A DNA stretch of 64,000 nt, taken from positions 130 to 64,129 of the forward strand of contig CAZAXH010000008.1 in NCBI GenBank assembly GCA_964489065.1. The letters run 5' to 3'. The DNA is from an uncultured Planctomycetales bacterium (GTDB lineage Bacteria; Omnitrophota; Gorgyraeia; Zapsychrales; JANLHA01). This document shows positions 1 through 64,000 of this stretch, in pieces. The notes under the pieces were generated by a model. It worked only from the letters and a program-made list of their open reading frames with translations. It made no database searches and had not been told where the DNA came from. Position 1 is the first letter of the stretch; each line of letters opens with the position of its first letter. The position numbers and the translations under genes are program-made.

Positions 1-35
1 TGCGGTTCATTGAGTCCGGACCTTGCTCTGGGGTT
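1..35 (+). repeat. Partial copy (outer end) of the dispersed ~150-bp structured repeat family R, truncated by the window edge
   Basis: tgcggttcattgagtccggaccttgctctgggg matches the outer end of copies at 16438-16588 (reverse complement) and 19201-19355 (ctgcggttccttgagcccagagcttgttctgggg). Confidence 0.6.
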
Positions 36-51
36 TATACCTTTGATTGGG

Positions 52-1449
52 ATGGAGAATTCCATGAAACTCTTATTAATTTGCCCGCGTTTTAAATATG
101 CCAGCGGCGATGTGCCTTTGGGCTTGGTGAGTCTCGCCACTTTTATCAAAAGCAGCATGCCGGATATTCAGATTACCCTTATCGATGGAGCTGTCCAGCG
201 GGATAAGGCTTCGGTGGGACAGTGGATAAGGGAAGCCCGCCCTCATATTGTGGGGATCTACGCCGATTCCTTGATGTACGATGACGCCATGTGGGTCGGC
301 GGTGTCGCTAAACAATATGGCGCCAATGTCATTATGGGTGGGCCTCACGCCACGGTGCTCCCGGATACCGTCATTTCAAAAAGTTTCATTGACGCTGTTT
401 GTGTGGGAGAGGGAGAACGGGTTCTAGTTGAGTATATCCAGGCTTATCCTGGTTCGCAAAGCTACCGGAACATCCCGGGCCTATGGTATAAAGAAAAGGG
501 GGGAGTTGTCAGGAACGAACGGACCGGCCATTATGAGGATTTGGACCTCCATCCAAGGCTGGATTTCGGATTCGTGAACCTCGAGTGTTATTTAAGAAAT
601 TGCATCCACCTGGATTCTTATAGCCCGAGGTTAAGAGTCCTGTCGGTCATGGCGTCCCGGGGTTGCCTCTATCATTGCGCTTATTGCCAGCCTGTCTTGA
701 GCGAGATATTCGGCCGTAAATTAAGAATCCGTTCCGCCGGAAAAATGATCGATGACCTCCTCGATTGGAGAGACCGCTATCGAATTAACGCGGCCTTTTT
801 TCAGGATGATACTTTAACTTTGTTCCCGGATTGGATGAGAGAATTCTGTGAACTGGCGATCAGGAAAAAACTGGGAATCGTTTGGGCGTGCAACAGCCGG
901 TCCGATACCCTGAATTATAAAATGCTGGATTTATACAGAGAGGCCGGGTGCGTTAAAGTCCGGCTTGGGATAGAAACAGCTTCCGACCGGGTCAGAAACG
1001 GCCTGTATAATAAAAAATTGAACCTGGATGTGATCCAGGAGTCGATCAGCCGGTTGAAAGAAAAAAACATCCAGGCTTCCGGTTATTTTATGATCGGCGC
1101 GCCGACCGAGACCGATGAGGATATACGAAGCACAATCCGTTTTGCCTGCGAATCCCGTCTGGATGAAGCCGTCTTTACGATATGCTCTCCGTTGCCCGGC
1201 ACATATCTTTACGTGAAGGCGGACGGCGCGGGAGAGAGCCATCCCGGGAAATTCGAAGATTTTGATTATTATAAGGCGAAGGCAGGACGGTTCCCTCCTG
1301 CGGACGTTCCGGCGGACCGGTTGAATTATTATAAAAAATTCGCGTATTGTTCATTTTACTGTCATCCTAAAAGGCTGGCCAGAACGATGAAGACGGTGTT
1401 GGCCGGAAACCCGGTTAAAACGATAAATAAATTAAAGGTCTACTTTTAA
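52..1449 (+). CDS. B12-binding domain radical SAM protein (class B rSAM); start uncertain (ATG at 10, 52 or 64)
   Basis: N-terminal Rossmann-like cobalamin-binding region (KLLLICPRF...GLVSLATF) then CxxxCxxC-like radical SAM motif (SRGCLYHCAYCQ); paralog of 49664..50959; stop overlaps next gene start (TAATG). Confidence 0.75.
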   Translation: MENSMKLLLICPRFKYASGDVPLGLVSLATFIKSSMPDIQITLIDGAVQRDKASVGQWIREARPHIVGIYADSLMYDDAMWVGGVAKQYGANVIMGGPHATVLPDTVISKSFIDAVCVGEGERVLVEYIQAYPGSQSYRNIPGLWYKEKGGVVRNERTGHYEDLDLHPRLDFGFVNLECYLRNCIHLDSYSPRLRVLSVMASRGCLYHCAYCQPVLSEIFGRKLRIRSAGKMIDDLLDWRDRYRINAAFFQDDTLTLFPDWMREFCELAIRKKLGIVWACNSRSDTLNYKMLDLYREAGCVKVRLGIETASDRVRNGLYNKKLNLDVIQESISRLKEKNIQASGYFMIGAPTETDEDIRSTIRFACESRLDEAVFTICSPLPGTYLYVKADGAGESHPGKFEDFDYYKAKAGRFPPADVPADRLNYYKKFAYCSFYCHPKRLARTMKTVLAGNPVKTINKLKVYF

Positions 1450-3920
1450 TGATGATGCCATCCTGGGAAATCACCCATCCCGTTTTAATGTTCGCTTTTA
1501 TGATGTTTCTGGTTCTGTTTTCACCGGCTGTTTTTAAACGGATCCGGTTGCCAGGTGTCGTCGGGTTGATTGTGGCCGGGATCATGGCGGGGCCCCATGC
1601 TTTTGGGATTCTGAAATCAACGCAGTCTTTGCAGTTGTTTTCTTCCGTAGGGCTGATTTACATTATGTTTCTTGCCGGGCTGGAAATCAACCTGAACGAA
1701 TTTGCCCGGCAGAGAAAAAGCAGCGTTCTTTTCGGGGCCCTGACGTTTGGCGTTCCTATGCTGGCCGGGACTCTGGGCGCGAAATATTTTTTCCCTCTAT
1801 CCTGGCCCGCGGCCCTGCTTTTGGCCAGCATGTTCGCGTCACACACCCTGATTCCGTTTCCTATCACCGCGCGTTTGGGGATCAACAAGGAACGGTCTGT
1901 GGTGGCTACAGTGGGCGGCACAATCATCACCGACACTGCGGCGATGCTGGTTTTGGCCGTCATTGCGGAAAGCGCGGTAACAAGGTTGACGGCGGTCTTC
2001 TGGACGCGGCAAATTATTTTTCTCCTGGCGCTTATCTGGTTCGCGTTATGGCTCTTGCCAAGGATCGCGTACACGCTTTTTAAGATATTCGCCCCTGATG
2101 GGGAAAGCGAATTCTTGCTCACGCTGGCCCTGGTCTTCCTCACGTCTTATTTCGCGCATCTGGCCGGGGTGGAGGCCATCATCGGGGCTTTTTTCTCCGG
2201 GCTATCCTTAAGCCGGCTGATATCGGACTCCAGCCCCTTGAAGAACCGGCTGGAATTCGTGGGCAACACATTTTTTATCCCGTTTTTTCTCATATCGGTG
2301 GGCATGCTTGTTAATCTGCGGGTCATGTTGTCGGGCTGGGAGGTCTGGGGCATGGCGTTGTTTATGGTTGTTTCCGTGATTGTGTTCAAATATGCGGCGG
2401 CGTTTATTTTCGCAAAAACAGCCCGGTTTACGGATGATGAAATGAACCTGATCTTCGGGCTTAGCGTCAACCAGGCGGCGGCAACCCTGGCGACGGTGAT
2501 TGTCGGCTTCCGCCTTGGGATTTTTAATGAGGCCATTTTGAACGGGACGATTTTTATGATCTTTATCACCTGCTTGGTCGGCCCCTGGTTCACGGAAAAG
2601 TTTGGACGAAAGGTCGCTCGCTCGTTGCATTTAAAGGCCGCCGAACACAAGCCGGAGGGCGGGACCCGGGTCATGGTCGCCGTCAGCCGTGATGAGTCAG
2701 CAGAATTCTTGACGGATGTGGCTTTAAGTCTACGGATGCCAGGGTCAAAAGAAGCGGTTTTCCCTCTATATGTGATTCAGGATGGCCTTGACGTTGACCG
2801 CCGTGTGACCTTGGGCGAGAAGGTGTTAAGCGGGGTTGTCGCCAGGGTTGTGGCTGCCGATGTTCCTGTTTCGCCGGTCACCAGGATCGATGTTAATATC
2901 CCGGGTGGAATTCTGCGGGCGGTTAAGGAGTGCCGCGCGGACGCGCTGGTGCTGGGGGTCAGCCCGTCCAGGGACATAGATTTCATGGCCCGGCTGTTTG
3001 ATGTTTCGGATAAAGTGTGTGATGAGAGTCACCAGCTTCTATTCATATGCCATATGGCCTGCGCTTTAAATATCGGGAAAAATCTTTTTGTCCTTATTCC
3101 GCCGGTCCTGGAGCGCCAGGAGGGGTTCGCTCGCGCACTGGAAACCGTAAAGAATTTGGCTGCCGGCAATAAACTGGGGCTTCGCCTGATCGGTGTGCCG
3201 GACACTGTCCGGTTCCTGCAACAAAGTTTATCGCAGACCTTCACCAGCGGTTGTGAGGTCACTTTCCATGTCCTGGATCAATGGAACGAGCTTCCTGCTA
3301 GTGTCAAAAAAGCAGGATTGCAGGACTCTGATTCTATTTTATTGATGGCGGCAAGAAAAGGACGGCTGGCCTGGCAGCCATCCATGAAACGGCTCGCGCA
3401 TGCTTTGAGCCTGCAATTCCCGGCGAACAATGTCATCCGGGTTTATCCGAAGGACGCCGGCTTAGATGATCATAAAGAGGAGGGTTTAGAAAACGCAGGT
3501 ACCACGGCCCGCGTGTTATTAAGCCGTCCCGCTGTTCCCATTGACAGTATGAACCTGGAGGAAGGGATCCGGCGGCTTTTGGAATCACAGTTCCCGCCGG
3601 GCTCTTTAATCTTGTCGGAAGTTATGGATAAGCTATCTCCGCTCGCTCCGGTGGCGTTGTCGTCCGGTATCCTTCTTTTTCACACGCATTCGGCCTATGT
3701 TACGGAACCTGTCATACTGCTGGGCTGCGGACGGGAGGGGCTGGCTTGTTCTTTTCTGGAGGAGAAAACGCGCGCTTTTTTTATCCTGATCAGCCCCGAG
3801 GCCCAGACCAGTGTCCATCTGCAGGCGTTGACTCAAGTGGCCCGTATGGCGCGTGAGATCGAAAATGAACAATGGAATATGCCCGAAGTATTGACTAAAA
3901 AGGGAAAGGATTCATTATGA
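1449..3920 (+). CDS. Cation/proton antiporter (CPA/Kef-like membrane domain) fused to tandem USP-like domains and a C-terminal PTS EIIA(Ntr/Fru type 2)-like domain
   Basis: ~400-aa polytopic N-terminal domain typical of Na+(K+)/H+ exchangers. The C-terminus (GILLFHTHS ... FFILISPEAQTSVHLQALTQVARMA) aligns with PtsN motifs GIAIPHG and LLFALLVP..THLHTLSLVAKRLA. Confidence 0.7.
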   Translation: MMMPSWEITHPVLMFAFMMFLVLFSPAVFKRIRLPGVVGLIVAGIMAGPHAFGILKSTQSLQLFSSVGLIYIMFLAGLEINLNEFARQRKSSVLFGALTFGVPMLAGTLGAKYFFPLSWPAALLLASMFASHTLIPFPITARLGINKERSVVATVGGTIITDTAAMLVLAVIAESAVTRLTAVFWTRQIIFLLALIWFALWLLPRIAYTLFKIFAPDGESEFLLTLALVFLTSYFAHLAGVEAIIGAFFSGLSLSRLISDSSPLKNRLEFVGNTFFIPFFLISVGMLVNLRVMLSGWEVWGMALFMVVSVIVFKYAAAFIFAKTARFTDDEMNLIFGLSVNQAAATLATVIVGFRLGIFNEAILNGTIFMIFITCLVGPWFTEKFGRKVARSLHLKAAEHKPEGGTRVMVAVSRDESAEFLTDVALSLRMPGSKEAVFPLYVIQDGLDVDRRVTLGEKVLSGVVARVVAADVPVSPVTRIDVNIPGGILRAVKECRADALVLGVSPSRDIDFMARLFDVSDKVCDESHQLLFICHMACALNIGKNLFVLIPPVLERQEGFARALETVKNLAAGNKLGLRLIGVPDTVRFLQQSLSQTFTSGCEVTFHVLDQWNELPASVKKAGLQDSDSILLMAARKGRLAWQPSMKRLAHALSLQFPANNVIRVYPKDAGLDDHKEEGLENAGTTARVLLSRPAVPIDSMNLEEGIRRLLESQFPPGSLILSEVMDKLSPLAPVALSSGILLFHTHSAYVTEPVILLGCGREGLACSFLEEKTRAFFILISPEAQTSVHLQALTQVARMAREIENEQWNMPEVLTKKGKDSL

Positions 3921-3954
3921 ACTTATCAGCAAGTGAAGCGAGCCAGCGGATGAA
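3896..3954 (+). repeat. Direct repeat copy A (~58 bp) flanking the IS200-like insertion; duplicate of the antiporter-stop/moxR-start junction
   Basis: aaaagggaaaggattcattatgaacttatcagcaagtgaagcgagccagcggatgaag is nearly identical (about 5 mismatches, 1 indel) to 4861-4921. Confidence 0.8.
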
Positions 3955-4006
3955 GTGGAAGGGTGAGAGGAAGAAGGTGGAAGTGGAAGGGGACAGTCCC
4001 CCATGA
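3917..4006 (+). pseudogene. 29-codon remnant duplicate of the moxR 5' end (MNLSASEASQRMK...) created by the insertion
   Basis: First 13 codons match the moxR N-terminus MTLSASEASQRMK. The frame then runs through the left-end hairpin of the IS to a TGA at 4004-4006. Confidence 0.7.
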
Positions 4007-4860
4007 GGGACAGGGCATTTTTATGCAGTTGAATAATGTGGAGAAATAGGTATAATATTTACATTCCCCTAATGTTTTCCCCTGGTAAACAGAAAGGGGA
4101 TTTTTTATGCCCAGAATCGCCAGAAGAGAGATATTATATGATGGGTGTTATGCACACATCATATCACGGTCGATCCGTAAAATGAAGCTGTTCAGGGAAA
4201 AAGCAGATTTTCAAGAGTTGTATCAATTATTTGCGGAGACAAAACGGCAGGCTTGTTTTAAAATTTATCATTATTGCTTCATGCATACCCATTTTCATTT
4301 AGCCGTCAGTATCCCCGATATTAAAGAGTTCTCAAACGCACTCCGGGATGTCAAGAGCCAATATAGCCATAAATTTCATGCCAAATATCATTTGAGTGGG
4401 CCTATATGGAATGACCGATACCGAGGTTTATTGATCGAGAATGAGGCTTATTTGCAGGCATGCGGGACATATATTGAAAATAATCCGGTAAAGGCAGGTT
4501 TCGTGAAGAAAGCAAACGATTGGAAATTTAGTTCGTCACGGCATTATCAGGGGGAAGGGCCTGATTTATTGGTTGATAATTATGCTGATTCTGATAATCT
4601 GAGCAGAGCCGTTGAGATTGACTTCGAAGAAGAAGAATTTTTTGAGCACGGACATGTTATAGGGTCTGCTTTTTATCGTTGGCAATTATATGAGAAAAAG
4701 AAGAGAAGTTGACCTGTCCCCCAATGGGGACTGTCCCTTGTAAAAAGCCATTTTGTCATGAATTTTTTGGTTTAACCCGAAAATAGAAGGTAAAATAATG
4801 GAGATTTTTTAAATTAGGCCGTCTTTATTGATTTTCGCGGGATAGGAGGAGAAGGGGCCA
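3955..4860 (+). mobile_element. IS200/IS605-family (Y1 HUH transposase) insertion unit with imperfect palindromic subterminal hairpins; RAYT-like alternative
   Basis: Left-end hairpin GGGGACAGTCCCCCATGAGGGACAGGGC (3989-4016). Right-end hairpin gacctgtcccccaatggggactgtccc (4711-4737) is its near reverse complement. A single tnpA lies between them, and the unit is bounded by the 58-bp direct repeats. Confidence 0.7.
4107..4712 (+). CDS. tnpA: Y1 (HUH) tyrosine transposase, IS200-like / REP-associated tyrosine transposase-like
   Basis: HUH motif HTHFHLAV; catalytic Tyr region PIWNDRYRG ... YIENNPV matching the PF01797 pattern (W-x3-Y ... YIEN); 201 aa. Confidence 0.8.
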   Translation: MPRIARREILYDGCYAHIISRSIRKMKLFREKADFQELYQLFAETKRQACFKIYHYCFMHTHFHLAVSIPDIKEFSNALRDVKSQYSHKFHAKYHLSGPIWNDRYRGLLIENEAYLQACGTYIENNPVKAGFVKKANDWKFSSSRHYQGEGPDLLVDNYADSDNLSRAVEIDFEEEEFFEHGHVIGSAFYRWQLYEKKKRS

Positions 4861-4921
4861 TAAAAAAGGGAAAGGGTTGATTATGACTTTATCGGCAAGT
4901 GAAGCGAGCCAGCGGATGAAA
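4861..4921 (+). repeat. Direct repeat copy B (original junction upstream of intact moxR)
   Basis: See copy A; contains the genuine moxR start ATG at 4883. Confidence 0.8.
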
Positions 4922-5830
4922 GCCGTTTGTGATAACCTCGCGCAGGTGATCTGCGGTAAGGAAGACAAAATTGAGCTGGTGGTGCTGGCCCTGGTCGCTG
5001 GCGGGCATGTCCTGATTGAAGACATCCCCGGCGTGGGCAAAACCACCCTGGCCCGGGCGCTGGCCAAAACCGTGGATGGCAAGTTTAACCGCATCCAGTT
5101 CACACCCGACCTTTTGCCGACGGATATCACTGGCATCAATATCTTCAACCAGCATGACAGCAGTTTTTCCTTCAGCCCGGGGCCGCTGTTCGCGCATATC
5201 CTGCTGGGCGACGAAATCAACCGCGCCTCGCCGCGCACGCAGTCCGCGTTGCTGGAGGCGATGAGCGAGGAGCAGGTGACGGTTGACGGCGTCAGCCATA
5301 AACTGCCGTCGCCGTTCATCGTCCTGGCCACGCAAAACCCGATCGATTATCACGGCACTTACCCACTTCCCGAAGCCCAGCTCGACCGCTTTATGCTGCA
5401 GATCGACCTCGGCTACCCGCCCCAGGATAAAGAGCAGGCGCTTTTACTGAACCGCACGCGCCAGGACCCGGTGGACCAGATCGGTCCGATCCTGTCTCTG
5501 GAATCCCTCGAACAGTTAAGGGCTGTGGTGGACATGATCCGGCTGGAGCTTTCGGTCAGTGAGTATCTTTTGAAGATCGTGCTGGCGTCCCGGGCGCATC
5601 CCCAGTTAAGGCTCGGGGTTTCCACCCGGGGCACGCTGCTTTACGGCCGCATCGCCCGGGCCCGCGCGGTCATGCAGGGGCGCGACTACGTGATTCCCGA
5701 AGACGTGAAAGATCTGGCGATCCCGGTTTTGGCGCACCGCATTCTGCTGGACACCAAAGCGCAGTACGGCGGCGTCGCCCGGGCGAATATCGTTTCCGAA
5801 ATTCTATCATCCATTAAAGTGCCACGATAA
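4883..5830 (+). CDS. moxR: MoxR-family AAA+ ATPase
   Basis: Walker A GVGKTTLARALAK; Walker B ILLGDEINRASPRTQSALLEAM; conserved MoxR C-terminal region; ATG at 4883 preferred over the tracked TTG at 4877. Confidence 0.9.
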   Translation: MTLSASEASQRMKAVCDNLAQVICGKEDKIELVVLALVAGGHVLIEDIPGVGKTTLARALAKTVDGKFNRIQFTPDLLPTDITGINIFNQHDSSFSFSPGPLFAHILLGDEINRASPRTQSALLEAMSEEQVTVDGVSHKLPSPFIVLATQNPIDYHGTYPLPEAQLDRFMLQIDLGYPPQDKEQALLLNRTRQDPVDQIGPILSLESLEQLRAVVDMIRLELSVSEYLLKIVLASRAHPQLRLGVSTRGTLLYGRIARARAVMQGRDYVIPEDVKDLAIPVLAHRILLDTKAQYGGVARANIVSEILSSIKVPR

Positions 5831-7074
5831 TGCCGAAACGCGCATATTCATTTTTTATGCCGGCGGAGGACCACGCGTTCATCAAAAGGGCGGTGGTTTA
5901 CACGCGCATGTGGCTCACGGATGCCGGCCGCATCCTGTGCGGCATCGCCTTTGTCGGCATCATGGTTTCTTCACCGGGCCTGCACATCTCCGCTTATCTT
6001 CTGCCGAGTTTCATCATCACTCTGTTTACGACCGCGTTTATGTTCGCGTTCTTCAGCAAGCCCAGGGTCGAGGTGAAACGGCTTCTGGCGCCCAGCCCCT
6101 GTGCCGGCGAGTATCTGGTGTATCAGGTGATCGTCAAGAACACCGGCAGGCATCCTCTGCGGGATTTGAATATCTGCGAAGATGTGCTCCCTTACGGGCT
6201 TTATGACGCGCCGGACCATCCGGAATACAACAGCACGGTCCCCTGGCTGGAGCCGGGGGAAAGCGTGGTGGTCAAACTCATCATCCGCTGCAAGTTCCGG
6301 GGGTGCTACGAACTGCCGCGTGTTCTGGTGGGAACAAGTTTCCCGTCGGGGCTGCTCCGCTGGCCGGTCCGCACGGGGCACAGGGCCCGGCTGATCGTTT
6401 ATCCCAAGTTCATTTCCCAAACCGATTTCCTGGTGCCGTTCAAGCGGGTTTACCAGCCTGGCGGCATCGCGGTCAGTTCGCATGTGGGGGACTCGAATGA
6501 ATTTTTAAGCACCCGGGAATACCGGCGGGGCGACCGCCTGAAAGACATCCACTGGGCCTCGTTCGCGCGCACCGGCCGGCTGATCGTCAAAGAATATGTG
6601 GATGAATATTTTATCCGGGTGGGGCTTTTCCTGGATACGGAACTGAAACGCCGGCAGAGTCAGAAATTTTTCGAGCGCCGCATTTCGATCGTGGCCGGCA
6701 TTGCGGACGCGATCGCCAAGAAAGATTACATTATCGACCTTTTCGCGGCCGGGGATGTGCTGCATCATTTTCAGATGGGCCGGGCCCTGGCGCACCTGGA
6801 GAATCTGCTGGAACTCTTGGCTTGCATCGAGGAGGCGCGGTCCGTTAACTTAAACCGGCTTACGGTGAGCCTAGAGCCTTATCTGGATAAATTGTCCTCC
6901 ATGATCATTCTGCTGGGTGACTGGGATGAGGAGCGGGCCGCGTTGTGCCGGATGATCGAGAGCCGCGGCACGAACATCCGGGTGATTGTCGTGAGAGACC
7001 AGCCGCTGTCGCTTGCCCCGGACCGGGAATTGACGGTGGTGGCGTCCGGAGATAATGAAGGGACCATCCGATGA
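5830..7074 (+). CDS. DUF58 (vWA-like) protein, MoxR partner
   Basis: Signature REYRRGDRLKDIHWASFARTGRLIVKEY; start overlaps moxR stop (TAATG); typical MoxR-DUF58 operon. Confidence 0.85.
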   Translation: MPKRAYSFFMPAEDHAFIKRAVVYTRMWLTDAGRILCGIAFVGIMVSSPGLHISAYLLPSFIITLFTTAFMFAFFSKPRVEVKRLLAPSPCAGEYLVYQVIVKNTGRHPLRDLNICEDVLPYGLYDAPDHPEYNSTVPWLEPGESVVVKLIIRCKFRGCYELPRVLVGTSFPSGLLRWPVRTGHRARLIVYPKFISQTDFLVPFKRVYQPGGIAVSSHVGDSNEFLSTREYRRGDRLKDIHWASFARTGRLIVKEYVDEYFIRVGLFLDTELKRRQSQKFFERRISIVAGIADAIAKKDYIIDLFAAGDVLHHFQMGRALAHLENLLELLACIEEARSVNLNRLTVSLEPYLDKLSSMIILLGDWDEERAALCRMIESRGTNIRVIVVRDQPLSLAPDRELTVVASGDNEGTIR

Positions 7075-9083
7075 TGAGCAAACGCGAACAGACCGAGGTC
7101 TTTATTTCGCTATTTTTGGCCTGGCTCGTTTATGCGTTCTGCCAGGGGGATTTCCTGGCCCCGGGTCTGGCGTTATTGCTGGTTTTCCCTTCCTACCTGA
7201 AACAGGTGTTTGGCCGGCCGTCCCGGAAGTCAGCGGTGAACATGTCATGGCGTTCGCTTATCAGCATGGCGGTGATTTTCGGCGGCACCTGGCGGAATTT
7301 TTTCGAGCCGCCGGACACGGCAGTGTCGTTTATCCCGATCCTGATCCCGGCTTTGCAGACCGCATCCATTGTGGTGGCTGTCCTTGCGTGGTTCCGTTTT
7401 GATTATCAATGGCGGGCGTATTACCTTAAATTTTTACCCTGGTTGACGGTCGCCTTGTCCGTGAACGTGCCGTTTAACGCCTTGACCCAGCTGGTTTTTT
7501 GGCTGTTCTGCTTTGTCAGCGTCGGGTTCATGGTCGCGCAATTGTATATTCCTGTTTCCGACGCTTCCAGGGAAGCGCTTAAAAGGTCGAAGCACAAAAA
7601 TCCTCTGATGTACGCGTATCCGGTTTTCCTGGCGGTGATCGCCATGGGGCTTTTTTCCGTACTGGTTCAGAGCATCAAGCTCGGGGACGATATCTTCATG
7701 ACGCTGATTCAGGATTATGTGGGCCGGCGGCACCTTAATCTGTTCGATTCAACCTTGAGCCTGGCAGGGTCTGGCAACACCCGCAGCGACGTCCGGCCTA
7801 TCCTTGAAATTGACCGGGGCGGGGTGGACACCGCTTATCTTATCGGGCAGGTGTTTGAGAATTACGGCAACGGCGTGTGGAAGGCGCCGGTTGACGTGCC
7901 GATGGCGCCGCTTCCGTCCGGCTTGTCGTCAGATACAAAGACGATTGAGCTGGTGATGTATGAGTATCTCGCGGATGTGATCCCGGTCCCGCAGGGCACA
8001 TCCGCCATGACGAGTAAAGGCGCTTCCTATAAAAAAGATCTGAACGGCATCGTCTATAATGTTGATAAAAAAATACCCAAGGCGAAATTGCAGGTTAAAG
8101 GCCCGTATCCAGAGGCGGTTTGGCGCGAGGCGGAGCGCGGGCGCCTGACCGCGGTGCCGGATTTCCTGCGTATGCATTTAAAGCCCCGCGATGATGCTAT
8201 TGTGGGGAAGGAAACCGATCCCTGGCGGGTGGCGAAACGCCTTGAGCGGTTTTTTAAAGAGAATTTTCAGTATAACCTGTATGTGGATTTTATCGGCGAT
8301 GACCGCGGGCTTTTGTATATGCTGGATTACCGCAAGCCGGCGTACTGTTCGTATTTCGCTTCGGCCATGACTTTAATGCTGCGCGAGCGGGGCATCCCGG
8401 CGCGAATGGTGGCCGGGTTTATGGCCACCGAGGTGTCCCGTTTAAGCGAAGAGAAGTATGTGGTGCGGGGCCGGGACGCGCACGCCTGGGTTGAGGCGTT
8501 GCTGCCGGTGCCGGTTAAGTCATCCGGGGAACCCGGATCGGACTCGCCGGCAGAACCGGGGCCGGTGCTCCAGCGCTGGATCCGGTTCGACCCCACGCCG
8601 CCTGATTTCCGTTTGGCCGCGATCCAGGCCGACAGCCGGTTGAATAAAATCGCGGACTGGATATGGTGTTCGCAAAAACGTTTGAAGGCGTTTATCCTGG
8701 ATATCGAAACCAAGACTCTGGTCGCGGTCCTGTTCGTCGTGGTGATCGCCATAGCCCTGGAAGAAGTCCTTAAAAAAGTGTTGGCCCGGTATTTTAAGAA
8801 AGGCAAATCCTCCCGGGAAAAAGGGGAAGACGGCCTGATGCGGAACGCGAATCCGTTTTTACCGGTGTACCGGCACTTTGAGCTGTTTCTTAAGAAAAAG
8901 CTGGATGTGGAGCGCCTGGAAACGGAAACGGATGCCGAGCTTATTCAAAGGCTGCGCGCCCTGCCGGGCGTCCCGGCTCGGCTGATCGGCGATATCGAAC
9001 ATTTTTTGGAGGAGTATCATCACGCCCGTTTTGGCGATAAGAAGGTGGAAGGGCTGGAGAATATTGTTAAACTTTTAAATTGA
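7071..9083 (+). CDS. Transglutaminase-like domain membrane protein (third gene of MoxR/DUF58/TGase operon)
   Basis: N-terminal TM helices; transglutaminase core Cys-His-Asp context (AYCSYFASAMTLMLRERGIPARMVAGF ... GRDAHAWVEA); overlaps upstream stop. Confidence 0.8.
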   Translation: MMSKREQTEVFISLFLAWLVYAFCQGDFLAPGLALLLVFPSYLKQVFGRPSRKSAVNMSWRSLISMAVIFGGTWRNFFEPPDTAVSFIPILIPALQTASIVVAVLAWFRFDYQWRAYYLKFLPWLTVALSVNVPFNALTQLVFWLFCFVSVGFMVAQLYIPVSDASREALKRSKHKNPLMYAYPVFLAVIAMGLFSVLVQSIKLGDDIFMTLIQDYVGRRHLNLFDSTLSLAGSGNTRSDVRPILEIDRGGVDTAYLIGQVFENYGNGVWKAPVDVPMAPLPSGLSSDTKTIELVMYEYLADVIPVPQGTSAMTSKGASYKKDLNGIVYNVDKKIPKAKLQVKGPYPEAVWREAERGRLTAVPDFLRMHLKPRDDAIVGKETDPWRVAKRLERFFKENFQYNLYVDFIGDDRGLLYMLDYRKPAYCSYFASAMTLMLRERGIPARMVAGFMATEVSRLSEEKYVVRGRDAHAWVEALLPVPVKSSGEPGSDSPAEPGPVLQRWIRFDPTPPDFRLAAIQADSRLNKIADWIWCSQKRLKAFILDIETKTLVAVLFVVVIAIALEEVLKKVLARYFKKGKSSREKGEDGLMRNANPFLPVYRHFELFLKKKLDVERLETETDAELIQRLRALPGVPARLIGDIEHFLEEYHHARFGDKKVEGLENIVKLLN

Positions 9084-9111
9084 AGGTGAAGATAGGCGGA
9101 GGCAGGCGGAT

Positions 9112-9166
9112 GGCGTTCAAGCGCCCCTGCTTTAGAAAACAAAAGGGCTAATTCACTTCATCCGCC
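9112..9166 (+). repeat. Solo copy of a ~50-bp repeat unit (caagcgc...ttagaaaacaaaagggctaattcacttcatcc)
   Basis: Direct copy of 9196-9253 and inverted copy of 9424-9480. Confidence 0.7.
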
Positions 9167-9195
9167 TGGCCTCTGCCCTTGGACACGACGCTTTC

Positions 9196-9480
9196 ACGCC
9201 TGGCCTCAAGCGCTTGTTTTAGAAAACAAAAGGGACTAATTCACTTCATCCACCGGCTTTTCTATTATGGAATACTGATTTTTGGGCCAGTTGACTCATA
9301 AATAAATGTTACCGAAGAAGACGGGGAGAGGGCCCCCTTTCCTGTTGACGGGTATAATACATTTTTATATAATGACTTCGTTTGATTTTTATCGTTTTGA
9401 TATTTTTGAAGATAAGAGGACGCAAGGGGTGCTGGAGTGAATTAGCCCCTTTTGTTTTTTTAATAAGGGCGCTTGAACGA
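9196..9480. mobile_element. MITE-like ~285-bp element bounded by ~45-bp imperfect terminal inverted repeats, carrying the acnA promoter
   Basis: Left TIR agcgcttgttttagaaaacaaaagggactaattcacttcatcca (9205-9251). Right TIR at 9433-9479 is its near reverse complement (ggagtgaattagccccttttgtttttttaataagggcgcttg). AT-rich interior. Confidence 0.55.
9345..9373 (+). promoter_or_regulatory. Strong sigma70-type promoter for acnA (TTGACG-17 bp-TATAAT)
   Basis: TTGACG at 9345-9350, 17-bp spacer, TATAAT at 9368-9373; ~165 nt upstream of the acnA ATG. Confidence 0.6.
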
Positions 9481-9537
9481 CGGCACTCTTTGCGTCCTCT
9501 TTTAATTAAATAATCTATAATATTCAAGGATTCACTT

Positions 9538-12219
9538 ATGCCCGCTTCCAATAAAGACACGTTTAAACTGTTAAAGGCCGGACAGAAAAGCGTCGGGATT
9601 TATCACCTGGCCAAACTGTCTAGGTTAGGCTTGCCTGCGCCGGATAAGCTGCCGTATTCCATCAAAGTTCTTCTGGAAAACGCCTTGCGCAACTGGGACG
9701 ATTATCAGGTGCAGTTCGAAGACGTCAAGAAACTGGCGTCCTGGCAGGGGCGTGGTTTGCCGCAGACTGAGATCGCGTTCAAGCCGGGCCGGGTGATCCT
9801 GCAGGATTTCACCGGCGTCCCCTGCGTGGTCGATCTGGCGGCGATGCGTTCCGCCATGAAGCGCCTGGGCGGGGATTACCGGAAAATCAATCCGCAGGTG
9901 CCGTGTGATCTTGTGATCGACCATTCCCTGCAGATCGACGCCTACGGTTCGTCCAAAGCGGCCGCGACGAATGTCCGCCAGGAATTCAGGCGCAACCGCG
10001 AGCGGTATGAATTTTTAAAATGGGGGCAGCGGGTGTTCCGGAATTTCCGGGTGGTGCCTCCCTCGACCGGGATTATTCACCAGGTCAACCTGGAATATCT
10101 CGCGCAGGGGGTGCTGATCAGGAAAGCCGGGAAAGACTCTGTGGCTTATCCGGACAGCCTGGTGGGGACGGACAGCCACACCACGATGATTAACGGGATT
10201 GGGATCGTGGGCTGGGGTGTCGGAGGCATTGAAGCTGAAGCCGTGATGCTGGGGGAGCCGATCTATATGCTGCTGCCGCAAGTGGTGGGCTTTAAACTGA
10301 CCGGCGAGCTGCCTGAAGGCGTGACCGCGACCGACCTAGTTTTGACGATTACCCAGACTTTAAGAAAGAAAGGGGTGGTGGGGAAATTCGTGGAGTTTTT
10401 CGGCCCGAGCCTGAAGACGTTAAGCCTGCCGGACCGGGCGACCGTAGCTAACATGGCGCCGGAGTACGGCGCGACGATGGGTATTTTCCCTATTGACGAA
10501 GAGACTCTTGATTATTACCGGCTTACGGGGCGCAAGCCGGCCCAGGTCGATCTGATTGAACGCTACGCCAAGGAACAGGGGATGTTTTACTCACCCCGGA
10601 CGCCTGTGGCGGATTACACTGAGATTCTGGAACTGGACCTGTCCTCGGTGGAGCCGTCGCTGGCCGGGCCCAAGCGGCCGCAGGACCGGGTTCTGTTAAA
10701 AGACATGCAGTCGTCATTCCGTAATGCTTTACGCGCTCCCCTTAAGGAGCGGGGGTTTGAATTGAAGGAAGACGCTTTACCGGCCCGCGCCGGCGGCATG
10801 GCGCACGGCGCGGTGGTGATCGCTTCGATCACCAGCTGTACCAACACCTCCAACCCGTCGGTGCTGATCGCGGCCGGGCTGCTGGCGAAGAAAGCCGTGG
10901 AACGGGGCTTAAGTGTGCCCGCGTATGTCAAGACAAGCCTGGCGCCGGGGTCATTGGTGGTGGAGGAATATCTGTCCGCTTCGGGTTTGCTGGCGTATCT
11001 GGAAAAGCTGCGGTTTCATATTGTCGGCTACGGGTGCGCGACGTGCATCGGCAACAGCGGGCCTCTGGCGCCGGGGATCGCCGACACGATTCAGGAACAC
11101 GACCTTGTCGCGGCCGCGGTCTTGAGCGGGAACCGGAATTTCGAGGGGCGGATTAATCCGCACACAAAAGCGAACTACCTCGCCAGCCCGCCGCTGGTCG
11201 TGGCCTACAGCCTGGCCGGGACCGTGGAAATTGATTTTATGACCCAGCCGGTCGGGCTGGATAAAGACGGGAAACCGGTGTTCCTGTCCGACCTCTGGCC
11301 GTCGCAGGAGGAAGTGCGGGGCGTGCTGCGGAAAACGGTCACGGCAAAGGCTTACGCGAAACGGTATAAAAATGTGTTCAGCGGCAACCAGGACTGGGAG
11401 AAGATTAAGGCGACGGAGAGCGACCTGTTCCGCTGGAAAGCCAAAAGTACGTATATCCAGGAACCGCCGTTTTTTATCGATATGACCCGTGAACCCGGCA
11501 CGATCCGGCCGGTCAGCGGAGCCAGGGTTCTGGTCAAGGTGGGGGATTCCATCACCACCGACCACATTTCCCCGGCGGGCGCGATCGCCCCGGACAGCGC
11601 GGCCGGTTCTTATCTGCGTTCGCTGGGGGTTGAGCCGCGTCAGTTTAACAGCTACGGGTCCCGCCGGGGGAATGACCGGGTTATGGTGCGGGGCACATTC
11701 GCCAATATCCGTTTGCGCAATCAGCTGGCGCCCGGCACCGAAGGGGCCTGGACCGTTCATTTCCCTTCGGGAGAAAAGATGACGATCTACGACGCCGCCC
11801 GGAAATATCAGGAGAGCCGGACGCCGCTTCTTGTCCTGGCGGGAAAAGAATACGGGACCGGGTCCAGCCGGGACTGGGCGGCCAAGGGCACGGCGCTGCT
11901 GGGCGTCAAAATCGTGCTGGCGCAGAGCTTTGAAAGGATTCACCGCAGCAATCTCGCGGGGATGGGGCTTCTGCCGCTCGAGTTTTTAGCGGGCGAATCC
12001 GCCGACACGCTGGGCCTGACCGGAGAAGAGATTTTCGAAGTGCCGGATCTGAATGAGGGCTTAAGGCCCCAGCAGGTCCTTAAGGTCCGGGCGCTTAAGG
12101 CGGACGGGAGCGTTAAGGAATTTTCCGGCCTCTGCCGCCTGGACACGCCGGTTGAGATCGATTATTACCGCAACGGCGGAGTGCTGCAGACCGTGTTGAG
12201 AAAACTGCTCGCCGGGTGA
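9538..12219 (+). CDS. acnA: Aconitate hydratase A
   Basis: 893 aa; aconitase motifs SCTNTSNP and GNRNFEGRI; cluster-ligand cysteines in CATCIGNSG. Confidence 0.93.
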
Positions 12220-12292
12220 GCCAGGCATTAATATACAGGCACGAGTGGTCCGGGATCTAAGCTTAAATTTAATTATGACTGAAGGAGCAACA

Positions 12293-13699
12293 ATGCCAAA
12301 AACATTATACGACAAAATATGGGACGCCCACATGGTTCGGGAAAGCCAGGACGATATTTCGCTCATTTATGTTGACCGCCAGCTCGTCCACGAAGTGACC
12401 AGCCCCCAGGCGTTCGAGGGACTGAGGATGAGCGGCCGGCAGGTGCGGTGCCGGTATAAAACTTTCGCCACCATGGACCATAACGTTTCGACCCGCACCC
12501 AGGACTGGTCCAAGCTCGGCGGGATGGCCCTCACGCAGATGGAAACTTTAAAAGAGAACTGCAAACAGTTCGGCGTGACGCTGTATGAGTTCGGCACCCC
12601 TGACCAGGGGATTGTCCACGTCATCGGCCCGGAAAAGGGGATCACCCAGCCGGGCATGGTGATCGTCTGCGGGGATTCCCACACCGCGACGCACGGCGCG
12701 TTCGGCGCCCTGGCCTTCGGGATCGGCACGTCGGAAGTGGAGCATGTCCTGGCGACCCAGACCCTGCAGCAGAACAAATCGAAGTCCATGCTGATCCGGG
12801 TGGACGGCGCGCTGGGCCGCGGGGTAACGGCGAAAGACGTTATTTTATATATCATCGGGAAAATAGGCACGGACGGCGCGACCGGGTATGTGATCGAATA
12901 CGCGGGCAGCGCGATCGAGAATTTGTCGATGGAAGGCCGTATGACGGTCTGCAACATGAGCATCGAAGCCGGCGCCCGGGCCGGGATGATCGCGCCTGAC
13001 GAGAAAACCTTTGAATATTTAAAGGGGCGGGAATTCGCGCCGCGGGGGGCGGATTGGGACAAGGCCGTCGCTTACTGGCGGACGCTTAAGACCGACGCGG
13101 GCGCGTCTTTCGACCGGGTCGTGGAGATTCAGGCGGAGGAGATCGCCCCGCAGGTGACGTGGGGGACCAGCCCGGGGCAGGTCACCTCGATCGACGGAGC
13201 TGTTCCGGACCCGGAAACCCTGGGAGACCCGGTGAAAACAGCCGCGGCGAAAAACGCCCTGTCCTATATGGACCTGAAACCGCTGACTCCGATGAAAGGG
13301 ATCCCGGTCACGAACGTGTTTATCGGGTCCTGCACCAACGGCCGGATCGAAGACCTGCGGGCCGCCGCGGAAGTGGTCAAGGGCAAGACCGTGCACGCCG
13401 GAGTGCAGGCGATCGTCGTGCCGGGTTCGGAACGGGTGCGGGCGCAGGCCCAGGAAGAAGGCCTGCATAAAATTTTCACGGACGCCGGCATGGAGTGGCG
13501 TTTTTCAGGGTGTTCCATGTGCCTTGGCATGAATGACGACCAGTTAAAACCCGGCGAACGGTGCGCCGCGACCAGTAACCGTAATTTCGAGGGCCGGCAG
13601 GGGCCGGGCGGCCGCACGCATCTGATGTCACCGGCCATGGCCGCTTTAGCCGCCATAAAAGGACATGTGGCGGATATCCGGGAGTATGATAATCAATAA
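12293..13699 (+). CDS. leuC: 3-isopropylmalate dehydratase large subunit
   Basis: N-terminus [15 protein letters not shown] (cf. E. coli MAKTLYEKLFDAHVV); aconitase-family CxxC motifs (CTNGR, CMCLGMN); RBS GGAG upstream of the ATG at 12293. Confidence 0.9.
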
Positions 13700-13729
13700 A
13701 AGCAGTTTTGAAATAAAAAGGAAAAGACT

Positions 13730-14344
13730 ATGAGACCTTTTATTCAGCATAAAGGCATTGCCGCCCCGTTGGACCGGGCGAATATTGACACTGACGCGAT
13801 CATCCCCAAACAGTTCCTGCGTAAAATCGAGCGCACTGGCTTTGGCAAACACCTGTTTCACGAATGGCGGTACGCGGATTATGACGGTAAAAACGAAAAT
13901 CCGGACTTTGTCCTTAATCAGAGAGAATACCGGCACGCGACGGTTTTGCTGGCGCGTGACAATTTCGGCTGCGGTTCCAGCCGGGAGCACGCGCCCTGGG
14001 CGCTGGCCGATTACGGCTTCCGGGTGATCATTGCGCCGAGCTTTGCGGATATTTTTTACAATAACTGCGGCAAGAACGGGATCCTCGCCGTGCGCTTGTC
14101 ACCCGAGAACGTGGAAAACCTGTTTCAGCAGGCGCAGAAATTCCCGGGGGTTGAAATAGCTGCCGATCTTCCCAAACAAATTATTATTGACCGAAGCGGC
14201 CGGGAATACCGGTTTGACATTCATCCGTTCATCAAATATTGTCTGATTAAAGGCCTGGATCAGATCGGCTGGACGATGCAGTTCGATGACCAGATTGATG
14301 CGTATGAAGCCAGGCTGAAGACCCAACAGCCCTGGCTGGTGTAA
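13730..14344 (+). CDS. leuD: 3-isopropylmalate dehydratase small subunit
   Basis: IAAPLDRANIDTDAIIPKQFL ... FGCGSSREHAPWAL typical of LeuD. Confidence 0.9.
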   Translation: MRPFIQHKGIAAPLDRANIDTDAIIPKQFLRKIERTGFGKHLFHEWRYADYDGKNENPDFVLNQREYRHATVLLARDNFGCGSSREHAPWALADYGFRVIIAPSFADIFYNNCGKNGILAVRLSPENVENLFQQAQKFPGVEIAADLPKQIIIDRSGREYRFDIHPFIKYCLIKGLDQIGWTMQFDDQIDAYEARLKTQQPWLV

Positions 14345-14474
14345 TTGTGGCTGCGTTTTTTTTTATGGAAGGACTGTTTGCGCTCATTTAAAACAGTGCT
14401 ATGATGGATATCATTGTTAATGTGCGATGAACAGCATAAGCGCGGCGCTTATCGGGCCGCGCGAGGAGAGACGC

Positions 14475-15542
14475 ATGGCAGGAAACACATTCGGAGAATT
14501 ATTCCGTATCATGACCTTCGGGGAGAGCCACGGCCCGGCCCTGGGGGTGGTGATCGATGGCGTGCCGCCCTTGCTGGAGCTTTGCGAAGCTGATGTGCAG
14601 GCGGACTTGGACCGCCGGCGCCCCGGGCAGAGTGAAATCACTACCCAGCGCCGGGAATCGGACCGGGTAGAAATTTTGTCGGGGGTTTTTGAAGGCAAGA
14701 CCACCGGAACCCCTTTGGCCATGCTGATCCAGAATCAGGACCAGCGGTCACAGGATTATTCCAACATCATGGACGCTTACCGGCCAGGGCACGCGGATTA
14801 CACGTACCAGATGAAGTACGGCATCCGGGATTACCGGGGCGGAGGCCGATCTTCCGGCCGGGAGACAGCGGCGCGGGTGGCGGCCGGCGCGGTGGCCAAA
14901 AAATATTTAGCCCAGGCCGGGATTAAAGTCACGGCCTACACGATCGCGGTCGGTTCGATCCGGACCGACAAGCGGGATTATGATGTCATTGAACAGAACC
15001 TGGTCAGGGCGCCGGATATGGACGCGGCCCAGCGGATGGTGCAGGTGATTGAGGATGCCCGCCGGGCCTGTGATTCGGTGGGCGGGGTCATTGAGGCACG
15101 GGTGCAGGGCTGTCCGCCCGGCTTGGGAGATCCTGTCTTTGGAAAGCTGAACGCCCGGCTGGCCCACGCGGTGATGTCTATCGGTACGATCCGGGGTATT
15201 GAATTTGGGGACGGTTTTGCCGCCGCGCTTTTAAAAGCCTCGGAACATAATGACCCGTTTATTGTGCAAGAAGGGCGGGCTGTTCCGGCGACAAACCACG
15301 CCGGCGGCATCCTGGGCGGGATTTCAACGGGCGCGGATATCCTTTTGCGGGCGGCGGTCAAACCGCCGTCATCCATTGCCTTGCATCAGAAAACCATTGA
15401 TAAAAATAATGAAGAAGTCGAAATTCAAGTCCGAGGGCGGCATGACCCGTGTTTATGCCCACGCATTGTTCCTGTCATCGAAGCTATGATCGCCCTGACG
15501 CTTGCGGACTGTTATCTGATCCAGAAAAGTATACGCGCGTAA
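14475..15542 (+). CDS. aroC: Chorismate synthase
   Basis: N-terminus MAGNTFGELFRIMTFGESHGPALGVVIDG matches AroC (E. coli [20 protein letters not shown]); start at 14475 rather than the upstream ATG. Confidence 0.9.
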   Translation: MAGNTFGELFRIMTFGESHGPALGVVIDGVPPLLELCEADVQADLDRRRPGQSEITTQRRESDRVEILSGVFEGKTTGTPLAMLIQNQDQRSQDYSNIMDAYRPGHADYTYQMKYGIRDYRGGGRSSGRETAARVAAGAVAKKYLAQAGIKVTAYTIAVGSIRTDKRDYDVIEQNLVRAPDMDAAQRMVQVIEDARRACDSVGGVIEARVQGCPPGLGDPVFGKLNARLAHAVMSIGTIRGIEFGDGFAAALLKASEHNDPFIVQEGRAVPATNHAGGILGGISTGADILLRAAVKPPSSIALHQKTIDKNNEEVEIQVRGRHDPCLCPRIVPVIEAMIALTLADCYLIQKSIRA

Positions 15543-16432
15543 TGGGCCAAAATATTTCCAATTCCCCGCAGATTGTTTTGATCACCGGCTGTTCCAGTGG
15601 GTTCGGGCTTCTGACGGCGGCCCGGTTGGCTTCCCAAGGGCACACGGTCGTTGCCACCATGCGCAACCTTGATAAACAGGGGCCGCTGCTCGAAGAATGC
15701 CAGCGCCGTAACGTGACCGTTCATGTCCTGCCGTGTGACGTGACCGACCGGCTTTCCGTGCATAACTGTTTTAAAGAGGTGGGGGCCCGGTACGGTTATC
15801 TGGATGTCCTGGTCAACAACGCCGGGCATGGGATCGCCGGGTTCTTTGAGGATTTGACCGACGAGGAAATCCGGGCTCAGATGGAAACGAATTTCTTCGG
15901 CGTTTTGAACGTCACCCGGGCCGCGATCCCGTTCATGCGGCCCAGGAAACGCGGGACAATAATTAATATTTCCAGCGTTTCCGGGTTTTCTGCGTCACCC
16001 TGTTTCAGCGCGTATTGCTCCAGCAAATGGGCGCTGGAAGGGTTTTCGGAAAGCCTGCGGTATGAGCTGAAACCTTTCGGGATCGATGTCTTCCTGATTG
16101 AGCCGGGCACGTATAAGACAAAAATATTTTATGAGAACGGCCGGTATGCCAAACATTTTCATGACGAGGACAGCCCTTATTACGAAATGTCCGCCTACAT
16201 GGAGAAAAAGGTCAAGGCCTTTGTGGATGACTGTTATAAAGACCCGGAAGATATTGCCGTTCTTGTCGAAAAGCTGATCCGCTCCCGGCAGCCGTCTTTC
16301 CGTAACCGCCCGGATATCGAAACCCAGACATTGTTTTTTTTAAGGAAATGCCTGCCTTTCCGCTTTTATAGTTTTCTTATCAATAAAGCGATCCCTCTCA
16401 ACAAAATCGTCGCCGGGAAATTAAAAGTATAA
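15542..16432 (+). CDS. Short-chain dehydrogenase/reductase (SDR)
   Basis: TGCSSGFGLLTAARL glycine-rich motif; NNAG; SSVSG; YxxxK (YCSSK); start overlaps aroC stop (TAATG). Confidence 0.85.
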   Translation: MGQNISNSPQIVLITGCSSGFGLLTAARLASQGHTVVATMRNLDKQGPLLEECQRRNVTVHVLPCDVTDRLSVHNCFKEVGARYGYLDVLVNNAGHGIAGFFEDLTDEEIRAQMETNFFGVLNVTRAAIPFMRPRKRGTIINISSVSGFSASPCFSAYCSSKWALEGFSESLRYELKPFGIDVFLIEPGTYKTKIFYENGRYAKHFHDEDSPYYEMSAYMEKKVKAFVDDCYKDPEDIAVLVEKLIRSRQPSFRNRPDIETQTLFFLRKCLPFRFYSFLINKAIPLNKIVAGKLKV

Positions 16433-16437
16433 ATCTA

Positions 16438-16588
16438 AAAACAAGCTCTGGACTCAATGAACCGCAGCAGGCCGCGGGGTATGAAATCACCATCCTTCGG
16501 CTCGTTCGCTTTAGCTCTCTCGCTGAAGGATCAATTCGCATTTCTAGTTTACACTCTCTGTGGTCGTGTAAACTAAATGCTCATTGAA
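16438..16588 (-). repeat. Copy R2 of dispersed ~150-bp structured repeat; its terminal hairpin plus a downstream T-tract forms a terminator-like structure after the SDR gene
   Basis: Near-identical reverse complement of 19201-19355. Contains stem GCATTTCTAGTTTACAC...GTGTAAACTAAATGC followed by ttttttattttt. Confidence 0.8.
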
Positions 16589-16592
16589 TTTT

Positions 16593-18275
16593 TTATTTTT
16601 CCCTTTCAAAAATAAGAACGTCCGGCCCGGAGCCGGTGTCGAAACGTTTGTGTATCCGGTACGGGAGTTGCCCTTCCAGGAGCAGCCGGTAGAACATAAG
16701 CCGGTTTTCTTCCAGCCGGTCCATGGCCGGGTCATCCCAGGCGGAAATGGCGGGGTTCTTGAAATACCGTTCGTAGCATGAAGCGGACGTGACCAGGTAG
16801 CGCGCGCGGCTGCGCGCAACTTCGGCCGGCTGATAAAAACGGTTGACCAGTGACGATGTCTGATAATATTTCATGTCTCCCCGGAAGGTCTTGATGATCG
16901 TGCGGTATAGGGATTCATGCCCGGGCCTGGGCGTGTGCAGTTCCGGTCGCTGGATGAATTTTGACACCCGTTTGACCTCAATGTTGGGGACGTAGGCCCA
17001 GTCCAGGAGAATGGATGCGCCGTCCGCGATATTCTCTTCAATCCATTCTTCCGCCAGCCGCTGGTTGTCGGGCCGGAGCCGGGCCTGGATAAAAACGGCT
17101 GTTTTTAACGTGAAGGTCAGCAAAAGGCCGGCGGTGGCGGCGTAAAATATCCTTCGTGCGGTTTTGCCCGTCAGTTTTTGTCCGAAGAAATGAAGTAATC
17201 CGGCAATTTGCATCGCTCCCAGGGGGAACAGAAAAAGGTAATAGGAAATTTTTTGTTGATTGAGGGAGCCCGTCACGAGAAGGGAGGATGCAAGGAGCGA
17301 TAGAAAAAAAATTTCGGAACGCCGTTTGAAAAAGGAGAAAACGATTGTCGGGAAAAGCAGAATGGTCAGGAGTGCTTCCTGCTGCCAGAGGCAAGATATC
17401 ATTCCCGCGATATTGCCGGTGAGTCCCCAGGGACGGTTTTGGTGAAGCAAGAGCTGTTTTTCAACCAGAATCCCTTTCAGAAACGCGTGCGGTGTGATCA
17501 GCAGGAACGGTGATCCCGCCAGGAATATGAGCATAAACACGAGGAACAGTTTTAGTGTCAAGAGAAGCCGGGCTGTTTGGTTTCTGAAGAGCCACGGCGC
17601 GAGCAAGACCGGGATCATCAGGAGGGCGCCGTTCAGTTTTAAGCCCGCCGCCAACCCGGCGAGGACAGCGGCGCCGTAAAGGGCCGGGGCAAGGCCGCCG
17701 CGGGCGTATTTTTCATACAGGCTGTATCCCGCGAGGGCTAACAGCGCGATGATAACGTCGGGAAGCGCCAGGCAGGCCTGCGGCAGAAGAATTTTATAAG
17801 GGTCCAGGATGATCAGTAAAGCCGCAACCAGGGCGGCCTGTGTCCCGTGACGCTGGGCCGTGAGACGGCCGGCCCAAATAACGATCGCGCCCCAGCTGAA
17901 CACCGAAAATAACCGGGATGTGATCAGCCAGACAGGCAGGTTTAAATCGAAAATAAGGCCGACTGCGTAAGGGTCCGGGTAGGTTTGTAAAGGAATCCGG
18001 CTTGCCGTTATCCCCCAGAATAAAAGCGAAACCGGCAGAGAGATAAAATAACTATATAGGCTGGGATAGTTGGTAAAGTAAGGCTGGAACGTCTGGAACG
18101 CGAGGAAATGCAGGCTGTTGGACAGGAAGCTGAATTCATCGTGAAAAACCGGCCTGGTAAAGGCGGAAAAAGCGAGGAAGCCCAAAACCCCCGTGCCCAG
18201 CAGCCCTGTGAAGACAGCCGGGAATCCATTTTTTTTAAAAAAGCCGTTGTGCGGGAGGCGGGTTAAAAAGTTCAT
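16593..18275 (-). CDS. ArnT/PMT-like GT-C fold membrane glycosyltransferase (GT39/GT83-like), paralog 1
   Basis: 560 aa polytopic; N-terminal loop acidic DE motif (VFHDEFSF); general architecture of 4-amino-arabinose / protein-O-mannosyl transferase family. Confidence 0.65.
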   Translation of the reverse strand: MNFLTRLPHNGFFKKNGFPAVFTGLLGTGVLGFLAFSAFTRPVFHDEFSFLSNSLHFLAFQTFQPYFTNYPSLYSYFISLPVSLLFWGITASRIPLQTYPDPYAVGLIFDLNLPVWLITSRLFSVFSWGAIVIWAGRLTAQRHGTQAALVAALLIILDPYKILLPQACLALPDVIIALLALAGYSLYEKYARGGLAPALYGAAVLAGLAAGLKLNGALLMIPVLLAPWLFRNQTARLLLTLKLFLVFMLIFLAGSPFLLITPHAFLKGILVEKQLLLHQNRPWGLTGNIAGMISCLWQQEALLTILLFPTIVFSFFKRRSEIFFLSLLASSLLVTGSLNQQKISYYLFLFPLGAMQIAGLLHFFGQKLTGKTARRIFYAATAGLLLTFTLKTAVFIQARLRPDNQRLAEEWIEENIADGASILLDWAYVPNIEVKRVSKFIQRPELHTPRPGHESLYRTIIKTFRGDMKYYQTSSLVNRFYQPAEVARSRARYLVTSASCYERYFKNPAISAWDDPAMDRLEENRLMFYRLLLEGQLPYRIHKRFDTGSGPDVLIFEREK

Positions 18276-18281
18276 GTGAAG

Positions 18282-18938
18282 TTACAGGTTTATCCCGATA
18301 CGGTCTGTCAGGAATTCTTCCAGAGAGTGGCACTGAAGGTACGGGTTCGTCTGTTTCTGCTCCCCCAGGGTCGCGGACGACGCGTCGCCGTAATCGTGCC
18401 CTGGATAAATCAGGGTAGATTCCGGAAGTTTCAGGATGACGTTGTATAAAGAGTCATACATCTGGCGGGCATTGCCTCCAGGAAGGTCGCAGCGGCCGCA
18501 GCATTCGAAAAAGAGCGTATCGCCGGTGAGCAGCCTGCCTTCGGTCAGAAAGCACTGTGAGCCGGGTGTGTGCCCGGGGGTGTGGAGGCACAGGATTTTA
18601 AGCCCGCCGATGTGGATTTCATCCTGGTGATCAACGAATCGGATCCCCGCGCAGTCCGGCCGGTAATAGTCCGCTTCATGTTTGGAAAGATACACCGGAA
18701 CGGGGTGCCGCTTCAGCAGTTCCGCGACCGCGTTTGCGTGGTCATAATGCCCGTGAGTCAGAAGCAGGGCCGCGATAATATAATTTTGGGCCTGACAGTA
18801 ATTAATAATGGCCGAAGCGCCCCATCCCGGGTCAACGATACCGACCTGTTGGGTTCCCGGATCGCCGATGACATAGGTGATATTACCCATCGGCCCCAGA
18901 GGCAGCTGATCAAGAATAATGGAATCTTTGCTTTTCAA
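18282..18938 (-). CDS. MBL-fold metallo-hydrolase (glyoxalase II / hydroxyacylglutathione hydrolase-like)
   Basis: HxHxDH motif (THGHYDHA), downstream His/Asp ligands (HTPGHTPGS, GDTLF). Confidence 0.85.
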   Translation of the reverse strand: MKSKDSIILDQLPLGPMGNITYVIGDPGTQQVGIVDPGWGASAIINYCQAQNYIIAALLLTHGHYDHANAVAELLKRHPVPVYLSKHEADYYRPDCAGIRFVDHQDEIHIGGLKILCLHTPGHTPGSQCFLTEGRLLTGDTLFFECCGRCDLPGGNARQMYDSLYNVILKLPESTLIYPGHDYGDASSATLGEQKQTNPYLQCHSLEEFLTDRIGINL

Positions 18939-19110
18939 GTGAATTCCTTTCCTTAAAGGTGTTTCTATTTGTCCGTTTTCAGGTTTTTCAAAAAAACAGG
19001 CTGAACCCCGGCCCGCTTAACCTGATACGGAAAGCAATATTATTATACACAAAGTTGTGTTTATGACCATGCAGAATCATGTATTGTGCGGCACCCTTTT
19101 TATAATATGC

Positions 19111-19138
19111 TTGACAGAAGAAAGGAGGCCCTTATAAT
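19111..19138 (+). promoter_or_regulatory. sigma70-like promoter (TTGACA-16 bp-TATAAT) driving a short leader/sRNA-like transcript
   Basis: TTGACA at 19111-19116, TATAAT at 19133-19138. Confidence 0.5.
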
Positions 19139-19156
19139 TATAAAAATTATAAAAAG

Positions 19157-19202
19157 GACGGGGAACAGACATAAAGCCCGTCCGGTGCGGGCTTGTTTTT
19201 TT
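19157..19202 (+). terminator. Rho-independent terminator-like hairpin with alternative upstream stem (attenuator-like) about 20 nt after the promoter
   Basis: GGACGGG(n12)CCCGTCC overlaps GCCCG-TCCGGTG-CGGGC followed by TTGTTTTTTT; the two stems are mutually exclusive. Confidence 0.5.
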
Positions 19203-19355
19203 CAATGAGCATTTAGTTTATGCGACCCAAGGGAGTGTAAATTAGAAATGCGAATTGATCCTTCAGCGAGAGAGCCAAAGCGAACGAGTCGAAGGATGGT
19301 GCTTGAATACCCTGCAGCTTGCTGCGGTTCCTTGAGCCCAGAGCTTGTTCTGGGG
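19201..19355 (+). repeat. Copy R3 of dispersed ~150-bp structured repeat (inverted relative to R2)
   Basis: ttcaatgagcatttagtttatgcgacccaagggagtgtaaattagaaatgcgaattgatcc...gctgcggttccttgagcccagagcttgttctgggg. Confidence 0.8.
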
Positions 19356-19389
19356 TTGGTGTCTTTTATTAAACGGGGTGAAATAAATC

Positions 19390-20559
19390 ATGGAATTTTT
19401 AAGCCGGATTTCAACGGCAACCGAACTGGACAAAATTTTCGTTGACCTTTCAGACGGAGTGTCCGGACACTGGGACATCGCGTTTATTTTTATCGCGGGG
19501 TTCAATGAAGACTCCACAAAACTCATCGCCAGCCATGTCCGTGAGGGGCTGGGGCTCGACCCTTTGATCGGCTGCGCGGGATACGGCGTGATCGGCCCGG
19601 GGAAAGAAGTCGAGGACTCCCCATCGGTGTCGTTGCTGCTGGCCCGGCTGCCGGGAGTGCGCTGTATGCCGTTTTATCTGGATCAGTCCCAGTATGAGTC
19701 CCTGACGTCCGAAGAAGAATGGTATGATCTCCTGGACGTCTATCCGAATGAGAAACCGAAGTTTGTCGTTTTTACGGAGTCGACCAACACGGCAATGAAC
19801 GCGTTTCTGGAGGGGATCAACCGGTCTTACCCCGACAGCCCGGTCGTGGGGGCTTTAACGGGCGTGGACAATAATCCGCGGGAGAATCTTTTTGTTTTCA
19901 ATCAGCAATATTATTCCCAGGGGCTCCTGGGCGTGTGCTTCATAGGGAACATCCATATCGAAACCATCGTTTCCCAGGGATGCCGCCCTGTCGGGGAAAG
20001 CTATATCGTGACCCAGGCGGAAGATAATGTCATTTATGAGCTCGCGGGCCGCCCTTTTTATGAAGTCCTGGAAGACGTTATTAATGACGCGACGGAACAG
20101 GAGCAGAAACTTGCCCAGGACGCGATCTTTATCGGGATCGCCATGAATGAGTATAAGCACAGAATGAAACAGGGTGATTTTATGATCCGGCTTCTGATGG
20201 GGATTGATGACGAGTCCGGTGCGGGCATCATCACGGATACCGTGCAGGTGGGGCAGACCGTCCGTTTTCATGTCCGTGACCCGGTGTCCGCCGATTTGGA
20301 TTTAAAAACCATGTTAAATGAGCACAAGAATGAACTCGTGCGCCTTGCTCCTCAAGGGGGACTGATTTTTTCCTGCAGTGCCCGGGGGGAGGAGCTGTTC
20401 GGGACGCAGAACCATGACACCGGGTTGTTGAATCAGTACCTTGGCCATATCCCGGTCGCGGGGTTTTTCAGCGCCGGAGAACTGGGGCCGGTGTACGGGA
20501 AAAATTATCTTCATGGCGTGTCGATTTGCATCGCCCTGTTTTATCCCGCAGAGAAGTGA
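19390..20559 (+). CDS. FIST (N- and C-domain) sensory protein
   Basis: 389 aa; C-terminal FIST_C signature GFFSAGELGPVYGKNYLHGVSICIALF. Confidence 0.65.
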   Translation: MEFLSRISTATELDKIFVDLSDGVSGHWDIAFIFIAGFNEDSTKLIASHVREGLGLDPLIGCAGYGVIGPGKEVEDSPSVSLLLARLPGVRCMPFYLDQSQYESLTSEEEWYDLLDVYPNEKPKFVVFTESTNTAMNAFLEGINRSYPDSPVVGALTGVDNNPRENLFVFNQQYYSQGLLGVCFIGNIHIETIVSQGCRPVGESYIVTQAEDNVIYELAGRPFYEVLEDVINDATEQEQKLAQDAIFIGIAMNEYKHRMKQGDFMIRLLMGIDDESGAGIITDTVQVGQTVRFHVRDPVSADLDLKTMLNEHKNELVRLAPQGGLIFSCSARGEELFGTQNHDTGLLNQYLGHIPVAGFFSAGELGPVYGKNYLHGVSICIALFYPAEK

Positions 20560-20562
20560 TAG

Positions 20563-22401
<1,839 letters not shown>

Positions 22402-22427
22402 GCTTTTAATCCTGTTGGAAATGTTCG

Positions 22428-24314
22428 TTAAGATTGGGCAGGGACCAGGAACGATTCAGGGCAGGTTTCCAGAAAACGGAATAATCGTTCCTTTTGGACG
22501 CGCAATTCCTCTTCAATGGCTGAAGCCTGCGCCCACCACTCCCGGAACTTTTCGGTTTTAACCAGATTCAGGTAATATTCGATCCCCTCGCACAGGTTGG
22601 CCTTGATTTCTTCAAGGTTTACGTCTTCGGCCTGAAGGTGAAAGAGCAGGGTTTTCTGGACGGTTTTAATGAAATATTTAATGTAGATTTCCGATTCCTG
22701 GACAAACATGTGCGGCCGGTTTGTGGCGGTTTCAAAGGCCTGGCGTCCGTAAATACGGTCCAGCATTTCGCGGAGAGAAAGAATCTTTGAATAATATTTC
22801 AGATTTGGCCCCGGGCAGACGGCCGGGCTTAAATTTGAGGACGACGGGACACCATGTTTTTTGAGCGCGCCGGCACCAAGATCGTGACAGATACAGGCTT
22901 TGTCTGTTATGGCTTCATATTGCCGTTGATATTCTTCCGGGGAGAGGTTCCTGGCCTTTAACTGGTCGATTTTCAGCTTCTGGTAAGCCCGCGACGCCGT
23001 GCAGATTGGCCTCTCCGTGAATTCCGTATTGTTCGCTAGGTGGCCCAGAGGGCAGGGGCTGCCGGGCCGGCCTTCTGCGGCGCGTTGTTTTTTCTTCTGC
23101 TCGGACGGGCTGGTCAAAAGGTTGTTAAAAGGGACCCCCAAGGGGGAAACGTCGCTTAGGTCGAGTTCTTTTTCTCCCGCCGCCTGCATGAGCCGCAGGG
23201 TTTCTTCATCAACCGCCGTCGTTTCCGGGCATAATAGGAAAGGCGTGCCCCATCCGGTGGCGTCGAGTTCATAGTAATCTTTTAAAAACTGGTCTTCGGC
23301 GTGCGTGCCGATTCCGCCCTGGGCGGTGATGGAGACAGGCAGGGGGTTGGAAAAGGCGACGCGGTTTTTGATTTTTAAGGCTTCCGAATAAATTTTATGG
23401 AGATTATTAATAAGCTCCTGCTTGCGGTTTTTAAATTCTTCCAGAATCGGCCCCAGCATCTGCCCGGACCCGACAAAGGCGTGCCCGCCGCAGTTTAACC
23501 CGGATTCAAAGCGGTATTCGGAAACCCACAGGCCCTTTTTAGCAAGGAACTTTCCTTGAATCAAAGAGGAACGGTAATCACTGACTTTTAAGATGATTTT
23601 TTTCTTGATGTACCCGGTCTTGTCCGCGTAAAAATCTTTGAACTCGCTAATATAATTATAAAGACGCCGGTTGAATCCGGCGGAAAACACGATAGCCGCG
23701 TGCAGGGTGCTTGCCGCGAAGCCTCTTAACGCGGCCAGAGCGTCTGAATATTCCTGGGGAAGAGGCTCTTTGGTTTTAGGGTCATAATTCGGCCTGTCCA
23801 GCTTGGTCATGATATTGACGTCGATACGGCCGATTTCCATGGAATTCCGCAATTGTTCTTGCAGGTCTTTTTTAAGGGCCGTATCTGTGGTGTGGAGCAT
23901 GGCCAGGTATTTTTCTTTAAGCGGAGAGGACTCCGGCAGCAGTTCGAAATACTTGGTGATTTCTGAGCCGATCTCAAAAGCGGATTGGCGGATCTCCTGA
24001 AACTGCTGTTTGACTATCTTGTCAATAAGGTTCAGGTACGCGGTAATGCGCCTGGCCCGGCAATCTTCGTCATCTTTACCGATGGCCTGGTAGGTTTCCC
24101 CGAATTGCGCGCAGTAGTGTTTGCGCATTTTTTCAATCAGGGTGTCATCAACCAGGGAAATGACCGATGATAGGCCATACTTGGCGGTGCGAAGAGGAGT
24201 GTCGACAGTGAACCCGGTCCCCATGACCGGAATAAATATCTTATGACCGATATAATCCATATCTAAAAATATTAGTACACCTATTATAAGAAAGCAAGCG
24301 ATATATTGAAACAA
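22428..24314 (-). CDS. Large nitronate-monooxygenase (NMO)-like FMN TIM-barrel family protein with an insertion and a Cys-rich segment; function unknown
   Basis: N-terminal IPVMGTGFT...SSVISL and C-terminal ITAQGGIGTHAEDQF...DATGWGTPFLLCPET resemble the NMO motifs (PMAGVS...AGGLG; AAGGI...GADGVQMGTRF). TTG start at the ORF top; an alternative ATG (MDYIGHK) lies about 54 nt downstream. Confidence 0.4.
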   Translation of the reverse strand: MFQYIACFLIIGVLIFLDMDYIGHKIFIPVMGTGFTVDTPLRTAKYGLSSVISLVDDTLIEKMRKHYCAQFGETYQAIGKDDEDCRARRITAYLNLIDKIVKQQFQEIRQSAFEIGSEITKYFELLPESSPLKEKYLAMLHTTDTALKKDLQEQLRNSMEIGRIDVNIMTKLDRPNYDPKTKEPLPQEYSDALAALRGFAASTLHAAIVFSAGFNRRLYNYISEFKDFYADKTGYIKKKIILKVSDYRSSLIQGKFLAKKGLWVSEYRFESGLNCGGHAFVGSGQMLGPILEEFKNRKQELINNLHKIYSEALKIKNRVAFSNPLPVSITAQGGIGTHAEDQFLKDYYELDATGWGTPFLLCPETTAVDEETLRLMQAAGEKELDLSDVSPLGVPFNNLLTSPSEQKKKQRAAEGRPGSPCPLGHLANNTEFTERPICTASRAYQKLKIDQLKARNLSPEEYQRQYEAITDKACICHDLGAGALKKHGVPSSSNLSPAVCPGPNLKYYSKILSLREMLDRIYGRQAFETATNRPHMFVQESEIYIKYFIKTVQKTLLFHLQAEDVNLEEIKANLCEGIEYYLNLVKTEKFREWWAQASAIEEELRVQKERLFRFLETCPESFLVPAQS

Positions 24315-24410
24315 TTCCGTCGTTTCTATTTAAAGTCTTTTCATTTGCGAAATTTAGGTCTATTATAAATAATATTAATTTATGTCCTTTTTCAATAATG
24401 GATTGGCTTC

Positions 24411-26708
24411 ATGTCCCCACCCGCAGAATATATCGCTCATGTTGCCCAAGCGGCCGATGCTTCACAGTGGAAAGTTCATGCTTTACAAGATCACCTGCAG
24501 AGCGTCGCTGCACAAGCGGGGGGATTCGCGGCAAAGTTTGGCAGCAGCGATTGGGCGGCATTGTGCGGTTCGTGGCACGATTTGGGCAAATTCCTCCCGG
24601 GGTGGCAGGCCTATATCCGTCGGCAAACGGGGTATGACGAAGATGCGCATATAGAAAACTATCCCGGCCGGCCTAACCACAGCTCCGCGGGCGCGGCATT
24701 GGCGATGCAGCGTTTTAATAAATCCCCTTTAGCAAGGCTCTTGGCTTATATTATCGCTGGTCACCACGCCGGCTTACCCGACTGGATGCCTGTGCCGGAA
24801 ATAGGCGGCGACCTGCAGACCCGGCTTTTTGATCCGCTTGAAAATATTCTAAAAACTCACGAGATCGAACAAATAGCAAACATACCTGCCGCTCAGGCCT
24901 TTTTCGATATTGACCTTCCTAAATCAATGCCTCTGGGGTGTACTAATCCCGAAGCTGCCCGGCAGAGCATGGAATATGTGCATCTGTGGATTCGTATGCT
25001 GTTTTCTTGTGTTGTTGATGCGGACTTTTTGGATACGGAAAAGTTTTGTACTCTCGAAAATTTCCATAAACGGGGCGGCTATCCCGATCTTAAAGAACTG
25101 GTAGCGCGGTTTGACACATATATGGCCAGGAAGCAAGCCGATGCTCCGGCCACAGACGTTAATAAATCGCGCGCTGATATTCTGCACTGTTGCCGAACGA
25201 AAGCGGGATCTCCGCCGGGCTTCTTTTCGCTTACGGTGCCTACTGGCGGGGGGAAAACTCTTTCGTCGATGGCTTTCGCATTAAATCATGCGATACAACA
25301 CAATAAACAACGCGTCATTATGGCGATTCCTTACACCAGTATCATCGAGCAAACAGCAGCAGTCTATAGGGAGGCCTTCGGGGAGGATACCGTGCTTGAA
25401 CATCACAGCAACCTTGATCCGGATAAAGAGACGCACAAAAGCCGGCTTGCCTCGGAAAACTGGGACGCTCCGGTCGTGGTAACAACCAACGTTCAGCTTT
25501 TTGAATCACTATTTGCCAGCCGTACATCCTCGTGCAGAAAACTTCATAATATAGTAAACAGTGTCATAATTCTCGATGAGGCGCAAATGCTTCCGCCGTC
25601 GTATTTGAGGCCTGTTTTGTCTGCCTTACAGGGGCTTGTGAAACATTTCGGCGCCACGGTTGTTTTTTGCACCGCTACACAGCCGGCCTTGTCTGCCCGG
25701 ATTGGCAGCGGCCTTGCTGTTTTTGACGGTCTGCCACCGGCTGTAGAAATTATGGATGAGCCGAAACATTATTTCACGGCCTTTAAGCGGGTAGATGTCG
25801 CTTTGCCTGCGCTCGGTTCCGTGTCGGATTGGCCTGCGCTCGCTGAAGATTTAAAAAAGCATGACCAGGTGTTGTGCGTGGTCAACACAAGAAACGATTG
25901 CCGTGCTTTGCATAAACTTATGCCCAAGGGCGCGGTTCATCTGTCGGCTAATATGTGCGGCGAAGAGCGCAGTGAAGTTATTGGCGAGGTCAAAAAGAAA
26001 CTGGAGCAGGGCCAACCGGTACGGGTCATAAGCACCCAGCTGGTGGAAGCCGGGGTCGATATGGATTTCCCTGTTGTTTACCGGGCACTGGCAGGTATTG
26101 ATTCCATTGTCCAGGCGGCCGGACGCTGCAACCGTGAAGGCCGTTTGAATCAAAAGGGGCGTTTGGGCAAAGTGGTGGTTTTTGTCCCGCCCAGGCCCGC
26201 GCCGCCTGGACTGCTGCGTAAGGGCGAAGATACTGCAAAAAGCATCTTGCAGGGCAAAACAGCCCTTGAGATGACCCCGGCACTTTTTAATGAGTATTTT
26301 AAGATTTTTTACAATGCCGTGAATGATTTTGACAATCCAGGGTTTCAGCCCCGCTTAGTTAGCGGCGCCGGTGAATGCGCGTTTCAATTTCGCTCGTTCG
26401 CCCGGGATTTCCGGCTGATTGACGATACTGCCCAACGCGGAATCATCGTCTGGTATAAAGGCAAATCCCGTGACAGTCTGGAATTGATAGCCATGCTACG
26501 CCGCAAAGGCCCTGAACCGTGGCTTATGCGCAAATTCCAACGCTTCATTGTCAACGTCCCGTTGCCGGTTTTCAATAAATTGGCAGAAGGTGATTATCTG
26601 GAAGATGTCCACGGTTACTGGGTACAAAAAGCCACAGGGCTTTATAAAAGTGGTTTAGGCCTGTTGCCCGATGCAGGAGAGTGGGATAGAGAAACATGGG
26701 TTTGTTAG
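24411..26708 (+). CDS. cas3: CRISPR-associated helicase/nuclease Cas3 (HD nuclease domain plus SF2 helicase), type I-C
   Basis: HD motif region (WHDLGKF ... HHAGLPD), Walker A (VPTGGGKT), DEAD-like (VIILDEAQ), helicase C motifs; first gene of the cas operon. Confidence 0.9.
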   Translation: MSPPAEYIAHVAQAADASQWKVHALQDHLQSVAAQAGGFAAKFGSSDWAALCGSWHDLGKFLPGWQAYIRRQTGYDEDAHIENYPGRPNHSSAGAALAMQRFNKSPLARLLAYIIAGHHAGLPDWMPVPEIGGDLQTRLFDPLENILKTHEIEQIANIPAAQAFFDIDLPKSMPLGCTNPEAARQSMEYVHLWIRMLFSCVVDADFLDTEKFCTLENFHKRGGYPDLKELVARFDTYMARKQADAPATDVNKSRADILHCCRTKAGSPPGFFSLTVPTGGGKTLSSMAFALNHAIQHNKQRVIMAIPYTSIIEQTAAVYREAFGEDTVLEHHSNLDPDKETHKSRLASENWDAPVVVTTNVQLFESLFASRTSSCRKLHNIVNSVIILDEAQMLPPSYLRPVLSALQGLVKHFGATVVFCTATQPALSARIGSGLAVFDGLPPAVEIMDEPKHYFTAFKRVDVALPALGSVSDWPALAEDLKKHDQVLCVVNTRNDCRALHKLMPKGAVHLSANMCGEERSEVIGEVKKKLEQGQPVRVISTQLVEAGVDMDFPVVYRALAGIDSIVQAAGRCNREGRLNQKGRLGKVVVFVPPRPAPPGLLRKGEDTAKSILQGKTALEMTPALFNEYFKIFYNAVNDFDNPGFQPRLVSGAGECAFQFRSFARDFRLIDDTAQRGIIVWYKGKSRDSLELIAMLRRKGPEPWLMRKFQRFIVNVPLPVFNKLAEGDYLEDVHGYWVQKATGLYKSGLGLLPDAGEWDRETWVC

Positions 26709-26731
26709 TTTTTATTTGAGAGGAGGTCTTT

Positions 26732-27457
26732 ATGACACAATTCTTTAATAAACCCTTCTGCCTCGAAGTCTGGGGTGATTACGCGTGTTTCACCCGTCCG
26801 GAGATGAAGGTGGAGCGGGTGAGTTATGACGTGATCACACCGTCGGCGGTGCGGGCGATATTCGAGGCGATTTTCTGGAAACCGGCAATTAAATGGAAGC
26901 CGACCAAGGTTGAAATCCTTAATCCCATCAAATGGATTTCCGTGCGGCGCAATGAGGTTGGCGCAGTGATAAGCCCGCGTTCAGACGGGTTGTTCATTGA
27001 GGAACATCGCCAGCAGCGCGCCGGGCTTTTCCTGCGTGATGTGAAGTATCGCATTCACGCGGAGCTTGAATACATTCCTATAAGTAAAAGAAGTAAAGTT
27101 CTTAATTCGGTTCCTGAATATCTGGTTGATACTGAAGAACTAGCGGAATTTGCCCGCGACCCTAAAGACGAGAACCCCGGCAAATACAACGCGATATTCA
27201 CCCGCCGTGCGAAAAAAGGGCAATGTTTCAACCGTCCCTATTTCGGATGCAGGGAGTTCTCCTGCATGTTTCGTTTTGTCGAGGACGTGGACAAAGAAGA
27301 ATTGAAGCCGATAACTGCGACTCGCGACCTTGGGTTTATGTTATATGACCTGGACTTTACTGATCTCAATGATCCGAAGCCTGCGTTCTTTAGAGCCGAA
27401 ATCAAGAATGGAATCCTTGCCATTCCTGACTGGATGAGTGAGGAGGTGCGGCGATGA
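26732..27457 (+). CDS. cas5c: Cas5c (Cas5d) pre-crRNA endoribonuclease, type I-C
   Basis: N-terminus FCLEVWGDYACFTRPEMKVERVSYDVITPSAVRAIFEAIFWKP is characteristic of Cas5d; position after cas3. Confidence 0.88.
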   Translation: MTQFFNKPFCLEVWGDYACFTRPEMKVERVSYDVITPSAVRAIFEAIFWKPAIKWKPTKVEILNPIKWISVRRNEVGAVISPRSDGLFIEEHRQQRAGLFLRDVKYRIHAELEYIPISKRSKVLNSVPEYLVDTEELAEFARDPKDENPGKYNAIFTRRAKKGQCFNRPYFGCREFSCMFRFVEDVDKEELKPITATRDLGFMLYDLDFTDLNDPKPAFFRAEIKNGILAIPDWMSEEVRR

Positions 27458-29235
27458 TCCTGCAATCGTTATACGAGTATTATCAGAGAAACAAAGGAAG
27501 ATTACCGCCCAAGGGTTTTCAGATTCAGGATATAAAATTTGTCATTGAAATAGACGAGGATGGACGGTTTTTAAATCTGGTTGATAAACGTGAAGGCAAA
27601 AAGGGAAAGCCGTATCTGTTGCCAAAGGCAAAGACCAGATCTGGTTCCAACTCTTACCAGACGACGTTTCTTTTATGGGATCATCACGGTTATCTGTTGG
27701 CTCATCCCAAGGAAGAATCTCCCAAGGCTGTCGAGATGGCTCAGAAACAGAAGACTACTTTTATCGCAGCTCTAGGAAGTCTCCCCGATACACTAAAGAC
27801 CGATAAAGGTGTCGCGGCTGTATTAAAGTTTTATGAGAAAGATGAATGGAAGAAAGTCAAAGAGCAGCCAGCTTGGCCTGACTGTGCCCGGCTGGCAGGT
27901 TGTAATATGACGTTTCAATTGGCAGGCGATGATTGTCTTGTTCCTGAACGGGCAGCTGTCAGGTTTTATCAGTCTTCAATCTCCGATGAAGACAGCCCTG
28001 AAGATGCAGAGGATAAGGGTAAAAGCATGTCTGGGATATGTTTGATAACCGGCAAAAAGGACTTTGTAAAGAGACTTCACTCGCCGACCCCTGTCTTGGG
28101 TTCCCGGCCGAACGCTAAGATACCCGGTTTTCAGAAGAATTCAGGATTTGATTCCTATGGTAAGGAGCAGGCATTCAATGCCCCTGTTTCTTCGGACGCG
28201 GAGGCCGCGTATACTACGGCGCTTAAATATCTAATCTCGTCGGAAAGTAATAAAGTCATAATCAGCGATACAACGATCGTCTTCTGGGCTCAGAAGACGC
28301 TTGAGGCGTTTGACCTTGAATCGAATTTTGTCTGGTTTTTCAAATCGGACAAGGATGACACTGAGAGAGGTGTTAACGCAGTCAAGGCCCTGTTTAATGC
28401 TGTTGAGAGCGGGCGTCTGCCGGTGGACGAGGATAACAGGTTTTTTGTCCTGGGACTCGCGCCGAACGCGGCGCGTATTTCTGTCAGATTCTGGAAGGCA
28501 GGGACGATTAAAGAATTTGCTGAAAAAATATATCAGCATTTTATTGATTTTGAAATTACGCGTCCTGTTCAGGATAAATACGAATATTTATCGCTGTACC
28601 AAATCCTCGGCGCGACAGTGTTGGATTACAAAATGGACAATGTCCCGCCGAATCTTGCCGGAGCGGTTGTCAGCAGTATTCTGGATGGTACGCCGTATCC
28701 GCGCACACTCTTGCATCAATGCATGCGTCGCATTCGTGCGGAACAGTCAAAGAAAGATTCGCGCACTGGTAAGTCGATTCAGAATGTCAATCGAATACGA
28801 GCATCAATTCTTAAAGCTTGTCTTAATCGGTTTAATCGAATTCATAACCCTCAAACCAAGGAGGTTCTCGTGTCTCTAGATAGAACAAACACCGACACAG
28901 GATACCGTGTGGGGCGGCTGTTCGCGGTTTTGGAAAAAATTCAGGAGGAGGCCAATCCCGGTATCAACACAACCATCCGCGACCGATTTTATGGTGCTGC
29001 TTCGTCAACACCAGTTACGGTTTTTCCCAGGCTTTTAGGACTTAAGAATCATCATCTGCCTAAATTGTCGCTGGGTCGCAAGGTGAATATGGAAAGAGAG
29101 ATTCAGGATATTATCGGTGAGATTAAAAGTTTCCCATCGCATCTGACCCTTGACCAGCAGGCCATGTTCGCGATTGGTTATTACCATCAGCGGCAGGCCT
29201 TTTTTGTGTCTAAAAAGGATTTGAATAACGAATAA
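27454..29235 (+). CDS. cas8c: Cas8c (Csd1) large subunit, type I-C
   Basis: 593 aa between cas5c and cas7c with overlapping start; family-typical size and position. Confidence 0.85.
   Translation: MILQSLYEYYQRNKGRLPPKGFQIQDIKFVIEIDEDGRFLNLVDKREGKKGKPYLLPKAKTRSGSNSYQTTFLLWDHHGYLLAHPKEESPKAVEMAQKQKTTFIAALGSLPDTLKTDKGVAAVLKFYEKDEWKKVKEQPAWPDCARLAGCNMTFQLAGDDCLVPERAAVRFYQSSISDEDSPEDAEDKGKSMSGICLITGKKDFVKRLHSPTPVLGSRPNAKIPGFQKNSGFDSYGKEQAFNAPVSSDAEAAYTTALKYLISSESNKVIISDTTIVFWAQKTLEAFDLESNFVWFFKSDKDDTERGVNAVKALFNAVESGRLPVDEDNRFFVLGLAPNAARISVRFWKAGTIKEFAEKIYQHFIDFEITRPVQDKYEYLSLYQILGATVLDYKMDNVPPNLAGAVVSSILDGTPYPRTLLHQCMRRIRAEQSKKDSRTGKSIQNVNRIRASILKACLNRFNRIHNPQTKEVLVSLDRTNTDTGYRVGRLFAVLEKIQEEANPGINTTIRDRFYGAASSTPVTVFPRLLGLKNHHLPKLSLGRKVNMEREIQDIIGEIKSFPSHLTLDQQAMFAIGYYHQRQAFFVSKKDLNNE
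28870..29235 (+). CDS. cas11c: Putative internally translated Cas11c small subunit (in-frame within the cas8c 3' end)
   Basis: In-frame GTG at 28870 preceded by a perfect RBS AAGGAGG (28858-28864, 5-nt spacer); predicted product 121 aa, the expected size of Cas11c produced by internal initiation in I-C cas8c genes. Confidence 0.45.
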   Translation: MSLDRTNTDTGYRVGRLFAVLEKIQEEANPGINTTIRDRFYGAASSTPVTVFPRLLGLKNHHLPKLSLGRKVNMEREIQDIIGEIKSFPSHLTLDQQAMFAIGYYHQRQAFFVSKKDLNNE

Positions 29236-29267
29236 TAACTTTATCATTCAGGGAGGAGATAGGTACC

Positions 29268-30185
29268 ATGACAACACCACTCACAAACCGTTACGACTTT
29301 GTTTTGTTTTTTGACGTACAGGACGGAAACCCCAACGGCGACCCCGATGCCGGTAACCTGCCGCGCATTGACGCGGAGACCGGCATGGGGTTGGTAACGG
29401 ATGTCTGCATTAAGCGAAAGGTGCGGAATTATGTGCAGATAGTCAAAGAAGGAAATGTCCCCTTTGATATTTTTGTGAAATCCAAAGAATTTTCCGGTCT
29501 AGAAACCGTTTTAAATAAGTTGATTCGAGATGGGTATCAAGAGATAGGCATTGATTTGGAGGCTGACAAGACAAAAGACGGAGAAAAAAGAAAAAGTAAA
29601 GGTGGAGCTCAAGGGGAAGAGGTCAACGAAGGCCGTCGGCACATGTGTTCGAAGTTTTTTGATATTCGTACTTTTGGAGCTGTTATGAGCACTGGTCCTA
29701 ACGCTGGACAAGTACGAGGGCCTGTTCAAATAACCTTTGCGAGATCTATTGAGCCTTTAGTTAGTTTGGAGCATGCGTTAACTGTTTGCGCTGCAAGGTC
29801 GGAAGATAAGAGCTACGAAGAGCAAGTTGGAATACAAGGTCGAAAATACACCGTTCCTTATGGCCTTTATCGCGTTCATGGTTTTGTGTCTGCTCATCTG
29901 GCAGCCCAGACAGGGTTTTCCAAGGAAGATTTAAATTTGTTCTGGGAGGCTTTGCAGAAAATGTTTGATCACGATCATTCCGCGGCCCGCGGCCTTATGA
30001 CAACACGGGCGCTTATAGTTTTTGAACATGGTACTGCTTTGGGCACAGCGAGTGCGGCATCTCTCTTTGACCGGGTGGAAGCCAAACGTGTTACTGAAGG
30101 CCCGGCCAGGAAGTTTAGCGATTACCAAATTTTGCTGGATAACCAGCCTGTCGTTGAATTACCAAAAATTGTCCGGGTGGGATAA
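29268..30185 (+). CDS. cas7c: Cas7c (Csd2) backbone subunit, type I-C
   Basis: N-terminus RYDFVLFFDVQDGNPNGDPDAGNLPRID is the Csd2/Cas7 signature. Confidence 0.9.
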   Translation: MTTPLTNRYDFVLFFDVQDGNPNGDPDAGNLPRIDAETGMGLVTDVCIKRKVRNYVQIVKEGNVPFDIFVKSKEFSGLETVLNKLIRDGYQEIGIDLEADKTKDGEKRKSKGGAQGEEVNEGRRHMCSKFFDIRTFGAVMSTGPNAGQVRGPVQITFARSIEPLVSLEHALTVCAARSEDKSYEEQVGIQGRKYTVPYGLYRVHGFVSAHLAAQTGFSKEDLNLFWEALQKMFDHDHSAARGLMTTRALIVFEHGTALGTASAASLFDRVEAKRVTEGPARKFSDYQILLDNQPVVELPKIVRVG

Positions 30186-30189
30186 TTTT

Positions 30190-30822
30190 ATGTTCTCCGA
30201 AGACAATCTTATTCAGCTTTCGGCTTTACAGCATTTTGTGTATTGCCCCCGGCAGTGCGCGCTGATCCACATCGAGCAGGTGTGGGTGGAAAATATGTTC
30301 ACGGCCGAAGGCAGGATCATGCATGATAAAGTGCATGAAGAGAGAGTGGAATACCGGGAAGGCGTCAAAATAGAGCGCGGCATGTTTCTTCGCTCGTTGG
30401 AGCTGGGCCTCATTGGTAAAGCAGATGTGGTGGAGTTTCATAGCGCTGCCGGCGGGGCTTGGCTTCCTTTTCCGGTAGAGTATAAAAGGGGAAAGCCCAA
30501 AAAAGACTCTTGCGACATGGTCCAGTTGTGCGCCCAGGCTTTCTGCCTGGAAGAGATGCTTAACGTAAAAATAGGAAAAGGCGCCTTGTATTATGGCCGC
30601 ACGCGGCATCGGCATGAAGTTGTTTTCGATGACGATTTGAGGGCCGTTACCCGTAACGCCGCATCCCAGGTGCGGGCGTTTCTTGAAAAGGGAGAAACGC
30701 CGTTCCCGGAATACTCGCCCAAGTGCAAGGCCTGCTCTATGCTTGCGGTATGCTTGCCGAAAGTCATGGGCCGGCATCAGTCTGTAACCTGTTACCTGGA
30801 GGAGCAACTGAAAGACCCGTGA
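30190..30822 (+). CDS. cas4: Cas4 RecB-like exonuclease with C-terminal Fe-S cysteines
   Basis: LQHFVYCPRQCALIHIE nuclease start, and a C-terminal Cx2C cluster (KCKACSMLAVC); follows cas7c by a 4-bp gap. Confidence 0.88.
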   Translation: MFSEDNLIQLSALQHFVYCPRQCALIHIEQVWVENMFTAEGRIMHDKVHEERVEYREGVKIERGMFLRSLELGLIGKADVVEFHSAAGGAWLPFPVEYKRGKPKKDSCDMVQLCAQAFCLEEMLNVKIGKGALYYGRTRHRHEVVFDDDLRAVTRNAASQVRAFLEKGETPFPEYSPKCKACSMLAVCLPKVMGRHQSVTCYLEEQLKDP

Positions 30823-31850
30823 AGAAATATTTAAATACTTTATATGTCACCACTCAAGGGGCCTATCTGTCGAAAGAGGGTGAAACGGTGGTTGTGAAGG
30901 TGGAAGAAGAAAAGCGCCTGCAAATCCCTGTCCATACCCTCGACGGAATCGTGTGTTTCGGGCAGGTGGGAATGAGCCCGTTTTTGATGGGGCATTGCGC
31001 CGAGAACAACGTGGCCGTTACTTTTTTAACCGAGTATGGCCGGTTTTTGGCAAGCCTGCGAGGGAAGGTTTGCGGTAATGTGCTGCTTCGGCGCCAGCAG
31101 TACCGCAAAGCGGACGATCCTGCCTTTTCGGCAGAGGTCGCGCGCAGCATTGTCCGGGGCAAGATCGCTAATGCCCGGGCTGTATTGCAGCGAAGATTGA
31201 GGGACCATCCCGAGAAAAATAATACTCCCGATGTCAAACAGGCCTCGGGGCGGTTGAGTTGTTCTCTGGATAAACTGACCCGGCCGCTTGACCTAGATAT
31301 GATCCGGGGCATAGAAGGCGAATGCGCGCACACGTATTTCAGTGTTTTTAATGATCTGATCGTCGCGCAAAAAAATGACTTTATTTTTGAGGAGCGTAAC
31401 CGCCGGCCGCCGCTGGACCGGGTGAATTGTCTTTTGTCTTTTATTTATACTTTGGTTATGCATGATGTGCGTTCCGCGCTCGAAACTGTAGGGCTTGATC
31501 CTGCCGTCGGGTTTTTGCATCGCGACCGGCCCGGCCGGCCTGGGTTGGCTTTGGATATGTTGGAAGAATTCCGGCCGTTTATGGCGGACAGGTTGGTCTT
31601 GTCTTTGATTAACCGGGAACAGGTGCAGGCCAAGGGCTTCATGCAGTCGGAATCGCGTGCCGTCACAATGGATGATGAGACCCGAAAAAGCATTCTTGTG
31701 GCCTATCAGAAAAGGAAGCAGGAAGAAATAACGCATCCCTATTTGCAGGAAACCGTGCCGGTAGGGCTTTTGTTTTATATCCAGGCATTGCTCATGGCAC
31801 GTTTTCTCCGGGAAGACATAGACGGCTATCCTGTATTTATCTGGAAATAA
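30819..31850 (+). CDS. cas1: Cas1 integrase
   Basis: GTG start overlapping cas4 stop; LNTLYVTTQGAYLSKEGETVVVK N-terminus and conserved Cas1 core. Confidence 0.9.
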   Translation: MKKYLNTLYVTTQGAYLSKEGETVVVKVEEEKRLQIPVHTLDGIVCFGQVGMSPFLMGHCAENNVAVTFLTEYGRFLASLRGKVCGNVLLRRQQYRKADDPAFSAEVARSIVRGKIANARAVLQRRLRDHPEKNNTPDVKQASGRLSCSLDKLTRPLDLDMIRGIEGECAHTYFSVFNDLIVAQKNDFIFEERNRRPPLDRVNCLLSFIYTLVMHDVRSALETVGLDPAVGFLHRDRPGRPGLALDMLEEFRPFMADRLVLSLINREQVQAKGFMQSESRAVTMDDETRKSILVAYQKRKQEEITHPYLQETVPVGLLFYIQALLMARFLREDIDGYPVFIWK

Positions 31851-31861
31851 GAAGGTGTCCC

Positions 31862-32152
31862 ATGCTGGTGTTGATCAGTTATGATGTAAAAATGGACGAC
31901 AGCGGTGGACCCCGGCGGTTACGCCGGGTGGCAAAGGCCTGCAAAAATTTTGGCCAGCGGGTGCAGTATTCTGTCTTTGAATGTAACGTAGATCCGGCCC
32001 AATGGGCCAAACTGCGCCAGCAACTGATTGATGAAATCGATTTGAAAAAAGACAGCCTCCGGTTTTATTTTTTAGGCTCCAACTGGAGACGGCGGGTTGA
32101 GCACATGGGGGCCAAGGAACCTGTTGACCTGGAAGGGCCGCTTGTCGCGTAG
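31862..32152 (+). CDS. cas2: Cas2
   Basis: MLVLISYDV...RVQYSVFEC classic Cas2; 96 aa. Confidence 0.92.
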   Translation: MLVLISYDVKMDDSGGPRRLRRVAKACKNFGQRVQYSVFECNVDPAQWAKLRQQLIDEIDLKKDSLRFYFLGSNWRRRVEHMGAKEPVDLEGPLVA

Positions 32153-32339
32153 TAATCTGCCGTGCGAACCATGAGAGCGTGTGCTGTATGCGGGACGTTC
32201 GCAGGGGAGACATGTTCTTTGACAACAATAATTTATTTCAATCCGATATATAATTTGTTTGTTTGATCGCAGCAAATCCGCCAAGGTTCGCGGAAATAGA
32301 AGTTTTAGTTATTGGTGTTGTAACAGATAGAAGAAGACA
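32153..32339 (+). promoter_or_regulatory. CRISPR leader (AT-rich) between cas2 and the first repeat
   Basis: AT-rich 187 bp (ttgacaacaataatttatttcaatccgatatataatttg...) immediately upstream of repeat 1; the degenerate repeat is at the distal end of the array. Confidence 0.7.
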
Positions 32340-33763
32340 GTCGCGCCCTTCGCGGGCGCGTGGATTGAAACTTTGCCGTTCAGAATAAAAAACGAGGTCG
32401 GGAAAGGTCGCGCCCTTCGCGGGCGCGTGGATTGAAACACGGGCAATCTGGAGATTTTGTGCATTTGTTTGGTCGCGCCCTTCGCGGGCGCGTGGATTGA
32501 AACAGGGGTAGCGCGCGCGGATGGTAAAGATGGTAAAGGTCGCGCCCTTCGCGGGCGCGTGGATTGAAACCTTGGAGGACGCTTGTCCATTATAACTGAT
32601 ACTGGTCGCGCCCTTCGCGGGCGCGTGGATTGAAACTTGTCCGCTCGGATGTGCGGATTTTGCGCAAGCTGTCGCGCCCTTCGCGGGCGCGTGGATTGAA
32701 ACTATCTATAAAAAGGAGGTAAAAAATGGGTCATATGTCGCGCCCTTCGCGGGCGCGTGGATTGAAACCTAATATCGCAACACTTTCGCCGGCGGAAAAA
32801 CTGTCGCGCCCTTCGCGGGCGCGTGGATTGAAACTTAAAAAAAGAGGTGAGGCCGATGAAGAAATAAGTCGCGCCCTTCGCGGGCGCGTGGATTGAAACA
32901 ACTTCATGGTCGTCGTCGATGTTGAGCGGAGACTGTCGCGCCCTTCGCGGGCGCGTGGATTGAAACTGGCGAACAACCTTATGGTTGTTCTGGTGGAGGC
33001 GTCGCGCCCTTCGCGGGCGCGTGGATTGAAACCAGCGCCGAGCGTGTTGCTCCGACCTGACGATGTCGCGCCCTTCGCGGGCGCGTGGATTGAAACACAG
33101 CGCGATCGCAGGCATGGGATAATTCATCGTGTCGCGCCCTTCGCGGGCGCGTGGATTGAAACGGCGAGTATGAAATACTCGTCAAAGCAGAAATCAAAGT
33201 CGCGCCCTTCGCGGGCGCGTGGATTGAAACGTAACAGACTTCGGTTTGCTATTGTTGGTTAGAGGGTCGCGCCCTTCGCGGGCGCGTGGATTGAAACTCA
33301 TCAGGAGTATCGCGCGCGGATGGTAAAGATGGTCGCGCCCTTCGCGGGCGCGTGGATTGAAACCGTCGCCCGGCGATTGTGTATCTCCTCACGCACGGTC
33401 GCGCCCTTCGCGGGCGCGTGGATTGAAACGACGCCGACACAAAAACTAAAAAATTAAACATTAAGTCGCGCCCTTCGCGGGCGCGTGGATTGAAACTTTA
33501 ATGCGTTTCAATTCTTTGTGCAGCCCCATGTCGCGCCCTTCGCGGGCGCGTGGATTGAAACCTGCACATGATTAAGAGCCAAAGCAACGCCCTGAGCGTC
33601 GCGCCCTTCGCGGGCGCGTGGATTGAAACTATCAAGGGTGTGTACTAGCTTGTCCTGGTGTGTCAGTCGCGCCCTTCGCGGGCGCGTGGATTGAAACGTC
33701 TATGGCTGGTAGGCTAGGCTGCCTAGGTACTGTCGCGCCCTTCGCGGGCGCGTGGTGATAACA
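32340..33763 (+). CRISPR. Type I-C CRISPR array: 22 repeats (21 intact plus 1 degenerate terminal), 21 spacers of 32-36 bp
   Basis: Repeat GTCGCGCCCTTCGCGGGCGCGTGGATTGAAAC (32 bp) with ~66-67 bp period. First repeat at 32340; terminal repeat at 33732 is degenerate (…GCGTGGTGATAACA). Confidence 0.97.
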
Positions 33764-33792
33764 AAGAGTTGGAGAATGAAATCAGCATGTTT

Positions 33793-33830
33793 AAAAAAAT
33801 AAGCCCAAACAGTTTTCAAGCTGTTTGGGC
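33793..33830 (-). terminator. Hairpin with perfect 10-bp stem (GCCCAAACAG/CTGTTTGGGC) just distal to the CRISPR array, with a T-tract on the minus-strand side
   Basis: aaaaaaataaGCCCAAACAGttttcaagCTGTTTGGGC; on the minus strand this reads as stem-loop followed by TTATTTTTTT. Confidence 0.45.
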
Positions 33831-34244
33831 AGAAAACGGGAAGGGAACCGCCAGTCTCCCTATCAGACCAGTTGGGGTTGAATCTTCCAAAGGTCAGGTG
33901 GCAGTGGGCGGGCTTTCTGCTCGTTCCTCGTCTCCTAAAAAATATACGGCAGTCCGCTACTCCTGTCAAGAGCAAGATTCCCCTGATATTCAATGAAGCG
34001 CTTTTCAATTTATTGACAGGATACAATGCTTGTTATATATCTATTAATGGCTTTTGGAGCGGAGGTCCTTTGTCAGCCACATAACTTCCAGAGGCCTTCG
34101 CCGGGTTGGACAAAACAGCCCGGTTAATTTTTTTTTATCGAATAAATCTTTATATTCGCGCCCTTGTCTTGAGGCCGCGGGGTTTTATTTGCTTTCAAAA
34201 GTTATTTATATTAGAATACACCCACGTTTTGACAAGGAGGAGGT

Positions 34245-35363
34245 GTGGAAGATTCTTTTTACAGTCAGATGGTCAGCGCCGGGTTGAATAAAGAGCCGCT
34301 TTCGGAAGCCCAATGTCTCGGTATATTGGAATCGCCCAAGATCCGTCTGCTCGCGCTGTTAGACGCCGCTTATCAGCTTCGGCACGCTTTTTATGGGAAG
34401 AAAGTTCTTATTCACATTATTGATAATGTCCAGAACGGGGCCTGTCCGGAAGACTGTCGCTATTGCGCCCAGTCACGGGAGGCGTCTGTTTCTATCGAGT
34501 CATACGGGTTTAAGTCGGATGAAGAGATTTTGGCTGAAGCCGCGCAGGCTTACAATTCGGGCGCTTTCCGCCATTGCCTGGTCTTTTCCGGGCGGGCCCC
34601 CTCTTCAAAACGTATAGAGCGACTTGCCGGGTTGGTCAGGGAGATGAAACGGCGTTATCAGCCTATGGAGATTTGTGTTTCTCCCGGCCTCCTTGACAGA
34701 GAGCAGGCCGAAATTCTCAAAGCCGCCGGGGTGGACCGCATTAACCATAATTTAAATACTTCCCGCCGGTTTTACCCGCGGATTTGTTCCACGCACACCT
34801 ATGAGGACCGCCTGGCCACGATCCGGACCGCCCAGTCCGTGGGGCTGCAGATTTGTTCGGGGATCATAGTGGGAATGGGGGAGAGCAGCCGGGACATTAT
34901 CGAAGTGGCACAGACGCTGGCCGCCTTGGGCGCGGATTCGATTCCCGTTAATTTTTTTATTCCTGTCGACGGGACACGGCTTGACGCTCCTTTGCATCTG
35001 ACCCCGGAATATTGCCTGCGGGTGCTTGCTTTGTTCAGGTTTCTTAATCCAGCGGTTGACCTCCGAGTGGCGGCCGGCCGGGAATTGTATTTGAGAGAAT
35101 TGGAGCCCCTGGCCCTGTACGCGGCGAACTCCCTATTTTTGACTGGATATTTGAATGTGCAGGGCGCGGCTCCCAATGCGACTTTACAGATGATCCGGTC
35201 CGCGGGGTTTGACATTCAGTCGGACATTAAACTTGAAGATTTGTTGGGCAGCGGGACGCCGCAGGATAAACCGGACCGGCCGTCAGGCATATCTTTAAAA
35301 GCTTTAAGTGAATTGAGGCCGGCGGGGCAGAGGAAACCCTCATGCCGCGGGTCCAAACAATAA
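34245..35363 (+). CDS. bioB: Biotin synthase-family radical SAM protein (BioB-like) with C-terminal extension
   Basis: [13 protein letters not shown] cluster motif as in BioB (GCPEDCKYCPQS); preceded by RBS AAGGAGG; start GTG 34245 or ATG 34270. Confidence 0.7.
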
Positions 35364-35380
35364 TTTTAACCGGAGGGGCC

Positions 35381-36322
35381 ATGGAAAAAGTTATTATTAT
35401 CGGGTCTGGGCCGTCGGCGCATACCGCCGCTATTTATCTGGGAAGGGCGCAGTGCGATCCCCTGCTTTTCGAAGGCATGATGGCCGGCGGGGTGGCGGCC
35501 GGCGGGCAGTTGACCACCACCACGGACATCGAAAACTTTCCCGGATTCCCGGACGGGATCCCCGGCCCGCAGTTGATGGAGGACATGCGCCGGCAGTCCA
35601 TAAAGTGCGGGGCGCGCATTAAGACCGAAACCGTCACGGCGGTTGATTTCAGCGGCCGGCCGTTGAAGGTTTTTGCGGAGGAAACGGAATATTCTGCTTC
35701 GGCTGTCATCATCGCGACGGGCGCGACCGCAAAGCGCATGCATGTCCCCGGAGAGGAACGGCTTTGGCAAAGGGGGATTTCCGCTTGCGCGGTGTGCGAC
35801 GGGGCGTTGCCTGTTTTCCGCAATAAAGTCCTGTTCGTGATCGGCGGGGGGGACACGGCGGCCGAGGAAGCGACCCACCTGACAAAATACGCCAGCCGGG
35901 TGTTTCTTGTCCACCGCCGGGACCAGCTGCGGGCGTCCCAGGTCATGCAAAAAAGGATATTTGCCAATAAAAAAATTTCCGTGATATGGGATTCGGTCCT
36001 GGCCGGCGTTCAGGGAGACAATCTCCTGAACGCCGTTGTGCTGAAAAATGTCAAGACCGGCGAAGAAACCACCCATGAGGCGGGAGGCCTTTTTTACGCG
36101 ATAGGGCACGCGCCGAACACCGCGTTTCTTCAAGGGCAGATTGATCTGGATGACGACGGATATATCCGGACCGCGCCGGGCGGGACGCTCACGAATGCCG
36201 AAGGTGTTTTCGCCTGCGGTGACGTGCAGGATAAAAAATACCGCCAGGCCATTACTGCGGCCGGGTCCGGCTGCATGGCCGCGCTGGATTGCGAACGTTA
36301 CCTTTCCTCACTGGGCGAATAA
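35381..36322 (+). CDS. trxB: Thioredoxin-disulfide reductase
   Basis: [22 protein letters not shown] motif; redox-active CAVCDG; NADPH-binding [10 protein letters not shown]. Confidence 0.9.
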
Positions 36323-36347
36323 TGTCCACAAGGAGGATGTCCTTTTC

Positions 36348-37088
36348 ATGAGGCCCGAAACCGTCAGCCCGACCGCGCAAGAATCCTGGCCGATGTTTGA
36401 AAGGATCGCTTCCCGTTATGACGCGGTTAACAGGATCCTGTCTCTGGGCATGGACCGGTCCTGGCGCCGCAGGCTCGCCGGAAAAGTGAACGGCCTGACG
36501 GGCGGGCGGATTCTTGACGTGGCCACGGGAACAGGCGATGTGCTGATGGAGCTAGCCCGCCATAGCGCGGCCCCGTTAAAGTTGTACGGGCTCGACCAGG
36601 CGGAAAGCATGCTCCAGATCGCCCGGGAGAAGTCCCGCCGTTTTTCCTGTCGGCATGTCGATTTCCTGAAAGCCGATGCCCTGCACCTGCCGTTTTCCGC
36701 GGATATTTTTGACGCGGTGACCATGGGATTCGGGATCCGGAATATGCCGGACCCCCCGGGGGTTTTACAGGAAATAGCCCGGGTTTTAAAACCGGGAGGC
36801 CGTGTCTTTATCCTGGAATTTTCCCTCCCGGCCAATAGGCTGATCCGCCGGGCCGCTTTGCTGTACCTGCGGGGCGTTGTGCCCGTTGTCGGCGGATTCT
36901 TTTCGGGAAACGTAAAGGCCTACCGATACTTAACCCGTTCGGTGGAATATTTCCCTTGTGGGGATAATTTTTGCCGCTGGCTCCGGCAGAATGAATTTGT
37001 GAATATCACCACGGATTCTGTTTTGTGGGGGATGGCTTCCATTTATTCGGCTCAGAAACCGGGAACCATCCGGCCGGATCCCGGATGA
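36348..37088 (+). CDS. ubiE: Demethylmenaquinone/ubiquinone methyltransferase (UbiE/MenG family)
   Basis: MFERIASRYDAVNRILSLGMDRSWRR and SAM-binding LDVATGTGD motifs; RBS AGGAGG before the ATG at 36348. Confidence 0.85.
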   Translation: MRPETVSPTAQESWPMFERIASRYDAVNRILSLGMDRSWRRRLAGKVNGLTGGRILDVATGTGDVLMELARHSAAPLKLYGLDQAESMLQIAREKSRRFSCRHVDFLKADALHLPFSADIFDAVTMGFGIRNMPDPPGVLQEIARVLKPGGRVFILEFSLPANRLIRRAALLYLRGVVPVVGGFFSGNVKAYRYLTRSVEYFPCGDNFCRWLRQNEFVNITTDSVLWGMASIYSAQKPGTIRPDPG

Positions 37089-37270
37089 CCCGCGGTTCAG
37101 CCATATATGAATTCCCTTGCGACGAAAAAATTCTTGGTTTATAGTAAATTAATTTGAGGCGATTTTTTAAGAATGGGGGGATTTGTAAAATACTCGGCCG
37201 ATACAAAAACCGTTTTTAGTGGGCGCTTCCCGGAAAATTGTCATAAGACTTTAATAAGGCAGAAAAAGGC

Positions 37271-38056
37271 ATGGCGAAATATCAATTGATCAAGACTCGG
37301 GGCGTTCCGGTCTTCCCCGATGGGTGTCCTATCTGCGGCTCGTCGGATGACTTGAACCGGATTGAAATGGAACACGAAGCGCGGTTCCTGGCTTCGCACA
37401 CTGTTCAGACCGTGACGATGGACGTTGATTTTTATAACGTGGCGAAGATCGGCTGGACATACAAATTCTGCAATCCGTGCGTTAAATTGTGGAACGAGTC
37501 ACGATCACCGAAGCTCACGCGTGCCCAAAATTCTTTATTGCTGGTACTTGCCCTGGTTGGGATTTTTCTCTCGGGCTTCGCCAGTTACCAGGTAGCCCGG
37601 GCTGACAACGTAAAAACGGCTGACCTTATCGCGACTGGCCAGTTTGACCAGACATCCCCATGGGATAGATGGGCACTCGATAGCCCTAAAGGGTTCGTGA
37701 TTACTGTCGTCATTTTCTCGATATTTTTTATCTTTTTTGGGGTTCTTCCTTTTTGTTTCGGCGTGTCGGAAGTTCTGACAAGGATTCAGAAGAAGCGTTT
37801 TTTCGACAGTCATCCGGGCTTACGGGAGTTGTTTAAGCGGAATGGCTCGCCCATCCCGGGGCATCCTGACTGCGGGGTGCGATTTGACGGCATCGAGAAA
37901 TACCTTGTCAATCTTCCCCCGGTATGCGATCAGCGGACATCGGCCATGTTATTGGCCACGGCGGCCAGCCAGGGACAATTTGTTGTGTTGTGGCAGATTC
38001 AAAATCCCCAATATGCCGAAGCTTTTAAACAGCTGAACAGCGCGATTCTGGTATGA
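37271..38056 (+). CDS. Hypothetical membrane protein with N-terminal zinc-ribbon-like Cys pairs
   Basis: CPICG ... CNPC followed by two hydrophobic segments; no recognisable family. Confidence 0.5.
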   Translation: MAKYQLIKTRGVPVFPDGCPICGSSDDLNRIEMEHEARFLASHTVQTVTMDVDFYNVAKIGWTYKFCNPCVKLWNESRSPKLTRAQNSLLLVLALVGIFLSGFASYQVARADNVKTADLIATGQFDQTSPWDRWALDSPKGFVITVVIFSIFFIFFGVLPFCFGVSEVLTRIQKKRFFDSHPGLRELFKRNGSPIPGHPDCGVRFDGIEKYLVNLPPVCDQRTSAMLLATAASQGQFVVLWQIQNPQYAEAFKQLNSAILV

Positions 38057-38133
38057 GCGGGATGGATCTCGGGGTATTATGAGGGTTAAATAACTTTACG
38101 GACCACAAAGATTTACTGAAGGGGTCATGCTCC

Positions 38134-39714
38134 ATGCAAGACAAGTTGCCGGATTCCATTAACACCCAGGATTTCGTTCCGTTGTTTGAGCGTATCGAAT
38201 ATGAAGAGAAACATTTTTTTATCACCGGGCGGGCAGGGACAGGGAAATCCACATTTCTGCTTTTTTACCGCCAGCGGACAGGCAAGAATCTGGTTGTCCT
38301 GGCGCCCACCGGCGTCGCCGCGCTGAATATCAAAGGGCAGACGATTCATTCTTTCTTTAATTTCCGGCCAGACATCACCGTTGACGGGGTCCGCACCGTG
38401 CGGTTCCACCCGAAGATGAAAAAGGTTTACCAAAATCTGGATACGATTATTATTGATGAAATTTCCATGGTGCGGGCCGATCTCCTGGACTGCATTGACG
38501 CGTTCCTGCGGATGTACGGGCCGCGGTCCGACAAACCGTTCGGCGGCGTGCAGATGATTTTTATCGGCGACTTGTATCAGCTGGCGCCGGTCGTGCGCCA
38601 GGATGAACAGTCCATTTTCAGCACGGTGTATGACAGCCCGTATTTTTTTTCGGCGAAATCCCTGCAAAAAATCGATATGCATTATGTTGAGCTCGAGCAG
38701 TCTTACCGCCAGAAAGACGACCGGTTTATCGACCTCCTGAACCGGATCCGCACCAACGCCGTGGAACAGGAGGATATCGACGCGTTCAACGAGCGGTATC
38801 AGCCGGATTTTGAGCCGGATATGGATAAATTTTTTATTTACCTGACGACCACCAACCGTCTCGCCGACCAGATCAACGAACGCCGGCTGAACGATATCGA
38901 CCGCAATTCATTTTCCGTGGAAGGCGTGTTGAAAGGCGAGTTCGACACCAAATTCCTGCCGACGCACGCGAATCTTGATTTAAAAATCGGTTCGCAGGTC
39001 ATGCTCCTGAATAATGACACGGAGAGGCGCTGGGTGAACGGCAGCATAGGAAAAATCCTTGACCTTTTTTTCGAGGGGGAAACACCGGTCTGTATTCTTG
39101 TTGAATTATCCGGGGGGCGCAAGGTGGAGGTCACGCCGTTCATCTGGGAGCTGTTTCAGTTTTATTATGATGAGGAGACCGAAACCATTGAAGCGCGCAC
39201 CGCAGGCTCTTTTCAGCAGTTTCCGCTTAAGCTGGCCTGGGCCGTGACGATTCATAAAGGCCAGGGCAAGACTTTTGACCATGTTATTGTGGATATCGGG
39301 GAAGGGACATTTTGTCACGGGCAGCTTTATGTCGCCTTGAGCCGCTGCACGACCTTGGAGGGGATCGTGCTCAAACGGCCGATTTCCCGTAAAGACGTTT
39401 TTATGGATGCCCGGATCGCTGAATTCTTGACCCAATTCCAGTACCAGCAGGCCGCCGCGCGGTTCCCGTTAAAGAAGCGCCAGGCGATCATTGAAACGGC
39501 CTTAACCCGGAATCAGACGCTCGAAATCACCTATTTGAAAGAAAATAACCAGAAGTTTTTACGCCGGGTTATTCCCCGGGTTTTACGGCAGGTGGAACAC
39601 AAGGGTGAGCCGTGCCTGGGGCTTGAGGCCTTTTGCCTAGACCGGCAGGCGAACTGGGTGTTCCGTTTGCCGTGTATTACGGATATTAAAGTTGTGGACC
39701 GCGAGTCGGTTTAA
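38134..39714 (+). CDS. PIF1-like / RecD-like SF1 DNA helicase (AAA_30 type) with C-terminal extension
   Basis: Walker A FFITGRAGTGKST, Walker B IIIDEISMV, and motifs TNRLADQINE and TIHKGQGKTFDHVIV typical of PIF1/RecD family. Confidence 0.8.
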   Translation: MQDKLPDSINTQDFVPLFERIEYEEKHFFITGRAGTGKSTFLLFYRQRTGKNLVVLAPTGVAALNIKGQTIHSFFNFRPDITVDGVRTVRFHPKMKKVYQNLDTIIIDEISMVRADLLDCIDAFLRMYGPRSDKPFGGVQMIFIGDLYQLAPVVRQDEQSIFSTVYDSPYFFSAKSLQKIDMHYVELEQSYRQKDDRFIDLLNRIRTNAVEQEDIDAFNERYQPDFEPDMDKFFIYLTTTNRLADQINERRLNDIDRNSFSVEGVLKGEFDTKFLPTHANLDLKIGSQVMLLNNDTERRWVNGSIGKILDLFFEGETPVCILVELSGGRKVEVTPFIWELFQFYYDEETETIEARTAGSFQQFPLKLAWAVTIHKGQGKTFDHVIVDIGEGTFCHGQLYVALSRCTTLEGIVLKRPISRKDVFMDARIAEFLTQFQYQQAAARFPLKKRQAIIETALTRNQTLEITYLKENNQKFLRRVIPRVLRQVEHKGEPCLGLEAFCLDRQANWVFRLPCITDIKVVDRESV

Positions 39715-39738
39715 ATGTCCTTTTAAATTTGTTTTGAG

Positions 39739-40623
39739 ATGAACCTTTCACCGTTAAAAATTTGGATTTTGGCTGTCCGGCCCCAGACGCTTTCAGCCAG
39801 CGTTGCGCCGGTTATCCTCGGCACGGCGATGGCGTGGGGTGACGGCGTATCGCATTGGCCGTCTGCCTGGCTGGCTCTTTTGGGGGCCCTGGGTCTGCAG
39901 ATCGGCACGAATCTGGTTAATGATTATTTTGATTTCAAGAATGGCGTGGACACGGAAGACCGTTTAGGCCCGTTGCGCGTTACGCAGACCGGGCTTGTGC
40001 ACCCCCGCAGGATGATAGGGGTGGCCACCTTGGTTTTCGGCTTTGCGGCCCTGATAAGCTCCTTTTTGGTCCTCCGGGCCGGCTGGCCGATTGCCGTGAT
40101 CGCCCTGACAGGGATTTTAGCAGGCATTTTTTATACGGCCGGGCCCCGGCCTCTTGGATATATCGGGTTGGGGGAAGCGCTCGTTTTTATTTTTTTCGGG
40201 CCGGTGGCGGTTATGGGAACCTATTATGTTCAATCTTTTGAAATGCATGCCGGAGTTTTTTTCGCCGGATTGGCCGCCGGATGTTTTTCCTCCGCGATCC
40301 TTGTCGTCAATAACTTGAGAGACATCGAAACAGACCGGCGTTCCGGCAAAAGAACTTTAGCCGTCCGGTTTGGGGCGTCATTTGCCAGGAAGGAATACTT
40401 CACGCTCATGTTTACTGGTTCTTTTCTTCCGGTTTTGCTTTATGTGCTCATTGAGGACCATCGTTGGATCCTTTTATCTCCGCTGGTCTGCCTGGCGTCA
40501 TTGCCTTGTCTGGAGACGGTTTTTTCCAGGACAGACGGCCCCTCCTTAAACAAAGCCCTCGCCTGGACCGGGATCTTGTTGCTTGTGTTCACGGGGCTCT
40601 TTTCGATCGGCTGGGCTTTCTGA
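39739..40623 (+). CDS. menA: 1,4-dihydroxy-2-naphthoate polyprenyltransferase (UbiA superfamily)
   Basis: Polytopic UbiA-type protein with Asp-rich motifs (NLVNDYFDFKNGVD; NNLRDIETDRRSGKRTLAV); located beside menC. Confidence 0.8.
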   Translation: MNLSPLKIWILAVRPQTLSASVAPVILGTAMAWGDGVSHWPSAWLALLGALGLQIGTNLVNDYFDFKNGVDTEDRLGPLRVTQTGLVHPRRMIGVATLVFGFAALISSFLVLRAGWPIAVIALTGILAGIFYTAGPRPLGYIGLGEALVFIFFGPVAVMGTYYVQSFEMHAGVFFAGLAAGCFSSAILVVNNLRDIETDRRSGKRTLAVRFGASFARKEYFTLMFTGSFLPVLLYVLIEDHRWILLSPLVCLASLPCLETVFSRTDGPSLNKALAWTGILLLVFTGLFSIGWAF

Positions 40624-41705
40624 TGATTAAAACCGCTGAAATTTTCCGTTATGCTATTCCTCTGCAACCTCCCGTGATGCTCGATGGCCGGCTCTTAAAA
40701 GAACGGGAGGGGTTCTTTATCAAGATTACGGATAATGCCGGAGCCGTGGGATGGGGGGAAGCGGCTTCTCTTCAAGATGGCCTAAAAGAAACCGAAGCGC
40801 AAATGATCAATGCCGCGGCGTTATTAAGGGATCAGCCTCTCCCGGAGGCGATGGAGGAGATGAACGCGATCTATATTAACGGCGTCGCCTTATCGGAGTA
40901 CAAGCCGGCTGTCCAATGGGCGGTTGAAACAGCTTTATTCACGCTCAAAGCCAACAGTCGGGGCCTTCCTTTAGCCAGGATGATTGACCGGCGTTCCGAG
41001 CTTCATGTTCCGGTTAACCGTTTTCTGGTCGGGACATTGGCGGATATTGTCTCTCAGGCCGAGGCCGCGCTGCGGCAGGGCTACCGGACACTTAAAATCA
41101 AAGCGGGGCAGGGGGGGGCGCTTGAGGACGATATTGAACGCGTCCGGGCGGTTAACACCGTCATTGAGAGCAAGGCCCTGCTTCGCGTTGACGCCAACCG
41201 CTCCTGGGAATTGCCGGAGGCGATTGAATTCATCCGGCAGGTCGGCCTGACGACGATTGAATATATAGAAGAGCCCTTGAAAGATCTTTCCCGGGTGGGG
41301 GAATTTTACCAGGAAACACTTATGCCTGTGGCCCTGGACGAATCCATCCAAACGCTGGATCTTGAGCGCATTCAGTCTCTGGACGGGGTTGAGGTCTTGG
41401 TTTTAAAGCCGGCGTTATTAGGCGGGTTTCATGAAACCTGGCAACTGGCCACCCGGGCCAAAGACCGGGGCTTGCGTGTTGTTTTCAGCTCGGTCTTTGA
41501 GTCGGGTTACGGGTTAACCGTGATCGCGCATATGGCCGCCTGCCTGACCAGAAATATTCCGGCCAGCCTGGACACCGGGAAGTTTTTTACCCAGGATGTC
41601 CTGACCGCCCCTTTGACATTTTCTCACGCCAGTATGTCCTTGCAACAGCACAACCTTTTGAATGTTAATTTCAATACGGCTCTTTTGGCCCGGTGCGGGA
41701 TTTAA
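40623..41705 (+). CDS. menC: o-succinylbenzoate synthase (enolase superfamily)
   Basis: Start overlaps menA stop (ATGA). Enolase-superfamily metal ligands (LKIKAG ... DANRSW ... EEP ... LDES) and size typical of MenC. Confidence 0.7.
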   Translation: MIKTAEIFRYAIPLQPPVMLDGRLLKEREGFFIKITDNAGAVGWGEAASLQDGLKETEAQMINAAALLRDQPLPEAMEEMNAIYINGVALSEYKPAVQWAVETALFTLKANSRGLPLARMIDRRSELHVPVNRFLVGTLADIVSQAEAALRQGYRTLKIKAGQGGALEDDIERVRAVNTVIESKALLRVDANRSWELPEAIEFIRQVGLTTIEYIEEPLKDLSRVGEFYQETLMPVALDESIQTLDLERIQSLDGVEVLVLKPALLGGFHETWQLATRAKDRGLRVVFSSVFESGYGLTVIAHMAACLTRNIPASLDTGKFFTQDVLTAPLTFSHASMSLQQHNLLNVNFNTALLARCGI

Positions 41706-41730
41706 CACTCCGTAGGGGCGAAGAAAAATT

Positions 41731-42189
41731 ATGGTTCCTTTAAAATACGCGGTGGTATATAATAAGCCCAGTGAGGATTTCTATATGCCCTGTAAAGATG
41801 CTGCATCCAATATGATCATCAGGCTGGATCATCAGGATCGTTTTATTTCCTTTGAATTCAGTAAAATGACCTGTAGAAGCCTTATTAACGGGGAAACCGG
41901 ATTTCAACGTCATTGCCGGGGAAAAAATATTTTTGAAATCCTGGATTATAATTTTTCTGACCTTGTCCGCGCTTTACACTTGGAAGAGGAAGAACAGCAG
42001 TATATTTTATATCTTGAATGGGATGCCTTAAGAGCCTCTTTGGCCGCTTTTTTTGGGATTGAGAAAACCAATGTCGATCCTGAACGCTGCCTGATTACTT
42101 CGGTGCAACACGACGAAGACGGGATTACTATTTCCGAAATTATCCTGCCCCCCCGGGATCTCCCCGAACTCGCGCCCCGCCCGGCATAA
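41731..42189 (+). CDS. Hypothetical protein, weak resemblance to NifU/IscU-like Fe-S scaffold N-terminal domain
   Basis: Three Cys in contexts PCKD ... MTCRSL ... RHCRG loosely resembling IscU CGD/GCGS/HC; low confidence. Confidence 0.3.
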   Translation: MVPLKYAVVYNKPSEDFYMPCKDAASNMIIRLDHQDRFISFEFSKMTCRSLINGETGFQRHCRGKNIFEILDYNFSDLVRALHLEEEEQQYILYLEWDALRASLAAFFGIEKTNVDPERCLITSVQHDEDGITISEIILPPRDLPELAPRPA

Positions 42190-42223
42190 AGTTTGCATAA
42201 TTTTTCAGCAGGGTCTCCGACCG

Positions 42224-42735
42224 TTAAGTTTCTGAATGGCCCAGAGCCATCACGATTTTCCCGGTCCGAACCATTTCTAAAATACCGTATTTTTTCATTA
42301 AAGCTTCAAACTCGTCCAGTTCGGCCGTCGGCCCAGTCTGCTCGACAATCAACGTGTTGTCGGAGTCGTCCAGGATGCGCGTGCGGTATTTCTTCATGAG
42401 TTTAAGCACGATCGGCCTGTTGGAGGACGACACCTTGATTTTGATCAGCGCTAATTCGGTATGGGTAGAGTCCTGTCCGGTATGCTCGCTGGCATGAATG
42501 ACGTCAATCAGTTTTTGGACCTGTTTAATGATTTGGTCCAGCGTTTCCGGGTCTCCCTGCGCGGTGATCGTCATCCGCGAATAGCGGGGGTTGTAGGCCG
42601 GGGACACGACAAGGGAGTCAATATTATAACCGCGCCGGGCAAAAATATGGGCTATCCGGACCAGAACCCCGGGTTTGTTGGCGACGGTCATACTGATGGT
42701 GTGGATATTTTTACGCTCGATGTTTTCTGATGACA
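42224..42735 (-). CDS. ilvH: Acetolactate synthase small (regulatory) subunit
   Basis: ACT domain start HTISMTVANKPGVLVRIAHIFARRGYNIDSLVV; ATG at 42735 gives ~170 aa, 13 bp after the ilvB stop. Confidence 0.88.
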
Positions 42736-42747
42736 TAGAATACCTCT

Positions 42748-44475
42748 TTATGTGCTGCCGGTTGGCTTCTCGAGTTTTGATTTCGGGGGTTCGATAATCA
42801 TATGATATGCTGATTTCCCCGCCGGGACCATGGGGAAGACGTTGTCTTCCTTGACGACTTCGCAATGCACCAGGGCCGGACCGTGGTGTTTAAGGGCCGC
42901 TTTCAGCACGCTTTCCGCTTCTTCAACTTTCCCGATGTGGTATCCTTTGACCTGGTAGGCCTCCGCCAGTTTGACAAAGTCGGGATTCCCCTCCAGATTC
43001 ACCCCGGAGAGGCGGTTGTCAAAAAACAGCTCCTGCCATTGCCGGACCATGCCGAGATATTTGTTGTCAATAATGATAATTTTCACCGGGAGTTTATGGA
43101 CGAACGCCGTGGCCAGTTCATAAAGCGTCATTTGAAAACCGCCGTCCCCGACAATGGCGACCACCAGTTCTTTGGGCCGCCCGAACTGGGCGCCGATGGC
43201 GGCCGGGAACCCGTAGCCCATTGTCCCGGCCCCGCCGGATGAGAGCCATTGGTCGCTCCGGTCGCAGCGATAAAATTGCGCGGCCCACATCTGATGCTGG
43301 CCGACATCCGTCACCACCGTGGCTGTCCCTTTGGTCAATCGGTAAACCGTATCAATGACATATTGAGCTGTCAGGCCGGCGTTGATGTCATAATGGAGCG
43401 GGAATTCATTTTTGTAATATTCCACTTCCTTGAGCCACTCGGCCGTGTCCAGTTTATCCACGTATTTGATCAGTTCTTTTAAAATAAGACGGGCGTCCCC
43501 GATCAAGGCGCTGTCCGGCTTAATCACTTTCCCGATTTCAGCCGGATCAATATCGATGTGCAGCTTTTTGGCGCCGATGCAGAATTCTTCAGTGTTTCCG
43601 TTGATCCGGTCGTCAAACCGCGACCCGATGGAACAAATAAGGTCGCAGTTGATAAGCGCTTTGTTGGAATACGCCGTGCCGTGCATCCCGATCATCCCGA
43701 GGGAAAGAGCGTGGGTTTCCGGGAAGGCCCCTTTCCCCAAGAGGGTGCAGATCACCGGGGCCTGGAGTTTTTCTGCCAGGGCCCGCACTTCCTGATCCGC
43801 TTTGGCAATGACGGCTCCGTGCCCCACCAGCAGGAGCGGCCGTTTAGCGCCTTTAAACATCCTGGCCATGGTTTTGATGCCTTTGATATTGACTTTGGCG
43901 GCGACGGAGTATCCGGGCAAGTCCATGGGAGGATTGATTGTTTGGGCCGTAAACGGGGCGGAGGAAATATCTTTGGGCAGATCAATCAAGACCGGGCCGG
44001 GCCGGTTGGTGTTCGCGATAAAAAACGCTTCTTTGATGATCCGCGGGATATCATTTGCGTCATGAACCAGATAGCTGTGCTTGACGACCGGCATAGTGAT
44101 GCCGACGATATCCGCTTCCTGGAACGCGTCTTTCCCCAGCATGGCCCGGATCGTCTGTCCCGTCAGGACAATGACCGGGACAGAATCCATCATGGCGGTC
44201 ATAATGCCGGTCACAGCGTTGGTGGCTCCGGGGCCGCTGGTTACGCAAACGACGCCGGGCCTTCCGGTCACGCGAGCGTAACCGTCGGCCATATGCACCG
44301 CCGCTTGTTCGTGCCGCACCAGGATCAGTTTAATTTTAGAGTTGACCAACGCGTCAAAAATGGGGATAACGGCGCCGCCGGAAAGCCCAAAAATATATTC
44401 AACCCCTTGTGCTTCCAGACATTTGATCAGAACCTCTGCGCCATTCAGCTGTTCTTTGGTGGTTTTCTGGGCCAT
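42748..44475 (-). CDS. ilvB: Acetolactate synthase large subunit
   Basis: 575 aa ThDP enzyme; motifs [11 protein letters not shown], and ThDP-binding GDGGFQM ... N. Confidence 0.92.
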
Positions 44476-44530
44476 AGAATCCTCGATTATTAATAAAATT
44501 ATTAAACCAACATCCTGCGGCTCGTTCGCT

Positions 44531-44628
44531 TGGACTCACTCGCGCAGGATCAATTCGCATTTTTAGTTTACACTCCCTTGGGTCGTGTAAACTAAATGTT
44601 CATTGAATAAAACGGGTTTCATCTTAGC
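44531..44628 (-). repeat. Copy R4 (inner ~100 bp) of the dispersed structured repeat, upstream of ilvB
   Basis: acatcctgcggctcgttcgcttggactcactcgcgcaggatcaattcgcatttttagtttacactcccttgggtcgtgtaaactaaatgttcattgaa aligns with the inner two-thirds of R2. Confidence 0.8.
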
Positions 44629-44852
44629 AAAACGTGTCGGGGAATGCAAGATTTTTGTCCATGCTGTACTTTTATTTCCCGGCAGGGACGCATTTTTAAG
44701 AATAATTCTGTTTGAGCCAATCCACGATCAGGTCTGTTTCGTACAGGGCCTGTCCGTTCGTTCATAAAGGACTCCTTTTGGCACAGCCGGAGGGGGGCAG
44801 GGCCCCGTGTGTGAGGTATTATGATATGATTTCTCTATTCTGTCGATACGTT

Positions 44853-45833
44853 TCAGCGGGCTCCCGGCTGTGTCTGATAGTGTGCCTGGTATGCCAGCAG
44901 GTTTTCCCGCAACAGGTCTAAATCTCCGATTTTAAACAAGGTCGCCCGGATATGCGCCGCTTCCGGAAAGCCCCGGATATAGCCGATAAAATGTTTCCGG
45001 AGGTGTACTGTGCCCCACCGGGGGCCTTTATATTGTTCAGCCAGGGTAAGGTGCTGGAGGCAGACTTCAAAACGCTCGGCCGGGGAAGGAGCGGCCGCTT
45101 CCTGTCCGGTTTCCAGATAATGCCGGGCTGTCTTAAAAATCCAGGGATGGATAATGGCTTCCCGCCCGATCATGACCCCGTCACAGCCCCAGTCAAGCAT
45201 GGCCCGCACATCTATGGCGGTTTGAACATCTCCGTTGCCGATGACCGGAATTGAAATTGATTTCTTAACTTCCCCTAGCCACCGCCAATCCGCGTTCCCT
45301 TTATAGGCCTGATTGCGTGTCCGGCAGTGGATGGTGAGGGCCTGCGCCCCGGCCTGCTCCACGATGCGGGCGACGTCCAGGATGACGATCGAATTTTGGT
45401 CCCAGCCCAGCCGGGTTTTAACGGTGACGGGGACAGGCGAAGTTTTTACAACCGCCGCAAGGATACGCTCCAGCAACGGGAGGTCTTTGAGCAGGGCCGC
45501 GCCCTCTCCCCGCTGGGCATGATTCCTGGCCCAGCAGCCGCAGTTAATATCGATGAAGTCCGGACGGAAACGGGAAACAATCTCGACGGCTTGCTGCATG
45601 GATTCGACGCGGCTGCCGAAAAGCTGTATCCCGACCGGGCGCTCTTCTTCCTCAATTCTGACGCGCACCAGGGATTTAGGGATGCTACGGATGAGGGCTT
45701 CACAGCTGGTGAATTCGGTCATGACCACGTCCGCCCCCAGTTGCTTGCATATCCGGCGGAAAGGGATGTCAGTCACATCGTCCATGGGGGCGAGGATAAG
45801 AGGAGTGTCCCGGTTGAAAAAATTTATTTTCAT
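44853..45833 (-). CDS. dus: tRNA-dihydrouridine synthase
   Basis: MKINFFNRDTPLILAPMDDVTDIPFRRICKQLGADVVMTEF; start at the ATG with RBS AAGG (MKINFF) rather than the upstream ATG. Confidence 0.88.
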   Translation of the reverse strand: MKINFFNRDTPLILAPMDDVTDIPFRRICKQLGADVVMTEFTSCEALIRSIPKSLVRVRIEEEERPVGIQLFGSRVESMQQAVEIVSRFRPDFIDINCGCWARNHAQRGEGAALLKDLPLLERILAAVVKTSPVPVTVKTRLGWDQNSIVILDVARIVEQAGAQALTIHCRTRNQAYKGNADWRWLGEVKKSISIPVIGNGDVQTAIDVRAMLDWGCDGVMIGREAIIHPWIFKTARHYLETGQEAAAPSPAERFEVCLQHLTLAEQYKGPRWGTVHLRKHFIGYIRGFPEAAHIRATLFKIGDLDLLRENLLAYQAHYQTQPGAR

Positions 45834-45943
45834 CGTGATTGCCTTAACTGGTTTTAGCCCGACCAATTATACTTGATTTTAGTTTGATTGCAAATATTCC
45901 TGAAATGGTGTATATGTAAGGTTGTTATTTTTAAAAAAGTTTT

Positions 45944-47236
45944 ATGAAAAAGACGACTATTTCTTTTTTTACCCTCGGGTGCCGGGTGAACCAGTCGGAA
46001 ACAGCGGTTTTGCAGACTCTTTTCGCGCAGGAGGGGTACCGGGTTGTGGCTTTTGGCGAGCCGGCGGACATTGTGGTCATCAATACCTGCACGGTTACGG
46101 CCAAAGGGGACGCCGATACCCGCAAAATGGTGAACAGGCTTGCCCGCGAATTCCCAGAAACCCGAATAGCTCTTATCGGTTGTCAGTCCCAGTTGCAGGG
46201 AGACGAACTCGCGCAGTTTAAGAATGTGCGCTGGGTGGTGGGAACAGCCGCCAAGCTGAAACTCTCGGAGATTATCCGGGAAAAATACCCGGAGACCGGG
46301 GCTCGTGTTATTGTCGAGCCTATCCCGCGGGAACCTTTTTCTCTTCCGCCGGCGGGGCGGGACCGGCAGCACACGCGGGCTATTTTAAAGATACAGGACG
46401 GGTGTGATTTTTTTTGCTCTTACTGTGAAGTGCCGTACGCCCGGGGGCGGGCCCGCAGCCGGTTTTATGGCGATGTGATACAGGCCGGACGGAATTTCGT
46501 GGCCGCCGGGCACAGGGAGATTGTCTTGACGGGAATTAATATAGGAATGTACCGGGATGGCTCGTTAAAATTGCCTGATGTGCTGGAGGGGCTGGAATCC
46601 GTGCCGGGGATTTCGCGTATCCGGATTTCTTCTATTGAATTCAAGACATTCAACCAAAGTCTTTTAAAAAAAATGTTTCCAAAAGGGAAGTTGTGCCGTT
46701 ATCTGCATGTGCCCTTACAGAGCGGGGATGATACGGTCTTACGTTTGATGAACCGCCGTTATTCTTCGGAGGATTTTGCCGTTTGGCTTCAAAAGGCCCA
46801 TGAACAGGTTGAAGATTTGTGCGTCGGCACGGATGTCATCGTTGGCTTTCCCGGAGAGACCCGCAGCCGTTTTAACGCGACCTGCTCCTTCCTGGAGGAA
46901 CAGCCGTTGCAGTATTTTCATGTTTTCAGCTATTCAGAGCGGAGGAACGCCAAGAGCAAAGATATGGCGGATTCCGTGAGTGCCGCAGAAATTCGCCGCC
47001 GCAGCGCCTTATTGCGGGACCTCTCCCGAAAAAAAAGAAAAACATATTACGAATCATTGTCCGGCAAGACCGTGGATGTCCTGTTTGAAGAAAAAAAAGG
47101 GGGGGGGTGGACAGGATTAAGCGATCATTTTGTCAGAGTTCAGGTGAAATCAAAAACTAATCTTGCAAACCATCTTGTCCCGGTGAAATTGCTTCATCTC
47201 CATGACCAGTTTATGACCGGGCAATTAGCCGGGTGA
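45944..47236 (+). CDS. mtaB: MiaB-family tRNA methylthiotransferase (MtaB-like)
   Basis: MTTase N-domain (FFTLGCRVNQSE), radical SAM CSYCEVP, TRAM C-terminal region. Confidence 0.85.
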   Translation: MKKTTISFFTLGCRVNQSETAVLQTLFAQEGYRVVAFGEPADIVVINTCTVTAKGDADTRKMVNRLAREFPETRIALIGCQSQLQGDELAQFKNVRWVVGTAAKLKLSEIIREKYPETGARVIVEPIPREPFSLPPAGRDRQHTRAILKIQDGCDFFCSYCEVPYARGRARSRFYGDVIQAGRNFVAAGHREIVLTGINIGMYRDGSLKLPDVLEGLESVPGISRIRISSIEFKTFNQSLLKKMFPKGKLCRYLHVPLQSGDDTVLRLMNRRYSSEDFAVWLQKAHEQVEDLCVGTDVIVGFPGETRSRFNATCSFLEEQPLQYFHVFSYSERRNAKSKDMADSVSAAEIRRRSALLRDLSRKKRKTYYESLSGKTVDVLFEEKKGGGWTGLSDHFVRVQVKSKTNLANHLVPVKLLHLHDQFMTGQLAG

Positions 47237-47239
47237 GCC

Positions 47240-47956
47240 ATGCTTTTTTCTGATTTTTTTAAAAAATGTTTTTTCCGTCCGCCTCAACCGGCCCAACCTG
47301 AACGAGAGGCCGATGCCACGGAGCCGGAAGAGTCGAAGTCCGGGGCAGCCGCTACGCCGGTAACTCCGGCGCAGCCGTTGCCGGAAAAGGGCGTGGCCAC
47401 CCCGGTTGTGCCGGCAGAACCTTCCTCTGTTGCGCCGGCGGCTTCGGAGAGCGAGCCGGTCCAGGGACCGCTCCCGGAGCCTTCACCGCTCGGGCCGGCC
47501 CCTGCGGTAAAAGCATCAGTCAAAAAGGTCTATTTCCTGGGGGGCAGCCAGGAGAAGCTTAATCAGAGGCTTCAGGATGAGTTGAAGAAGATGGGGTTCT
47601 CGTGGATCGATTTGTCTGCGGTTTATATGGAACGGGCTTTGGATGAAATTATGCGGAGCAACCCGGATGTCTTTTTTTCCGTGGTCGTCTTGTCCGGAGA
47701 TGAATTTGTTTACGATAAAAACAGCAAGCCATCGCAGGCCCGGGTTTGTTCCAAGCAAGATATTGTCTTTAAGCTGGGGTATTTGATCGGCCACCACGGG
47801 AAGAGCCACTGTTTTGTGCTTTATAAAGAACAAAAAAGTTTTGCACTGCCAACCAGTTTGATCCACGGTATTTTTACCGTGCTGGATGACGATGTCCGTT
47901 GGAAAGACATGTTGAGATCCCGTCTGGTCGGAGCCGGGTATTCTGTTCCGTGTTGA
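47240..47956 (+). CDS. TIR-like nucleotide-binding domain protein (COG4271/PF10137-like) with Pro/Ala/Glu-rich N-terminal linker
   Basis: KKVYFLGGSQE ... FSVVVLSGDEF ... QDIVFKLGYLIGHHGKSHCFVLY parallels the KVFIGSSSE ... FAIVLLTPDD ... RDNVIFELGLFIG pattern of the TIR-like family; starts 4 bp after mtaB stop. Confidence 0.55.
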   Translation: MLFSDFFKKCFFRPPQPAQPEREADATEPEESKSGAAATPVTPAQPLPEKGVATPVVPAEPSSVAPAASESEPVQGPLPEPSPLGPAPAVKASVKKVYFLGGSQEKLNQRLQDELKKMGFSWIDLSAVYMERALDEIMRSNPDVFFSVVVLSGDEFVYDKNSKPSQARVCSKQDIVFKLGYLIGHHGKSHCFVLYKEQKSFALPTSLIHGIFTVLDDDVRWKDMLRSRLVGAGYSVPC

Positions 47957-47973
47957 AGCGGGGAGGCCTCATT

Positions 47974-48519
47974 TTGAGACGTGGTTTTTTTAATCTGACT
48001 TTTTGGGTGGTGCTTTTCATTCCCGGGGCGGCCCTAGGGACGGCGTCTCCGGAAAATCCGGCGACGACCGCGACCAGCATTGATTTGATCGAATGCGGCG
48101 ATAAAAAATTAGAATTTAAAATTTTGTGCAATCCGCGCTGGCCGACCCAGCGCAATACGCAGAGTCTGAAGCTGATTATTGACGCCGCGGCTCAAGCCGA
48201 GGTTGCCGTGACCATCTATAAATCTGAGGAAGTGGGATTGGCTTTTTCTGACTTGACCCCGACCGCCTTAAAGCGTGTTTTTGAGTATTCGGATGAATTT
48301 AAATACGCCAGGACCTTTGTCAACGGGCAAAAAGCCGTTCGTGTCGAGGCGCAGCCCCAGGGGCAGCCGGGAACCTATCTTTTGGACTATTTTTTTATCC
48401 GGGATAGTCATTTGTACCGGATTAGCTATGCCGCCAGTAACTCCGGGCAGTTCCGGAAATATTTGCCGTTATTCGCGAAAATGATGAGGAGTTTTGAGTT
48501 TATAGATTTGAGTTTTTAG
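47974..48519 (+). CDS. Hypothetical secreted protein (signal peptide); start uncertain (TTG 47974 or ATG 47899)
   Basis: RRGFFNLTFWVVLFIPGAALGTASP signal-peptide-like N-terminus; no family recognised. Confidence 0.45.
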   Translation: MRRGFFNLTFWVVLFIPGAALGTASPENPATTATSIDLIECGDKKLEFKILCNPRWPTQRNTQSLKLIIDAAAQAEVAVTIYKSEEVGLAFSDLTPTALKRVFEYSDEFKYARTFVNGQKAVRVEAQPQGQPGTYLLDYFFIRDSHLYRISYAASNSGQFRKYLPLFAKMMRSFEFIDLSF

Positions 48520-48600
48520 ACCTTCTTTCTAAAAAAAATGAGGCGAAATAATGTGTGCTCGCCATAGACAAACCTTTAACTTTATGTTATAAATTTTATT

Positions 48601-49122
48601 ATGAAAAAAATACTTTTTACTATAACAATTTGCACGTTGTTAACCCAAACCGTGCCCGGGTATGCGGTCATGGTCCATTATTACGATGAGAACGGGAAGA
48701 TTCACTATGTGAATACTGCCGTGGCCCAGGTTCCTCCTCGGTACATGGATCAAGTCCGGCCTCAATTAGAGGCGGCTGAACGGGCACAAGCCGAAAAGGC
48801 GGAAGAACAAGCGACCTCCGAGATAGACGTCCCGGAAGAGTCGGGAGAGGGTGAAAGCCAGACGCCGAATCCTCCCCAAATTGTCCTTGATGTCCTGACG
48901 AGTTCACACTGCCGGGGATGCATGAGGCTTTTTGCTCAACTGCGCGTGAACAAAATTTTTTTCCGGTCCCACAATATCGAAACGAGTGCCCGGGGGAAAG
49001 AGTTGTACCAGCAGTATCAAGGAATGCCGCTTCCGATTACCATTATCGGCGATGAAGCCGTTTCCGGTCCCGACATCCTCAAGATCAAAGAACTTCTTGA
49101 GAAAATAGGAAAGGAAGAATAA
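48601..49122 (+). CDS. Secreted DUF4124-like protein with C-terminal glutaredoxin-like CxxC domain
   Basis: Signal peptide; VHYYDENGKIHYVNT (DUF4124-like); C-terminal SSHCRGCMRLFAQ ... ITIIGDEAVSG resembling Grx fold. Confidence 0.5.
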   Translation: MKKILFTITICTLLTQTVPGYAVMVHYYDENGKIHYVNTAVAQVPPRYMDQVRPQLEAAERAQAEKAEEQATSEIDVPEESGEGESQTPNPPQIVLDVLTSSHCRGCMRLFAQLRVNKIFFRSHNIETSARGKELYQQYQGMPLPITIIGDEAVSGPDILKIKELLEKIGKEE

Positions 49123-49166
49123 GCTTTTCGTTTCTTGGGTTAACTGGCAAATTAATTAAGGAAAAC

Positions 49167-49559
49167 GTGATGAGTCATAAGAAAACTGGATTTACTCTAG
49201 TTGAAGTGATGATTGTTATCGCTATTATCGCTCTTTTAGCCGTGATCGCTATCCCGAACCTTTTTCGGGCCCGGATCCAGGCCAATGCTTCGACAGCCCA
49301 GGCCCATTTGAAATCTATCGCCAATTCCCTGGAAAATTACGCGGCTATTCACAGTGTTTATCCCGCCAATACATCCCAACTCCTGGGAGCCAGCCCTCCT
49401 TATTTGAGTATCGACTTTTTTTCGGGAACCCATGCCGGATATTCCTTTACCAGTGTTCTGTCTGATTATGCTTACACGATTACCGCTTCGCCGGAGAATA
49501 CGACGTCCGGGACAAGCACGTTCACTTTGACGACAGGCGGCATCATTTCTGCTTTATAA
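49167..49559 (+). CDS. Prepilin-type N-terminal cleavage/methylation domain protein (type IV pilin / pseudopilin-like), Ser/Thr-rich C-terminus
   Basis: Leader MMSHKKTG|FTLVEVMIVIAIIALLAVIAIPNL (G-FTLVE class III signal). Confidence 0.85.
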   Translation: MMSHKKTGFTLVEVMIVIAIIALLAVIAIPNLFRARIQANASTAQAHLKSIANSLENYAAIHSVYPANTSQLLGASPPYLSIDFFSGTHAGYSFTSVLSDYAYTITASPENTTSGTSTFTLTTGGIISAL

Positions 49560-49663
49560 GTCATTTATATCATGTCCCTACGGGCTTTTTTCCCGCTTAG
49601 AAGCGCGGGGAGCCGGGGGAGTGTGCTATAATATTTCTTATCCGATAACTATTTTTTTATGAA

Positions 49664-50959
49664 ATGGCGCATTTCCTGTTTGTAAAACCCTGTTGGCCGT
49701 ATCCTTACAACAAAGGGGACCATACGTATAACCGTATATGGCCGCCGTTGTCTTTGCTGAATGGTGCGGCGATTTTAGAACGACAAGGTCATGTTGCCCA
49801 TGTTTTGGACGCCCATGCTTTGAGGCTGAATTTGGAGGATATTCCTTCCCGTCTGCAAGGCTACGATACAATTTTTATTACGTCCTCCTGCCTGGATCGC
49901 TGGCAATGCCCTCCTGCTGATATTACGCCGTTTTTGGAAACGGTCAAAAGGGCCAAGCAAGTCACGACCGAAATTTATGTGATGGGCTATCATGGGACGG
50001 TGGAGCCGGAGGGGGTGTTGAGACGCACGCAGGTCAAGGCTGTTTTAAGAGGCGAGCCCGAGCGGATGATTGAAGCTCTGGGAGCCGGGAAGCCTCATTC
50101 GGATATCCCAGGCTTGACATATTTTTCTGCAGGGGAAATAATTTCTTCCGGCGACGGGGAGGTTGTGGACTTGAGTTCCTTGCCCTTGCCGGCGTATCAT
50201 CGAATCGACCGCCGGTTGTATTCTTATGAAATCTTAGGGGATGATTTTGCGCTTTTTGAATTCAGCCGGGGGTGCCCCTATGATTGTAAATTTTGTAATA
50301 AAATCATGTATGGTTCTTCGTGGAGAACCAAAAGCCTCCCGCAGATCATGTCGGAAATTCAGACCGCGGTCGAGCAATATCATTACCGGACAGGATACTT
50401 TTTCGACCTCGAATTTCTCTCCGACCGGGGGCTGGCCGAAAAAATTTGCGATTTTTTAATATCCCAACATTATCCTTTCCAGTGGTGCTGTCAGACACGG
50501 GCTGATTCTCTGGACGCATTTATTCTGGATAAAATGAAACAGGCGGGATGCCGTTTGATCCACATGGGGTTGGAGAGCGCCCAGCAGAAATACTTGGATC
50601 TCTCCGGGAAAAACATGCGGTTGGCCCATGTCCGAGATGCGGTGAGCCGGTGCCGCTCGGCTGGTATTCAATCGCTGGTTTTTCTTCTTTTTGGGTTTGC
50701 CGGAGAAACCCCATCGGAACGGGAGGCCGCGCTGCGCTTCGTTCAGGAATGCGATCCAGATTATGTTTCATTTCATAAACTTTATCCTTACCGGGCAGGA
50801 GCTTTTTATCTCCCGGACTTAAACGAAAATCAGGAGATCGACCGGTTTATCCGAAAAGCTGTTTTGCGGTATTATCTGCGGCCGAAAATTTTACTTCGCA
50901 TGAACCGGGTAACACTGCTGCGTAGCGCCCGGCTTCTTCTGGGGCGCCTGCAATCATGA
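49664..50959 (+). CDS. B12-binding domain radical SAM protein (class B), paralog 2
   Basis: N-terminal B12-binding fold; FEFSRGCPYDCKFCNK radical SAM motif; extended -10 TGTGCTATAAT at 49629-49639; stop overlaps next gene. Confidence 0.75.
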   Translation: MAHFLFVKPCWPYPYNKGDHTYNRIWPPLSLLNGAAILERQGHVAHVLDAHALRLNLEDIPSRLQGYDTIFITSSCLDRWQCPPADITPFLETVKRAKQVTTEIYVMGYHGTVEPEGVLRRTQVKAVLRGEPERMIEALGAGKPHSDIPGLTYFSAGEIISSGDGEVVDLSSLPLPAYHRIDRRLYSYEILGDDFALFEFSRGCPYDCKFCNKIMYGSSWRTKSLPQIMSEIQTAVEQYHYRTGYFFDLEFLSDRGLAEKICDFLISQHYPFQWCCQTRADSLDAFILDKMKQAGCRLIHMGLESAQQKYLDLSGKNMRLAHVRDAVSRCRSAGIQSLVFLLFGFAGETPSEREAALRFVQECDPDYVSFHKLYPYRAGAFYLPDLNENQEIDRFIRKAVLRYYLRPKILLRMNRVTLLRSARLLLGRLQS

Positions 50960-52596
50960 CCTGTCCGTCCAATTCCCAACAACGAGCCCGTATTAAATTT
51001 TTAACCGCCATTGTTGTGTTGCTCTGGATGGCCTTCCTGATTTTTTTTCGTCTTGGCCATTATGCGTTATGGGACGACGAAGCGATCTGCGCTTTGTTCG
51101 GAAAAACTCTTTTTGAAACCGGCGACACATCCGCCGTCCTGGGCCGTAATATCATCGCCTTTAATGACGGGCGGGAACTGGAAAATCTGCGGCAGAGGTA
51201 TGTCCCGCCGTTGCAATTTTATCTTGTGGCCCCGTTGGCCGGGACCACTCGTCATTCGGCCTTTGCGGTTCGCTTCCCGTTTGCGCTCTGCGGGCTTTTT
51301 GCCGTGGCCGTGATCCTGTATTGGCTTTGGGGAACCCGAGCTCCGCTCAAGACCTGGCTCTTGATGTCGGCCGGACTGGCGGGCAATGTATCCCTGATTC
51401 TGTTTTTTCGGCAATGCCGGTATTATGCGCCGATGATGTTGTCTTCTCTTCTCTTAGCCTATGGGTATCTTAGTAACACCGCGAGCAGAAAAAGAATTTG
51501 GCTTATGGCGGGGGCGGCTATTTTGCTTTTGGCCTCAAATTATCTGGCTTATACCGCGGTTATGGCCTGCGGTCTTGTCCATTACCTGATATGGGGGAGA
51601 AAGGACCGCCCTCTTTCAGCATCGGAAGTGGGGTTTTTTGCCTTCACGCAATGTCTGGCCGGCGGGCTCATATTAAGCATTTATAACCCTTTTGGAAAGG
51701 ATGTCTGGGATTATTCCAGTCGTTTCTGGCTCCAGGAAAGGCTTTTGCTTCTTGGGTGGAATTTCCGTGATTTAAACTCCTGTGAAATGGGCATCGGTTT
51801 GTTCATAGGCATGGCCCCGTTATTGTATTTTTTTAAAAAAGACCGCCGACTTATTGAGGCCCCGGTTATGATTTATACTTATATCCTGACAATCTCGATT
51901 TTTTCTCCCCAGCCGGTTAATCAAATGTCAGTGGCTTTTGTCCGTTACCTCTGCCCGTTGATCCCGTTATGCATTTTTACGTCTGTCATCGTGATTCAGG
52001 CCCTGACGGTTAAAGTGCCGTACCTGGCCTTTCCTCTGGCCTTATTGTGTTTTATGACGAATAGTGTGCACGGCGGTTTGTTCTTTCAGCATCCCGATGG
52101 GACGGCTTTCTCTCATGTTATTCAGAGCCGCCCCTGGCGTTCGACGGTTGTGGACTTTTTGCGCGAACTGGCAGCGCCTCGTGAAGGGCCTTATCGTATG
52201 GCGGCTGATTGGATCAAAAGGAATGTGAAGGAGGGGGCAAGCGTCCTAGCCGTCCCCGGCTACACCGTTTACCCGCTGATTTTTCATGCCCCTCACGCGG
52301 TCTATGCCTGGCAGCTCTCGGGAAACGAAACGGGCCGGCAGTTTCAGCATTTGCCGGATATCCATTTCCGGGGCCGGGTCCGGCCTGATTATATTATTGT
52401 TTTTGGGCCGTCGATCGAGGTTGCCGGTTTGCTTGACCAACAAACCGGCGCAGCAAGATATATTGCTGTTGAGCGCCTGGATGTTTACTGGGCTGACCTT
52501 ATCCGGCCGGAACTTTTCTGGCATTCTTTTTCCCCTGTCAGGAATTATAACCCGGATACGGAATCGATTGTTATTTACAAGAAGGCATCCCGTTGA
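50956..52596 (+). CDS. ArnT/PMT-like GT-C fold membrane glycosyltransferase, paralog 2
   Basis: Polytopic; N-terminal periplasmic-loop acidic motif LWDDEAICALFGKTLFETGD and YVPPLQFYLVA resembling PMT_2/ArnT signatures; translationally coupled to the rSAM gene (ATGA). Confidence 0.65.
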   Translation: MTCPSNSQQRARIKFLTAIVVLLWMAFLIFFRLGHYALWDDEAICALFGKTLFETGDTSAVLGRNIIAFNDGRELENLRQRYVPPLQFYLVAPLAGTTRHSAFAVRFPFALCGLFAVAVILYWLWGTRAPLKTWLLMSAGLAGNVSLILFFRQCRYYAPMMLSSLLLAYGYLSNTASRKRIWLMAGAAILLLASNYLAYTAVMACGLVHYLIWGRKDRPLSASEVGFFAFTQCLAGGLILSIYNPFGKDVWDYSSRFWLQERLLLLGWNFRDLNSCEMGIGLFIGMAPLLYFFKKDRRLIEAPVMIYTYILTISIFSPQPVNQMSVAFVRYLCPLIPLCIFTSVIVIQALTVKVPYLAFPLALLCFMTNSVHGGLFFQHPDGTAFSHVIQSRPWRSTVVDFLRELAAPREGPYRMAADWIKRNVKEGASVLAVPGYTVYPLIFHAPHAVYAWQLSGNETGRQFQHLPDIHFRGRVRPDYIIVFGPSIEVAGLLDQQTGAARYIAVERLDVYWADLIRPELFWHSFSPVRNYNPDTESIVIYKKASR

Positions 52597-52895
52597 AAAT
52601 TACCGATTATTTCAGCCATTTTATCCCGCCTTCGCGGAAGACCATGGGCATGCCCGTGGATGAATACGAGAGGTTCGCGGGGTCTTCTTCTTTGGGGATG
52701 TTCGCACGCATGTTAAGCGCTCTCAGATTGCTCCGCAAAAAGAGTTGTTAACAGAAGATCCCTGTCTCCCAAGGGCGTGGGGCTCCATAAACAAAATAAA
52801 AAAGTAATGGTTAATGAAAGAATATGAGGTAAAATTTGAAGTCAAGTTCTTTGAGAGGCCGATGAAGGGAGAACGGCACACTTCCGGATAAGCGT

Positions 52896-53600
52896 ATGCA
52901 ACAACCTTTTTTTTCAATATCTGTCATCCTGCCCGTTTATAATGAGGGGGAAAACATCGCGGACACGGTTGCCCACGTCGCCAGCTTTTTAAACGGGCAG
53001 CCGGTTTTCGATAAGCATGAAATCATCGTGATTGATGACGGGAGTGCGGATGACACTCCGGCCATATTAAATACCCTTTGTCAGCGGTATCCAAATTTAA
53101 AAACTTTTCGGCATAACAAAAATCTTGGATACGGGGCTGCCCTTGTGTCGGGGATCAAACAGGCTGTTTCAGAATGGGTCCTTCTGATGGATGCGGACGG
53201 GCAATTTAAACTTGACGCCCTGCTGGACATGATTCCGTATCTTGATCATTATGATATCCTGGCAGGATTCCGGGCGAAAAGGACAGATTCGCTCTATAGA
53301 ATCGTTTTGGGGCGGACTTACAGCCGCCTGGTAGCCCTGTTGTTCAAGCTTGATCTTCTTGATATTAATTGCGGGTTTAAACTTTTTAGAAGAAACAGTA
53401 TCAATGTGGAAACGCTTAATGCGCACGGCGGCGTTTTTTACACGGATTTCTTTATCAAAGCCCGTAACCAGGGCTGCCGGGTCAAACAGATTCCGGTTGC
53501 GCACTTCCCCCGGGAGAAAGGGAAACAAACCGGGGCGAGTATCAAGGTTATTTTTGCCGCTGTGGTTGATATTGTCCGTCTCCTGTCTGGCCGGGAATGA
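52896..53600 (+). CDS. GT2 family glycosyltransferase (polyprenyl-phosphate sugar synthase, Dpm1/ArnC-like)
   Basis: ISVILPVYNEGENI ... VIDDGSADDT ... LMDADGQ (DXD); size and motifs of polyisoprenyl-phosphate glycosyltransferases. Confidence 0.8.
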   Translation: MQQPFFSISVILPVYNEGENIADTVAHVASFLNGQPVFDKHEIIVIDDGSADDTPAILNTLCQRYPNLKTFRHNKNLGYGAALVSGIKQAVSEWVLLMDADGQFKLDALLDMIPYLDHYDILAGFRAKRTDSLYRIVLGRTYSRLVALLFKLDLLDINCGFKLFRRNSINVETLNAHGGVFYTDFFIKARNQGCRVKQIPVAHFPREKGKQTGASIKVIFAAVVDIVRLLSGRE

Positions 53601-53672
53601 AGTTTTCAGGCCGGGTGACAAGAATAAAATTCATTGTGATTTTTTTGTTTCATAAAAAATTCCGGAGAAATT

Positions 53673-54914
53673 ATGACGGTAGGATTGATGCGCAGACTGG
53701 ACTTCTGGATCGGGGTTCCCTTTTGCTTTCTTTTGTCTATTTTTCAGCTTCTGCAAAAACCTTTCCAGAAGGGCCCGGTACCGGGCAAGCCTCTCAAGAA
53801 GGTGCTTTTCCTGGAGTTATCTGAAATAGGAAGCACGATCCTGTCTTATCCGGCCATGCAAAAACTGAAAGAGCTGTATCCTGAAAACGAATTGTATTTT
53901 TGGATCTTTGCTGATAATCAGGATGCGGTTCATGTGCTTGGCACGGTTGCCAGAGAAAATGTCTTGACCATACGGACCGGCAGTTTTTTGGCCTTTTGTA
54001 ATGATATTGTCCGCAATCTTCAGAGGATCCGGCGGGAACAGATTGACGCCATCGTGGATATGGAGCTTTTTTCAAGGTCCAGCAGTATTTTGGCTTTTCT
54101 GACCCGGGCCCGCATCCGTATCGGATTTGGGACCTTCGCGCAAGAGGGACTTTATCGGGGAAGTTTACGCACGCATGAGGTTTCTTATAACCCTTATCAG
54201 CATATTGCCCAGAATTATGTCGCCTTGATTTATGCTTTGAAATCCTCCCCCGGGCAATTTCCCTGCGTGAAAGAAAACTGGCAATCATCGCCGGCGCCGT
54301 TAACGTTACCGGTGCTTGAGTCTCCCGAAGGACGAAAGGCGGCGATGATGGATATTCTGCGTCGGGAAAATCCTCACATCGACCATTGCCGGCAAAAAGT
54401 CGTGATTCACCCCGGGATTCATGAGGCGTTACCTCTGCGTCAGTGGCCGATTGAGAACTACTTGAAGTTGGCGGAAAAATTATCTTCCCGGCCGGACGTA
54501 ATGATTATATTCGCCGGGGTGACTGGCAAGGCGAAGGACGCCGGGGGATACCATGAAAAGCTGCGCGGCCTCCGGACAATTAATTTGATCGGGAAAACCC
54601 GTATCCCGGATTTGATCGATTTGTTCAATCTGTCTAATTTGTTGATAAGCCATGATGGGGGCATCATTCATATTGCTTCCCTGACACGGATTCCTGTTAT
54701 CGCTATTTTCGGGCCGGAAACGCCTGTTTTATATGGCCCGCTTAAAGAGAATAAAATTATTTTTTATAAACCTTTTTCATGCAGCCCGTGCCTGACAGCT
54801 TATAATCATCGCATATCTCATTGTAAAGAAAATCGTTGTGTGCGTTCAATTCCTGTGGAGGATGTGTATCAAGGCGCAGTAAAAATTTTGAATCAAGAGT
54901 TGGCTATGCTTTAA
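53673..54914 (+). CDS. GT9 family glycosyltransferase (heptosyltransferase-like)
   Basis: KKVLFLELSEIGSTILSYPAMQ N-terminus and C-terminal GxDGG-like ISHDGGIIHIASL ... IFGPETP pattern of ADP-heptose:LPS heptosyltransferases. Confidence 0.7.
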   Translation: MTVGLMRRLDFWIGVPFCFLLSIFQLLQKPFQKGPVPGKPLKKVLFLELSEIGSTILSYPAMQKLKELYPENELYFWIFADNQDAVHVLGTVARENVLTIRTGSFLAFCNDIVRNLQRIRREQIDAIVDMELFSRSSSILAFLTRARIRIGFGTFAQEGLYRGSLRTHEVSYNPYQHIAQNYVALIYALKSSPGQFPCVKENWQSSPAPLTLPVLESPEGRKAAMMDILRRENPHIDHCRQKVVIHPGIHEALPLRQWPIENYLKLAEKLSSRPDVMIIFAGVTGKAKDAGGYHEKLRGLRTINLIGKTRIPDLIDLFNLSNLLISHDGGIIHIASLTRIPVIAIFGPETPVLYGPLKENKIIFYKPFSCSPCLTAYNHRISHCKENRCVRSIPVEDVYQGAVKILNQELAML

Positions 54915-55230
54915 ATATTTGAAAAATATGTGGTTATTTTTTCTTTGGGGAAGCTGTCCCTGCGGGGGGATTTATAAAATGAACTTGCTGTCTGTGCTCC
55001 TACAAATTATACTTATATTGTAATAAAAGATTAAGTTTTCTTACTGCCGTCTGGTATATTTTAAAGAATGAAAATAGGTGGGGTTATTTCTAAAAAATCC
55101 TTTGATTTTTCGTTTTTTACATGCTTAAATGATACTGGGTTTAATTATATTTTTTATCAGTAATATCCTCTAGATTTCATGAGTTTTTCAGGAAATTAAC
55201 GCAGAACAAGGGGAAGGGGGGGGGCGCCGG

Positions 55231-55503
55231 ATGTCACGGAAAAAACGTTTGTGGTTTGGCGGGATTCTGGTTTTCGTGCAGTTACTGATAATATTGAGCC
55301 TGTCCCTCGTTGGCCCCAAAACACCCATAACTCCCGTTAAAGAAGCAGATGCTCAATGTATGACTTTTTGGCTGAGTGCCGCCAATAACGCTGTGCCCAC
55401 ATGTCCCAGTGGTACTCTTTTGGGGTATGCATATACTGGCATAGTGGCGGTGTATGGAGGAACGGCAACTCGATACGTCGGATTATGCGCAAGGGATTTG
55501 TAA
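55231..55503 (+). CDS. Small secreted Cys-containing peptide, paralog A (90 aa precursor)
   Basis: Sec-type signal peptide; shared core TPVKEADAQC.xFWL.AANN.VP.C..G......Y..G.V.VYGG.A.RYV.LC with the adjacent paralog. Confidence 0.55.
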   Translation: MSRKKRLWFGGILVFVQLLIILSLSLVGPKTPITPVKEADAQCMTFWLSAANNAVPTCPSGTLLGYAYTGIVAVYGGTATRYVGLCARDL

Positions 55504-55535
55504 TTTATCGCCAATGTTCAAAAGGAGGCTGTTTG

Positions 55536-55802
55536 ATGTTAAGGGAAAAAATTCTTTGGTGTGCGGCAGCCCTAGTTATTCTTCAGTTATTTTTGGTTTT
55601 AGGCACGACCCTCACCGAAACGCAAACATCCGTAACTCCGGTGAAGGAAGCTGACGCGCAATGTATCCGATTCTGGCTTGATGCCGCCAACAACACTGTT
55701 CCGGGCTGCTCCGGCGGCGTCGTTGTCAGTTATGTCCAAAGCGGTACGGTTCCGGTCTATGGGGGCTCCGCGGCTCGATACGTCGCGTTGTGTTCCATCT
55801 AA
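55536..55802 (+). CDS. Small secreted Cys-containing peptide, paralog B (88 aa precursor)
   Basis: RBS AAGGAGG before the ATG at 55536; about 50% identity to paralog A including all three Cys positions. Confidence 0.55.
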   Translation: MLREKILWCAAALVILQLFLVLGTTLTETQTSVTPVKEADAQCIRFWLDAANNTVPGCSGGVVVSYVQSGTVPVYGGSAARYVALCSI

Positions 55803-55892
55803 GGCACGATTTATGACCGTTATTTTTCCCGAACCGCTGAAAGAAATGATAACGTACCGTGTCCCCCGATACTGCCCGCATATGTTTAAGGC

Positions 55893-57584
55893 ATGCTGAA
55901 TTTGCAGACAGCTTCTTCATTATTTCCTCAAACACAATTTAACAGGTTGAAAACTTCCCTTACAGTTTCTCTTCTGGCCAAGGTGATCCTGATTTTATTC
56001 CTTCTTGTGGCTGCTGGAATTTTCAGGTTTTACAATCTTGGCCTGTACGACCTGACCTTCGATGAACTCGGGACAGAAATGTACACTTTTCAGGCCGTGG
56101 ATAAAGTGGCACGTTTATCCGGGCAGAGCCATTTTACTGTTTTGTCCGAACAGATGAAAAATGATCCGCATTCTCCACTTTATTATTTTATTATTTATTA
56201 TTTCAGCAAATATGGGGGGGATGATGGGGCGCGTCTGCGCCTGTTATCGGTGATTTTGAGCCTGAGTACATGCTTGCTTTTTTTCTGTTTTTCGACACTG
56301 TTCCTTAACTTCCGCGGGAGCGTTCTGGGCATGGGCTTGCTGGCGATTCATCCCTTGCACATCTGGTATGCCCAGGAAGCCAGGATGTACGCGTCGGTCG
56401 GCTTTTTTGTCCTTTTGATGGCGACGATGTTTGTATTGGCGGTGCGTACAGATAAGATTCGGCTTTGGATCCTGTTCCTCGTGACAGGGGCGCTTGCTTT
56501 GGTGGCCAGTTATTTTACCGTTTTCTTATTAATAGCCATGGGGTTAGTCGTGTTGCTGCCCAATAACCGCCGTTATTTATGGAAATGGACTTTTTCGGTG
56601 ATAGGGATGGTTGTTATCCTCTTGTTGTTGCGGCCGATTTTTTTCAGCCAGTTTAACTTTGTAAAACACAGTTTCTGGATACCACAGCCTTCCTTTGTAA
56701 CCCTCTTCCTCACCCAAATGATTTTTCATCAGGGATTTTCGGCGACATGTTCCCAGTATTTTTCCGGCCTGATCCTGTTCTCCAGTCTTTTCGTCCTTGG
56801 GGTGTTATCTTTATTTTCTTTAAACCGCAAGAAAACGTTTATTCTGTTCATTTTTATCGCCGTCCCGTTCTCCTTGGCGTATTTTATTTCCAAGTATTAT
56901 GTCCCGATTTATATTCATCGGCAGCTAATGGTTTTTTCGCCTTTTTACTATCTTGGCATAGCCCAGGGAATAGAAAGGATTTTACCCCGCCGTTATGGGC
57001 CCCTAGTTTTTCTTCTAGCTGCGGCCCTGCTGTTAAGCAGCCTCCGGAATTATTATGCCGGGTATATGTTTTCCCATCCTTTTCGGGCGGATCTGCTCGG
57101 TGGCGTATATCCCAAAAAACGCTACCAGGAACTGTTCCGCTCTTTGAACCAGGCGGCCCTTAAGAACGATTCGCTGATTGCTGGCGACCTGCAGTCTTAT
57201 ATCTTATTGCGGGCCTATCTTGAAAGACAGGAGGGACGAGGGAATCTGTCCCCGGACAGGTTATGGTTCGTGTTCGCCCCGCAATATGTTTTTCAGTATG
57301 ATCAGCGTTATATGGGTATTGATGCCCCTGTGAAACAACTGTCACCCTCCCAATTTAAAAATTTTTACGCCTATCAGTTGCCCCCGGACCGGGCGATCAC
57401 GATGCATCCTGCTCAGTTAAAGCCCATGACATTGGGACGATTATGGGTGGTGACCTCCAGTTGGGATATGGACAGATCCTTGGGAATGGATGCTGAAGAG
57501 CTTTTAATCCAATTAAGGCAGCTTTCTCATCGGCAGTCTTCTAGCTGTAAAGACGGTATTTGTGTTGACCTCTTTGCCCCCTGA
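55893..57584 (+). CDS. ArnT/PMT-like GT-C fold membrane glycosyltransferase, paralog 3
   Basis: 563-aa polytopic protein; N-terminal loop YDLTFDELGTEMY acidic motif; similar topology to the other two. Confidence 0.55.
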   Translation: MLNLQTASSLFPQTQFNRLKTSLTVSLLAKVILILFLLVAAGIFRFYNLGLYDLTFDELGTEMYTFQAVDKVARLSGQSHFTVLSEQMKNDPHSPLYYFIIYYFSKYGGDDGARLRLLSVILSLSTCLLFFCFSTLFLNFRGSVLGMGLLAIHPLHIWYAQEARMYASVGFFVLLMATMFVLAVRTDKIRLWILFLVTGALALVASYFTVFLLIAMGLVVLLPNNRRYLWKWTFSVIGMVVILLLLRPIFFSQFNFVKHSFWIPQPSFVTLFLTQMIFHQGFSATCSQYFSGLILFSSLFVLGVLSLFSLNRKKTFILFIFIAVPFSLAYFISKYYVPIYIHRQLMVFSPFYYLGIAQGIERILPRRYGPLVFLLAAALLLSSLRNYYAGYMFSHPFRADLLGGVYPKKRYQELFRSLNQAALKNDSLIAGDLQSYILLRAYLERQEGRGNLSPDRLWFVFAPQYVFQYDQRYMGIDAPVKQLSPSQFKNFYAYQLPPDRAITMHPAQLKPMTLGRLWVVTSSWDMDRSLGMDAEELLIQLRQLSHRQSSSCKDGICVDLFAP

Positions 57585-57611
57585 CTCCTCTTCTGGGGCC
57601 GACCGATTCGC

Positions 57612-57640
57612 TTGACATTAAATATAAGGAAAATTATAAT
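57612..57640 (+). promoter_or_regulatory. Perfect consensus sigma70 promoter (TTGACA-17 bp-TATAAT) upstream of the OLD-family gene
   Basis: TTGACA 57612-57617; TATAAT 57635-57640. Confidence 0.6.
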
Positions 57641-57731
57641 GCGGAAGTATATCGGAAGGCGGCCTTTGGTTTGTTCCTGGAGTGTGTTGGTAAAATATCA
57701 GAGATAACCTGCGTCAAGTGAGGGGAATTTC

Positions 57732-59702
57732 ATGAAATTAAAAAAGTTTAAAATAACCCATTATAAATCTATCGTAGACAGCGGCTATTGCTGTCTTTCC
57801 TCTGACCTGACGATTTTGCTGGGGAAAAATGAATCGGGGAAAACGGCTATTTTGGAGGCCCTGCGCGATTTTGACCGGCAAAGCATGTCAATCTCCGGGG
57901 ATGCCTTCCCGGTCAGTGGTAATGGGGACGAGCCTAAACTTGAAATGGTTTTTTCGATGAGGGGAGAGGAGTTGAAGTCCATTCAGGAAACAACAGGCAT
58001 AAAATTGGAAGGAAAAATATCCGATCATGTGCTTGAAAACGGCGTCGTGCTAGAAAAGGATTGCCGGGGTTCGTATGATTTAAAAGACGAAAAACTGGCG
58101 GGACTTCTTGAGGCAGCTAATCAGGGCCAACGCTATTTTATCCGCTGTGAAGAAAAAAAACTTGTTGAGCTTCTAAAAGGGTATTCTGTGCCTGATTTAA
58201 ACCTGGAGGCCCCGGTCCCGGTGATCCAAGACAGAGTGCAACAACTTTTTGTCACCATTAAATCCTTGCTGCCGCTGCTGAAGGACGAGAAGCTGCAGCA
58301 GGCGGTCATTGAGTCGCTGCGTTTTATTAAACAGGAGTCCAAAAATCTTCCGGAAAAAGAACAGGAAAGGGATGTGATGTCCCTCTTTTTAAACACAGTC
58401 GTTGAACGGCTGCCGCATTTTATCCTTTTTAATGAGTTTAACGGCATGCTGCCTTTTGAGATTGCGCTGGCTGACATAAAATCTAATCAGGCCGTCATGG
58501 ATTTCGCTAAGATTGCCCGGCTTGATATTGACAAGGTCATTGCCACCGAGGACACCCAGAAACGTTTAAATATCCTGAATCGTCATTCCGCCTGCATTAG
58601 CGGGGATTTTCTTAATTATTGGGGACAGAATAAAATGGAACTGGTCATCTGGCCGGAGGGGGATAAGCTGCTTTTTGGAGTTAAAGAATCCGGCAAGACT
58701 GAAATTTTTAAAGTGGAACAACGCAGTAAAGGTTTCCAGTGGTTTCTGTCCTTTTATCTTCGTCTGAACAGCCAGCGGGGGAGCAACAATATCATCCTCA
58801 TTGATGAGCCGGGAATGAACCTTCATGCCAAAGCCCAGTTAGAAATCATTAAAGTGCTTGAAAGCATGAGCGCCGAGGATAACCAGATTATTTTCAGCAC
58901 GCATTCGCCGTATCTGATCGATGCCCTGCGTCTTGACCGGCTTCGGTTAGTTGTAAAAGATGCGCAGAAGGGGAGCGTTATTGAAAGCAATCTGAGTGTC
59001 AATGCGGATAATGAAACCTTGATGCCGTTGGTGTCGGTTTTAAATATGAATTTAAACCAGAATTTGTTCGGGATTGATGACGGGCGCACGCATGTTATCG
59101 TAGACGGCCTGGCGAATTATTATTTCCTTGAAGGTTTGCGGATATGCATCAAAGATATTCCTTGGGGCCAATATCATTTTATCCCGTCTGCGGACCGGAC
59201 CAATGTCCGCCAGATCGCCTCTTATATGGTCGGGTGCGATATGCCGTTTAAAGTCGTCTTAGAGCATGACGCCGACGGCCAGGCCCTGGCCGTTCTCCTA
59301 AAAGACACTTTTGGGCTGGAGAACTCCCGTGTTATTTTTATCGGCCCGGTTTTGGGGGAGCGGTTTGAGGACCTTTTTTCCCGGGAGGACTTTTTTAAAT
59401 ATTTCTTGGAAGAGCCTTTTGAGGATATGCCTCCCGGTTCTAATTCGAATTTTTCTGAAAATAAGAATCGTGTTTGGCTTGCCAAAAAATTTTCAGAACG
59501 CGCTACAAATCAACAGGATATTTTGACGCTATCTGACAAAACCCACACATCATTCCATAATTTTTCAAGGCAACTGCTCGGCGAACTCCCAGGGGAAGCC
59601 CCGGGCACTAAAAAGAAATCTTTGTTGTCTGAGATAAGGCGTTTCCCGTTCTTCCCCTTTCCTAAAAGAAGTCATGAGATGACGGAAACAATCAGGCCAT
59701 AA
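57732..59702 (+). CDS. OLD-family ATP-dependent endonuclease-like protein (ABC/AAA_15-21 ATPase N-domain plus C-terminal TOPRIM-like domain); candidate antiphage defence protein (class 1 OLD or fused PARIS AriA-AriB-like)
   Basis: P-loop LLGKNESGKTAILEAL; Walker B/D-loop IILIDEPGMNLH; H-loop FSTHSPY; C-terminal HVIVDGLANYYFLEG and VLEHDADGQ (DxD) consistent with TOPRIM; lower GC than flanks. Confidence 0.6.
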   Translation: MKLKKFKITHYKSIVDSGYCCLSSDLTILLGKNESGKTAILEALRDFDRQSMSISGDAFPVSGNGDEPKLEMVFSMRGEELKSIQETTGIKLEGKISDHVLENGVVLEKDCRGSYDLKDEKLAGLLEAANQGQRYFIRCEEKKLVELLKGYSVPDLNLEAPVPVIQDRVQQLFVTIKSLLPLLKDEKLQQAVIESLRFIKQESKNLPEKEQERDVMSLFLNTVVERLPHFILFNEFNGMLPFEIALADIKSNQAVMDFAKIARLDIDKVIATEDTQKRLNILNRHSACISGDFLNYWGQNKMELVIWPEGDKLLFGVKESGKTEIFKVEQRSKGFQWFLSFYLRLNSQRGSNNIILIDEPGMNLHAKAQLEIIKVLESMSAEDNQIIFSTHSPYLIDALRLDRLRLVVKDAQKGSVIESNLSVNADNETLMPLVSVLNMNLNQNLFGIDDGRTHVIVDGLANYYFLEGLRICIKDIPWGQYHFIPSADRTNVRQIASYMVGCDMPFKVVLEHDADGQALAVLLKDTFGLENSRVIFIGPVLGERFEDLFSREDFFKYFLEEPFEDMPPGSNSNFSENKNRVWLAKKFSERATNQQDILTLSDKTHTSFHNFSRQLLGELPGEAPGTKKKSLLSEIRRFPFFPFPKRSHEMTETIRP

Positions 59703-59841
59703 CGACATATTTTGCCCTTTGCTCCATGGCATATATCCCATGCCTGCCATAAATATTGGTGCGTAAATTAAAGGTTCATGTCTTTATTTTCTATTTGAAT
59801 TGAGATATAATTATTTTTCATGTAGATGTTTCCTGAGATAG

Positions 59842-59870
59842 GATGGCTTTTCAATTTTTGAAAAGCCATC
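59842..59870. promoter_or_regulatory. Perfect 29-bp palindrome (13-bp arms) immediately upstream of the small membrane protein gene
   Basis: GATGGCTTTTCAATTTTTGAAAAGCCATC. Confidence 0.5.
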
Positions 59871-59877
59871 ATGGAGT

Positions 59878-60222
59878 ATGATTAATTTACTTAAAATTCA
59901 AGAGGGGGCCATGTCAGACAAGCGCAATTTGAGAAAAACTCTTCAGCTAACAGTTGTTGTTTCCCTGGCGTCGTCCGTGGGAGCGTTTTTGATTCAAAGT
60001 CGCGCCAATACATTGACAAGTGCCTGCAGCTACTTGGATCCTGTCACCATCGATGTCGTTGCGGTTTTATTTGGTTTGTTTTTAGTGATTGACGGGCTAA
60101 ATGACATTTACCGCTATCGCCTCAGTGCGATCCAGGAACAGTGGCCCAAGAGTATCCGGGTCGCTATCGGAACCAGCATTCTGCTCATCCATATTATGCA
60201 GTTTTTCCACAAAAATATATAA
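59878..60222 (+). CDS. Hypothetical small membrane protein (2-3 TM)
   Basis: 114 aa with hydrophobic segments TVVVSLASSVGAFLI and VVAVLFGLFLVIDGL. Confidence 0.45.
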   Translation: MINLLKIQEGAMSDKRNLRKTLQLTVVVSLASSVGAFLIQSRANTLTSACSYLDPVTIDVVAVLFGLFLVIDGLNDIYRYRLSAIQEQWPKSIRVAIGTSILLIHIMQFFHKNI

Positions 60223-60490
60223 TTCTATCGCAGCCGTTCCGGGCCGTCCCCCATACAGGATTGCTTACGGCTTCTGTCAATCCCGCCTTTTTGATCCCCC
60301 TTTGCAAAGACCACAGACATGCCGCGGATGATGCCTAACAGCGTCTTCTGCGCCGGGATGTTCGCCTATATATTAAGAAATCAGATTATTCCGCGAAGTG
60401 AATTGATAATAGATGCCGGTCTCTGGCATAGCCGGGGCCCGATATATTTTAGGTAATTTTGTGTTCTGAATTAAAAAATGACATATAATA

Positions 60491-62761
60491 TTGCAAGGAA
60501 TTTTAAATTTGTGTTTTGAAGTAAAATTTTCTAAAAACATGATTTTCTCCGGCATGAATTCTTTAATCAAAAAACTGTTCCGCAAGGTGGACATCCCTTT
60601 CCTCTGGTTCCACCTCTACACCGTGCTTTATTACTCATCTATTTTGGCGTTTTTGCTTCATTTCGTTTTCTTCTTTATCTTCAAATTCATCCATGTCGAA
60701 TTCATGTCTTTTTTCAATCTTATCAGCTGCTCTTTGTTTATTCTCTGTTCCATCCTGTGCCGGAAGGGACAACTTAAGCTGGCTTTGATTTTTTTTATGA
60801 CCGAAGTCATTACTCATGCCGCATTCAGTGTCATCTTTGTCGGTTGGGACAGTGGGTTTCATATTTATATTATTTGCATGGGCCCGTTATTGTTTTTTCA
60901 TCCGACACTTTCTGCCTGGCGGCGTATAGGTATGATCATGTTGTTATGCGGCACATACATTTTCCTTAATTATGAGGTGGCTGGCCGGTACCTAATTCCA
61001 ATTGCCCCGGAGATTTTACAAAAGATCCGTTTCCTGAATTTTGTCAGCTTCTTTGCTTTTTTGTCATCGTATTCGTTTTTTTATAGGCGCGCTTCCCGTT
61101 ATACCGAAAATCAGGTTATTCAGCAGAATGTGAAACTCGAAGAAGCCCACCGGCTGCTTCGAAAAGAAGGCGAAGAACGAAAGCACGCCTTGGCCGCCCT
61201 CCAGAGAAGCGAAGAGATTTTCCGGACAATTGTCACCAATTCGTTGCCGATCATATTTTGTATTGATAGAAACGGTGTTTTCACGCTTGCGGAAGGCAAG
61301 TCTTTGGAAGCGTTGGGACAGCGCCCGGGAGAGTTGGTCGGGAAGTCTCTCCAGGAATTTTCTGAAAATTATCCTAATATTTTTAAAGGTGTCCAGGTCG
61401 CCATTGAAGGAAAAGTTTTCAAGGACACAATCTGCCTGCAGGGAGCGAAAGAAGAGGTGTGTTTTGATGTTTTCTATTCGCCTTACCGGGATTCGGAGGG
61501 GCACGTTGTAGGCACCATTCTTATAGCCAACGACATAACGGAACGCAAAAAGGCGGAGCGGGAAAACAAAAAGTTGGCCGAACAGCTTCAGCGGTCCGAG
61601 AAAATGGAGGCTCTCGGAATGCTGGCAGGGGGCGTTGCGCACGATTTAAATAATATCCTTGCCGGTGTTGTGGGGTATCCAGATTTATTGCTCATGGAGC
61701 TCCCTGCCGATAATCCTTTGCGCCAGCCTATTGAAATCATTAAAGAATCCGGACAGAAAGCGGCTGAGGTTGTTCAGGATCTTTTAACCTTGGCGCGGAG
61801 AGGCGTTCCAAAACGGGAAGTCGTGAATTTAAACACTATTGTCCGTGAATATTGGCGCAGCCCCGAATGCGAACAACTGAAGTCGTGTCATCCTCATGTT
61901 CAATTTGACCTTCAAATTGATGAAGGGCTTTTTAATATGCAGGGTTCACGGCTGCATATATTTAAAACTATTATGAATCTGGTTTCCAACGCCGCCGAAG
62001 CGATCTCCCAAAAAGGAGAAATCCTGGTTAAGACAGAAAACCGCTATGTTGACCGGCCTTTGAACACTTACGAACATATTCCGGAGGGTGAATATGTGAC
62101 GATTTCGGTCGCCGATACCGGTATTGGGGTTTCTCCAGAAGACTATAAAAGGATTTTTGAGCCTTTTTATACAAAGAAAGTCATGGGACGCAGCGGGACC
62201 GGTCTGGGGCTAGCGGTTGTCTGGGGTACAGTAAAAGATCATAAAGGATTCCTTGACCTTGTAAGTCATGAAAGGCAGGGGACGACCTTTACTTTGTTTT
62301 TCCCTGCCAATCATGAGGGGCTGGGGGCAGAGGAACTGCCTTTTTCGTTAAATGAATATCGGGGCCACGGAGAAACAATTTTAGTTATTGATGATATCGC
62401 GCAACAACGCGATGTTGCCGTGCAAATGTTGACTTTCTTGGGATATTCTGTTACAAGTGTCGAAAGCGGCGAAGCCGCCGTCGAGTTTATGAGGAACCAT
62501 GCCGCTGATCTGCTTTTACTGGACATGATTATGGATCCGGGCATGGATGGCCTTGATTGTTATAAAGACATCATCAAAATACATCCTTGTCAGAAGGCGA
62601 TTGTTGCCAGCGGGTATTCGGAAACTCAACGTGTCCGGGAATTACAGAATTTAGGAGGCGGGGCGTATCTTAGAAAACCGTATACTATTGATAAACTCGC
62701 CCGGGTTGTGAAATCCGAACTTCAAAAAAACTTTTCCAGCGGGTCTGAGGATGCCCGATAG
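60491..62761 (+). CDS. Hybrid sensor histidine kinase / response regulator (polytopic N-terminal sensor, PAS, HisKA, HATPase_c, REC)
   Basis: H-box GVAHDLNNIL; N/G boxes (NLVSNAAEA, GTGLGLAVV); receiver domain with LLLDMIMDPGMDG; ~6 N-terminal TM helices. Confidence 0.85.
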   Translation: MQGILNLCFEVKFSKNMIFSGMNSLIKKLFRKVDIPFLWFHLYTVLYYSSILAFLLHFVFFFIFKFIHVEFMSFFNLISCSLFILCSILCRKGQLKLALIFFMTEVITHAAFSVIFVGWDSGFHIYIICMGPLLFFHPTLSAWRRIGMIMLLCGTYIFLNYEVAGRYLIPIAPEILQKIRFLNFVSFFAFLSSYSFFYRRASRYTENQVIQQNVKLEEAHRLLRKEGEERKHALAALQRSEEIFRTIVTNSLPIIFCIDRNGVFTLAEGKSLEALGQRPGELVGKSLQEFSENYPNIFKGVQVAIEGKVFKDTICLQGAKEEVCFDVFYSPYRDSEGHVVGTILIANDITERKKAERENKKLAEQLQRSEKMEALGMLAGGVAHDLNNILAGVVGYPDLLLMELPADNPLRQPIEIIKESGQKAAEVVQDLLTLARRGVPKREVVNLNTIVREYWRSPECEQLKSCHPHVQFDLQIDEGLFNMQGSRLHIFKTIMNLVSNAAEAISQKGEILVKTENRYVDRPLNTYEHIPEGEYVTISVADTGIGVSPEDYKRIFEPFYTKKVMGRSGTGLGLAVVWGTVKDHKGFLDLVSHERQGTTFTLFFPANHEGLGAEELPFSLNEYRGHGETILVIDDIAQQRDVAVQMLTFLGYSVTSVESGEAAVEFMRNHAADLLLLDMIMDPGMDGLDCYKDIIKIHPCQKAIVASGYSETQRVRELQNLGGGAYLRKPYTIDKLARVVKSELQKNFSSGSEDAR

Positions 62762-62863
62762 TTCCGGCGAATAATATTTATTATTTTTTTGATCCTACAA
62801 ATATATTTTTGAATTATGTTTTGAAATATATCTTGACAGGAAAAATATTTCTTTTTAAACTAT

Positions 62864-62882
62864 AATGAAAACCATTTTCATT
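62864..62882. promoter_or_regulatory. Fur-box-like 19-bp (9-1-9) palindrome overlapping the promoter of the Fur-family gene
   Basis: AATGAAAAC-C-ATTTTCATT (8 of 9 arm matches), immediately after a TATAAT at 62861-62866. Confidence 0.5.
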
Positions 62883-62895
62883 AATAGGGGGATAT

Positions 62896-63369
62896 ATGCC
62901 TAATCAAGGCAGAATGAGACCATTGTGGTGGCATGGAAAATTTCGAGGGTGCGGTTACAGAATTACGTTGGCACGGGAAGTTATTCTCGGAGTATTATCA
63001 AAAACAGCCGATCATTTGAGTGCCGAAGATATTTATAGCCACATTCATCCCCAATATCCCCATATCGGGCTGACCACGATTTACCGCACCTTGGAAGTGC
63101 TTTCTAATTTAGGACTTGTTTACAAATTTGACTTCGGTGATAAAAGGGCGCGCTATGAGCTTGCGGAAGGTCCTAAAGGCACTCCTCACCATCATCATTT
63201 GGTGTGTACCGCCTGCAATCGAGTCATTGATTACACAGATTTTTTTGATGAAGAAGTGAAACTGTTGCAGGAAACAGAGAAAGGCCTTTCCCAAAAGTAT
63301 AATTTTAAAATTACGAACCATTTGATCCAGTTTTATGGATTGTGCGAAAATTGCCAGCAGAAAATTTAG
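62896..63369 (+). CDS. Fur-family metalloregulator (Fur/Zur/PerR)
   Basis: Winged-helix DNA-binding helix, then His-rich metal site HHHHLVCTACNRVIDY and C-terminal CENC. Confidence 0.8.
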   Translation: MPNQGRMRPLWWHGKFRGCGYRITLAREVILGVLSKTADHLSAEDIYSHIHPQYPHIGLTTIYRTLEVLSNLGLVYKFDFGDKRARYELAEGPKGTPHHHHLVCTACNRVIDYTDFFDEEVKLLQETEKGLSQKYNFKITNHLIQFYGLCENCQQKI

Positions 63370-63400
63370 GCCATTTTTAAATTAATAACAGGAGGTGAAA

Positions 63401-63772
63401 ATGAGGGTTGGGATAACATTAGAAGATGAACGCGGTCTTGAAAGCAAAGTTTCGGAACATTTCGGCCAATGTCGATATTTTCTTATCGTTGACATTAAAG
63501 ATAATCAGATGGCGACAACGAAAGTCGTGCCCAACAATGCTCAACATGGAGGCGGGGGCTGCCTCGCCGTTGATGATATGCTCGCTCATAAAGTTGATTA
63601 TGTGATTGCTGGGGGCATGGGAGGCGGGGCGCAACAGAAATTTATGCGTGCGAATGTAAAGATTTGCGGTTATTCTGGGAAAGCGCAGGATGCCATCAGA
63701 GATTTTCTCAAGGGCCCGCTAGCCAGTTTAGGCACTTGCCATGAACATGGCCATTCCGGGGAGTGTCAATAA
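63401..63772 (+). CDS. NifX/NafY/NifB-C-like (dinitrogenase FeMo-cofactor-binding fold, PF02579) protein with His/Cys-rich C-terminus
   Basis: VSEHFGQCRYFLIVD ... VDYVIAGGMGGGAQQKFMRANVKI matches the MTH1175-like family; tail CHEHGHSGEC. Confidence 0.7.
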   Translation: MRVGITLEDERGLESKVSEHFGQCRYFLIVDIKDNQMATTKVVPNNAQHGGGGCLAVDDMLAHKVDYVIAGGMGGGAQQKFMRANVKICGYSGKAQDAIRDFLKGPLASLGTCHEHGHSGECQ

Positions 63773-63909
63773 ACATTTTAAACAGAACTGCCTGACCCGG
63801 ACCGGCGCCCGCACGGGGCTTGGCCGTAAGATGGGCTTCTTCCGGGCAGGGGGTAATTTTTGCCTTTGAAATCGTAAATGACGATTCCATAATAATAGAG
63901 GAGGCAAAC

Positions 63910-64000
63910 ATGGACGAGGCACAGAGAAAGCAGAAGGCTTTTGGCTACGAACTTTTATTGGATTTTTATCATTGTAAACCAGGTGTTTGTGATAACTTGG
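63910..64000 (+). CDS. 5' end of an unidentified CDS truncated by the window edge
   Basis: RBS AGAGGAGG then ATG at 63910 (MDEAQRKQKAFGYEL...). Confidence 0.3.
   Translation, partial: MDEAQRKQKAFGYELLLDFYHCKPGVCDNL

Follow-up and report, generated by a model that had tools for sequence, protein, structure and literature searches.

The locus at positions 49,167 to 57,584 of the window, by which we mean the whole stretch of 64,000 nucleotides that was analysed, from an uncultured Omnitrophota bacterium, holds a radical SAM gene, glycosyltransferase genes and two genes for small secreted peptides, and it raises the question of whether these genes form one glycosylation system and, if so, what that system modifies. 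A preliminary description had proposed glycosylation of a pilin or of the peptides, and all eight genes that it placed here were found exactly at those positions:

49167..49559, plus strand: prepilin-like gene, 130 aa, type IV; adjacent gene outside the conserved core
49664..50959, plus strand: radical SAM gene, 431 aa, class-B-type, with an N-terminal B12-binding-like domain
50956..52596, plus strand: GTC1, 546 aa, predicted GT-C-fold membrane glycosyltransferase of an unannotated family
52896..53600, plus strand: GT2 gene, 234 aa, soluble, polyprenyl-phosphate sugar synthase type
53673..54914, plus strand: GT9-family glycosyltransferase gene, 413 aa
55084..55136, plus strand: conserved non-coding block in the AT-rich gap, promoter-like
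55231..55503, plus strand: pep1, 90-aa precursor with a Sec-type signal and 3 Cys in the mature form
55536..55802, plus strand: pep2, 88-aa paralogue of pep1, 3 Cys in the mature form
55893..57584, plus strand: GTC2, 563 aa, PMT_2-type GT-C of a peptide-associated clade

The ATGA overlap of the radical SAM gene with GTC1 (50956-50959) and the 316-bp AT-rich gap (54915-55230, GC 0.335) were both seen as described. The "third GT-C" was a miscount, as the locus holds two GT-C genes. Nor did the idea of a lower-GC island hold up: the GC content of the region is 0.475, compared with 0.528 upstream, 0.441 downstream and a window mean of 0.512, to which the radical SAM and GTC1 genes, at about 0.50, are close, and 13% of equally long stretches have a GC content as low as the locus. 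The flanks are syntenic in relatives, so nothing points to an island that is bounded and was recently acquired.

The Dpm1/ArnC-like GT2 (52896-53600) matches PF00535 (7e-32), and its closest solved relatives are ArnC (8e-18, residues 4-227), DPMS (4e-14) and GtrB (1e-9), aligned nearly over the full length for ArnC and DPMS (residues 4-230) and over residues 6-170 only for GtrB. PgfS, ArnC and PpgS are its best NCBIfam matches, all under their equivalog cut-offs. The GT9 assignment of 53673-54914 was likewise borne out (PF01075, 1.3e-24), with PDB matches to 3tov and WaaF 1psw and a score against TIGR02195 (WaaF) of 89.8 bits, below the cut-off of 134.6. The NCBIfam search of the window locus returned no equivalog-level match to ArnT, ArnC, WaaC or WaaF. 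GTC2 (55893-57584) is a GT-C membrane protein with a PMT_2 match above cut-off (PF13231, 6.7e-8). GTC1 has no Pfam match; its AlphaFold model (pLDDT 91) has a clear GT-C fold, and GTC1 is thus predicted, with high model confidence, to be a GT-C-fold enzyme. Its structure resembles ArnT and Pmt4 equally. The two GT-Cs are distant homologues (hhalign 97%, E 1.2e-10 over 439 columns), both with an invariant D/E motif just after TM1, and residues R45, D53, D57 and E58 are invariant in GTC2. These identities fit the two-step logic of GT2 plus GT-C that had been proposed.

The upstream enzyme had been called a B12-binding radical SAM protein. Its radical SAM identity stands (PF04055, 2.5e-18; CxxxCxxC at GCPYDCKFC), whereas the B12-binding match (1.6e-6, 28.4 bits) falls below the Pfam cut-off of 32.1. 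Its best NCBIfam matches are HpnJ (2.6e-36) and TIGR04295 (3e-35), both far below cut-offs, and its best PDB match is AprD4 (2.5e-14). The orthologues are about 432 aa long and share 43-76% identity; most come without a source name, every phylum-level name is Omnitrophota/Omnitrophica and one is labelled Nanoarchaeum sp. At distant loci, they are linked to GTC1, GT2 or GT9. Class-B radical SAM genes also lie directly upstream of other GT-C paralogues (L101, L105, L109 and L110), which suggests a general partnership of these enzymes with GT-Cs.

Comparison of neighbourhoods, a check that the preliminary description had proposed, revealed that the radical SAM gene, both GT-C genes, GT2, GT9 and the peptide genes are kept together across divergent Omnitrophota loci. 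In Omnitrophota contigs of just 30-55% identity, the cluster is found again, rearranged and in many cases larger. In L089, L090, L091 and L095, order and orientation have changed, with radical SAM proteins 48-55% and GTC2 about 30-35% identical to those of the window. An unsupervised family count within the fetched flanks of 10 non-redundant loci, chosen for carrying peptide genes, found GTC2 in 10, GTC1 in 8, the radical SAM gene in 7, GT9 in 7 and GT2 in 5.

The two paralogous peptides (55231-55503 and 55536-55802) are 53% identical. Pep1, which falls in only 3 clusters in 5.8 billion proteins, has the cleavage site ...KEADA/QC and a mature form of 49 aa; pep2, whose ATG is preceded by AGGAGG at a distance of 8 nt, matures to 47 aa. 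Judged by dN/dS, which is 0.12-0.21 for pep1 (rising to 0.51 in the closest pair, with its dS of just 0.19) and 0.06-0.10 for pep2 in divergent pairs (0.31 in the closest pair), both are real genes under purifying selection. The AF2 model of pep1 has a TM helix (3-27), a linker and a three-strand sheet (44-89) at pLDDT 85-95. By HMM and architecture, the family shares a signal-peptidase AxA site, a Cys framework and the three-strand sheet, usually with an odd Cys count and therefore one unpaired Cys. Upstream, the 55084..55136 block has hardly changed between the window, L093, L010 and L003, although the flanking genes have reached saturation at synonymous sites (dS about 1). It contains TTGATT (55102-55107), a 17-nt spacer and TGcTTAAAT (-10 at 55125-55130) and may be the promoter of the peptide/GTC2 unit. 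A consensus promoter scan did not list it.

Our main new result is the clade-specific pairing of peptides and GT-C. Peptide genes lie directly upstream of 16 of the 17 GTC2-clade genes, in 1-4 tandem copies on the same strand, versus 0 of 25 GTC2-like homologues outside the clade. Our literature search found no description of a membrane GT-C inherited with small secreted Cys peptides. This distribution suggests that the secreted Cys peptides are probably targets of the peptide-associated GT-C clade, that is, candidate acceptors. Both the small peptides and the pilin had been put forward as acceptors; the peptides, tied to one GT-C clade, are the better candidate, and the prepilin is absent from divergent loci.

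We give about an even chance to a periplasmic glycosylation system that uses a lipid-linked sugar, comprises two co-inherited modules and has the GTC2-modified peptides as dedicated acceptors. The window locus would be a reduced copy of an Omnitrophota-conserved cluster in which a lipid-linked sugar donor is made and GT-C transfer follows in the periplasm. In module 1 (radical SAM, GTC1, GT2 and GT9 genes), the ArnC/DPMS-like GT2 would load a sugar onto polyprenyl phosphate at the cytoplasmic face, the class-B radical SAM enzyme may remodel the sugar or the donor, for example by C-methylation or rearrangement, and a flippase encoded outside the locus would flip the donor. GTC1 would then transfer the flipped sugar to an envelope acceptor, part of which the GT9 probably builds. 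Since GTC1 homologues in Planctomycetota and Verrucomicrobiota are mostly standalone, with neither peptides nor a radical SAM gene, GTC1 must have a general, non-peptide acceptor. Module 2 would consist of its own conserved promoter-like element, the two small precursors and GTC2. Sec would export the precursors and signal peptidase I would cleave them at A-x-A/Q-C, giving mature peptides of ~47 aa predicted to form a three-strand sheet held by cysteines, which GTC2, encoded immediately downstream, would modify with the same kind of lipid-linked donor.

Several points speak against this reading. The family comparison found no invariant Ser or Thr in the mature peptides, and therefore no acceptor site can be named. 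Domain and family searches recognised no flippase gene in the window locus. GT9 enzymes are classically LPS-core enzymes, GT2 is present at 5 of the 10 loci, GTC1 is as ArnT-like as it is Pmt4-like, its homologues mostly stand alone, and in one clade member, L097, no peptide gene lies upstream.

A serious rival, which we consider somewhat unlikely, is Arn-type modification of LPS, lipid A or another glycolipid, where the GT9 would build the core, the GT2 would make an undecaprenyl-phosphate sugar, the GT-Cs would decorate the glycolipid in the periplasm and the peptides, rather than serving as acceptors, would be envelope proteins or regulators transcribed along with the other genes. ArnC is indeed the closest solved relative of the GT2, the best models for the GT9 are LPS heptosyltransferases, and GTC1 and GT9 are also paired in Verrucomicrobiota and Binatia loci that lack peptides. 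In larger relatives of the cluster there is also a DegT aminotransferase, either fused to a 4,6-dehydratase/epimerase or next to one, a combination seen in amino-sugar (Arn-like) pathways. However, this explanation does not account for peptides that track one GT-C clade through rearrangements, or for their divergent tandem copies. ArnT, ArnC, WaaC and WaaF lack equivalog-level matches, ArnA, ArnB and ArnD are absent from the window locus, and against GTC1 ArnT scores no higher than Pmt4 and ALG12.

It is improbable that the peptides are bacteriocin- or RiPP-like products that the radical SAM enzyme modifies before export (for example by methylation or thioether formation), with GTC2 acting in immunity or maturation instead of glycosylating them. 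The peptide genes do occur in tandem and diverge fast, their products are secreted and rich in Cys, the same clusters contain class-B and, in relatives, SPASM radical SAM genes, and the NCBIfam matches of the radical SAM enzyme include ApyD (2e-28) and TIGR03975 (9e-15), far below cut-offs. However, its orthologues occur without peptides in L013, L172 and L173, and the fetched flanks of the peptide loci L011, L014 and L103 contain no radical SAM gene. Instead of leader peptides, the precursors have Sec signals of the ordinary kind with AxA sites; domain and family searches found no RiPP recognition element, protease or ABC exporter gene in the locus, and a Pfam search found no SPASM domain in the window's radical SAM enzyme.

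The prepilin itself is real (49167-49559; N_methyl PF07963, 8.6e-9; TIGR02532; motif KTG/FTLVE). Only close relatives (L001, L003, L009 and L010; at least about 70% identity) have its gene beside the radical SAM gene, and there the whole flank is syntenic (MtaB-like, TIR-like and Grx-like genes); it is not conserved with the cluster, and a place for it in the system is not supported. A different prepilin, of the Flp type and with 31-49 Cys, adjoins the peptide/GTC2 unit in four distant loci. That the window's prepilin is the acceptor of one GT-C, as with TfpW, is very improbable: its gene precedes the radical SAM gene by 104 bp, its C-terminus is Ser/Thr-rich and, given the Flp-type genes, pilin-like neighbours recur, but the type IV prepilin is adjacent only where the flank is syntenic anyway and is absent from L013, L089-L095, L172 and L173.

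The favoured reading, periplasmic glycosylation with the peptides as candidate acceptors, can be set beside known systems. The Arn pathway (ArnB, ArnC, ArnT; L-Ara4N on lipid A) resembles it in the ArnC-like GT2, the ArnT-like structure of GTC1 and the DegT aminotransferase and dehydratase of related Omnitrophota clusters. However, there are no equivalog-level matches, the window locus lacks ArnA, ArnB, ArnD, ArnE and ArnF, and the peptide linkage has no counterpart in Arn. In hopanoid cyclitol ether synthesis (HpnI/HpnK/HpnJ), a GT2 and a B12-type radical SAM enzyme remodel a lipid-linked amino sugar, a precedent for a class-B enzyme acting on a GT2-made lipid-linked sugar. HpnJ is the best NCBIfam match of the window's enzyme, but at 125 bits the match falls far short of the 577.6-bit cut-off, which rules out that this enzyme is HpnJ; the Omnitrophota locus has no hopanoid genes, and the radical SAM partner there is a GT-C.

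An odd Cys count leaves one Cys unpaired, and in sublancin the S-linked sugar sits on the fifth Cys. Like the Omnitrophota peptides, glycocins such as sublancin, pallidocin and glycocin F, which are S- or O-glycosylated, disulfide-stapled bacteriocins (PMC6405829, PMC12457901), are made on ribosomes, are small, keep a conserved Cys framework and have a glycosyltransferase encoded in their cluster. However, SunS-type GT2 enzymes modify glycocins in the cytoplasm (window GT2 versus SunS: E 0.0023, 16.8 bits, cut-off 350), and glycocins have double-glycine leaders, ABC exporters and helical hairpins, whereas the Omnitrophota peptides have a Sec signal, a predicted beta-sheet and a periplasmic GT-C.

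The tfpW gene lies immediately downstream of pilA, whose product TfpW modifies from a lipid-linked sugar donor. An acceptor gene directly upstream of a GT-C gene is the arrangement proposed here, but the acceptor there is a type IV pilin, and the conserved upstream genes in Omnitrophota encode Sec-signal peptides. TfpW, itself a GT-C, adds D-arabinofuranose to Pseudomonas aeruginosa group IV pilins (bioRxiv 10.1101/2020.04.19.049825). The Streptococcus mutans pgf cluster holds PgfS (GT2), PgfM1/PgfM2 (GT-C) and the adhesin substrates Cnm, CnaB and CbpA together (PMC12041528). Here, too, a GT2 and GT-Cs act on exported proteins, and the in-cluster substrate genes are a precedent for substrate genes beside a GT-C. 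PgfS is the top NCBIfam match of the window GT2 (8.5e-22), which however scores 77.7 bits against an equivalog cut-off of 500. The Pgf GT-Cs are YfhO-type, with no radical SAM or GT9 gene, and the substrates are large adhesins with Ser/Thr-rich disordered regions, unlike the 45-55-aa Cys-stapled sheets of Omnitrophota.

Finally, the three-component systems (GtrA/GtrB/GtrC, CsbB/GtcA/YfhO and polyprenyl-phosphoribose synthase/MATE/GT136) decorate polysaccharides or teichoic acids (PMC11127046, PMC8035078). They share with the Omnitrophota locus a GT2-type polyprenyl-phosphate sugar synthase and GT-C-fold transferases with a periplasm-facing acidic motif. In contrast to them, this locus has no recognised flippase gene and holds two unrelated-looking GT-C families, and in the Omnitrophota cluster a class-B radical SAM gene is conserved as a partner and the small peptides have a gene family of their own.

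All peptide-associated GTC2-like genes fall into a single clade of a neighbour-joining tree built from 42 non-identical relatives of GTC2 (the PMT_2-type GT-C protein encoded at 55893-57584) taken from genome and metagenome scans. In 16 of the 17 members of this clade, one to four peptide genes lie directly upstream on the same strand, the exception being the hand-checked locus L097, and no peptide genes were found at the 25 homologues outside it. The pair is kept through inversions relative to GT9 and GTC1 (relative loci L090, L091, L103, and L015) and through a duplication in L015, where two GTC2 genes each have their own peptides. This clade-specific linkage is the strongest evidence in our analysis and suggests that the peptides and the GT-C of the GTC2 clade are functionally linked. 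Two non-coding blocks upstream of the first peptide gene are also conserved.

Conserved non-coding blocks before pep1
55084-55136: about 53 nt, reading TTGATT, 17 nt, TGcTTAAAT; almost invariant in the window's clade (relatives of at least 70% identity), where synonymous sites are saturated
55000-55029: CAAATTATACTTATATTGTAATA, about 100 nt upstream of the promoter-like block; common to the window and to L093, L010, and L003

The near invariance of the first block suggests a separate transcription unit for the peptides and GTC2, and the second block is a possible operator or UP element. The sigma-70 consensus scan picked out one perfect promoter outside the locus and was otherwise uninformative here (20 promoter-like sites against 12.4 ± 3.3 in shuffled sequence, about 2 sd above). 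Terminator-like sites in a consensus scan equalled the shuffled expectation (17 against 15.0 ± 4.1), and an Rfam scan of window positions 45-64 kb gave no matches.

The two peptides, pep1 (55231-55503) and pep2 (55536-55802), match no Pfam or NCBIfam model. A word-indexed search with pep1 returned only 3 clusters, and a four-sequence HMM profile, searched exhaustively against 1.8 billion representatives, gave 6 matches, 4 of them credible; the protein matches P0246 and P0249 were discarded as low-complexity repeat artefacts. As the database searches found almost nothing, a custom HMM was run on DNA from the fetched loci to recover the family; it replaced a regex-based finder, which gave false positives in high-GC genomes (L025, L029, L035, and others). 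The members are divergent and share a K/R-rich N-terminal segment followed by a hydrophobic helix, a small-x-small cleavage site (mostly A-x-A) with a Cys 1-5 residues after it, and a mature peptide of mostly 39-60 aa. The last Cys lies 2-6 residues from the C-terminus, except in L095 4600-4938, which is Cys-terminal, and in the long or fused L015 8735-9127 and L022 3756-4259. The framework consists of C1, an optional C2-x4-C3 pair, C4, and C5, which leaves most members with an odd cysteine count: 35 of 40 distinct members have 3 or 5 (31 of 36 by script, and four more by hand from sequences that the script could not cut). The peptide genes are under purifying selection in the window's clade, with dN/dS at dS near 1 of 0.12-0.21 for pep1 and 0.06-0.10 for pep2; in the closest pair, the window and L093 (dS 0.13-0.19), the values of 0.51 and 0.31, respectively, come from few substitutions. 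In the AF2 model of pep1, a TM helix (3-27) is joined through a linker modelled at low confidence to an antiparallel sheet of three strands (44-52, 62-74, and 77-89; pLDDT 85-95), and a PDB fold search with this model had no significant match (best E 0.16).

Close relatives of at least 70% identity (L001, L003, L009, L010, L093, and L094) keep the whole region and its flanks as well, and are thus uninformative on the conservation of the cluster. Neighbourhood conservation, proposed as a check in the preliminary description, was found in the divergent loci L089, L090, L091/92, and L095, whose radical SAM enzymes are 48-55% identical to that of the window and where the core genes recur in rearranged form. 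Each carries genes for a radical SAM enzyme, a GT9, and a PMT_2 GT-C along with small ORFs, in varying order and orientation; L089-L092 add a GTC1-type gene and a GT2, both unseen in L095, whose contig reaches only about 1.3 kb beyond the radical SAM gene on its upstream side. Extra genes in these loci code for a DegT aminotransferase, either on its own or fused to a 4,6-dehydratase, an AsnB-like amidotransferase, further radical SAM enzymes of the class-B and SPASM kinds, GDSL esterases, and additional GT-Cs (YfhO- or AftD-like, and PMT_2-TPR). When the ORFs of 10 non-redundant loci, picked for carrying peptide genes, were clustered all against all without supervision, GTC2 was recovered in all 10, GTC1 in 8, radical SAM and GT9 in 7 each, DegT in 6, and GT2 in 5. 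The window has no DegT gene.

Within the window, the ORF positions of the preliminary description proved exact, and Pfam and NCBIfam annotation recovered the prepilin, radical SAM, GT2, GT9, and PMT_2 membrane proteins. The ATGA overlap of the radical SAM stop with the GTC1 start is present at 50956-50959, the 316-bp AT-rich gap before pep1 has a GC of 0.335, and the two small ORFs are indeed paralogues (53% identical). The GT-C genes number two, not the three first counted. Nor is the locus (GC 0.475) a bounded lower-GC island: DNA downstream is lower still (0.441), the radical SAM and GTC1 genes lie close to the mean of the window, and relatives keep both flanks in synteny. Proteins identical or nearly identical to those of the window come from Logan, NCBI, and ENA assemblies, and among genomes with a name the closest are Candidatus Omnitrophota MAGs of sludge or digester origin. 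The remainder of the window is ordinary chromosome, which includes genes for aconitases, chorismate synthase, Dus, and an MtaB-like enzyme, and the following features.

Other features of the window
10-1449: second class-B radical SAM gene (B12-binding 4.6e-10, Radical_SAM 5.9e-20)
1449-3920: Na+/H+ exchanger fused to a PTS EIIA-like domain, adjoining the radical SAM gene at 10-1449
4107-4712: IS200-like Y1 transposase, within the lowest-GC kilobase of the window (GC 0.409)
24411-31850: type I-C CRISPR-Cas (Cas3, Csd1/Cas8c, Cas7, Cas1)
about 32470-32967: CRISPR array, repeat GTCGCGCCCTTCGCGGGCGCGTGGATTGAAAC
36141-44475: menaquinone-type genes (UbiE/MenG methyltransferase, UbiA/MenA prenyltransferase, MenC-like, MenD-like TPP enzyme)
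47240-47956: protein whose N-terminal half is rich in Pro and Ala and whose C-terminal domain is TIR-like
48601-49122: signal-peptide protein ending in a glutaredoxin-like CxxC domain (TIGR02196, 5e-6), immediately upstream of the prepilin gene
57612-57640: perfect sigma-70 consensus (TTGACA, 17 nt, TATAAT), preceding the ATPase gene
57732-59702: 656-aa OLD/AriA/GajA/PtuA-like AAA_15/AAA_21 ATPase

A PIF1-like helicase gene (38134-39714) interrupts the menaquinone-type genes. The TIR-like domain matches PF10137 (CAP12/Pycsar TIR, 3.6e-9) and PADLOC PDC-S35 (1.3e-14), and close relatives have its gene at the same place upstream of the cluster. The glutaredoxin-like protein may be a thiol-disulfide oxidoreductase of the periplasm with a bearing on the Cys peptides; it was rejected as a conserved partner in disulfide formation, its conservation being confined to the close clade. 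The ATPase gene also follows GTC2 in L010, L089, L093, and L094 and is probably a stand-alone defence-type gene outside the glycosylation cluster.

GTC1, the 546-aa membrane protein encoded at 50956-52596, has no Pfam or NCBIfam match, and neither its profile nor that of GTC2 matched any PDB sequence. An LGHYALWDDE motif after the first TM helix is invariant across its homologues, a few of whose clusters match PMT_2 or PF10131. BLASTP of GTC1 against GTC2 gave nothing, their distant homology (hhalign 97%, E 1.2e-10, 439 columns) being visible by profile-profile comparison only. GTC2 has its own invariant residues (D53, D57, and E58) and matches only the broad PMT_2 model (6.7e-8) and, at 31.5 bits against a 900-bit cut-off, a mannosyltransferase model. 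The locus has a GT-C-fold transferase whose acidic catalytic motif is extracytoplasmic, as three-component systems do. It also has the PMT/PMT_2 N-terminal domain and loop-1 DE motif of PMT (GT39) enzymes; their luminal MIR domain and C-terminal PMT_4TMC module were not found. A fold is now assigned to the GTC1 family, a large unannotated family of membrane proteins with at least 267 clusters across PVC phyla. Beyond Omnitrophota, its members are often found in Planctomycetota, Verrucomicrobiota, Elusimicrobia, Binatia, and Syntrophales, where most are solitary or form tandem paralogues, some have a GT9 or GT2 nearby, and none is accompanied by the peptides.

The GT2 (52896-53600; PF00535, 7e-32) is most similar in the PDB to ArnC (8e-18, residues 4-227), archaeal DPMS (4e-14), and GtrB (1e-9); ArnC and DPMS cover almost all of it (residues 4-230) and GtrB residues 6-170. 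Its top NCBIfam models are PgfS, ArnC, and PpgS, all below their equivalog cut-offs. As all these relatives are polyprenyl-phosphate sugar synthases, the GT2 can be placed in this class (GtrB/ArnC/DPMS type), although below equivalog level; with 234 aa it is without the C-terminal TM helices of ArnC and GtrB. The GT9 (53673-54914) has the PF01075 domain (1.3e-24) and, with a best equivalog score of 89.8 bits under the 134.6 cut-off of TIGR02195 (WaaF), is a divergent family member. No flippase of the GtrA, ArnE/F, or MATE type was matched among the locus ORFs; a PF03706 LPG_synthase_TM protein was found in L089.

Taken overall, a lipid-linked-donor mechanism with the peptides as GTC2 acceptors has, in our judgment, about an even chance of being correct. 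The GT2 would make a polyprenyl-phosphate sugar, which the radical SAM enzyme would remodel and a flippase encoded outside the locus would flip. GTC1 would then move the sugar onto a general envelope acceptor, which the GT9 may help build, and GTC2 would transfer it to the signal-peptidase-processed peptides encoded just upstream. An Arn-like modification of LPS or lipid A, with an ArnC-like GT2 and the peptides as bystanders, is a less likely but serious rival; the ArnA, ArnB, and ArnD genes are absent from the window locus and neither GTC1 nor GTC2 belongs to the ArnT (GT83) family by Pfam, NCBIfam, or PDB profiles.

The lipid-linked-donor mechanism leaves a role for the radical SAM enzyme (49664-50959), which, according to the preliminary description, could act on either the donor sugar or lipid or a peptide. 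Its core matches PF04055 (2.5e-18), with CxxxCxxC as GCPYDCKFC, and its N-terminal B12-binding-like domain reaches 28.4 bits, just under the Pfam cut-off of 32.1. The best family matches (HpnJ, TIGR04295, and BchE) are far under their cut-offs, with no equivalog reached. Its best solved relative is AprD4, which is not known to use cobalamin. The enzyme encoded at 10-1449 is similar to the radical SAM enzyme of the locus (3e-25). The linkage of its orthologues in other loci is to GTC1, GT2, and GT9, not to the peptides: L013 has one with GTC1 only, and L172 has the order radical SAM, GT2, GT9, with GT-C and peptides absent in range. In L173, a 522-aa gene downstream of the orthologue was rejected as a GTC1 candidate (hhalign probability 2%). 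Class-B paralogues also occur beside other GT-C genes, immediately upstream of them in L101, L105, L109, and L110.

Class-B radical SAM and GT-C gene pairs in relative loci
L101, 991-4194
L105, 208-3277
L107, 133-2854
L109, 8512-11635
L110, 5938-9815

In these pairs the radical SAM gene often overlaps its partner, the GT-Cs are outside the peptide clade, and some contigs have 4-6 such class-B genes, so the radical SAM/GT-C pairing recurs with different family members. Together with the linkage to GTC1, GT2, and GT9, this makes the donor side, sugar or lipid, a likelier site of action than the peptides. Donor-side precedents are HpnJ-type chemistry on a lipid-linked sugar and GenK-type sugar C-methylation. 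That class-B genes recur beside varied GT-C paralogues suggests chemistry on lipid-linked sugars, of which we have seen no description for envelope glycans. That the peptides are RiPP or bacteriocin products modified by this enzyme is quite improbable: the two are not co-distributed, with orthologues but no peptides in L013, L172, and L173 and peptides but no radical SAM gene within the fetched flanks of L011, L014, and L103, and the window enzyme has no SPASM match.

The prepilin (49167-49559; N_methyl, 8.6e-9), placed at the start of the candidate system in the preliminary description, stands beside the cluster only in the close clade (about 70% identity or more), is missing from 7 divergent loci carrying radical SAM orthologues, and so does not belong to the conserved components. 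A pilin conserved beside its glycosyltransferase, as in type IV pilin glycosylation units of the pilA-tfpW/tfpO type, was therefore not found, and pilin glycosylation is very improbable. Large Flp/Tad-type prepilin-like proteins without a Pfam match, with a G|QS[IV][IV]EY[AS]L... N-terminus (G|xxxxEY) and 31-49 cysteines after the cleavage motif, are encoded beside the peptide/GTC2 unit in four divergent loci.

Flp/Tad-type prepilin-like genes in divergent loci
L014, 2734-4080
L022, 1176-2297 and 2373-3752 (two copies)
L015, 3-1145
L103, 11652-12776, minus strand

L022 3756-4259 fuses a peptide-family domain to a similar Cys-rich tail. These neighbours make secreted Cys-rich proteins a recurrent theme of the loci.

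Returning to the peptides as GTC2 acceptors, one could imagine, as a long shot, that Omnitrophota have a hitherto undescribed class of periplasmically matured glycopeptides: Sec-exported, Cys-stapled beta-sheet peptides in 1-4 diverging copies per lineage, glycosylated by a dedicated GT-C from a radical SAM-remodelled polyprenyl-phosphate sugar. The sugar might then sit on a conserved unpaired cysteine or other unusual site, and the products might be surface or secreted effectors or bacteriocin-like agents of putatively predatory or parasitic nanobacteria. We found no description in the literature, including that on Omnitrophota glycosylation, of the cluster, the peptide family, or the radical SAM/GT-C partnership. 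Few GT-Cs have known protein or peptide acceptors (OST/PglB, PMT, TMTC, DPY19, TfpW, and the Pgf/PgtC systems). A GT-C clade tied genetically to its own secreted peptides of about 47 aa would be a compact and testable enzyme-substrate pair from an uncultured phylum, for whose study four or five genes in E. coli would suffice.

Among known systems, glycocin clusters are poorly matched (SunS model, E 0.0023, 16.8 bits against a 350-bit cut-off). Glycocins have a double-glycine leader, an ABC exporter in the cluster, and a helical hairpin with nested disulfides, whereas the window precursors have a Sec-type signal with an AxA site, no exporter was found in the locus, and the mature peptide is predicted to form a three-strand sheet. 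The tfpW gene of P. aeruginosa reportedly adjoins pilA, an arrangement mirrored by the peptide/GTC2 unit. Substrates beside enzymes are likewise seen in the S. mutans pgf cluster, where adhesin substrates are encoded together with PgfS and PgfM1 (PMC12041528). Three-component systems follow the same general logic (PMC11127046) but encode a dedicated flippase with the GT2 and GT-C, and none was recognised in the window locus. The locus is best called a variant of a kind already known, namely, periplasmic glycosylation from lipid-linked donors with gene-linked acceptors.

What the first reader, a model, noticed from the sequence alone, without database searches (positions are those of the whole stretch)
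55231..55802. Tandem paralogous small secreted peptides with conserved tri-Cys core behind an AT-rich 316-bp regulatory gap
The two adjacent genes encode precursors with Sec signal peptides. Their mature regions share TPVKEADAQC-x-FWL-AANN-VP-C...VYGG-A-RYV-LC. An odd number of Cys (3) suggests intermolecular disulfides or a modified Cys. They are embedded among glycosyltransferases. Possibilities are bacteriocin-like peptides, cell-surface subunits or glycosylation substrates. They look like novel small proteins.
Basis: seen in the sequence. Interest (0 to 1): 0.55.

Follow-up and report, generated by a model that had tools for sequence, protein, structure and literature searches.

The report
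Small exported cysteine proteins beside glycosyltransferase
Two adjacent genes in an uncultured Omnitrophota bacterium encode real, previously undescribed ~90-residue exported proteins that always sit directly in front of one membrane glycosyltransferase gene, so they are most likely the proteins that enzyme decorates with sugar, though this is untested.

Summary
Gene A (55231-55503, 90 aa) and gene B (55536-55802, 88 aa) are tandem paralogs (53% identity, E 1e-34) under purifying selection (dN/dS 0.06-0.5). Each has a basic N-terminus, a ~20-residue hydrophobic segment, a Pro/Thr linker, an A-x-A|Q-C site and a ~48-residue domain with three conserved Cys.

The family matches no Pfam or NCBIfam model. 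It has about 12 clusters among 5.8 billion proteins, all Candidatus Omnitrophota where a source names the organism. AlphaFold2 predicts a three-stranded all-beta domain (pLDDT 89.8) with no Foldseek match in PDB or BFVD.

In 9 of 9 distinct loci, one to three copies lie directly upstream of an ortholog of the PMT_2 GT-C glycosyltransferase (55893-57584). They follow a conserved promoter-like block in the 316-bp, 33.5% GC gap.

Best reading (confidence 0.4): Sec-exported proteins that are the dedicated acceptors of this GT-C.

The profile's only PDB sequence hit is sublancin-168, an S-glycosylated bacteriocin. The hit is sub-threshold (E 0.078, then 2.8), and the predicted fold, leader and enzymes all differ. 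The family is therefore not a glycocin.

The odd Cys count is not a family rule: mature domains carry 3-6 Cys.

The parts
54915..55230 (+). 316-bp AT-rich intergenic region upstream of gene A
   Evidence: 33.5% GC against 51.2% for the window. A comparably long gap (256-455 bp) lies upstream of the first small gene in the orthologous loci. No Rfam match. The presumed 5' UTR folds no better than shuffles.
54985..55013 (+). Promoter-like block P1: TTGCTG (54985-54990), 17-nt spacer, TATACT (55008-55013)
   Evidence: TATACT with a TTGnnn hexamer 17-18 nt upstream recurs in the window, L001, L004, L005, L008, L011 and L012. Read by eye; it falls below the consensus scan's threshold. Function is inferred.
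55086..55132 (+). Near-invariant 45-nt block: TTGATT (55102-55107), 17-nt spacer, TGcTTAAAT (55122-55130). It includes a perfect inverted repeat AAAAATC-CTTT-GATTTTT (55093-55110).
   Evidence: It occurs once in the window, with 0 matches in 100 shuffles. An exact core pattern is present upstream of the first small gene in L001, L002, L003, L005, L007 and L008, and by eye in L004, L011 and L012. The overlapping 31-aa ORF is broken by stop codons in L005 and L008 (read), so the block is conserved as DNA, not as protein. A role as promoter plus operator is inferred.
55231..55503 (+). Small protein A precursor, 90 aa. Residues 1-41 (55231-55353) are the n-region MSRKKR, a hydrophobic segment and a Pro/Thr linker ending in ADA. 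Residues 42-90 (55354-55500) are the QC...C...LC domain.
55536..55802 (+). Small protein B precursor, 88 aa. Residues 1-41 occupy 55536-55658 and the mature domain occupies 55659-55799. The RBS AAAAGGAGG lies at 55520-55528.
55893..57584 (+). GT-C glycosyltransferase, 563 aa, Pfam PMT_2. This is the invariant downstream partner of the small genes.
   Evidence: PF13231 at E 6.7e-8, 33.3 bits against a 26.1 cutoff. At least 7 hydrophobic segments. D53 and E58 are invariant in YDxxF[DE]E after TM1. An ortholog follows the small genes in every locus.
52896..53600 (+). GT2 glycosyltransferase, 234 aa; candidate polyprenyl-phosphate-sugar synthase that would supply the GT-C donor
   Evidence: PF00535 at E 7e-32. 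The best NCBIfam matches are PgfS, ArnC and PpgS types, all far below their cutoffs. Syntenic in the Omnitrophota loci. The donor role is inferred.
53673..54914 (+). GT9 heptosyltransferase-like protein, 413 aa
   Evidence: PF01075 at E 1.3e-24. Syntenic in the Omnitrophota loci. Its link to the small proteins is unproven.
49664..52596 (+). B12-binding radical SAM protein (49664-50959) overlapping the start of a 546-aa multi-pass membrane protein of unknown family (50956-52596), which carries WDDE after its first TM
   Evidence: Syntenic with the small genes in the Omnitrophota loci. In L009 the gene directly upstream is an opposite-strand Wzz-like gene, so this pair is not adjacent there. Whether the pair belongs to the same system is open.

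Best explanation
A and B are small exported envelope proteins that serve as the dedicated acceptor substrates of the GT-C glycosyltransferase encoded directly downstream.

Proposed course, with every step beyond the gene anatomy inferred:
1. A conserved promoter in the AT-rich gap drives a unit made of the small gene(s) plus the GT-C.
2. The precursors insert through Sec by their basic, hydrophobic N-terminus.
3. Signal peptidase I probably cuts after the conserved [AV]-x-[AS]. This leaves an N-terminal Gln or Glu, either of which can cyclise to pyroglutamate, followed by Cys.
4. The ~48-residue domain folds in the periplasm into a three-stranded beta-sheet. Two of the three core Cys form a disulfide.
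5. The GT-C uses a polyprenyl-phosphate sugar made by the nearby GT2. It transfers sugar to the domain, either in the variable Ser/Thr/Asn/Gly-rich loop before the P-x-C-x-G-G motif or on the unpaired Cys.

The biological role of the product (surface coat, adhesin or secreted peptide) is not known.
For: - Adjacency: one to three family genes lie immediately upstream of an ortholog of the 563-aa GT-C in all 9 distinct loci. These include L009 and L010, which share only 30-37% identity with A and B. In L009 the directly adjacent upstream gene is an opposite-strand Wzz-like gene, not the GT9.
- Parallel divergence: against L008 the small protein is 38-39% identical and the GT-C 42%. The rSAM, 546-aa protein, GT2, GT9 and AAA neighbours keep 54-59%.
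- Export features: a K/R-rich n-region, one hydrophobic segment, -3 in {A,V} and -1 in {A,S} before [QE]-C in all 10 non-redundant members, and Cys confined to the exported part.
- PVKEADAQC is held identical in A and B despite 6 synonymous codon differences, which fits a recognised processing or recognition site.
- The GT-C passes the Pfam PMT_2 threshold and keeps acidic residues after TM1. A TM-poor GT2 of the polyprenyl-phosphate-sugar synthase type is two genes upstream.
- Variable copy number (1-3) and a hypervariable S/T/N/G loop suit a substrate or structural product better than an enzyme subunit.
- Precedent: tfpW, a GT-C, lies immediately downstream of pilA, the pilin it glycosylates (bioRxiv 10.1101/2020.04.19.049825).
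Against: - No glycosylation, cleavage or expression data exist.
- Adjacency fits an accessory or regulatory partner equally well.
- The hydrophobic segment (~20 residues) and the 7-19-residue linker are long for a cleaved signal peptide, so the proteins may stay membrane-anchored.
- No conserved Ser, Thr or Asn acceptor position exists in the mature domain. Only Cys, Gly, Tyr and Leu columns are conserved.
- PMT_2 enzymes often act on lipids or glycans (for example ArnT on lipid A) rather than on proteins.
Confidence: 0.4

Rival explanations
1. Glycocin-like exported peptides. After export, the loop Cys in P-x-C-x-G-G is S-glycosylated and the product acts as an antimicrobial or signalling peptide. 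This would be a periplasmic, Sec- and GT-C-dependent counterpart of sublancin.
For: - A family profile searched against all PDB sequences returns sublancin-168 as its only hit (E 0.078). AQC-xx-[FL]WL aligns, and family Cys2 falls on sublancin Cys22. Cys22 as the S-glucosylated residue is from my memory; Kaunietis et al. 2019 (PMC6405829) state only that the Cys of the G-C-G-G/S loop motif is glucosylated.
- The score beats 4999-5000 of 5000 composition-matched shuffles.
- By eye, the C-terminal Y-x-x-[LF]-C-x-end motif is also shared.
- Some members have an odd Cys count, and the genes are surrounded by glycosyltransferases.
- Tandem divergent copies resemble bacteriocin precursor arrays.
Against: - Database-wide significance is absent and worsens with a broader profile (E 2.8, with a fibronectin type II domain ranking higher at 0.24).
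- The predicted fold is all-beta at pLDDT 89.8, whereas glycocins are two-helix hairpins.
- There is no double-glycine leader.
- No SunT-like ABC/C39 protein, DsbB-like (BdbB-type) protein or immunity gene appears among the 23 neighbours scanned. One signal-bearing CxxC protein, 48601-49122, lies about 6 kb upstream, but its link is untested.
- The GT2 scores 16.8 bits against a cutoff of 350 for SunS.
- Some members have 4 or 6 Cys.
- No route across the outer membrane is evident.
Confidence: 0.12
2. Uncleaved bitopic membrane proteins that act as accessory or regulatory subunits of the GT-C. They would present an acceptor, stabilise the enzyme or gate it, rather than being glycosylated themselves.
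For: - Strict adjacency to the GT-C.
- The hydrophobic segment has TM length, with a long flexible linker.
- The predicted single-layer beta-sheet should need a partner surface to be stable.
- The small proteins and the GT-C diverge in parallel.
Against: - The A-x-A|Q/E site is conserved in every member although linker length varies from 7 to 19 residues. An uncleaved tether gives no reason for this.
- Copy number varies from 1 to 3 per single GT-C, which is unusual for a stoichiometric subunit.
- The small genes have their own strong promoter-like block and RBS, suggesting higher expression than the enzyme.
Confidence: 0.2
3. Structural envelope or surface proteins, for example disulfide-linked oligomers or fibres, whose link to the GT-C is only co-regulation within a cell-envelope locus.
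For: - Flat beta-sheet domains rich in Gly, Ala, Thr, Tyr and Val with an unpaired Cys could stack or cross-link.
- The neighbourhood is envelope-related: GT9, GT2, a Wzz-like gene in L009 and a pilin-like gene at 49167-49559.
Against: Adjacency to this particular GT-C survives where all other neighbours change (L009), which argues for a specific functional tie. There is no similarity to known fibre subunits.
Confidence: 0.15
4. Precursors of radical-SAM-modified RiPPs, matured by the B12-binding radical SAM enzyme four genes upstream.
For: The radical SAM protein has weak similarity to RiPP enzymes (ApyD 2e-28, TIGR03975 9e-15). It is syntenic in the Omnitrophota loci.
Against: - Its best matches are to HpnJ and BchE types, and all fall far below cutoffs.
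- It is translationally coupled to the 546-aa membrane protein, not to the peptides.
- In L009 the gene directly upstream of the small genes is an opposite-strand Wzz-like gene, so the enzyme is not adjacent there.
- Sec-type N-termini are unusual for RiPP leaders.
Confidence: 0.05

Closest known systems
Pilin plus dedicated GT-C glycosyltransferase (Pseudomonas aeruginosa group IV pilA-tfpW)
   Same: A small exported protein gene lies immediately upstream of a multi-pass GT-C enzyme with an acidic motif and a C-terminal periplasmic region. The donor is a lipid-linked sugar made by separate genes.
   Different: A and B are not pilins. They lack the class III signal and the G|FTLxE motif (a separate N_methyl pilin-like gene sits at 49167-49559). 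The acceptor domain is a ~48-residue Cys-containing beta-sheet. The GT-C is PMT_2-type and no TPR Pfam domain was detected in it. Glycosylation is unproven here.
Sublancin-type glycocins (SunA/SunS/SunT/BdbAB)
   Same: Small Cys-containing peptides encoded next to glycosyltransferases. They share a local motif, AQC-xx-[LF]WL ... C-G-G ... Y-xx-[LF]-C-x-end. Some members have an odd Cys count.
   Different: The similarity is sub-threshold (E 0.078 to 2.8). The predicted fold is all-beta, not a helical hairpin. The N-terminus is Sec-type, not a double-glycine leader. No SunS, SunT or DsbB-like (BdbB-type) gene was found among the neighbours scanned. The organism is Omnitrophota (a diderm envelope is my assumption, not tested) rather than Bacillota.
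Three-component periplasmic glycosylation systems (GT2 polyprenyl-phosphate-sugar synthase, flippase, GT-C; for example GtrABC, ArnC/ArnEF/ArnT, PpgS/Rv3632/Rv3779)
   Same: A GT2 of the synthase type and a PMT_2 GT-C lie in one locus.
   Different: No GtrA- or ArnE/F-like flippase was recognised. A and B have one hydrophobic segment each and so cannot be such flippases. Known systems modify lipid A, O-antigen, teichoic acids or arabinogalactan, and their acceptor is not encoded beside the GT-C.
Sec-dependent small beta-rich bacteriocins (lactococcin 972 type)
   Same: About 90-residue precursors with a Sec signal and a small all-beta mature domain (my own knowledge of Lcn972).
   Different: No sequence or Foldseek similarity was found. 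Lcn972 has no Cys and no glycosyltransferase partner.

Membership tests
Sec/signal peptidase I substrates | Positively charged n-region followed by a hydrophobic h-region | tested here: met
   MSRKKR and MLREK are followed by a single hydrophobic segment with KD 19-mer scores of 2.56 and 2.39. The segment is about 20 residues, longer than a typical h-region.
Sec/signal peptidase I substrates | Small neutral residues at -3 and -1 (A-x-A rule) | tested here: met
   ADA, AEA, AQA, VQA or VES precede [QE]-C in all 10 non-redundant members.
Sec/signal peptidase I substrates | Short c-region (about 3-7 residues) and demonstrated cleavage | tested here: inconclusive
   The linker from the hydrophobic segment to the A-x-A site is 7-19 residues (13 in A and B). 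Cleavage itself cannot be tested with these tools, and no SignalP was available.
Sublancin-type glycocins | Statistically significant sequence similarity to known glycocin core peptides | tested here: inconclusive
   E 0.078 with profile A2 and E 2.8 with the broader profile A3. The score is better than 4999-5000 of 5000 shuffles in a targeted test. Glycocin F scores below zero.
Sublancin-type glycocins | Two-helix hairpin stapled by two nested disulfides (5 Cys) | tested here: not met
   The AlphaFold2 mature domain is three beta-strands with no helix, pLDDT 89.8. A and B have 3 mature Cys. This rests on prediction only.
Sublancin-type glycocins | Double-glycine leader and a SunT-type C39 peptidase/ABC exporter | tested here: not met
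   The N-terminus is hydrophobic and Sec-type. None of the 23 neighbouring proteins scanned has a Peptidase_C39 or ABC-exporter architecture.
Sublancin-type glycocins | SunS-family S-glycosyltransferase | tested here: not met
   The GT2 scores 16.8 bits against TIGR04195, whose cutoff is 350.
Sublancin-type glycocins | Glycosylated Cys in a G-C-G-G/S loop | tested here: inconclusive
   The family has P-x-C-x-G-G or C-x-x-G in a predicted loop. Modification is not testable here.
Acceptor plus dedicated GT-C pairs (pilA-tfpW type) | Acceptor gene adjacent to the GT-C gene | tested here: met
   9 of 9 distinct loci.
Acceptor plus dedicated GT-C pairs (pilA-tfpW type) | GT-C fold with an acidic motif in the first periplasmic loop | tested here: met
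   Pfam PMT_2 above threshold. D53 and E58 are invariant in four orthologs. No PDB sequence relative was found.
Acceptor plus dedicated GT-C pairs (pilA-tfpW type) | The small protein is actually glycosylated by that enzyme | not testable with these tools
   This needs co-expression and mass spectrometry.
Type IV / Flp pilins | Class III signal (G|F/M-T-L-x-E or G|xxxxEY) | tested here: not met
   No such motif occurs in any member, and there is no N_methyl Pfam hit.
Bacterial lipoproteins | Lipobox [LVI][ASTVI][GAS]C directly after the h-region | tested here: not met
   Cys is preceded by Q or E and lies 8-20 residues after the hydrophobic segment.

The most novel reading that the evidence does not exclude
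The family is a Sec-exported, periplasmically matured counterpart of the glycocins. In this reading a GT-C enzyme, using a lipid-linked sugar, glycosylates a small disulfide-stapled peptide, possibly on the unpaired Cys of the P-x-C-x-G-G loop. That would be the first GT-C-dependent route to a glycosylated small peptide and the first glycocin-like system outside Bacillota. All glycocins in the papers I read are made by cytoplasmic SunS-type GT2 enzymes and exported by C39-ABC transporters.
Probability: 0.12. Interest if true: 0.8.

Novelty: new variant of a known kind. Interest (0 to 1): 0.45.

Why it matters
If the acceptor reading is right, this is a compact natural pair: a ~48-residue acceptor domain and its own GT-C glycosyltransferase, from a phylum known here only from metagenome assemblies. 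Dedicated protein-modifying GT-C enzymes with a known acceptor are rare in bacteria. A minimal acceptor would help structural work on acceptor recognition and could serve as a tag for glycoengineering. If the modified residue turned out to be the unpaired Cys, it would extend S-glycosylation to a new enzyme class and compartment. If the reading is wrong, the finding is still a clean, conserved, unannotated small-protein family with a confident predicted fold that has no structural relative. That has modest value for annotating Omnitrophota genomes.

Tried and rejected
- Curated families: Pfam, NCBIfam and PADLOC scans of A, B and eight other members, up to E 10, gave only noise.
- Homolog searches: two single-sequence searches and one profile search of 5.8 billion proteins, plus a full HMMER profile search of 1.84 billion representatives. 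They found about 12 clusters and one spurious eukaryotic repeat protein, P0010.
- Contig scans: the genome and metagenome scans each added two loci. The viral contig scan found none.
- Structure: the full-length model was mediocre (pLDDT 70.8) and the mature-domain model good (89.8). Foldseek against PDB (twice) and BFVD found nothing with E <= 0.001 (best 0.33-0.49).
- Sublancin homology: rejected as membership and kept only as an analogy.
- Fibronectin type II resemblance (E 0.24): rejected. It is not significant and Foldseek did not recover it.
- Other classes considered and rejected from the sequences: lipoprotein, pilin/Flp, C-terminal sorting-signal substrates, metal or haem sites, and DPM2/3-like tethers for the GT2 (wrong topology).
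- RNA element in the gap: no Rfam match, and the UTR and the B-to-GT-C spacer fold no better than shuffles.
- The 31-aa ORF at 55068-55163 over the conserved block: rejected because stop codons break it in L005 and L008.
- PDB sequence searches for the GT-C (single sequence and 4-sequence profile) and for the 546-aa protein: no hits.
- BLASTP of the 546-aa protein against the GT-C: no similarity.
- Disulfide connectivity could not be settled because model coordinates are not returned.

Full report
**Observation**

The two ORFs are present as described. A is 55231-55503 (90 aa). B is 55536-55802 (88 aa), with its ATG at 55536 behind AAAAGGAGG. They are 53% identical over 87 residues (E 1e-34). 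The gap from the upstream GT9 gene is 316 bp and has 33.5% GC, against 51.2% for the window.

Corrections are minor. The motif is QC-x-x-FWL. B has an extra Cys in its N-terminal hydrophobic segment.

**Are they real genes?**

Yes. Orthologs of both exist in several Candidatus Omnitrophota assemblies. dN/dS against three orthologs is 0.20-0.51 for A and 0.06-0.31 for B. That is comparable to the neighbouring GT2, GT9 and GT-C at 0.09-0.23.

The nonapeptide PVKEADAQC is identical in A and B although 6 of its 9 codons differ at synonymous positions. It is therefore kept by selection on the protein, not by gene conversion.

**Anatomy of the family**

I collected 18 sequences (10 non-redundant types) from the window and from loci L001-L012. 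All share these features:
- a K/R-rich start and a hydrophobic segment of about 20 residues;
- a linker of 7-19 residues ending in [AV]-x-[AS], followed by [QE]-C-x-x-[FYV]-x-L;
- a variable Ser/Thr/Asn/Gly/Ala-rich stretch, then (P)-x-C-x-x-G;
- a C-terminal Y-x-x-[LM]-C followed by 1-4 residues.

Three Cys are invariant. Extra Cys bring the mature totals to 3, 4, 5 or 6, so 'odd number of Cys' is true for A and B but is not a family property.

The -3/-1 pattern fits signal peptidase I. The Gln or Glu at +1 could form pyroglutamate (inference). The long hydrophobic segment and linker leave an uncleaved membrane anchor possible.

**Structure**

The full-length AlphaFold2 model has an N-terminal helix, a disordered linker and a beta domain (pLDDT 70.8). 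The mature domain modelled with 10 sequences is confident: pLDDT 89.8, pTM 0.65. It has three long strands, at construct residues 10-18, 28-40 and 43-55, and no helix.

Foldseek finds nothing with E <= 0.001 in PDB or BFVD; the best E-values are 0.33-0.49. A single three-stranded sheet of this length probably needs a partner surface (inference). Disulfide connectivity could not be read because coordinates are not returned.

**Distribution**

The family is tiny. About 12 clusters at 90% identity exist among 5.8 billion proteins. Six hits appear in a full HMMER scan of 1.84 billion representatives, and one of those (P0010) is a spurious repeat protein. Every member that a source names is Candidatus Omnitrophota. 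None is on viral contigs. No Pfam, NCBIfam or PADLOC model matches.

**Genomic context**

In the window the order is:
- B12-binding radical SAM protein (49664-50959);
- a 546-aa multi-pass membrane protein of no known family (50956-52596, WDDE after TM1);
- GT2 (52896-53600);
- GT9 (53673-54914);
- the 316-bp gap, then A and B;
- a 563-aa PMT_2 GT-C (55893-57584);
- an OLD/AriA-like AAA_15/21 ATPase (57732-59702).

This block is syntenic in L001, L004, L005, L011, L012 and in the more distant L008, which is about 55% identical at the protein level.

The decisive observation concerns the small genes and the GT-C. One copy (L008, L011, L012), two copies (window, L001, L004, L005) or three copies (L009, L010) always lie immediately upstream of an ortholog of the 563-aa GT-C. 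That is 9 of 9 distinct loci. In L009 the gene directly upstream of the array is an opposite-strand Wzz-like gene, not the GT9. The minimal conserved module is therefore small gene(s) plus GT-C.

Against L008, the small protein (38-39%) and the GT-C (42%) have diverged more than the other five proteins (54-59%). Single-copy genomes show that an A/B heterodimer is not obligatory.

**The gap**

The gap carries two blocks conserved across all Omnitrophota loci.
- P1 is TTGCTG, 17 nt, TATACT (54985-55013).
- The second is a nearly invariant 45-nt block (55086-55132). It has TTGATT, 17 nt, TGcTTAAAT, and a perfect inverted repeat AAAAATC-CTTT-GATTTTT (55093-55110) over the -35 hexamer.

The block is conserved as DNA, because the overlapping small ORF is broken in L005 and L008. 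There is no Rfam hit and no unusual RNA folding. I read it as a promoter with an operator (inference).

**The sublancin lead**

A profile of 11 family members searched against all PDB sequences gave a single hit, sublancin-168 (E 0.078). AQC-xx-FWL aligned to AQCAALWL, and the family's middle Cys aligned to sublancin Cys22. From memory, Cys22 is the S-glucosylated residue. The paper I read states only that the Cys of the G-C-G-G/S interhelical-loop motif is glucosylated (PMC6405829). I confirmed my remembered SunA sequence at 100% identity over residues 15-56 against SPbeta-type phage records.

In a targeted test the score beat 4999-5000 of 5000 composition-matched shuffles. By eye, the C-terminal Y-x-x-[LF]-C-x-end motif is also shared.

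Several results count against membership:
- With a broader mature-domain profile the hit falls to E 2.8, and a fibronectin type II domain ranks above it at E 0.24.
- Glycocin F does not score.
- The predicted fold is all-beta rather than a disulfide-stapled helical hairpin.
- The leader is Sec-type rather than double-glycine.
- No SunS-, SunT- or DsbB-like gene is among the 23 neighbours scanned.

I therefore do not file the family as a glycocin. The resemblance is a lead for where a modification might sit.

**Explanation**

I favour, at confidence 0.4, that A and B are exported proteins that are the dedicated acceptors of the downstream GT-C, with the GT2 supplying a lipid-linked sugar. The closest documented architecture is pilA-tfpW, where a GT-C gene sits immediately downstream of the pilin it glycosylates.

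The rivals are:
- accessory or regulatory subunits of the GT-C (0.2);
- structural envelope proteins that are merely co-regulated (0.15);
- glycocin-like secreted peptides with an S-glycosylated Cys (0.12, a special case of the favoured model);
- radical-SAM RiPP precursors (0.05).

Nothing here demonstrates expression, cleavage, secretion or glycosylation.

**Novelty and score**

The family itself is undescribed and has no sequence or structural relative. The kind of arrangement, a small exported protein with its own glycosyltransferase, is known. I rate it a new variant of a known kind, with interest 0.45. It is well conserved and coherent and suggests a clear experiment. It is also narrowly distributed, and its function is unresolved by computation.

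Noticed in passing
window 55086-55132: A 45-nt block upstream of gene A is almost invariant across Omnitrophota genomes whose flanking genes are saturated at synonymous sites. It is more conserved than a plain promoter needs to be. It contains a perfect inverted repeat AAAAATC-CTTT-GATTTTT (55093-55110) over the -35-like TTGATT, which suggests an operator for an unknown regulator.
   Followed up: partly
window 55216-55224: A run of nine G lies between the Shine-Dalgarno-like GGGGAAGGGG and the ATG of gene A. The closest ortholog (L004) has GAGGGGAGGAGGGC instead, so the homopolymer is strain-specific. It could be a slippage-prone tract or an assembly artefact.
   Followed up: partly
window 48601-49122: A 173-aa protein with a signal peptide and a C-terminal CRGC (CxxC) glutaredoxin/thioredoxin-like region, with only a weak CLIC-like_N Pfam hit. 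It may be a periplasmic thiol-disulfide oxidoreductase. It is syntenic with the locus in the closer genomes. Any link to the Cys-containing small proteins is untested.
   Followed up: partly
window 49167-49559: A type IV pilin-like protein (N_methyl motif, weak ComP_DUS hit) with a Ser/Thr-rich C-terminus lies directly upstream of the radical SAM gene and the 546-aa membrane protein. This gives a second 'small exported protein followed by a large multi-pass membrane protein' arrangement in the same region.
   Followed up: no
window 49664-52596: A B12-binding radical SAM gene overlaps by 4 bp the start of a 546-aa multi-pass membrane protein. That protein has no Pfam, NCBIfam or PDB match and carries WDDE after its first TM, which is GT-C-like by eye only. 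The pair is conserved in the Omnitrophota loci where that region is present, including L008.
   Followed up: partly
window 57732-59702: An OLD/AriA/GajA-like AAA_15/AAA_21 ATPase (PADLOC Old 3.6e-22) follows the GT-C in L003, L004, L005, L008, L011 and L012 at 59-94% identity. That is unusually stable synteny for a presumed defence gene.
   Followed up: partly
window 47240-47956: A 238-aa protein with a CAP12/Pycsar-type TIR domain (PADLOC PDC-S35 1.3e-14), conserved in synteny upstream of the locus.
   Followed up: no
window 54760-54850 (GT9 C-terminus): The GT9 heptosyltransferase-like protein ends with a four-Cys cluster (CSPC...C....C), which may be a metal-binding knuckle. It is also conserved in the L008 ortholog.
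   Followed up: no
L008 1-5735 and 17939-20273: The distant Omnitrophota genome carries at least four B12-binding radical SAM genes and an asparagine synthase-like gene around the same locus.
   Followed up: no
L009 2987-3795; L010 434-1255: The distant loci carry three tandem, strongly diverged family copies each, with 3-6 Cys, in AT-rich contigs of unnamed origin. Each array has its own extended -10-like element (TGTTATAAT in L009, TGCTATAT in L010) upstream.
   Followed up: partly

What the first reader, a model, noticed from the sequence alone, without database searches (positions are those of the whole stretch)
57585..59877. Single-gene OLD-family (ABC ATPase plus TOPRIM) candidate antiphage nuclease with perfect consensus promoter, in a low-GC insert
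The protein has the AAA_15/21 P-loop (GKNESGKT), Walker B/D-loop (ILIDEPGMNLH) and H-loop (STHSP) motifs, and a C-terminal region with a TOPRIM-like DxD (LEHDADG). Its codon usage is AT-richer than the flanking core genes, and it sits behind TTGACA-17-TATAAT. No GajB-like helicase is adjacent, so it is not classical Gabija. The candidates are class 1 OLD or a fused PARIS (AriA-AriB) variant. It lies about 24 kb from the CRISPR locus, so this is a multi-defence neighbourhood.
Basis: partly seen in the sequence, partly recalled or inferred. Interest (0 to 1): 0.55.

Follow-up and report, generated by a model that had tools for sequence, protein, structure and literature searches.

The report
Solitary OLD-type ATPase, remodelled nuclease site
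This is a real, stand-alone gene for an OLD-family ATPase–Toprim protein in an Omnitrophota bacterium, but it belongs to a derived branch where the nuclease site has decayed and a tethered C-terminal peptide was gained, so calling it an antiphage nuclease is not secure.

Summary
The ORF (57732-59702, +, 656 aa), the quoted motifs and the TTGACA-17-TATAAT promoter are all present. The promoter is the only 12/12 match in 64 kb and is invariant in orthologues down to 59% protein identity.

The protein is an OLD-family homologue with three parts:
- an intact ABC ATPase;
- a helical insert;
- a C-terminal Toprim-plus-helical region.

Its best structural matches are Thermus scotoductus OLD (whole protein) and the Class 2 OLD C-terminal regions (C-terminal part). 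It is solitary: no helicase, AriB, HNH or reverse transcriptase gene is adjacent.

Three parts of the interpretation fail.
- It is not a low-GC insert. Its GC and GC3 equal those of its neighbours, and its position after a glycosyltransferase cluster is conserved.
- The family's DxD aligns to E511-H-D513, not to D-A-D. At least three of six metal-ligand positions are changed (E→D, D→N, D→E), and probably a fourth (S→R).
- CRISPR-Cas lies 24.8 kb away, across housekeeping genes.

The new point is the clade. In 257 relatives, 177 are canonical (EDDDxE) and none of them has a tethered tail. A single Omnitrophota/PVC-restricted clade, which includes this gene, has a degenerate or deleted Toprim plus a linker and a basic-aromatic C-terminal peptide.

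Novelty: a new variant of a known kind. Function, defence or domesticated, is unresolved.

The parts
57612..57640 (+). Sigma-70-type promoter, TTGACA-17-TATAAT (-35 at 57612-57617, -10 at 57635-57640)
   Evidence: 12/12 match. It is the only exact match in the window and none occurs in 100 shuffles. Both hexamers are invariant in 5 orthologous loci while the surrounding intergenic DNA diverges.
57641..57731 (+). 5' leader of about 85 nt, with the Shine-Dalgarno sequence GAGGGG at 57720-57725, 6 nt before the ATG
   Evidence: Read from the sequence. No Rfam family matches it. Leader length varies among orthologues.
57732..59702 (+). CDS, 656 aa plus stop: OLD-family ATPase-Toprim protein
   Evidence: Whole-gene dN/dS against orthologues is 0.05-0.12.
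57732..58091 (+). ABC ATPase N-lobe (aa 1-120), including Walker A GKNESGKT (aa 31-38, nt 57822-57845)
   Evidence: AAA_15 covers aa 1-396. G31, K32, N33, E34, G36 and K37 are invariant in 38 homologues.
58092..58586 (+). Helical insertion in the ATPase (aa ~121-285). It occupies the position of the OLD dimerisation domain.
   Evidence: The AlphaFold model shows helices 120-283 at pLDDT 82-93. Ts OLD has a dimerisation domain inserted in its ATPase (PMC7049728). Dimerisation itself was not tested.
58587..58991 (+). ABC ATPase C-lobe (aa 286-420): signature-like QRSKG (330-334), Walker B/D-loop LIDEPG (356-361, nt 58797-58814), H-loop STHSP (389-393, nt 58896-58910)
   Evidence: Q330, R331, S332, G334, D358, E359, P360, T390 and H391 are invariant. 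dN/dS is 0.02-0.05, the most constrained part of the gene.
59082..59411 (+). Toprim-fold core (aa 451-560) with a remodelled metal site: D458 and N462 (nt 59097-59117, 'IVDGLAN'), E511-H-D513 (inside LEHDADG, nt 59259-59279), R544 and E546
   Evidence: The model shows a beta-alpha-beta-alpha-beta-alpha-beta pattern. Its top Foldseek hits are OLD C-terminal regions. The S478/E480 equivalence is inferred from motif position only. dN/dS is 0.11-0.19.
59412..59585 (+). C-terminal helical subdomain (aa 561-618), including invariant N571
   Evidence: The whole C-terminal region superposes best on Class 2 OLD C-terminal regions, which are Toprim plus a helical domain.
59586..59699 (+). Disordered linker and conserved basic-aromatic C-terminal peptide (aa 619-656; motif KKKSLLSEIRRFPFFPF at aa 627-643, nt 59610-59660)
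   Evidence: pLDDT is below 50 over aa 622-656. The motif is conserved in orthologues, with tail dN/dS 0.05-0.15. Related tails such as KRRSLFAFLKK occur throughout the degenerate and Toprim-less clade and in no canonical relative.
59703..59877 (+). AT-rich downstream intergenic region (GC 0.337) with a 13-3-13 palindrome at 59842-59870. No canonical intrinsic terminator was found.
   Evidence: The palindrome was not found in orthologous loci.

Best explanation
The gene encodes a solitary OLD-family protein of an Omnitrophota bacterium.

Domain order:
- an ABC-type ATPase with every catalytic motif intact;
- a helical insertion where OLD proteins carry their dimerisation domain;
- a Toprim-fold domain plus a helical subdomain;
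- a disordered linker ending in a conserved basic-aromatic peptide.

It is transcribed from its own conserved consensus promoter. It has been inherited vertically at a fixed chromosomal position, directly after a glycosyltransferase/PMT_2 cluster.

It belongs to a derived clade, restricted to Omnitrophota and PVC-labelled MAGs, inside a widespread canonical OLD-like family. The canonical relatives keep the two-metal Toprim site (E, D, D, D, S/A, E) and have no tail. Members of this clade have lost most of those ligands, or the whole Toprim domain, and all carry the tethered C-terminal peptide.

Inferred mechanism (not shown): an ATP-driven dimeric switch, as in other OLD proteins. Its output depends on the ATPase plus the tethered peptide, which would dock it either to the membrane in the manner of a MinD-like amphipathic helix or to a partner protein. 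Classical two-metal DNA cleavage would no longer be the main output. In this particular protein the metal-A positions are still acidic (D458, E511, D513), so a weakened or one-metal nicking activity remains possible. Whether the biological role is phage defence or a domesticated cellular function is open.
For: Family identity:
- Pfam AAA_15 and AAA_21. The best PADLOC models are Old, AriA, PtuA and GajA, all matching through the ATPase only.
- The profile of 38 homologues hits 6P74 (Ts OLD) at 3.5e-18 across the ATPase C-lobe and Toprim.
- The full-length model has pLDDT 82 and its top Foldseek hit is 6P74.
- The C-terminal model has pLDDT 84. Its top five hits are all OLD C-terminal regions, with probability 0.99-1.0 and TM 0.44-0.52.

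Solitary and vertically inherited:
- Orthologues at 94, 76, 73 and 59% identity all lie after the same GT2-GT9-88aa-PMT_2 block.
- No conserved neighbour is found across the clade.
- GC and GC3 equal those of the flanking genes.
- The promoter is invariant.

Remodelled site:
- The Ts OLD ligands are defined in PMC7049728.
- Direct alignments place E377/D381 on 'EGxxD' and D431/D433 on 'DxD'.
- The query reads D, N, E, D, R, E at the six positions.

Clade pattern:
- 177 of 257 relatives are EDDDxE and none of them has a tethered tail.
- Every tail-bearing protein is degenerate or Toprim-less.
- Toprim-less ATPase-linker-tail proteins exist: P0082, P0103, P0109 and P0115 (read), plus P0127, P0129, P0136 and P0141 (classified).
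- A neighbour-joining tree built on the ATPase domain alone groups them into one clade, with the query nested inside.
- Among GTDB representative genomes this clade is found only in Omnitrophota and 'Planctomycetales' MAGs, whereas the canonical clade is spread over more than 12 phyla.

Purifying selection acts on all parts, tail included.

Precedents: the Toprim domain is dispensable for YbjD/OldB phenotypes (PMC13261556). The vertically inherited OLD protein Cran1 has a non-defence role (PMC12796447).
Against: - No experiment bears on activity.
- The three metal-A positions remain acidic in six of the seven members of the query's own subclade, and the E to D and D to E exchanges could be compensatory. 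The Toprim may therefore still cut.
- The S478/E480 equivalence is inferred from motif position, not from a structural superposition.
- The role of the tail is unproven. Hydrophobic moments are high for the query (0.72, 99.5th percentile of its own 11-mers) but unremarkable for several relatives (0.34-0.45).
- AlphaFold gives the tail no confident structure.
- The tree is neighbour-joining without support values.
- The tail and Toprim decay co-occur in one clade, so they count as one evolutionary event, not many.
- Distant relatives lie on 90 plasmids, and the wider family has the patchy spread typical of defence genes.
Confidence: 0.55

Rival explanations
1. Plain Class 1 OLD antiphage nuclease. 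A solitary ATPase-Toprim enzyme senses infection and nicks or cleaves nucleic acid using an acidic Toprim triad. The tail would be incidental.
For: The gene is solitary. Ts OLD is the best match by profile and by fold. Acidic residues are retained at all three metal-A positions, along with the E480 equivalent. The Toprim domain is under purifying selection, with omega 0.11-0.19. The wider family is patchy across phyla and occurs on plasmids. A strong constitutive-looking promoter is present.
Against: PMC7049728 states that the six ligands are conserved in all Class 1 homologues. Here three of the four directly aligned positions differ, and both alterable metal-B ligands are non-acidic (N462, R544). 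In the 59% orthologue the position equivalent to D433 is N. Sister lineages have lost the site or the whole domain. The query itself does not reach any Toprim Pfam model, even at E=10. The locus is syntenic over deep divergence and is not an island.
Confidence: 0.3
2. Domesticated OLD-family ATPase with a cellular, non-defence role, analogous to archaeal Cran1. It would be docked by its tail to the membrane, the envelope machinery or a replication or division factor.
For: The gene is vertically inherited at a fixed position next to envelope glycosyltransferases. The clade is restricted to one lineage. The nuclease site has decayed while the ATPase and tail are strongly conserved. The Cran1 precedent shows vertical inheritance together with a cell-cycle role.
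Against: Relatives at 44% identity sit in unrelated contexts, so the glycosyltransferase linkage may be nothing more than synteny. The gene is not universal: only a handful of Omnitrophota representative genomes gave hits. There is no functional data. Toprim-independent defence is also possible, as with YbjD.
Confidence: 0.3
3. Fused PARIS (AriA-AriB) variant: an AriA-type ATPase fused to a DUF4435 Toprim tRNA nuclease.
For: PADLOC AriA models score 1e-21 and 4.5e-20. The fused AriAB model matches aa 313-497 at 4.4e-14, which just enters the Toprim.
Against: The AriA models are essentially the generic AAA_15/AAA_21 profiles, and they match the ATPase only. DUF4435 matches 0 of 38 family members, whereas OLD-like_TOPRIM matches 17 of 38. 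The family profile hits PDB AriA only over residues 348-396. The top fold matches of the C-terminal region are OLD C-terminal regions, not AriB.
Confidence: 0.03
4. Housekeeping SMC/RecF/Rad50-like genome-maintenance ATPase that merely resembles OLD.
For: There are weak N-terminal matches to SMC_N, RecF and Rad50.
Against: All of these fall below the curated cut-offs (SMC_N 22.7 against 40; RecF 22.3 against 172) and cover only the P-loop region, aa 1-77. Full-length matches by both profile and fold are to OLD.
Confidence: 0.02

Closest known systems
Class 1 OLD family nucleases (Thermus scotoductus OLD, PDB 6P74; P2 Old; Vibrio cholerae OLD; E. coli YbjD/OldB)
   Same: The gene is solitary, with no helicase, reverse transcriptase or AriB partner. 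The architecture is an N-terminal ABC ATPase with an inserted helical domain followed by a C-terminal Toprim. 6P74 is the best match by sequence profile and by whole-protein fold.
   Different: The Toprim metal ligands are said to be conserved in all Class 1 homologues, but they are altered here: E to D, D to N, D to E and, by inference, S to R. There is an extra helical subdomain after the Toprim, which Ts OLD lacks. There is also an extra disordered linker with a conserved basic-aromatic C-terminal peptide. The gene is vertically inherited in a conserved locus.
Class 2 OLD / Gabija GajA (Burkholderia pseudomallei and Xanthomonas campestris OLD C-terminal regions, 6NK8 and 6NJW; Bacillus cereus GajA)
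   Same: The C-terminal region, a Toprim plus a helical domain, gives the top five fold matches. GajA chains are the next-best whole-protein matches after 6P74.
   Different: No UvrD-like GajB helicase lies downstream or anywhere nearby. The nearest helicase is a PIF1-like gene 18 kb upstream. The metal site is degenerate.
Canonical sister clade of the same family (about 615-aa proteins such as P0046, P0065 and P0067; Nitrospirales, CPR, Thermodesulfobacteriota and others)
   Same: They are 39-43% identical over 93% of the length and share the same domain order. The ATPase motifs and the EDLF..DF..NS motifs are shared.
   Different: They keep E-D-D-D-S/A-E, match Pfam OLD-like_TOPRIM and end right after the last helix with no linker or tail. 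They are spread patchily over many phyla.
Cran1 (Sulfolobales OLD-family ATPase/nickase with a cell-cycle role)
   Same: It is an OLD-family protein that is inherited vertically within one lineage and is not obviously part of a defence island.
   Different: Cran1 is archaeal (clade U11) and is reported to be an active nickase. No relationship beyond family level was tested here, and Cran1 has no reported C-terminal tethered peptide.
MinD-type C-terminal membrane-targeting amphipathic helix (comparison from my own knowledge of MinD, not tested here)
   Same: Both are short C-terminal segments of flanking Lys/Arg and paired Leu/Phe on a dimerising ATPase, for example RKPIFKLFGK and KRRSLFGLFRK against E. 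coli MinD KGFLKRLFGG.
   Different: The link is resemblance only. Hydrophobic-moment values are mixed. The query's version contains prolines (FPFFPF) and a 13-residue extension. No homology or membrane binding has been shown.

Membership tests
OLD family (general) | N-terminal ABC-type ATPase with Walker A, Walker B and H-loop | tested here: met
   AAA_15 at 5e-22 and AAA_21 at 3e-19. K37, D358, E359 and H391 are invariant in 38 homologues.
OLD family (general) | C-terminal Toprim fold | tested here: met
   The family profile aligns through the Ts OLD Toprim. The top five Foldseek hits of the C-terminal model are OLD C-terminal regions, with probability 0.99-1.0. 17 of 38 family members reach Pfam OLD-like_TOPRIM. 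The query itself does not reach any Toprim model.
OLD family (general) | Helical dimerisation domain inserted in the ATPase | tested here: inconclusive
   A confident helical insertion at aa ~121-285 is predicted in the right place. Dimerisation was not modelled or measured.
Class 1 OLD nucleases | Isolated gene with no UvrD/PcrA/Rep-like helicase immediately downstream | tested here: met
   The downstream genes are a 114-aa ORF and a PAS histidine kinase. The same holds in orthologues and in relatives at 44% identity.
Class 1 OLD nucleases | Conserved two-metal Toprim ligands (Ts OLD E377, D431, D433 / D381, S478, E480) | tested here: not met
   The query has D458, E511, D513 / N462, R544, E546. 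Only two of the six are identical. The last two equivalences are inferred from motif position.
Class 1 OLD nucleases | Metal-dependent nuclease activity and anti-phage phenotype | not testable with these tools
   This needs biochemistry and phage challenge.
Class 2 OLD / Gabija | GajB (UvrD-like helicase) encoded directly downstream of GajA | tested here: not met
   No helicase lies within +/-10 kb. A PIF1-like helicase at 38134-39714 is about 18 kb away.
Class 3 OLD (retron Eco8-type effector) | Adjacent reverse transcriptase and retron ncRNA | tested here: not met
   No reverse transcriptase domain appears among the genes +/-10 kb in the syntenic locus L001. No Rfam match occurs at 57500-60000. 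The NCBIfam retron_eff_Eco8 model scores 34.8 bits against a cut-off of 250.
Class 4 OLD / PARIS (AriA + AriB, or fused AriAB) | DUF4435-type Toprim (AriB), either as the next gene or as a fused C-terminus | tested here: not met
   DUF4435 matches 0 of 38 family members. No PADLOC hit is found on the C-terminal 237 aa. No AriB-like neighbour is present.
Septu PtuA | PtuB HNH nuclease partner, and a PtuA equivalog score | tested here: not met
   The NCBIfam PtuA model scores 42 bits against a cut-off of 500. No HNH gene is adjacent.
SMC/RecF/Rad50 housekeeping ATPases | Score above the family cut-offs over the head domain | tested here: not met
   SMC_N scores 22.7 against 40 and RecF 22.3 against 172. 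The matches are limited to the P-loop region.

The most novel reading that the evidence does not exclude
The gene represents an undescribed class of OLD-derived ATPases, confined to Omnitrophota and PVC-affiliated lineages. In this class the Toprim nuclease has become dispensable: it is degenerate in most members and deleted several times independently. The effector or targeting function has passed to a tethered C-terminal basic-aromatic peptide, such as an ATP-gated membrane anchor or a partner-docking motif. That would be a defence-type module exapted into a non-nucleolytic machine, parallel to Cran1 in archaea and to the Toprim-independent action of YbjD.
Probability: 0.35. Interest if true: 0.65.

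Novelty: new variant of a known kind. Interest (0 to 1): 0.5.

Why it matters
Solitary (Class 1) OLD proteins are the least understood branch of a family that underlies Gabija, PARIS and some retrons. Two recent papers question whether their Toprim nuclease is always the effector, and even whether they always serve defence: YbjD/OldB, where the Toprim is dispensable, and Cran1, which has a cell-cycle role.

The relatives of this gene form a natural series:
- canonical site and no tail;
- degenerate site plus tail;
- no Toprim plus tail.

That series could be used to ask what an OLD ATPase does without its nuclease. It also warns annotation pipelines that 'AAA_15 + Toprim-like' does not guarantee an active nuclease or a defence gene.

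Tried and rejected
- Pfam and PADLOC scans of the C-terminal 237 aa alone found nothing, even at E=10. Homology of this region is visible only through family profiles and the fold.
- A profile of the C-terminal region alone against PDB sequences gave no significant hit. The linked ATPase-Toprim profile and Foldseek were needed.
- Rfam found nothing in the leader or the 3' region.
- A search for a conserved partner gene across the tail-bearing clade found none. Only subclade synteny appeared, plus one ~159-aa overlapping ORF shared by two close relatives, L012 and L016.
- The cluster-member look-up for organism names returned no names.
- The hydrophobic-moment test of the tail as an amphipathic helix gave mixed values and is inconclusive.
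- A literature search for OLD proteins with a membrane-targeting or amphipathic C-terminus found nothing relevant.
- A scan for the tail motif at the C-termini of other window ORFs found only this gene and one spurious antisense ORF.
- The low-GC island idea is rejected on GC and GC3 and on synteny.
- Fused PARIS, Gabija, retron, Septu and SMC/RecF memberships were each tested and not met (see the membership table).
- A beta-clamp-binding motif (QL[SD]LF, from my own knowledge) and an FtsZ-C-terminal-peptide-like motif were considered for the tail. Neither could be tested, and the clamp motif's Gln is absent.
Full report
**Observation**

The region holds a single long ORF at 57732..59702 on the + strand, 656 aa. 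All quoted motifs are present:
- GKNESGKT at aa 31-38;
- ILIDEPGMNLH at aa 355-365;
- STHSP at aa 389-393;
- LEHDADG at aa 510-516.

The promoter has TTGACA at 57612-57617, a 17-nt spacer and TATAAT at 57635-57640. It is the only exact match in the 64 kb window, and none occurred in 100 dinucleotide shuffles. I aligned the upstream regions of four orthologues at 94, 76, 73 and 59% protein identity. Both hexamers and their spacing are invariant, while the rest of the intergenic DNA and the leader length diverge. This is a phylogenetic footprint, not a chance consensus match. A GAGGGG Shine-Dalgarno sequence sits 6 nt before the ATG. No Rfam family matches the leader or the 3' region.

**What did not hold**

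The gene has GC 0.454 and GC3 0.518. Its neighbours are indistinguishable:
- PMT_2-like gene: 0.459 / 0.535;
- 114-aa ORF: 0.441 / 0.522;
- histidine kinase: 0.447 / 0.483.

The whole 53-64 kb segment is at 0.42-0.47. The gene is therefore not a low-GC insert.

The CRISPR-Cas locus is real. It is type I-C, with Cas3, Csd1/Cas8c and Cas1, and its array lies at 32470-32967. It is 24.8 kb away. The interval carries radical-SAM/BATS, UbiE, UbiA, MenC-like, TPP-enzyme, Dus and MiaB-like genes, pilin-like genes and glycosyltransferases. Only a PIF1-like helicase (38134-39714) and a CAP12/Pycsar-type TIR protein (47240-47956) are conceivably defence-related. Calling this a 'multi-defence neighbourhood' is generous.

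**Identity**

- Pfam gives AAA_15 (5e-22, aa 1-396) and AAA_21 (3e-19). SMC_N, RecF and the rest fall below their cut-offs and touch only the P-loop.
- The best PADLOC models are Old (3.6e-22), AriA, PtuA and GajA, and all match through the ATPase only.
- The C-terminal 237 aa alone match nothing in Pfam or PADLOC, even at E=10.
- The protein database holds many full-length relatives. The closest, at 94%, is annotated as Candidatus Omnitrophota. A group of about 615-aa relatives at ~40% identity carries Pfam OLD-like_TOPRIM.
- A profile of 38 homologues (A1) hits the Class 1 OLD nuclease of Thermus scotoductus (6P74) at 3.5e-18. The alignment runs from the Walker B region through the Toprim E and DxD motifs.
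- 17 of 38 family members match OLD-like_TOPRIM, and none matches DUF4435.
- AlphaFold with that alignment gives a model with pLDDT 82 and pTM 0.75. Its best PDB fold match is 6P74 (4e-14), followed by GajA and PtuA chains.
- A separate model of aa 421-620 (pLDDT 84) has OLD C-terminal regions as its top five fold matches. These are Burkholderia pseudomallei 6NK8 and Xanthomonas 6NJW/X/V, with probability 0.99-1.0 and TM 0.44-0.52. 6P74 follows at probability 0.96.

This is an OLD-family ATPase-Toprim protein whose C-terminal region, a Toprim plus a helical subdomain, looks most like that of Class 2 enzymes.

**Context**

The orthologues at 94, 76, 73 and 59% identity all lie directly after the same block: GT2, GT9, a small protein of about 88 aa, and a PMT_2-like membrane protein. 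Their downstream sides vary. Relatives at about 44% identity sit alone in unrelated housekeeping contexts. An all-against-all comparison of neighbours across 13 loci found no partner shared beyond the immediate subclade. There is no adjacent helicase, AriB, HNH or reverse transcriptase gene.

By the genomic-context criterion used in the literature (PMC7049728; PMC13261556), this is a Class 1 arrangement.

**The catalytic site**

Schiltz et al. (PMC7049728) define the Ts OLD ligands as follows:
- metal A: E377, D431, D433;
- metal B: D381, S478, E480.

They state that these residues are conserved in all Class 1 homologues. Direct alignments place E377/D381 on the family motif 'LLEGxSD' and D431/D433 on 'LDND'.

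| Ts OLD ligand | Query residue | Basis |
|---|---|---|
| E377 | D458 | direct alignment |
| D381 | N462 | direct alignment |
| D431 | E511 | direct alignment |
| D433 | D513 | direct alignment |
| S478 | R544 | inferred from motif position |
| E480 | E546 | inferred from motif position |

The metal-A positions remain acidic but with swapped side-chain lengths. Two of the three metal-B ligands are non-acidic.

**The clade pattern (the main new result)**

I tabulated the six positions in 115 homologues and then in 257 sequences, adding representatives from an exhaustive HMMER search (6830 hits at E≤1e-3).
- 177 sequences are canonical (E-D-D-D-x-E). They are about 600-630 aa long and end right after the last helix.
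- Two of these matched a loose tail regular expression, but by inspection the match lies within the terminal helix rather than in a tethered tail.
- Every protein with a disordered linker and a basic-aromatic C-terminal peptide has a degenerate site. Tail examples are KRRSLFAFLKK, RRRLFSFIKQK, RRRSFLNYLKE and KKNRWFFADK. Site examples are GDNNAE, QMENLE, SDNNVE and NDSRAE.
- A third form lacks the Toprim altogether. These proteins consist of the ATPase, an acidic or proline-rich linker and the same tail. They are P0082, P0103, P0109 and P0115, P0127, P0129, P0136 and P0141, and the loci L021, L023 and L039.

A neighbour-joining tree built on the ATPase domain alone puts all degenerate and Toprim-less proteins in one clade, apart from one probable fragment. 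This clade is separate from the canonical proteins. The query subclade is nested inside it, and Toprim loss occurs on several branches.

Among GTDB representative genomes, the derived clade was found only in Omnitrophota and in MAGs labelled 'uncultured Planctomycetales'. The canonical clade is scattered over Nitrospirales, CPR groups, Zixibacteria, Acidobacteria, Thermodesulfobacteriota, Alphaproteobacteria, Bacilli, Chloroflexi, Clostridia and others. Distant relatives at 23-30% identity occur on 90 plasmids and in one phage record.

The query's own tail, KKKSLLSEIRRFPFFPF followed by 13 residues, is a variant of the clade motif. It is conserved in the orthologues.

**Selection**

Against the orthologues, whole-gene dN/dS is 0.05-0.12. 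By region:
- ATPase C-lobe: 0.02-0.05;
- Toprim core: 0.11-0.19;
- C-terminal helices: 0.17-0.49;
- tail: 0.05-0.15.

dS is saturated for the most distant pairs, so those ratios were not computable and the ranges above come from the closer pairs. The Toprim domain is maintained in this subclade, though it is about three times less constrained than the ATPase. The tail is constrained despite being predicted disordered (pLDDT below 50).

**Mechanism**

Shown: an intact ABC ATPase, a Toprim fold, altered ligands, a conserved tail, a conserved promoter, and a solitary, vertically inherited gene.

Inferred: like other OLD proteins it probably dimerises through the helical insert, and it probably uses ATP binding and hydrolysis to gate its C-terminal part. 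In this clade the conserved output elements are the ATPase and the tethered peptide, not the nuclease site.

The tail resembles a MinD-type membrane-targeting helix, a comparison from my own knowledge. The hydrophobic-moment test was mixed, so a partner-docking motif is equally possible. Because D458, E511, D513 and E546 persist, weak or one-metal nicking cannot be excluded for this protein. In the 59% orthologue the D433 equivalent is N.

The biological role is open. The wider family looks like a mobile defence gene. This clade looks lineage-restricted and, in the query's subclade, syntenic, which recalls Cran1 (PMC12796447). The YbjD/OldB result, in which the Toprim is dispensable and the ATPase essential (PMC13261556), shows that loss of the nuclease does not by itself exclude defence.

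**Verdict**

- As 'an OLD-family gene', the finding is an ordinary new member.
- The remodelled site, and its membership of a tail-bearing clade that has shed the nuclease, make it a new variant of a known kind.
- I found no paper describing such tails on OLD proteins. The Cran1 study notes 11 uncharacterised OLD clades, and this one may be among them.
- Interest is 0.5.

Noticed in passing
window 24411-32967: A complete-looking type I-C CRISPR-Cas locus: Cas3 (HD plus helicase), a 241-aa ORF, Csd1/Cas8c, further cas-sized ORFs and Cas1. It is followed by a short array with the 32-nt repeat GTCGCGCCCTTCGCGGGCGCGTGGATTGAAAC, about 7 repeats by Tandem Repeats Finder.
   Followed up: partly
window 47240-47956 (+): A 238-aa protein with a CAP12/Pycsar-effector-type TIR domain (PF10137, 3.6e-9), about 10 kb upstream of the OLD gene. 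It is followed by two ORFs with no Pfam match. It could be a separate small defence gene. It is conserved in the 94% relative (start of L001).
   Followed up: partly
window 38134-39714 (+): A PIF1-like SF1 helicase (PF05970, 3.9e-30) embedded among menaquinone-pathway genes (UbiE, UbiA, MenC-like, TPP enzyme). It is not adjacent to the OLD gene, so it is not a GajB equivalent.
   Followed up: no
window 59842-59870: A perfect 13-3-13 palindrome, GATGGCTTTTCAA-TTT-TTGAAAAGCCATC, ending 7 nt before the ATG of the 114-aa ORF. No T-run follows it, so it is not a canonical terminator. The exact arms were not found in the orthologous loci. It could be an operator or an RNA hairpin.
   Followed up: partly
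window 55231-55503 and 55401-55802 (+): Two overlapping-frame small ORFs (90 and 133 aa) encode paralogous secreted or membrane-anchored peptides. They share the motif TPVKEADAQC..FWL.AANN.VP.C, and their homologues of about 88 aa are conserved at the same position in orthologous loci (L005 3634-3900, L007 3636-3908). Neither has a Pfam match.
   Followed up: partly
window 59878-60222 (+); L005 9525-9872; L007 9127-9438: A small 103-114-aa protein with hydrophobic segments is conserved downstream of the OLD gene in the subclade. In two relatives it is separated from the OLD gene by inserted genes (Ni-SOD, or a protein of about 210 aa). This reads as synteny rather than an operon partner. It has no Pfam match.
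   Followed up: partly
L012 2229-2711 and L016 4757-5230: In two relatives at about 44% identity (site type QMENLE), an ORF of about 159 aa overlaps the stop codon of the OLD-like gene by 4 nt, and the two ORFs are homologous to each other. This may be a lineage-specific partner. No equivalent exists in the window.
   Followed up: no
A1 columns for query residues E546-D547-L548-F549, D553-F554 and N571-S572: These C-terminal-domain residues stay invariant or nearly invariant in both the canonical and the degenerate clades, even where the other metal ligands are lost. In the canonical clade N571-S572 is followed by a Lys (NSKFLK). That Lys is not kept in the tail-bearing clade, and in the query it is N573. 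It could be the K562/R487-type catalytic residue, but this was not verified structurally.
   Followed up: no
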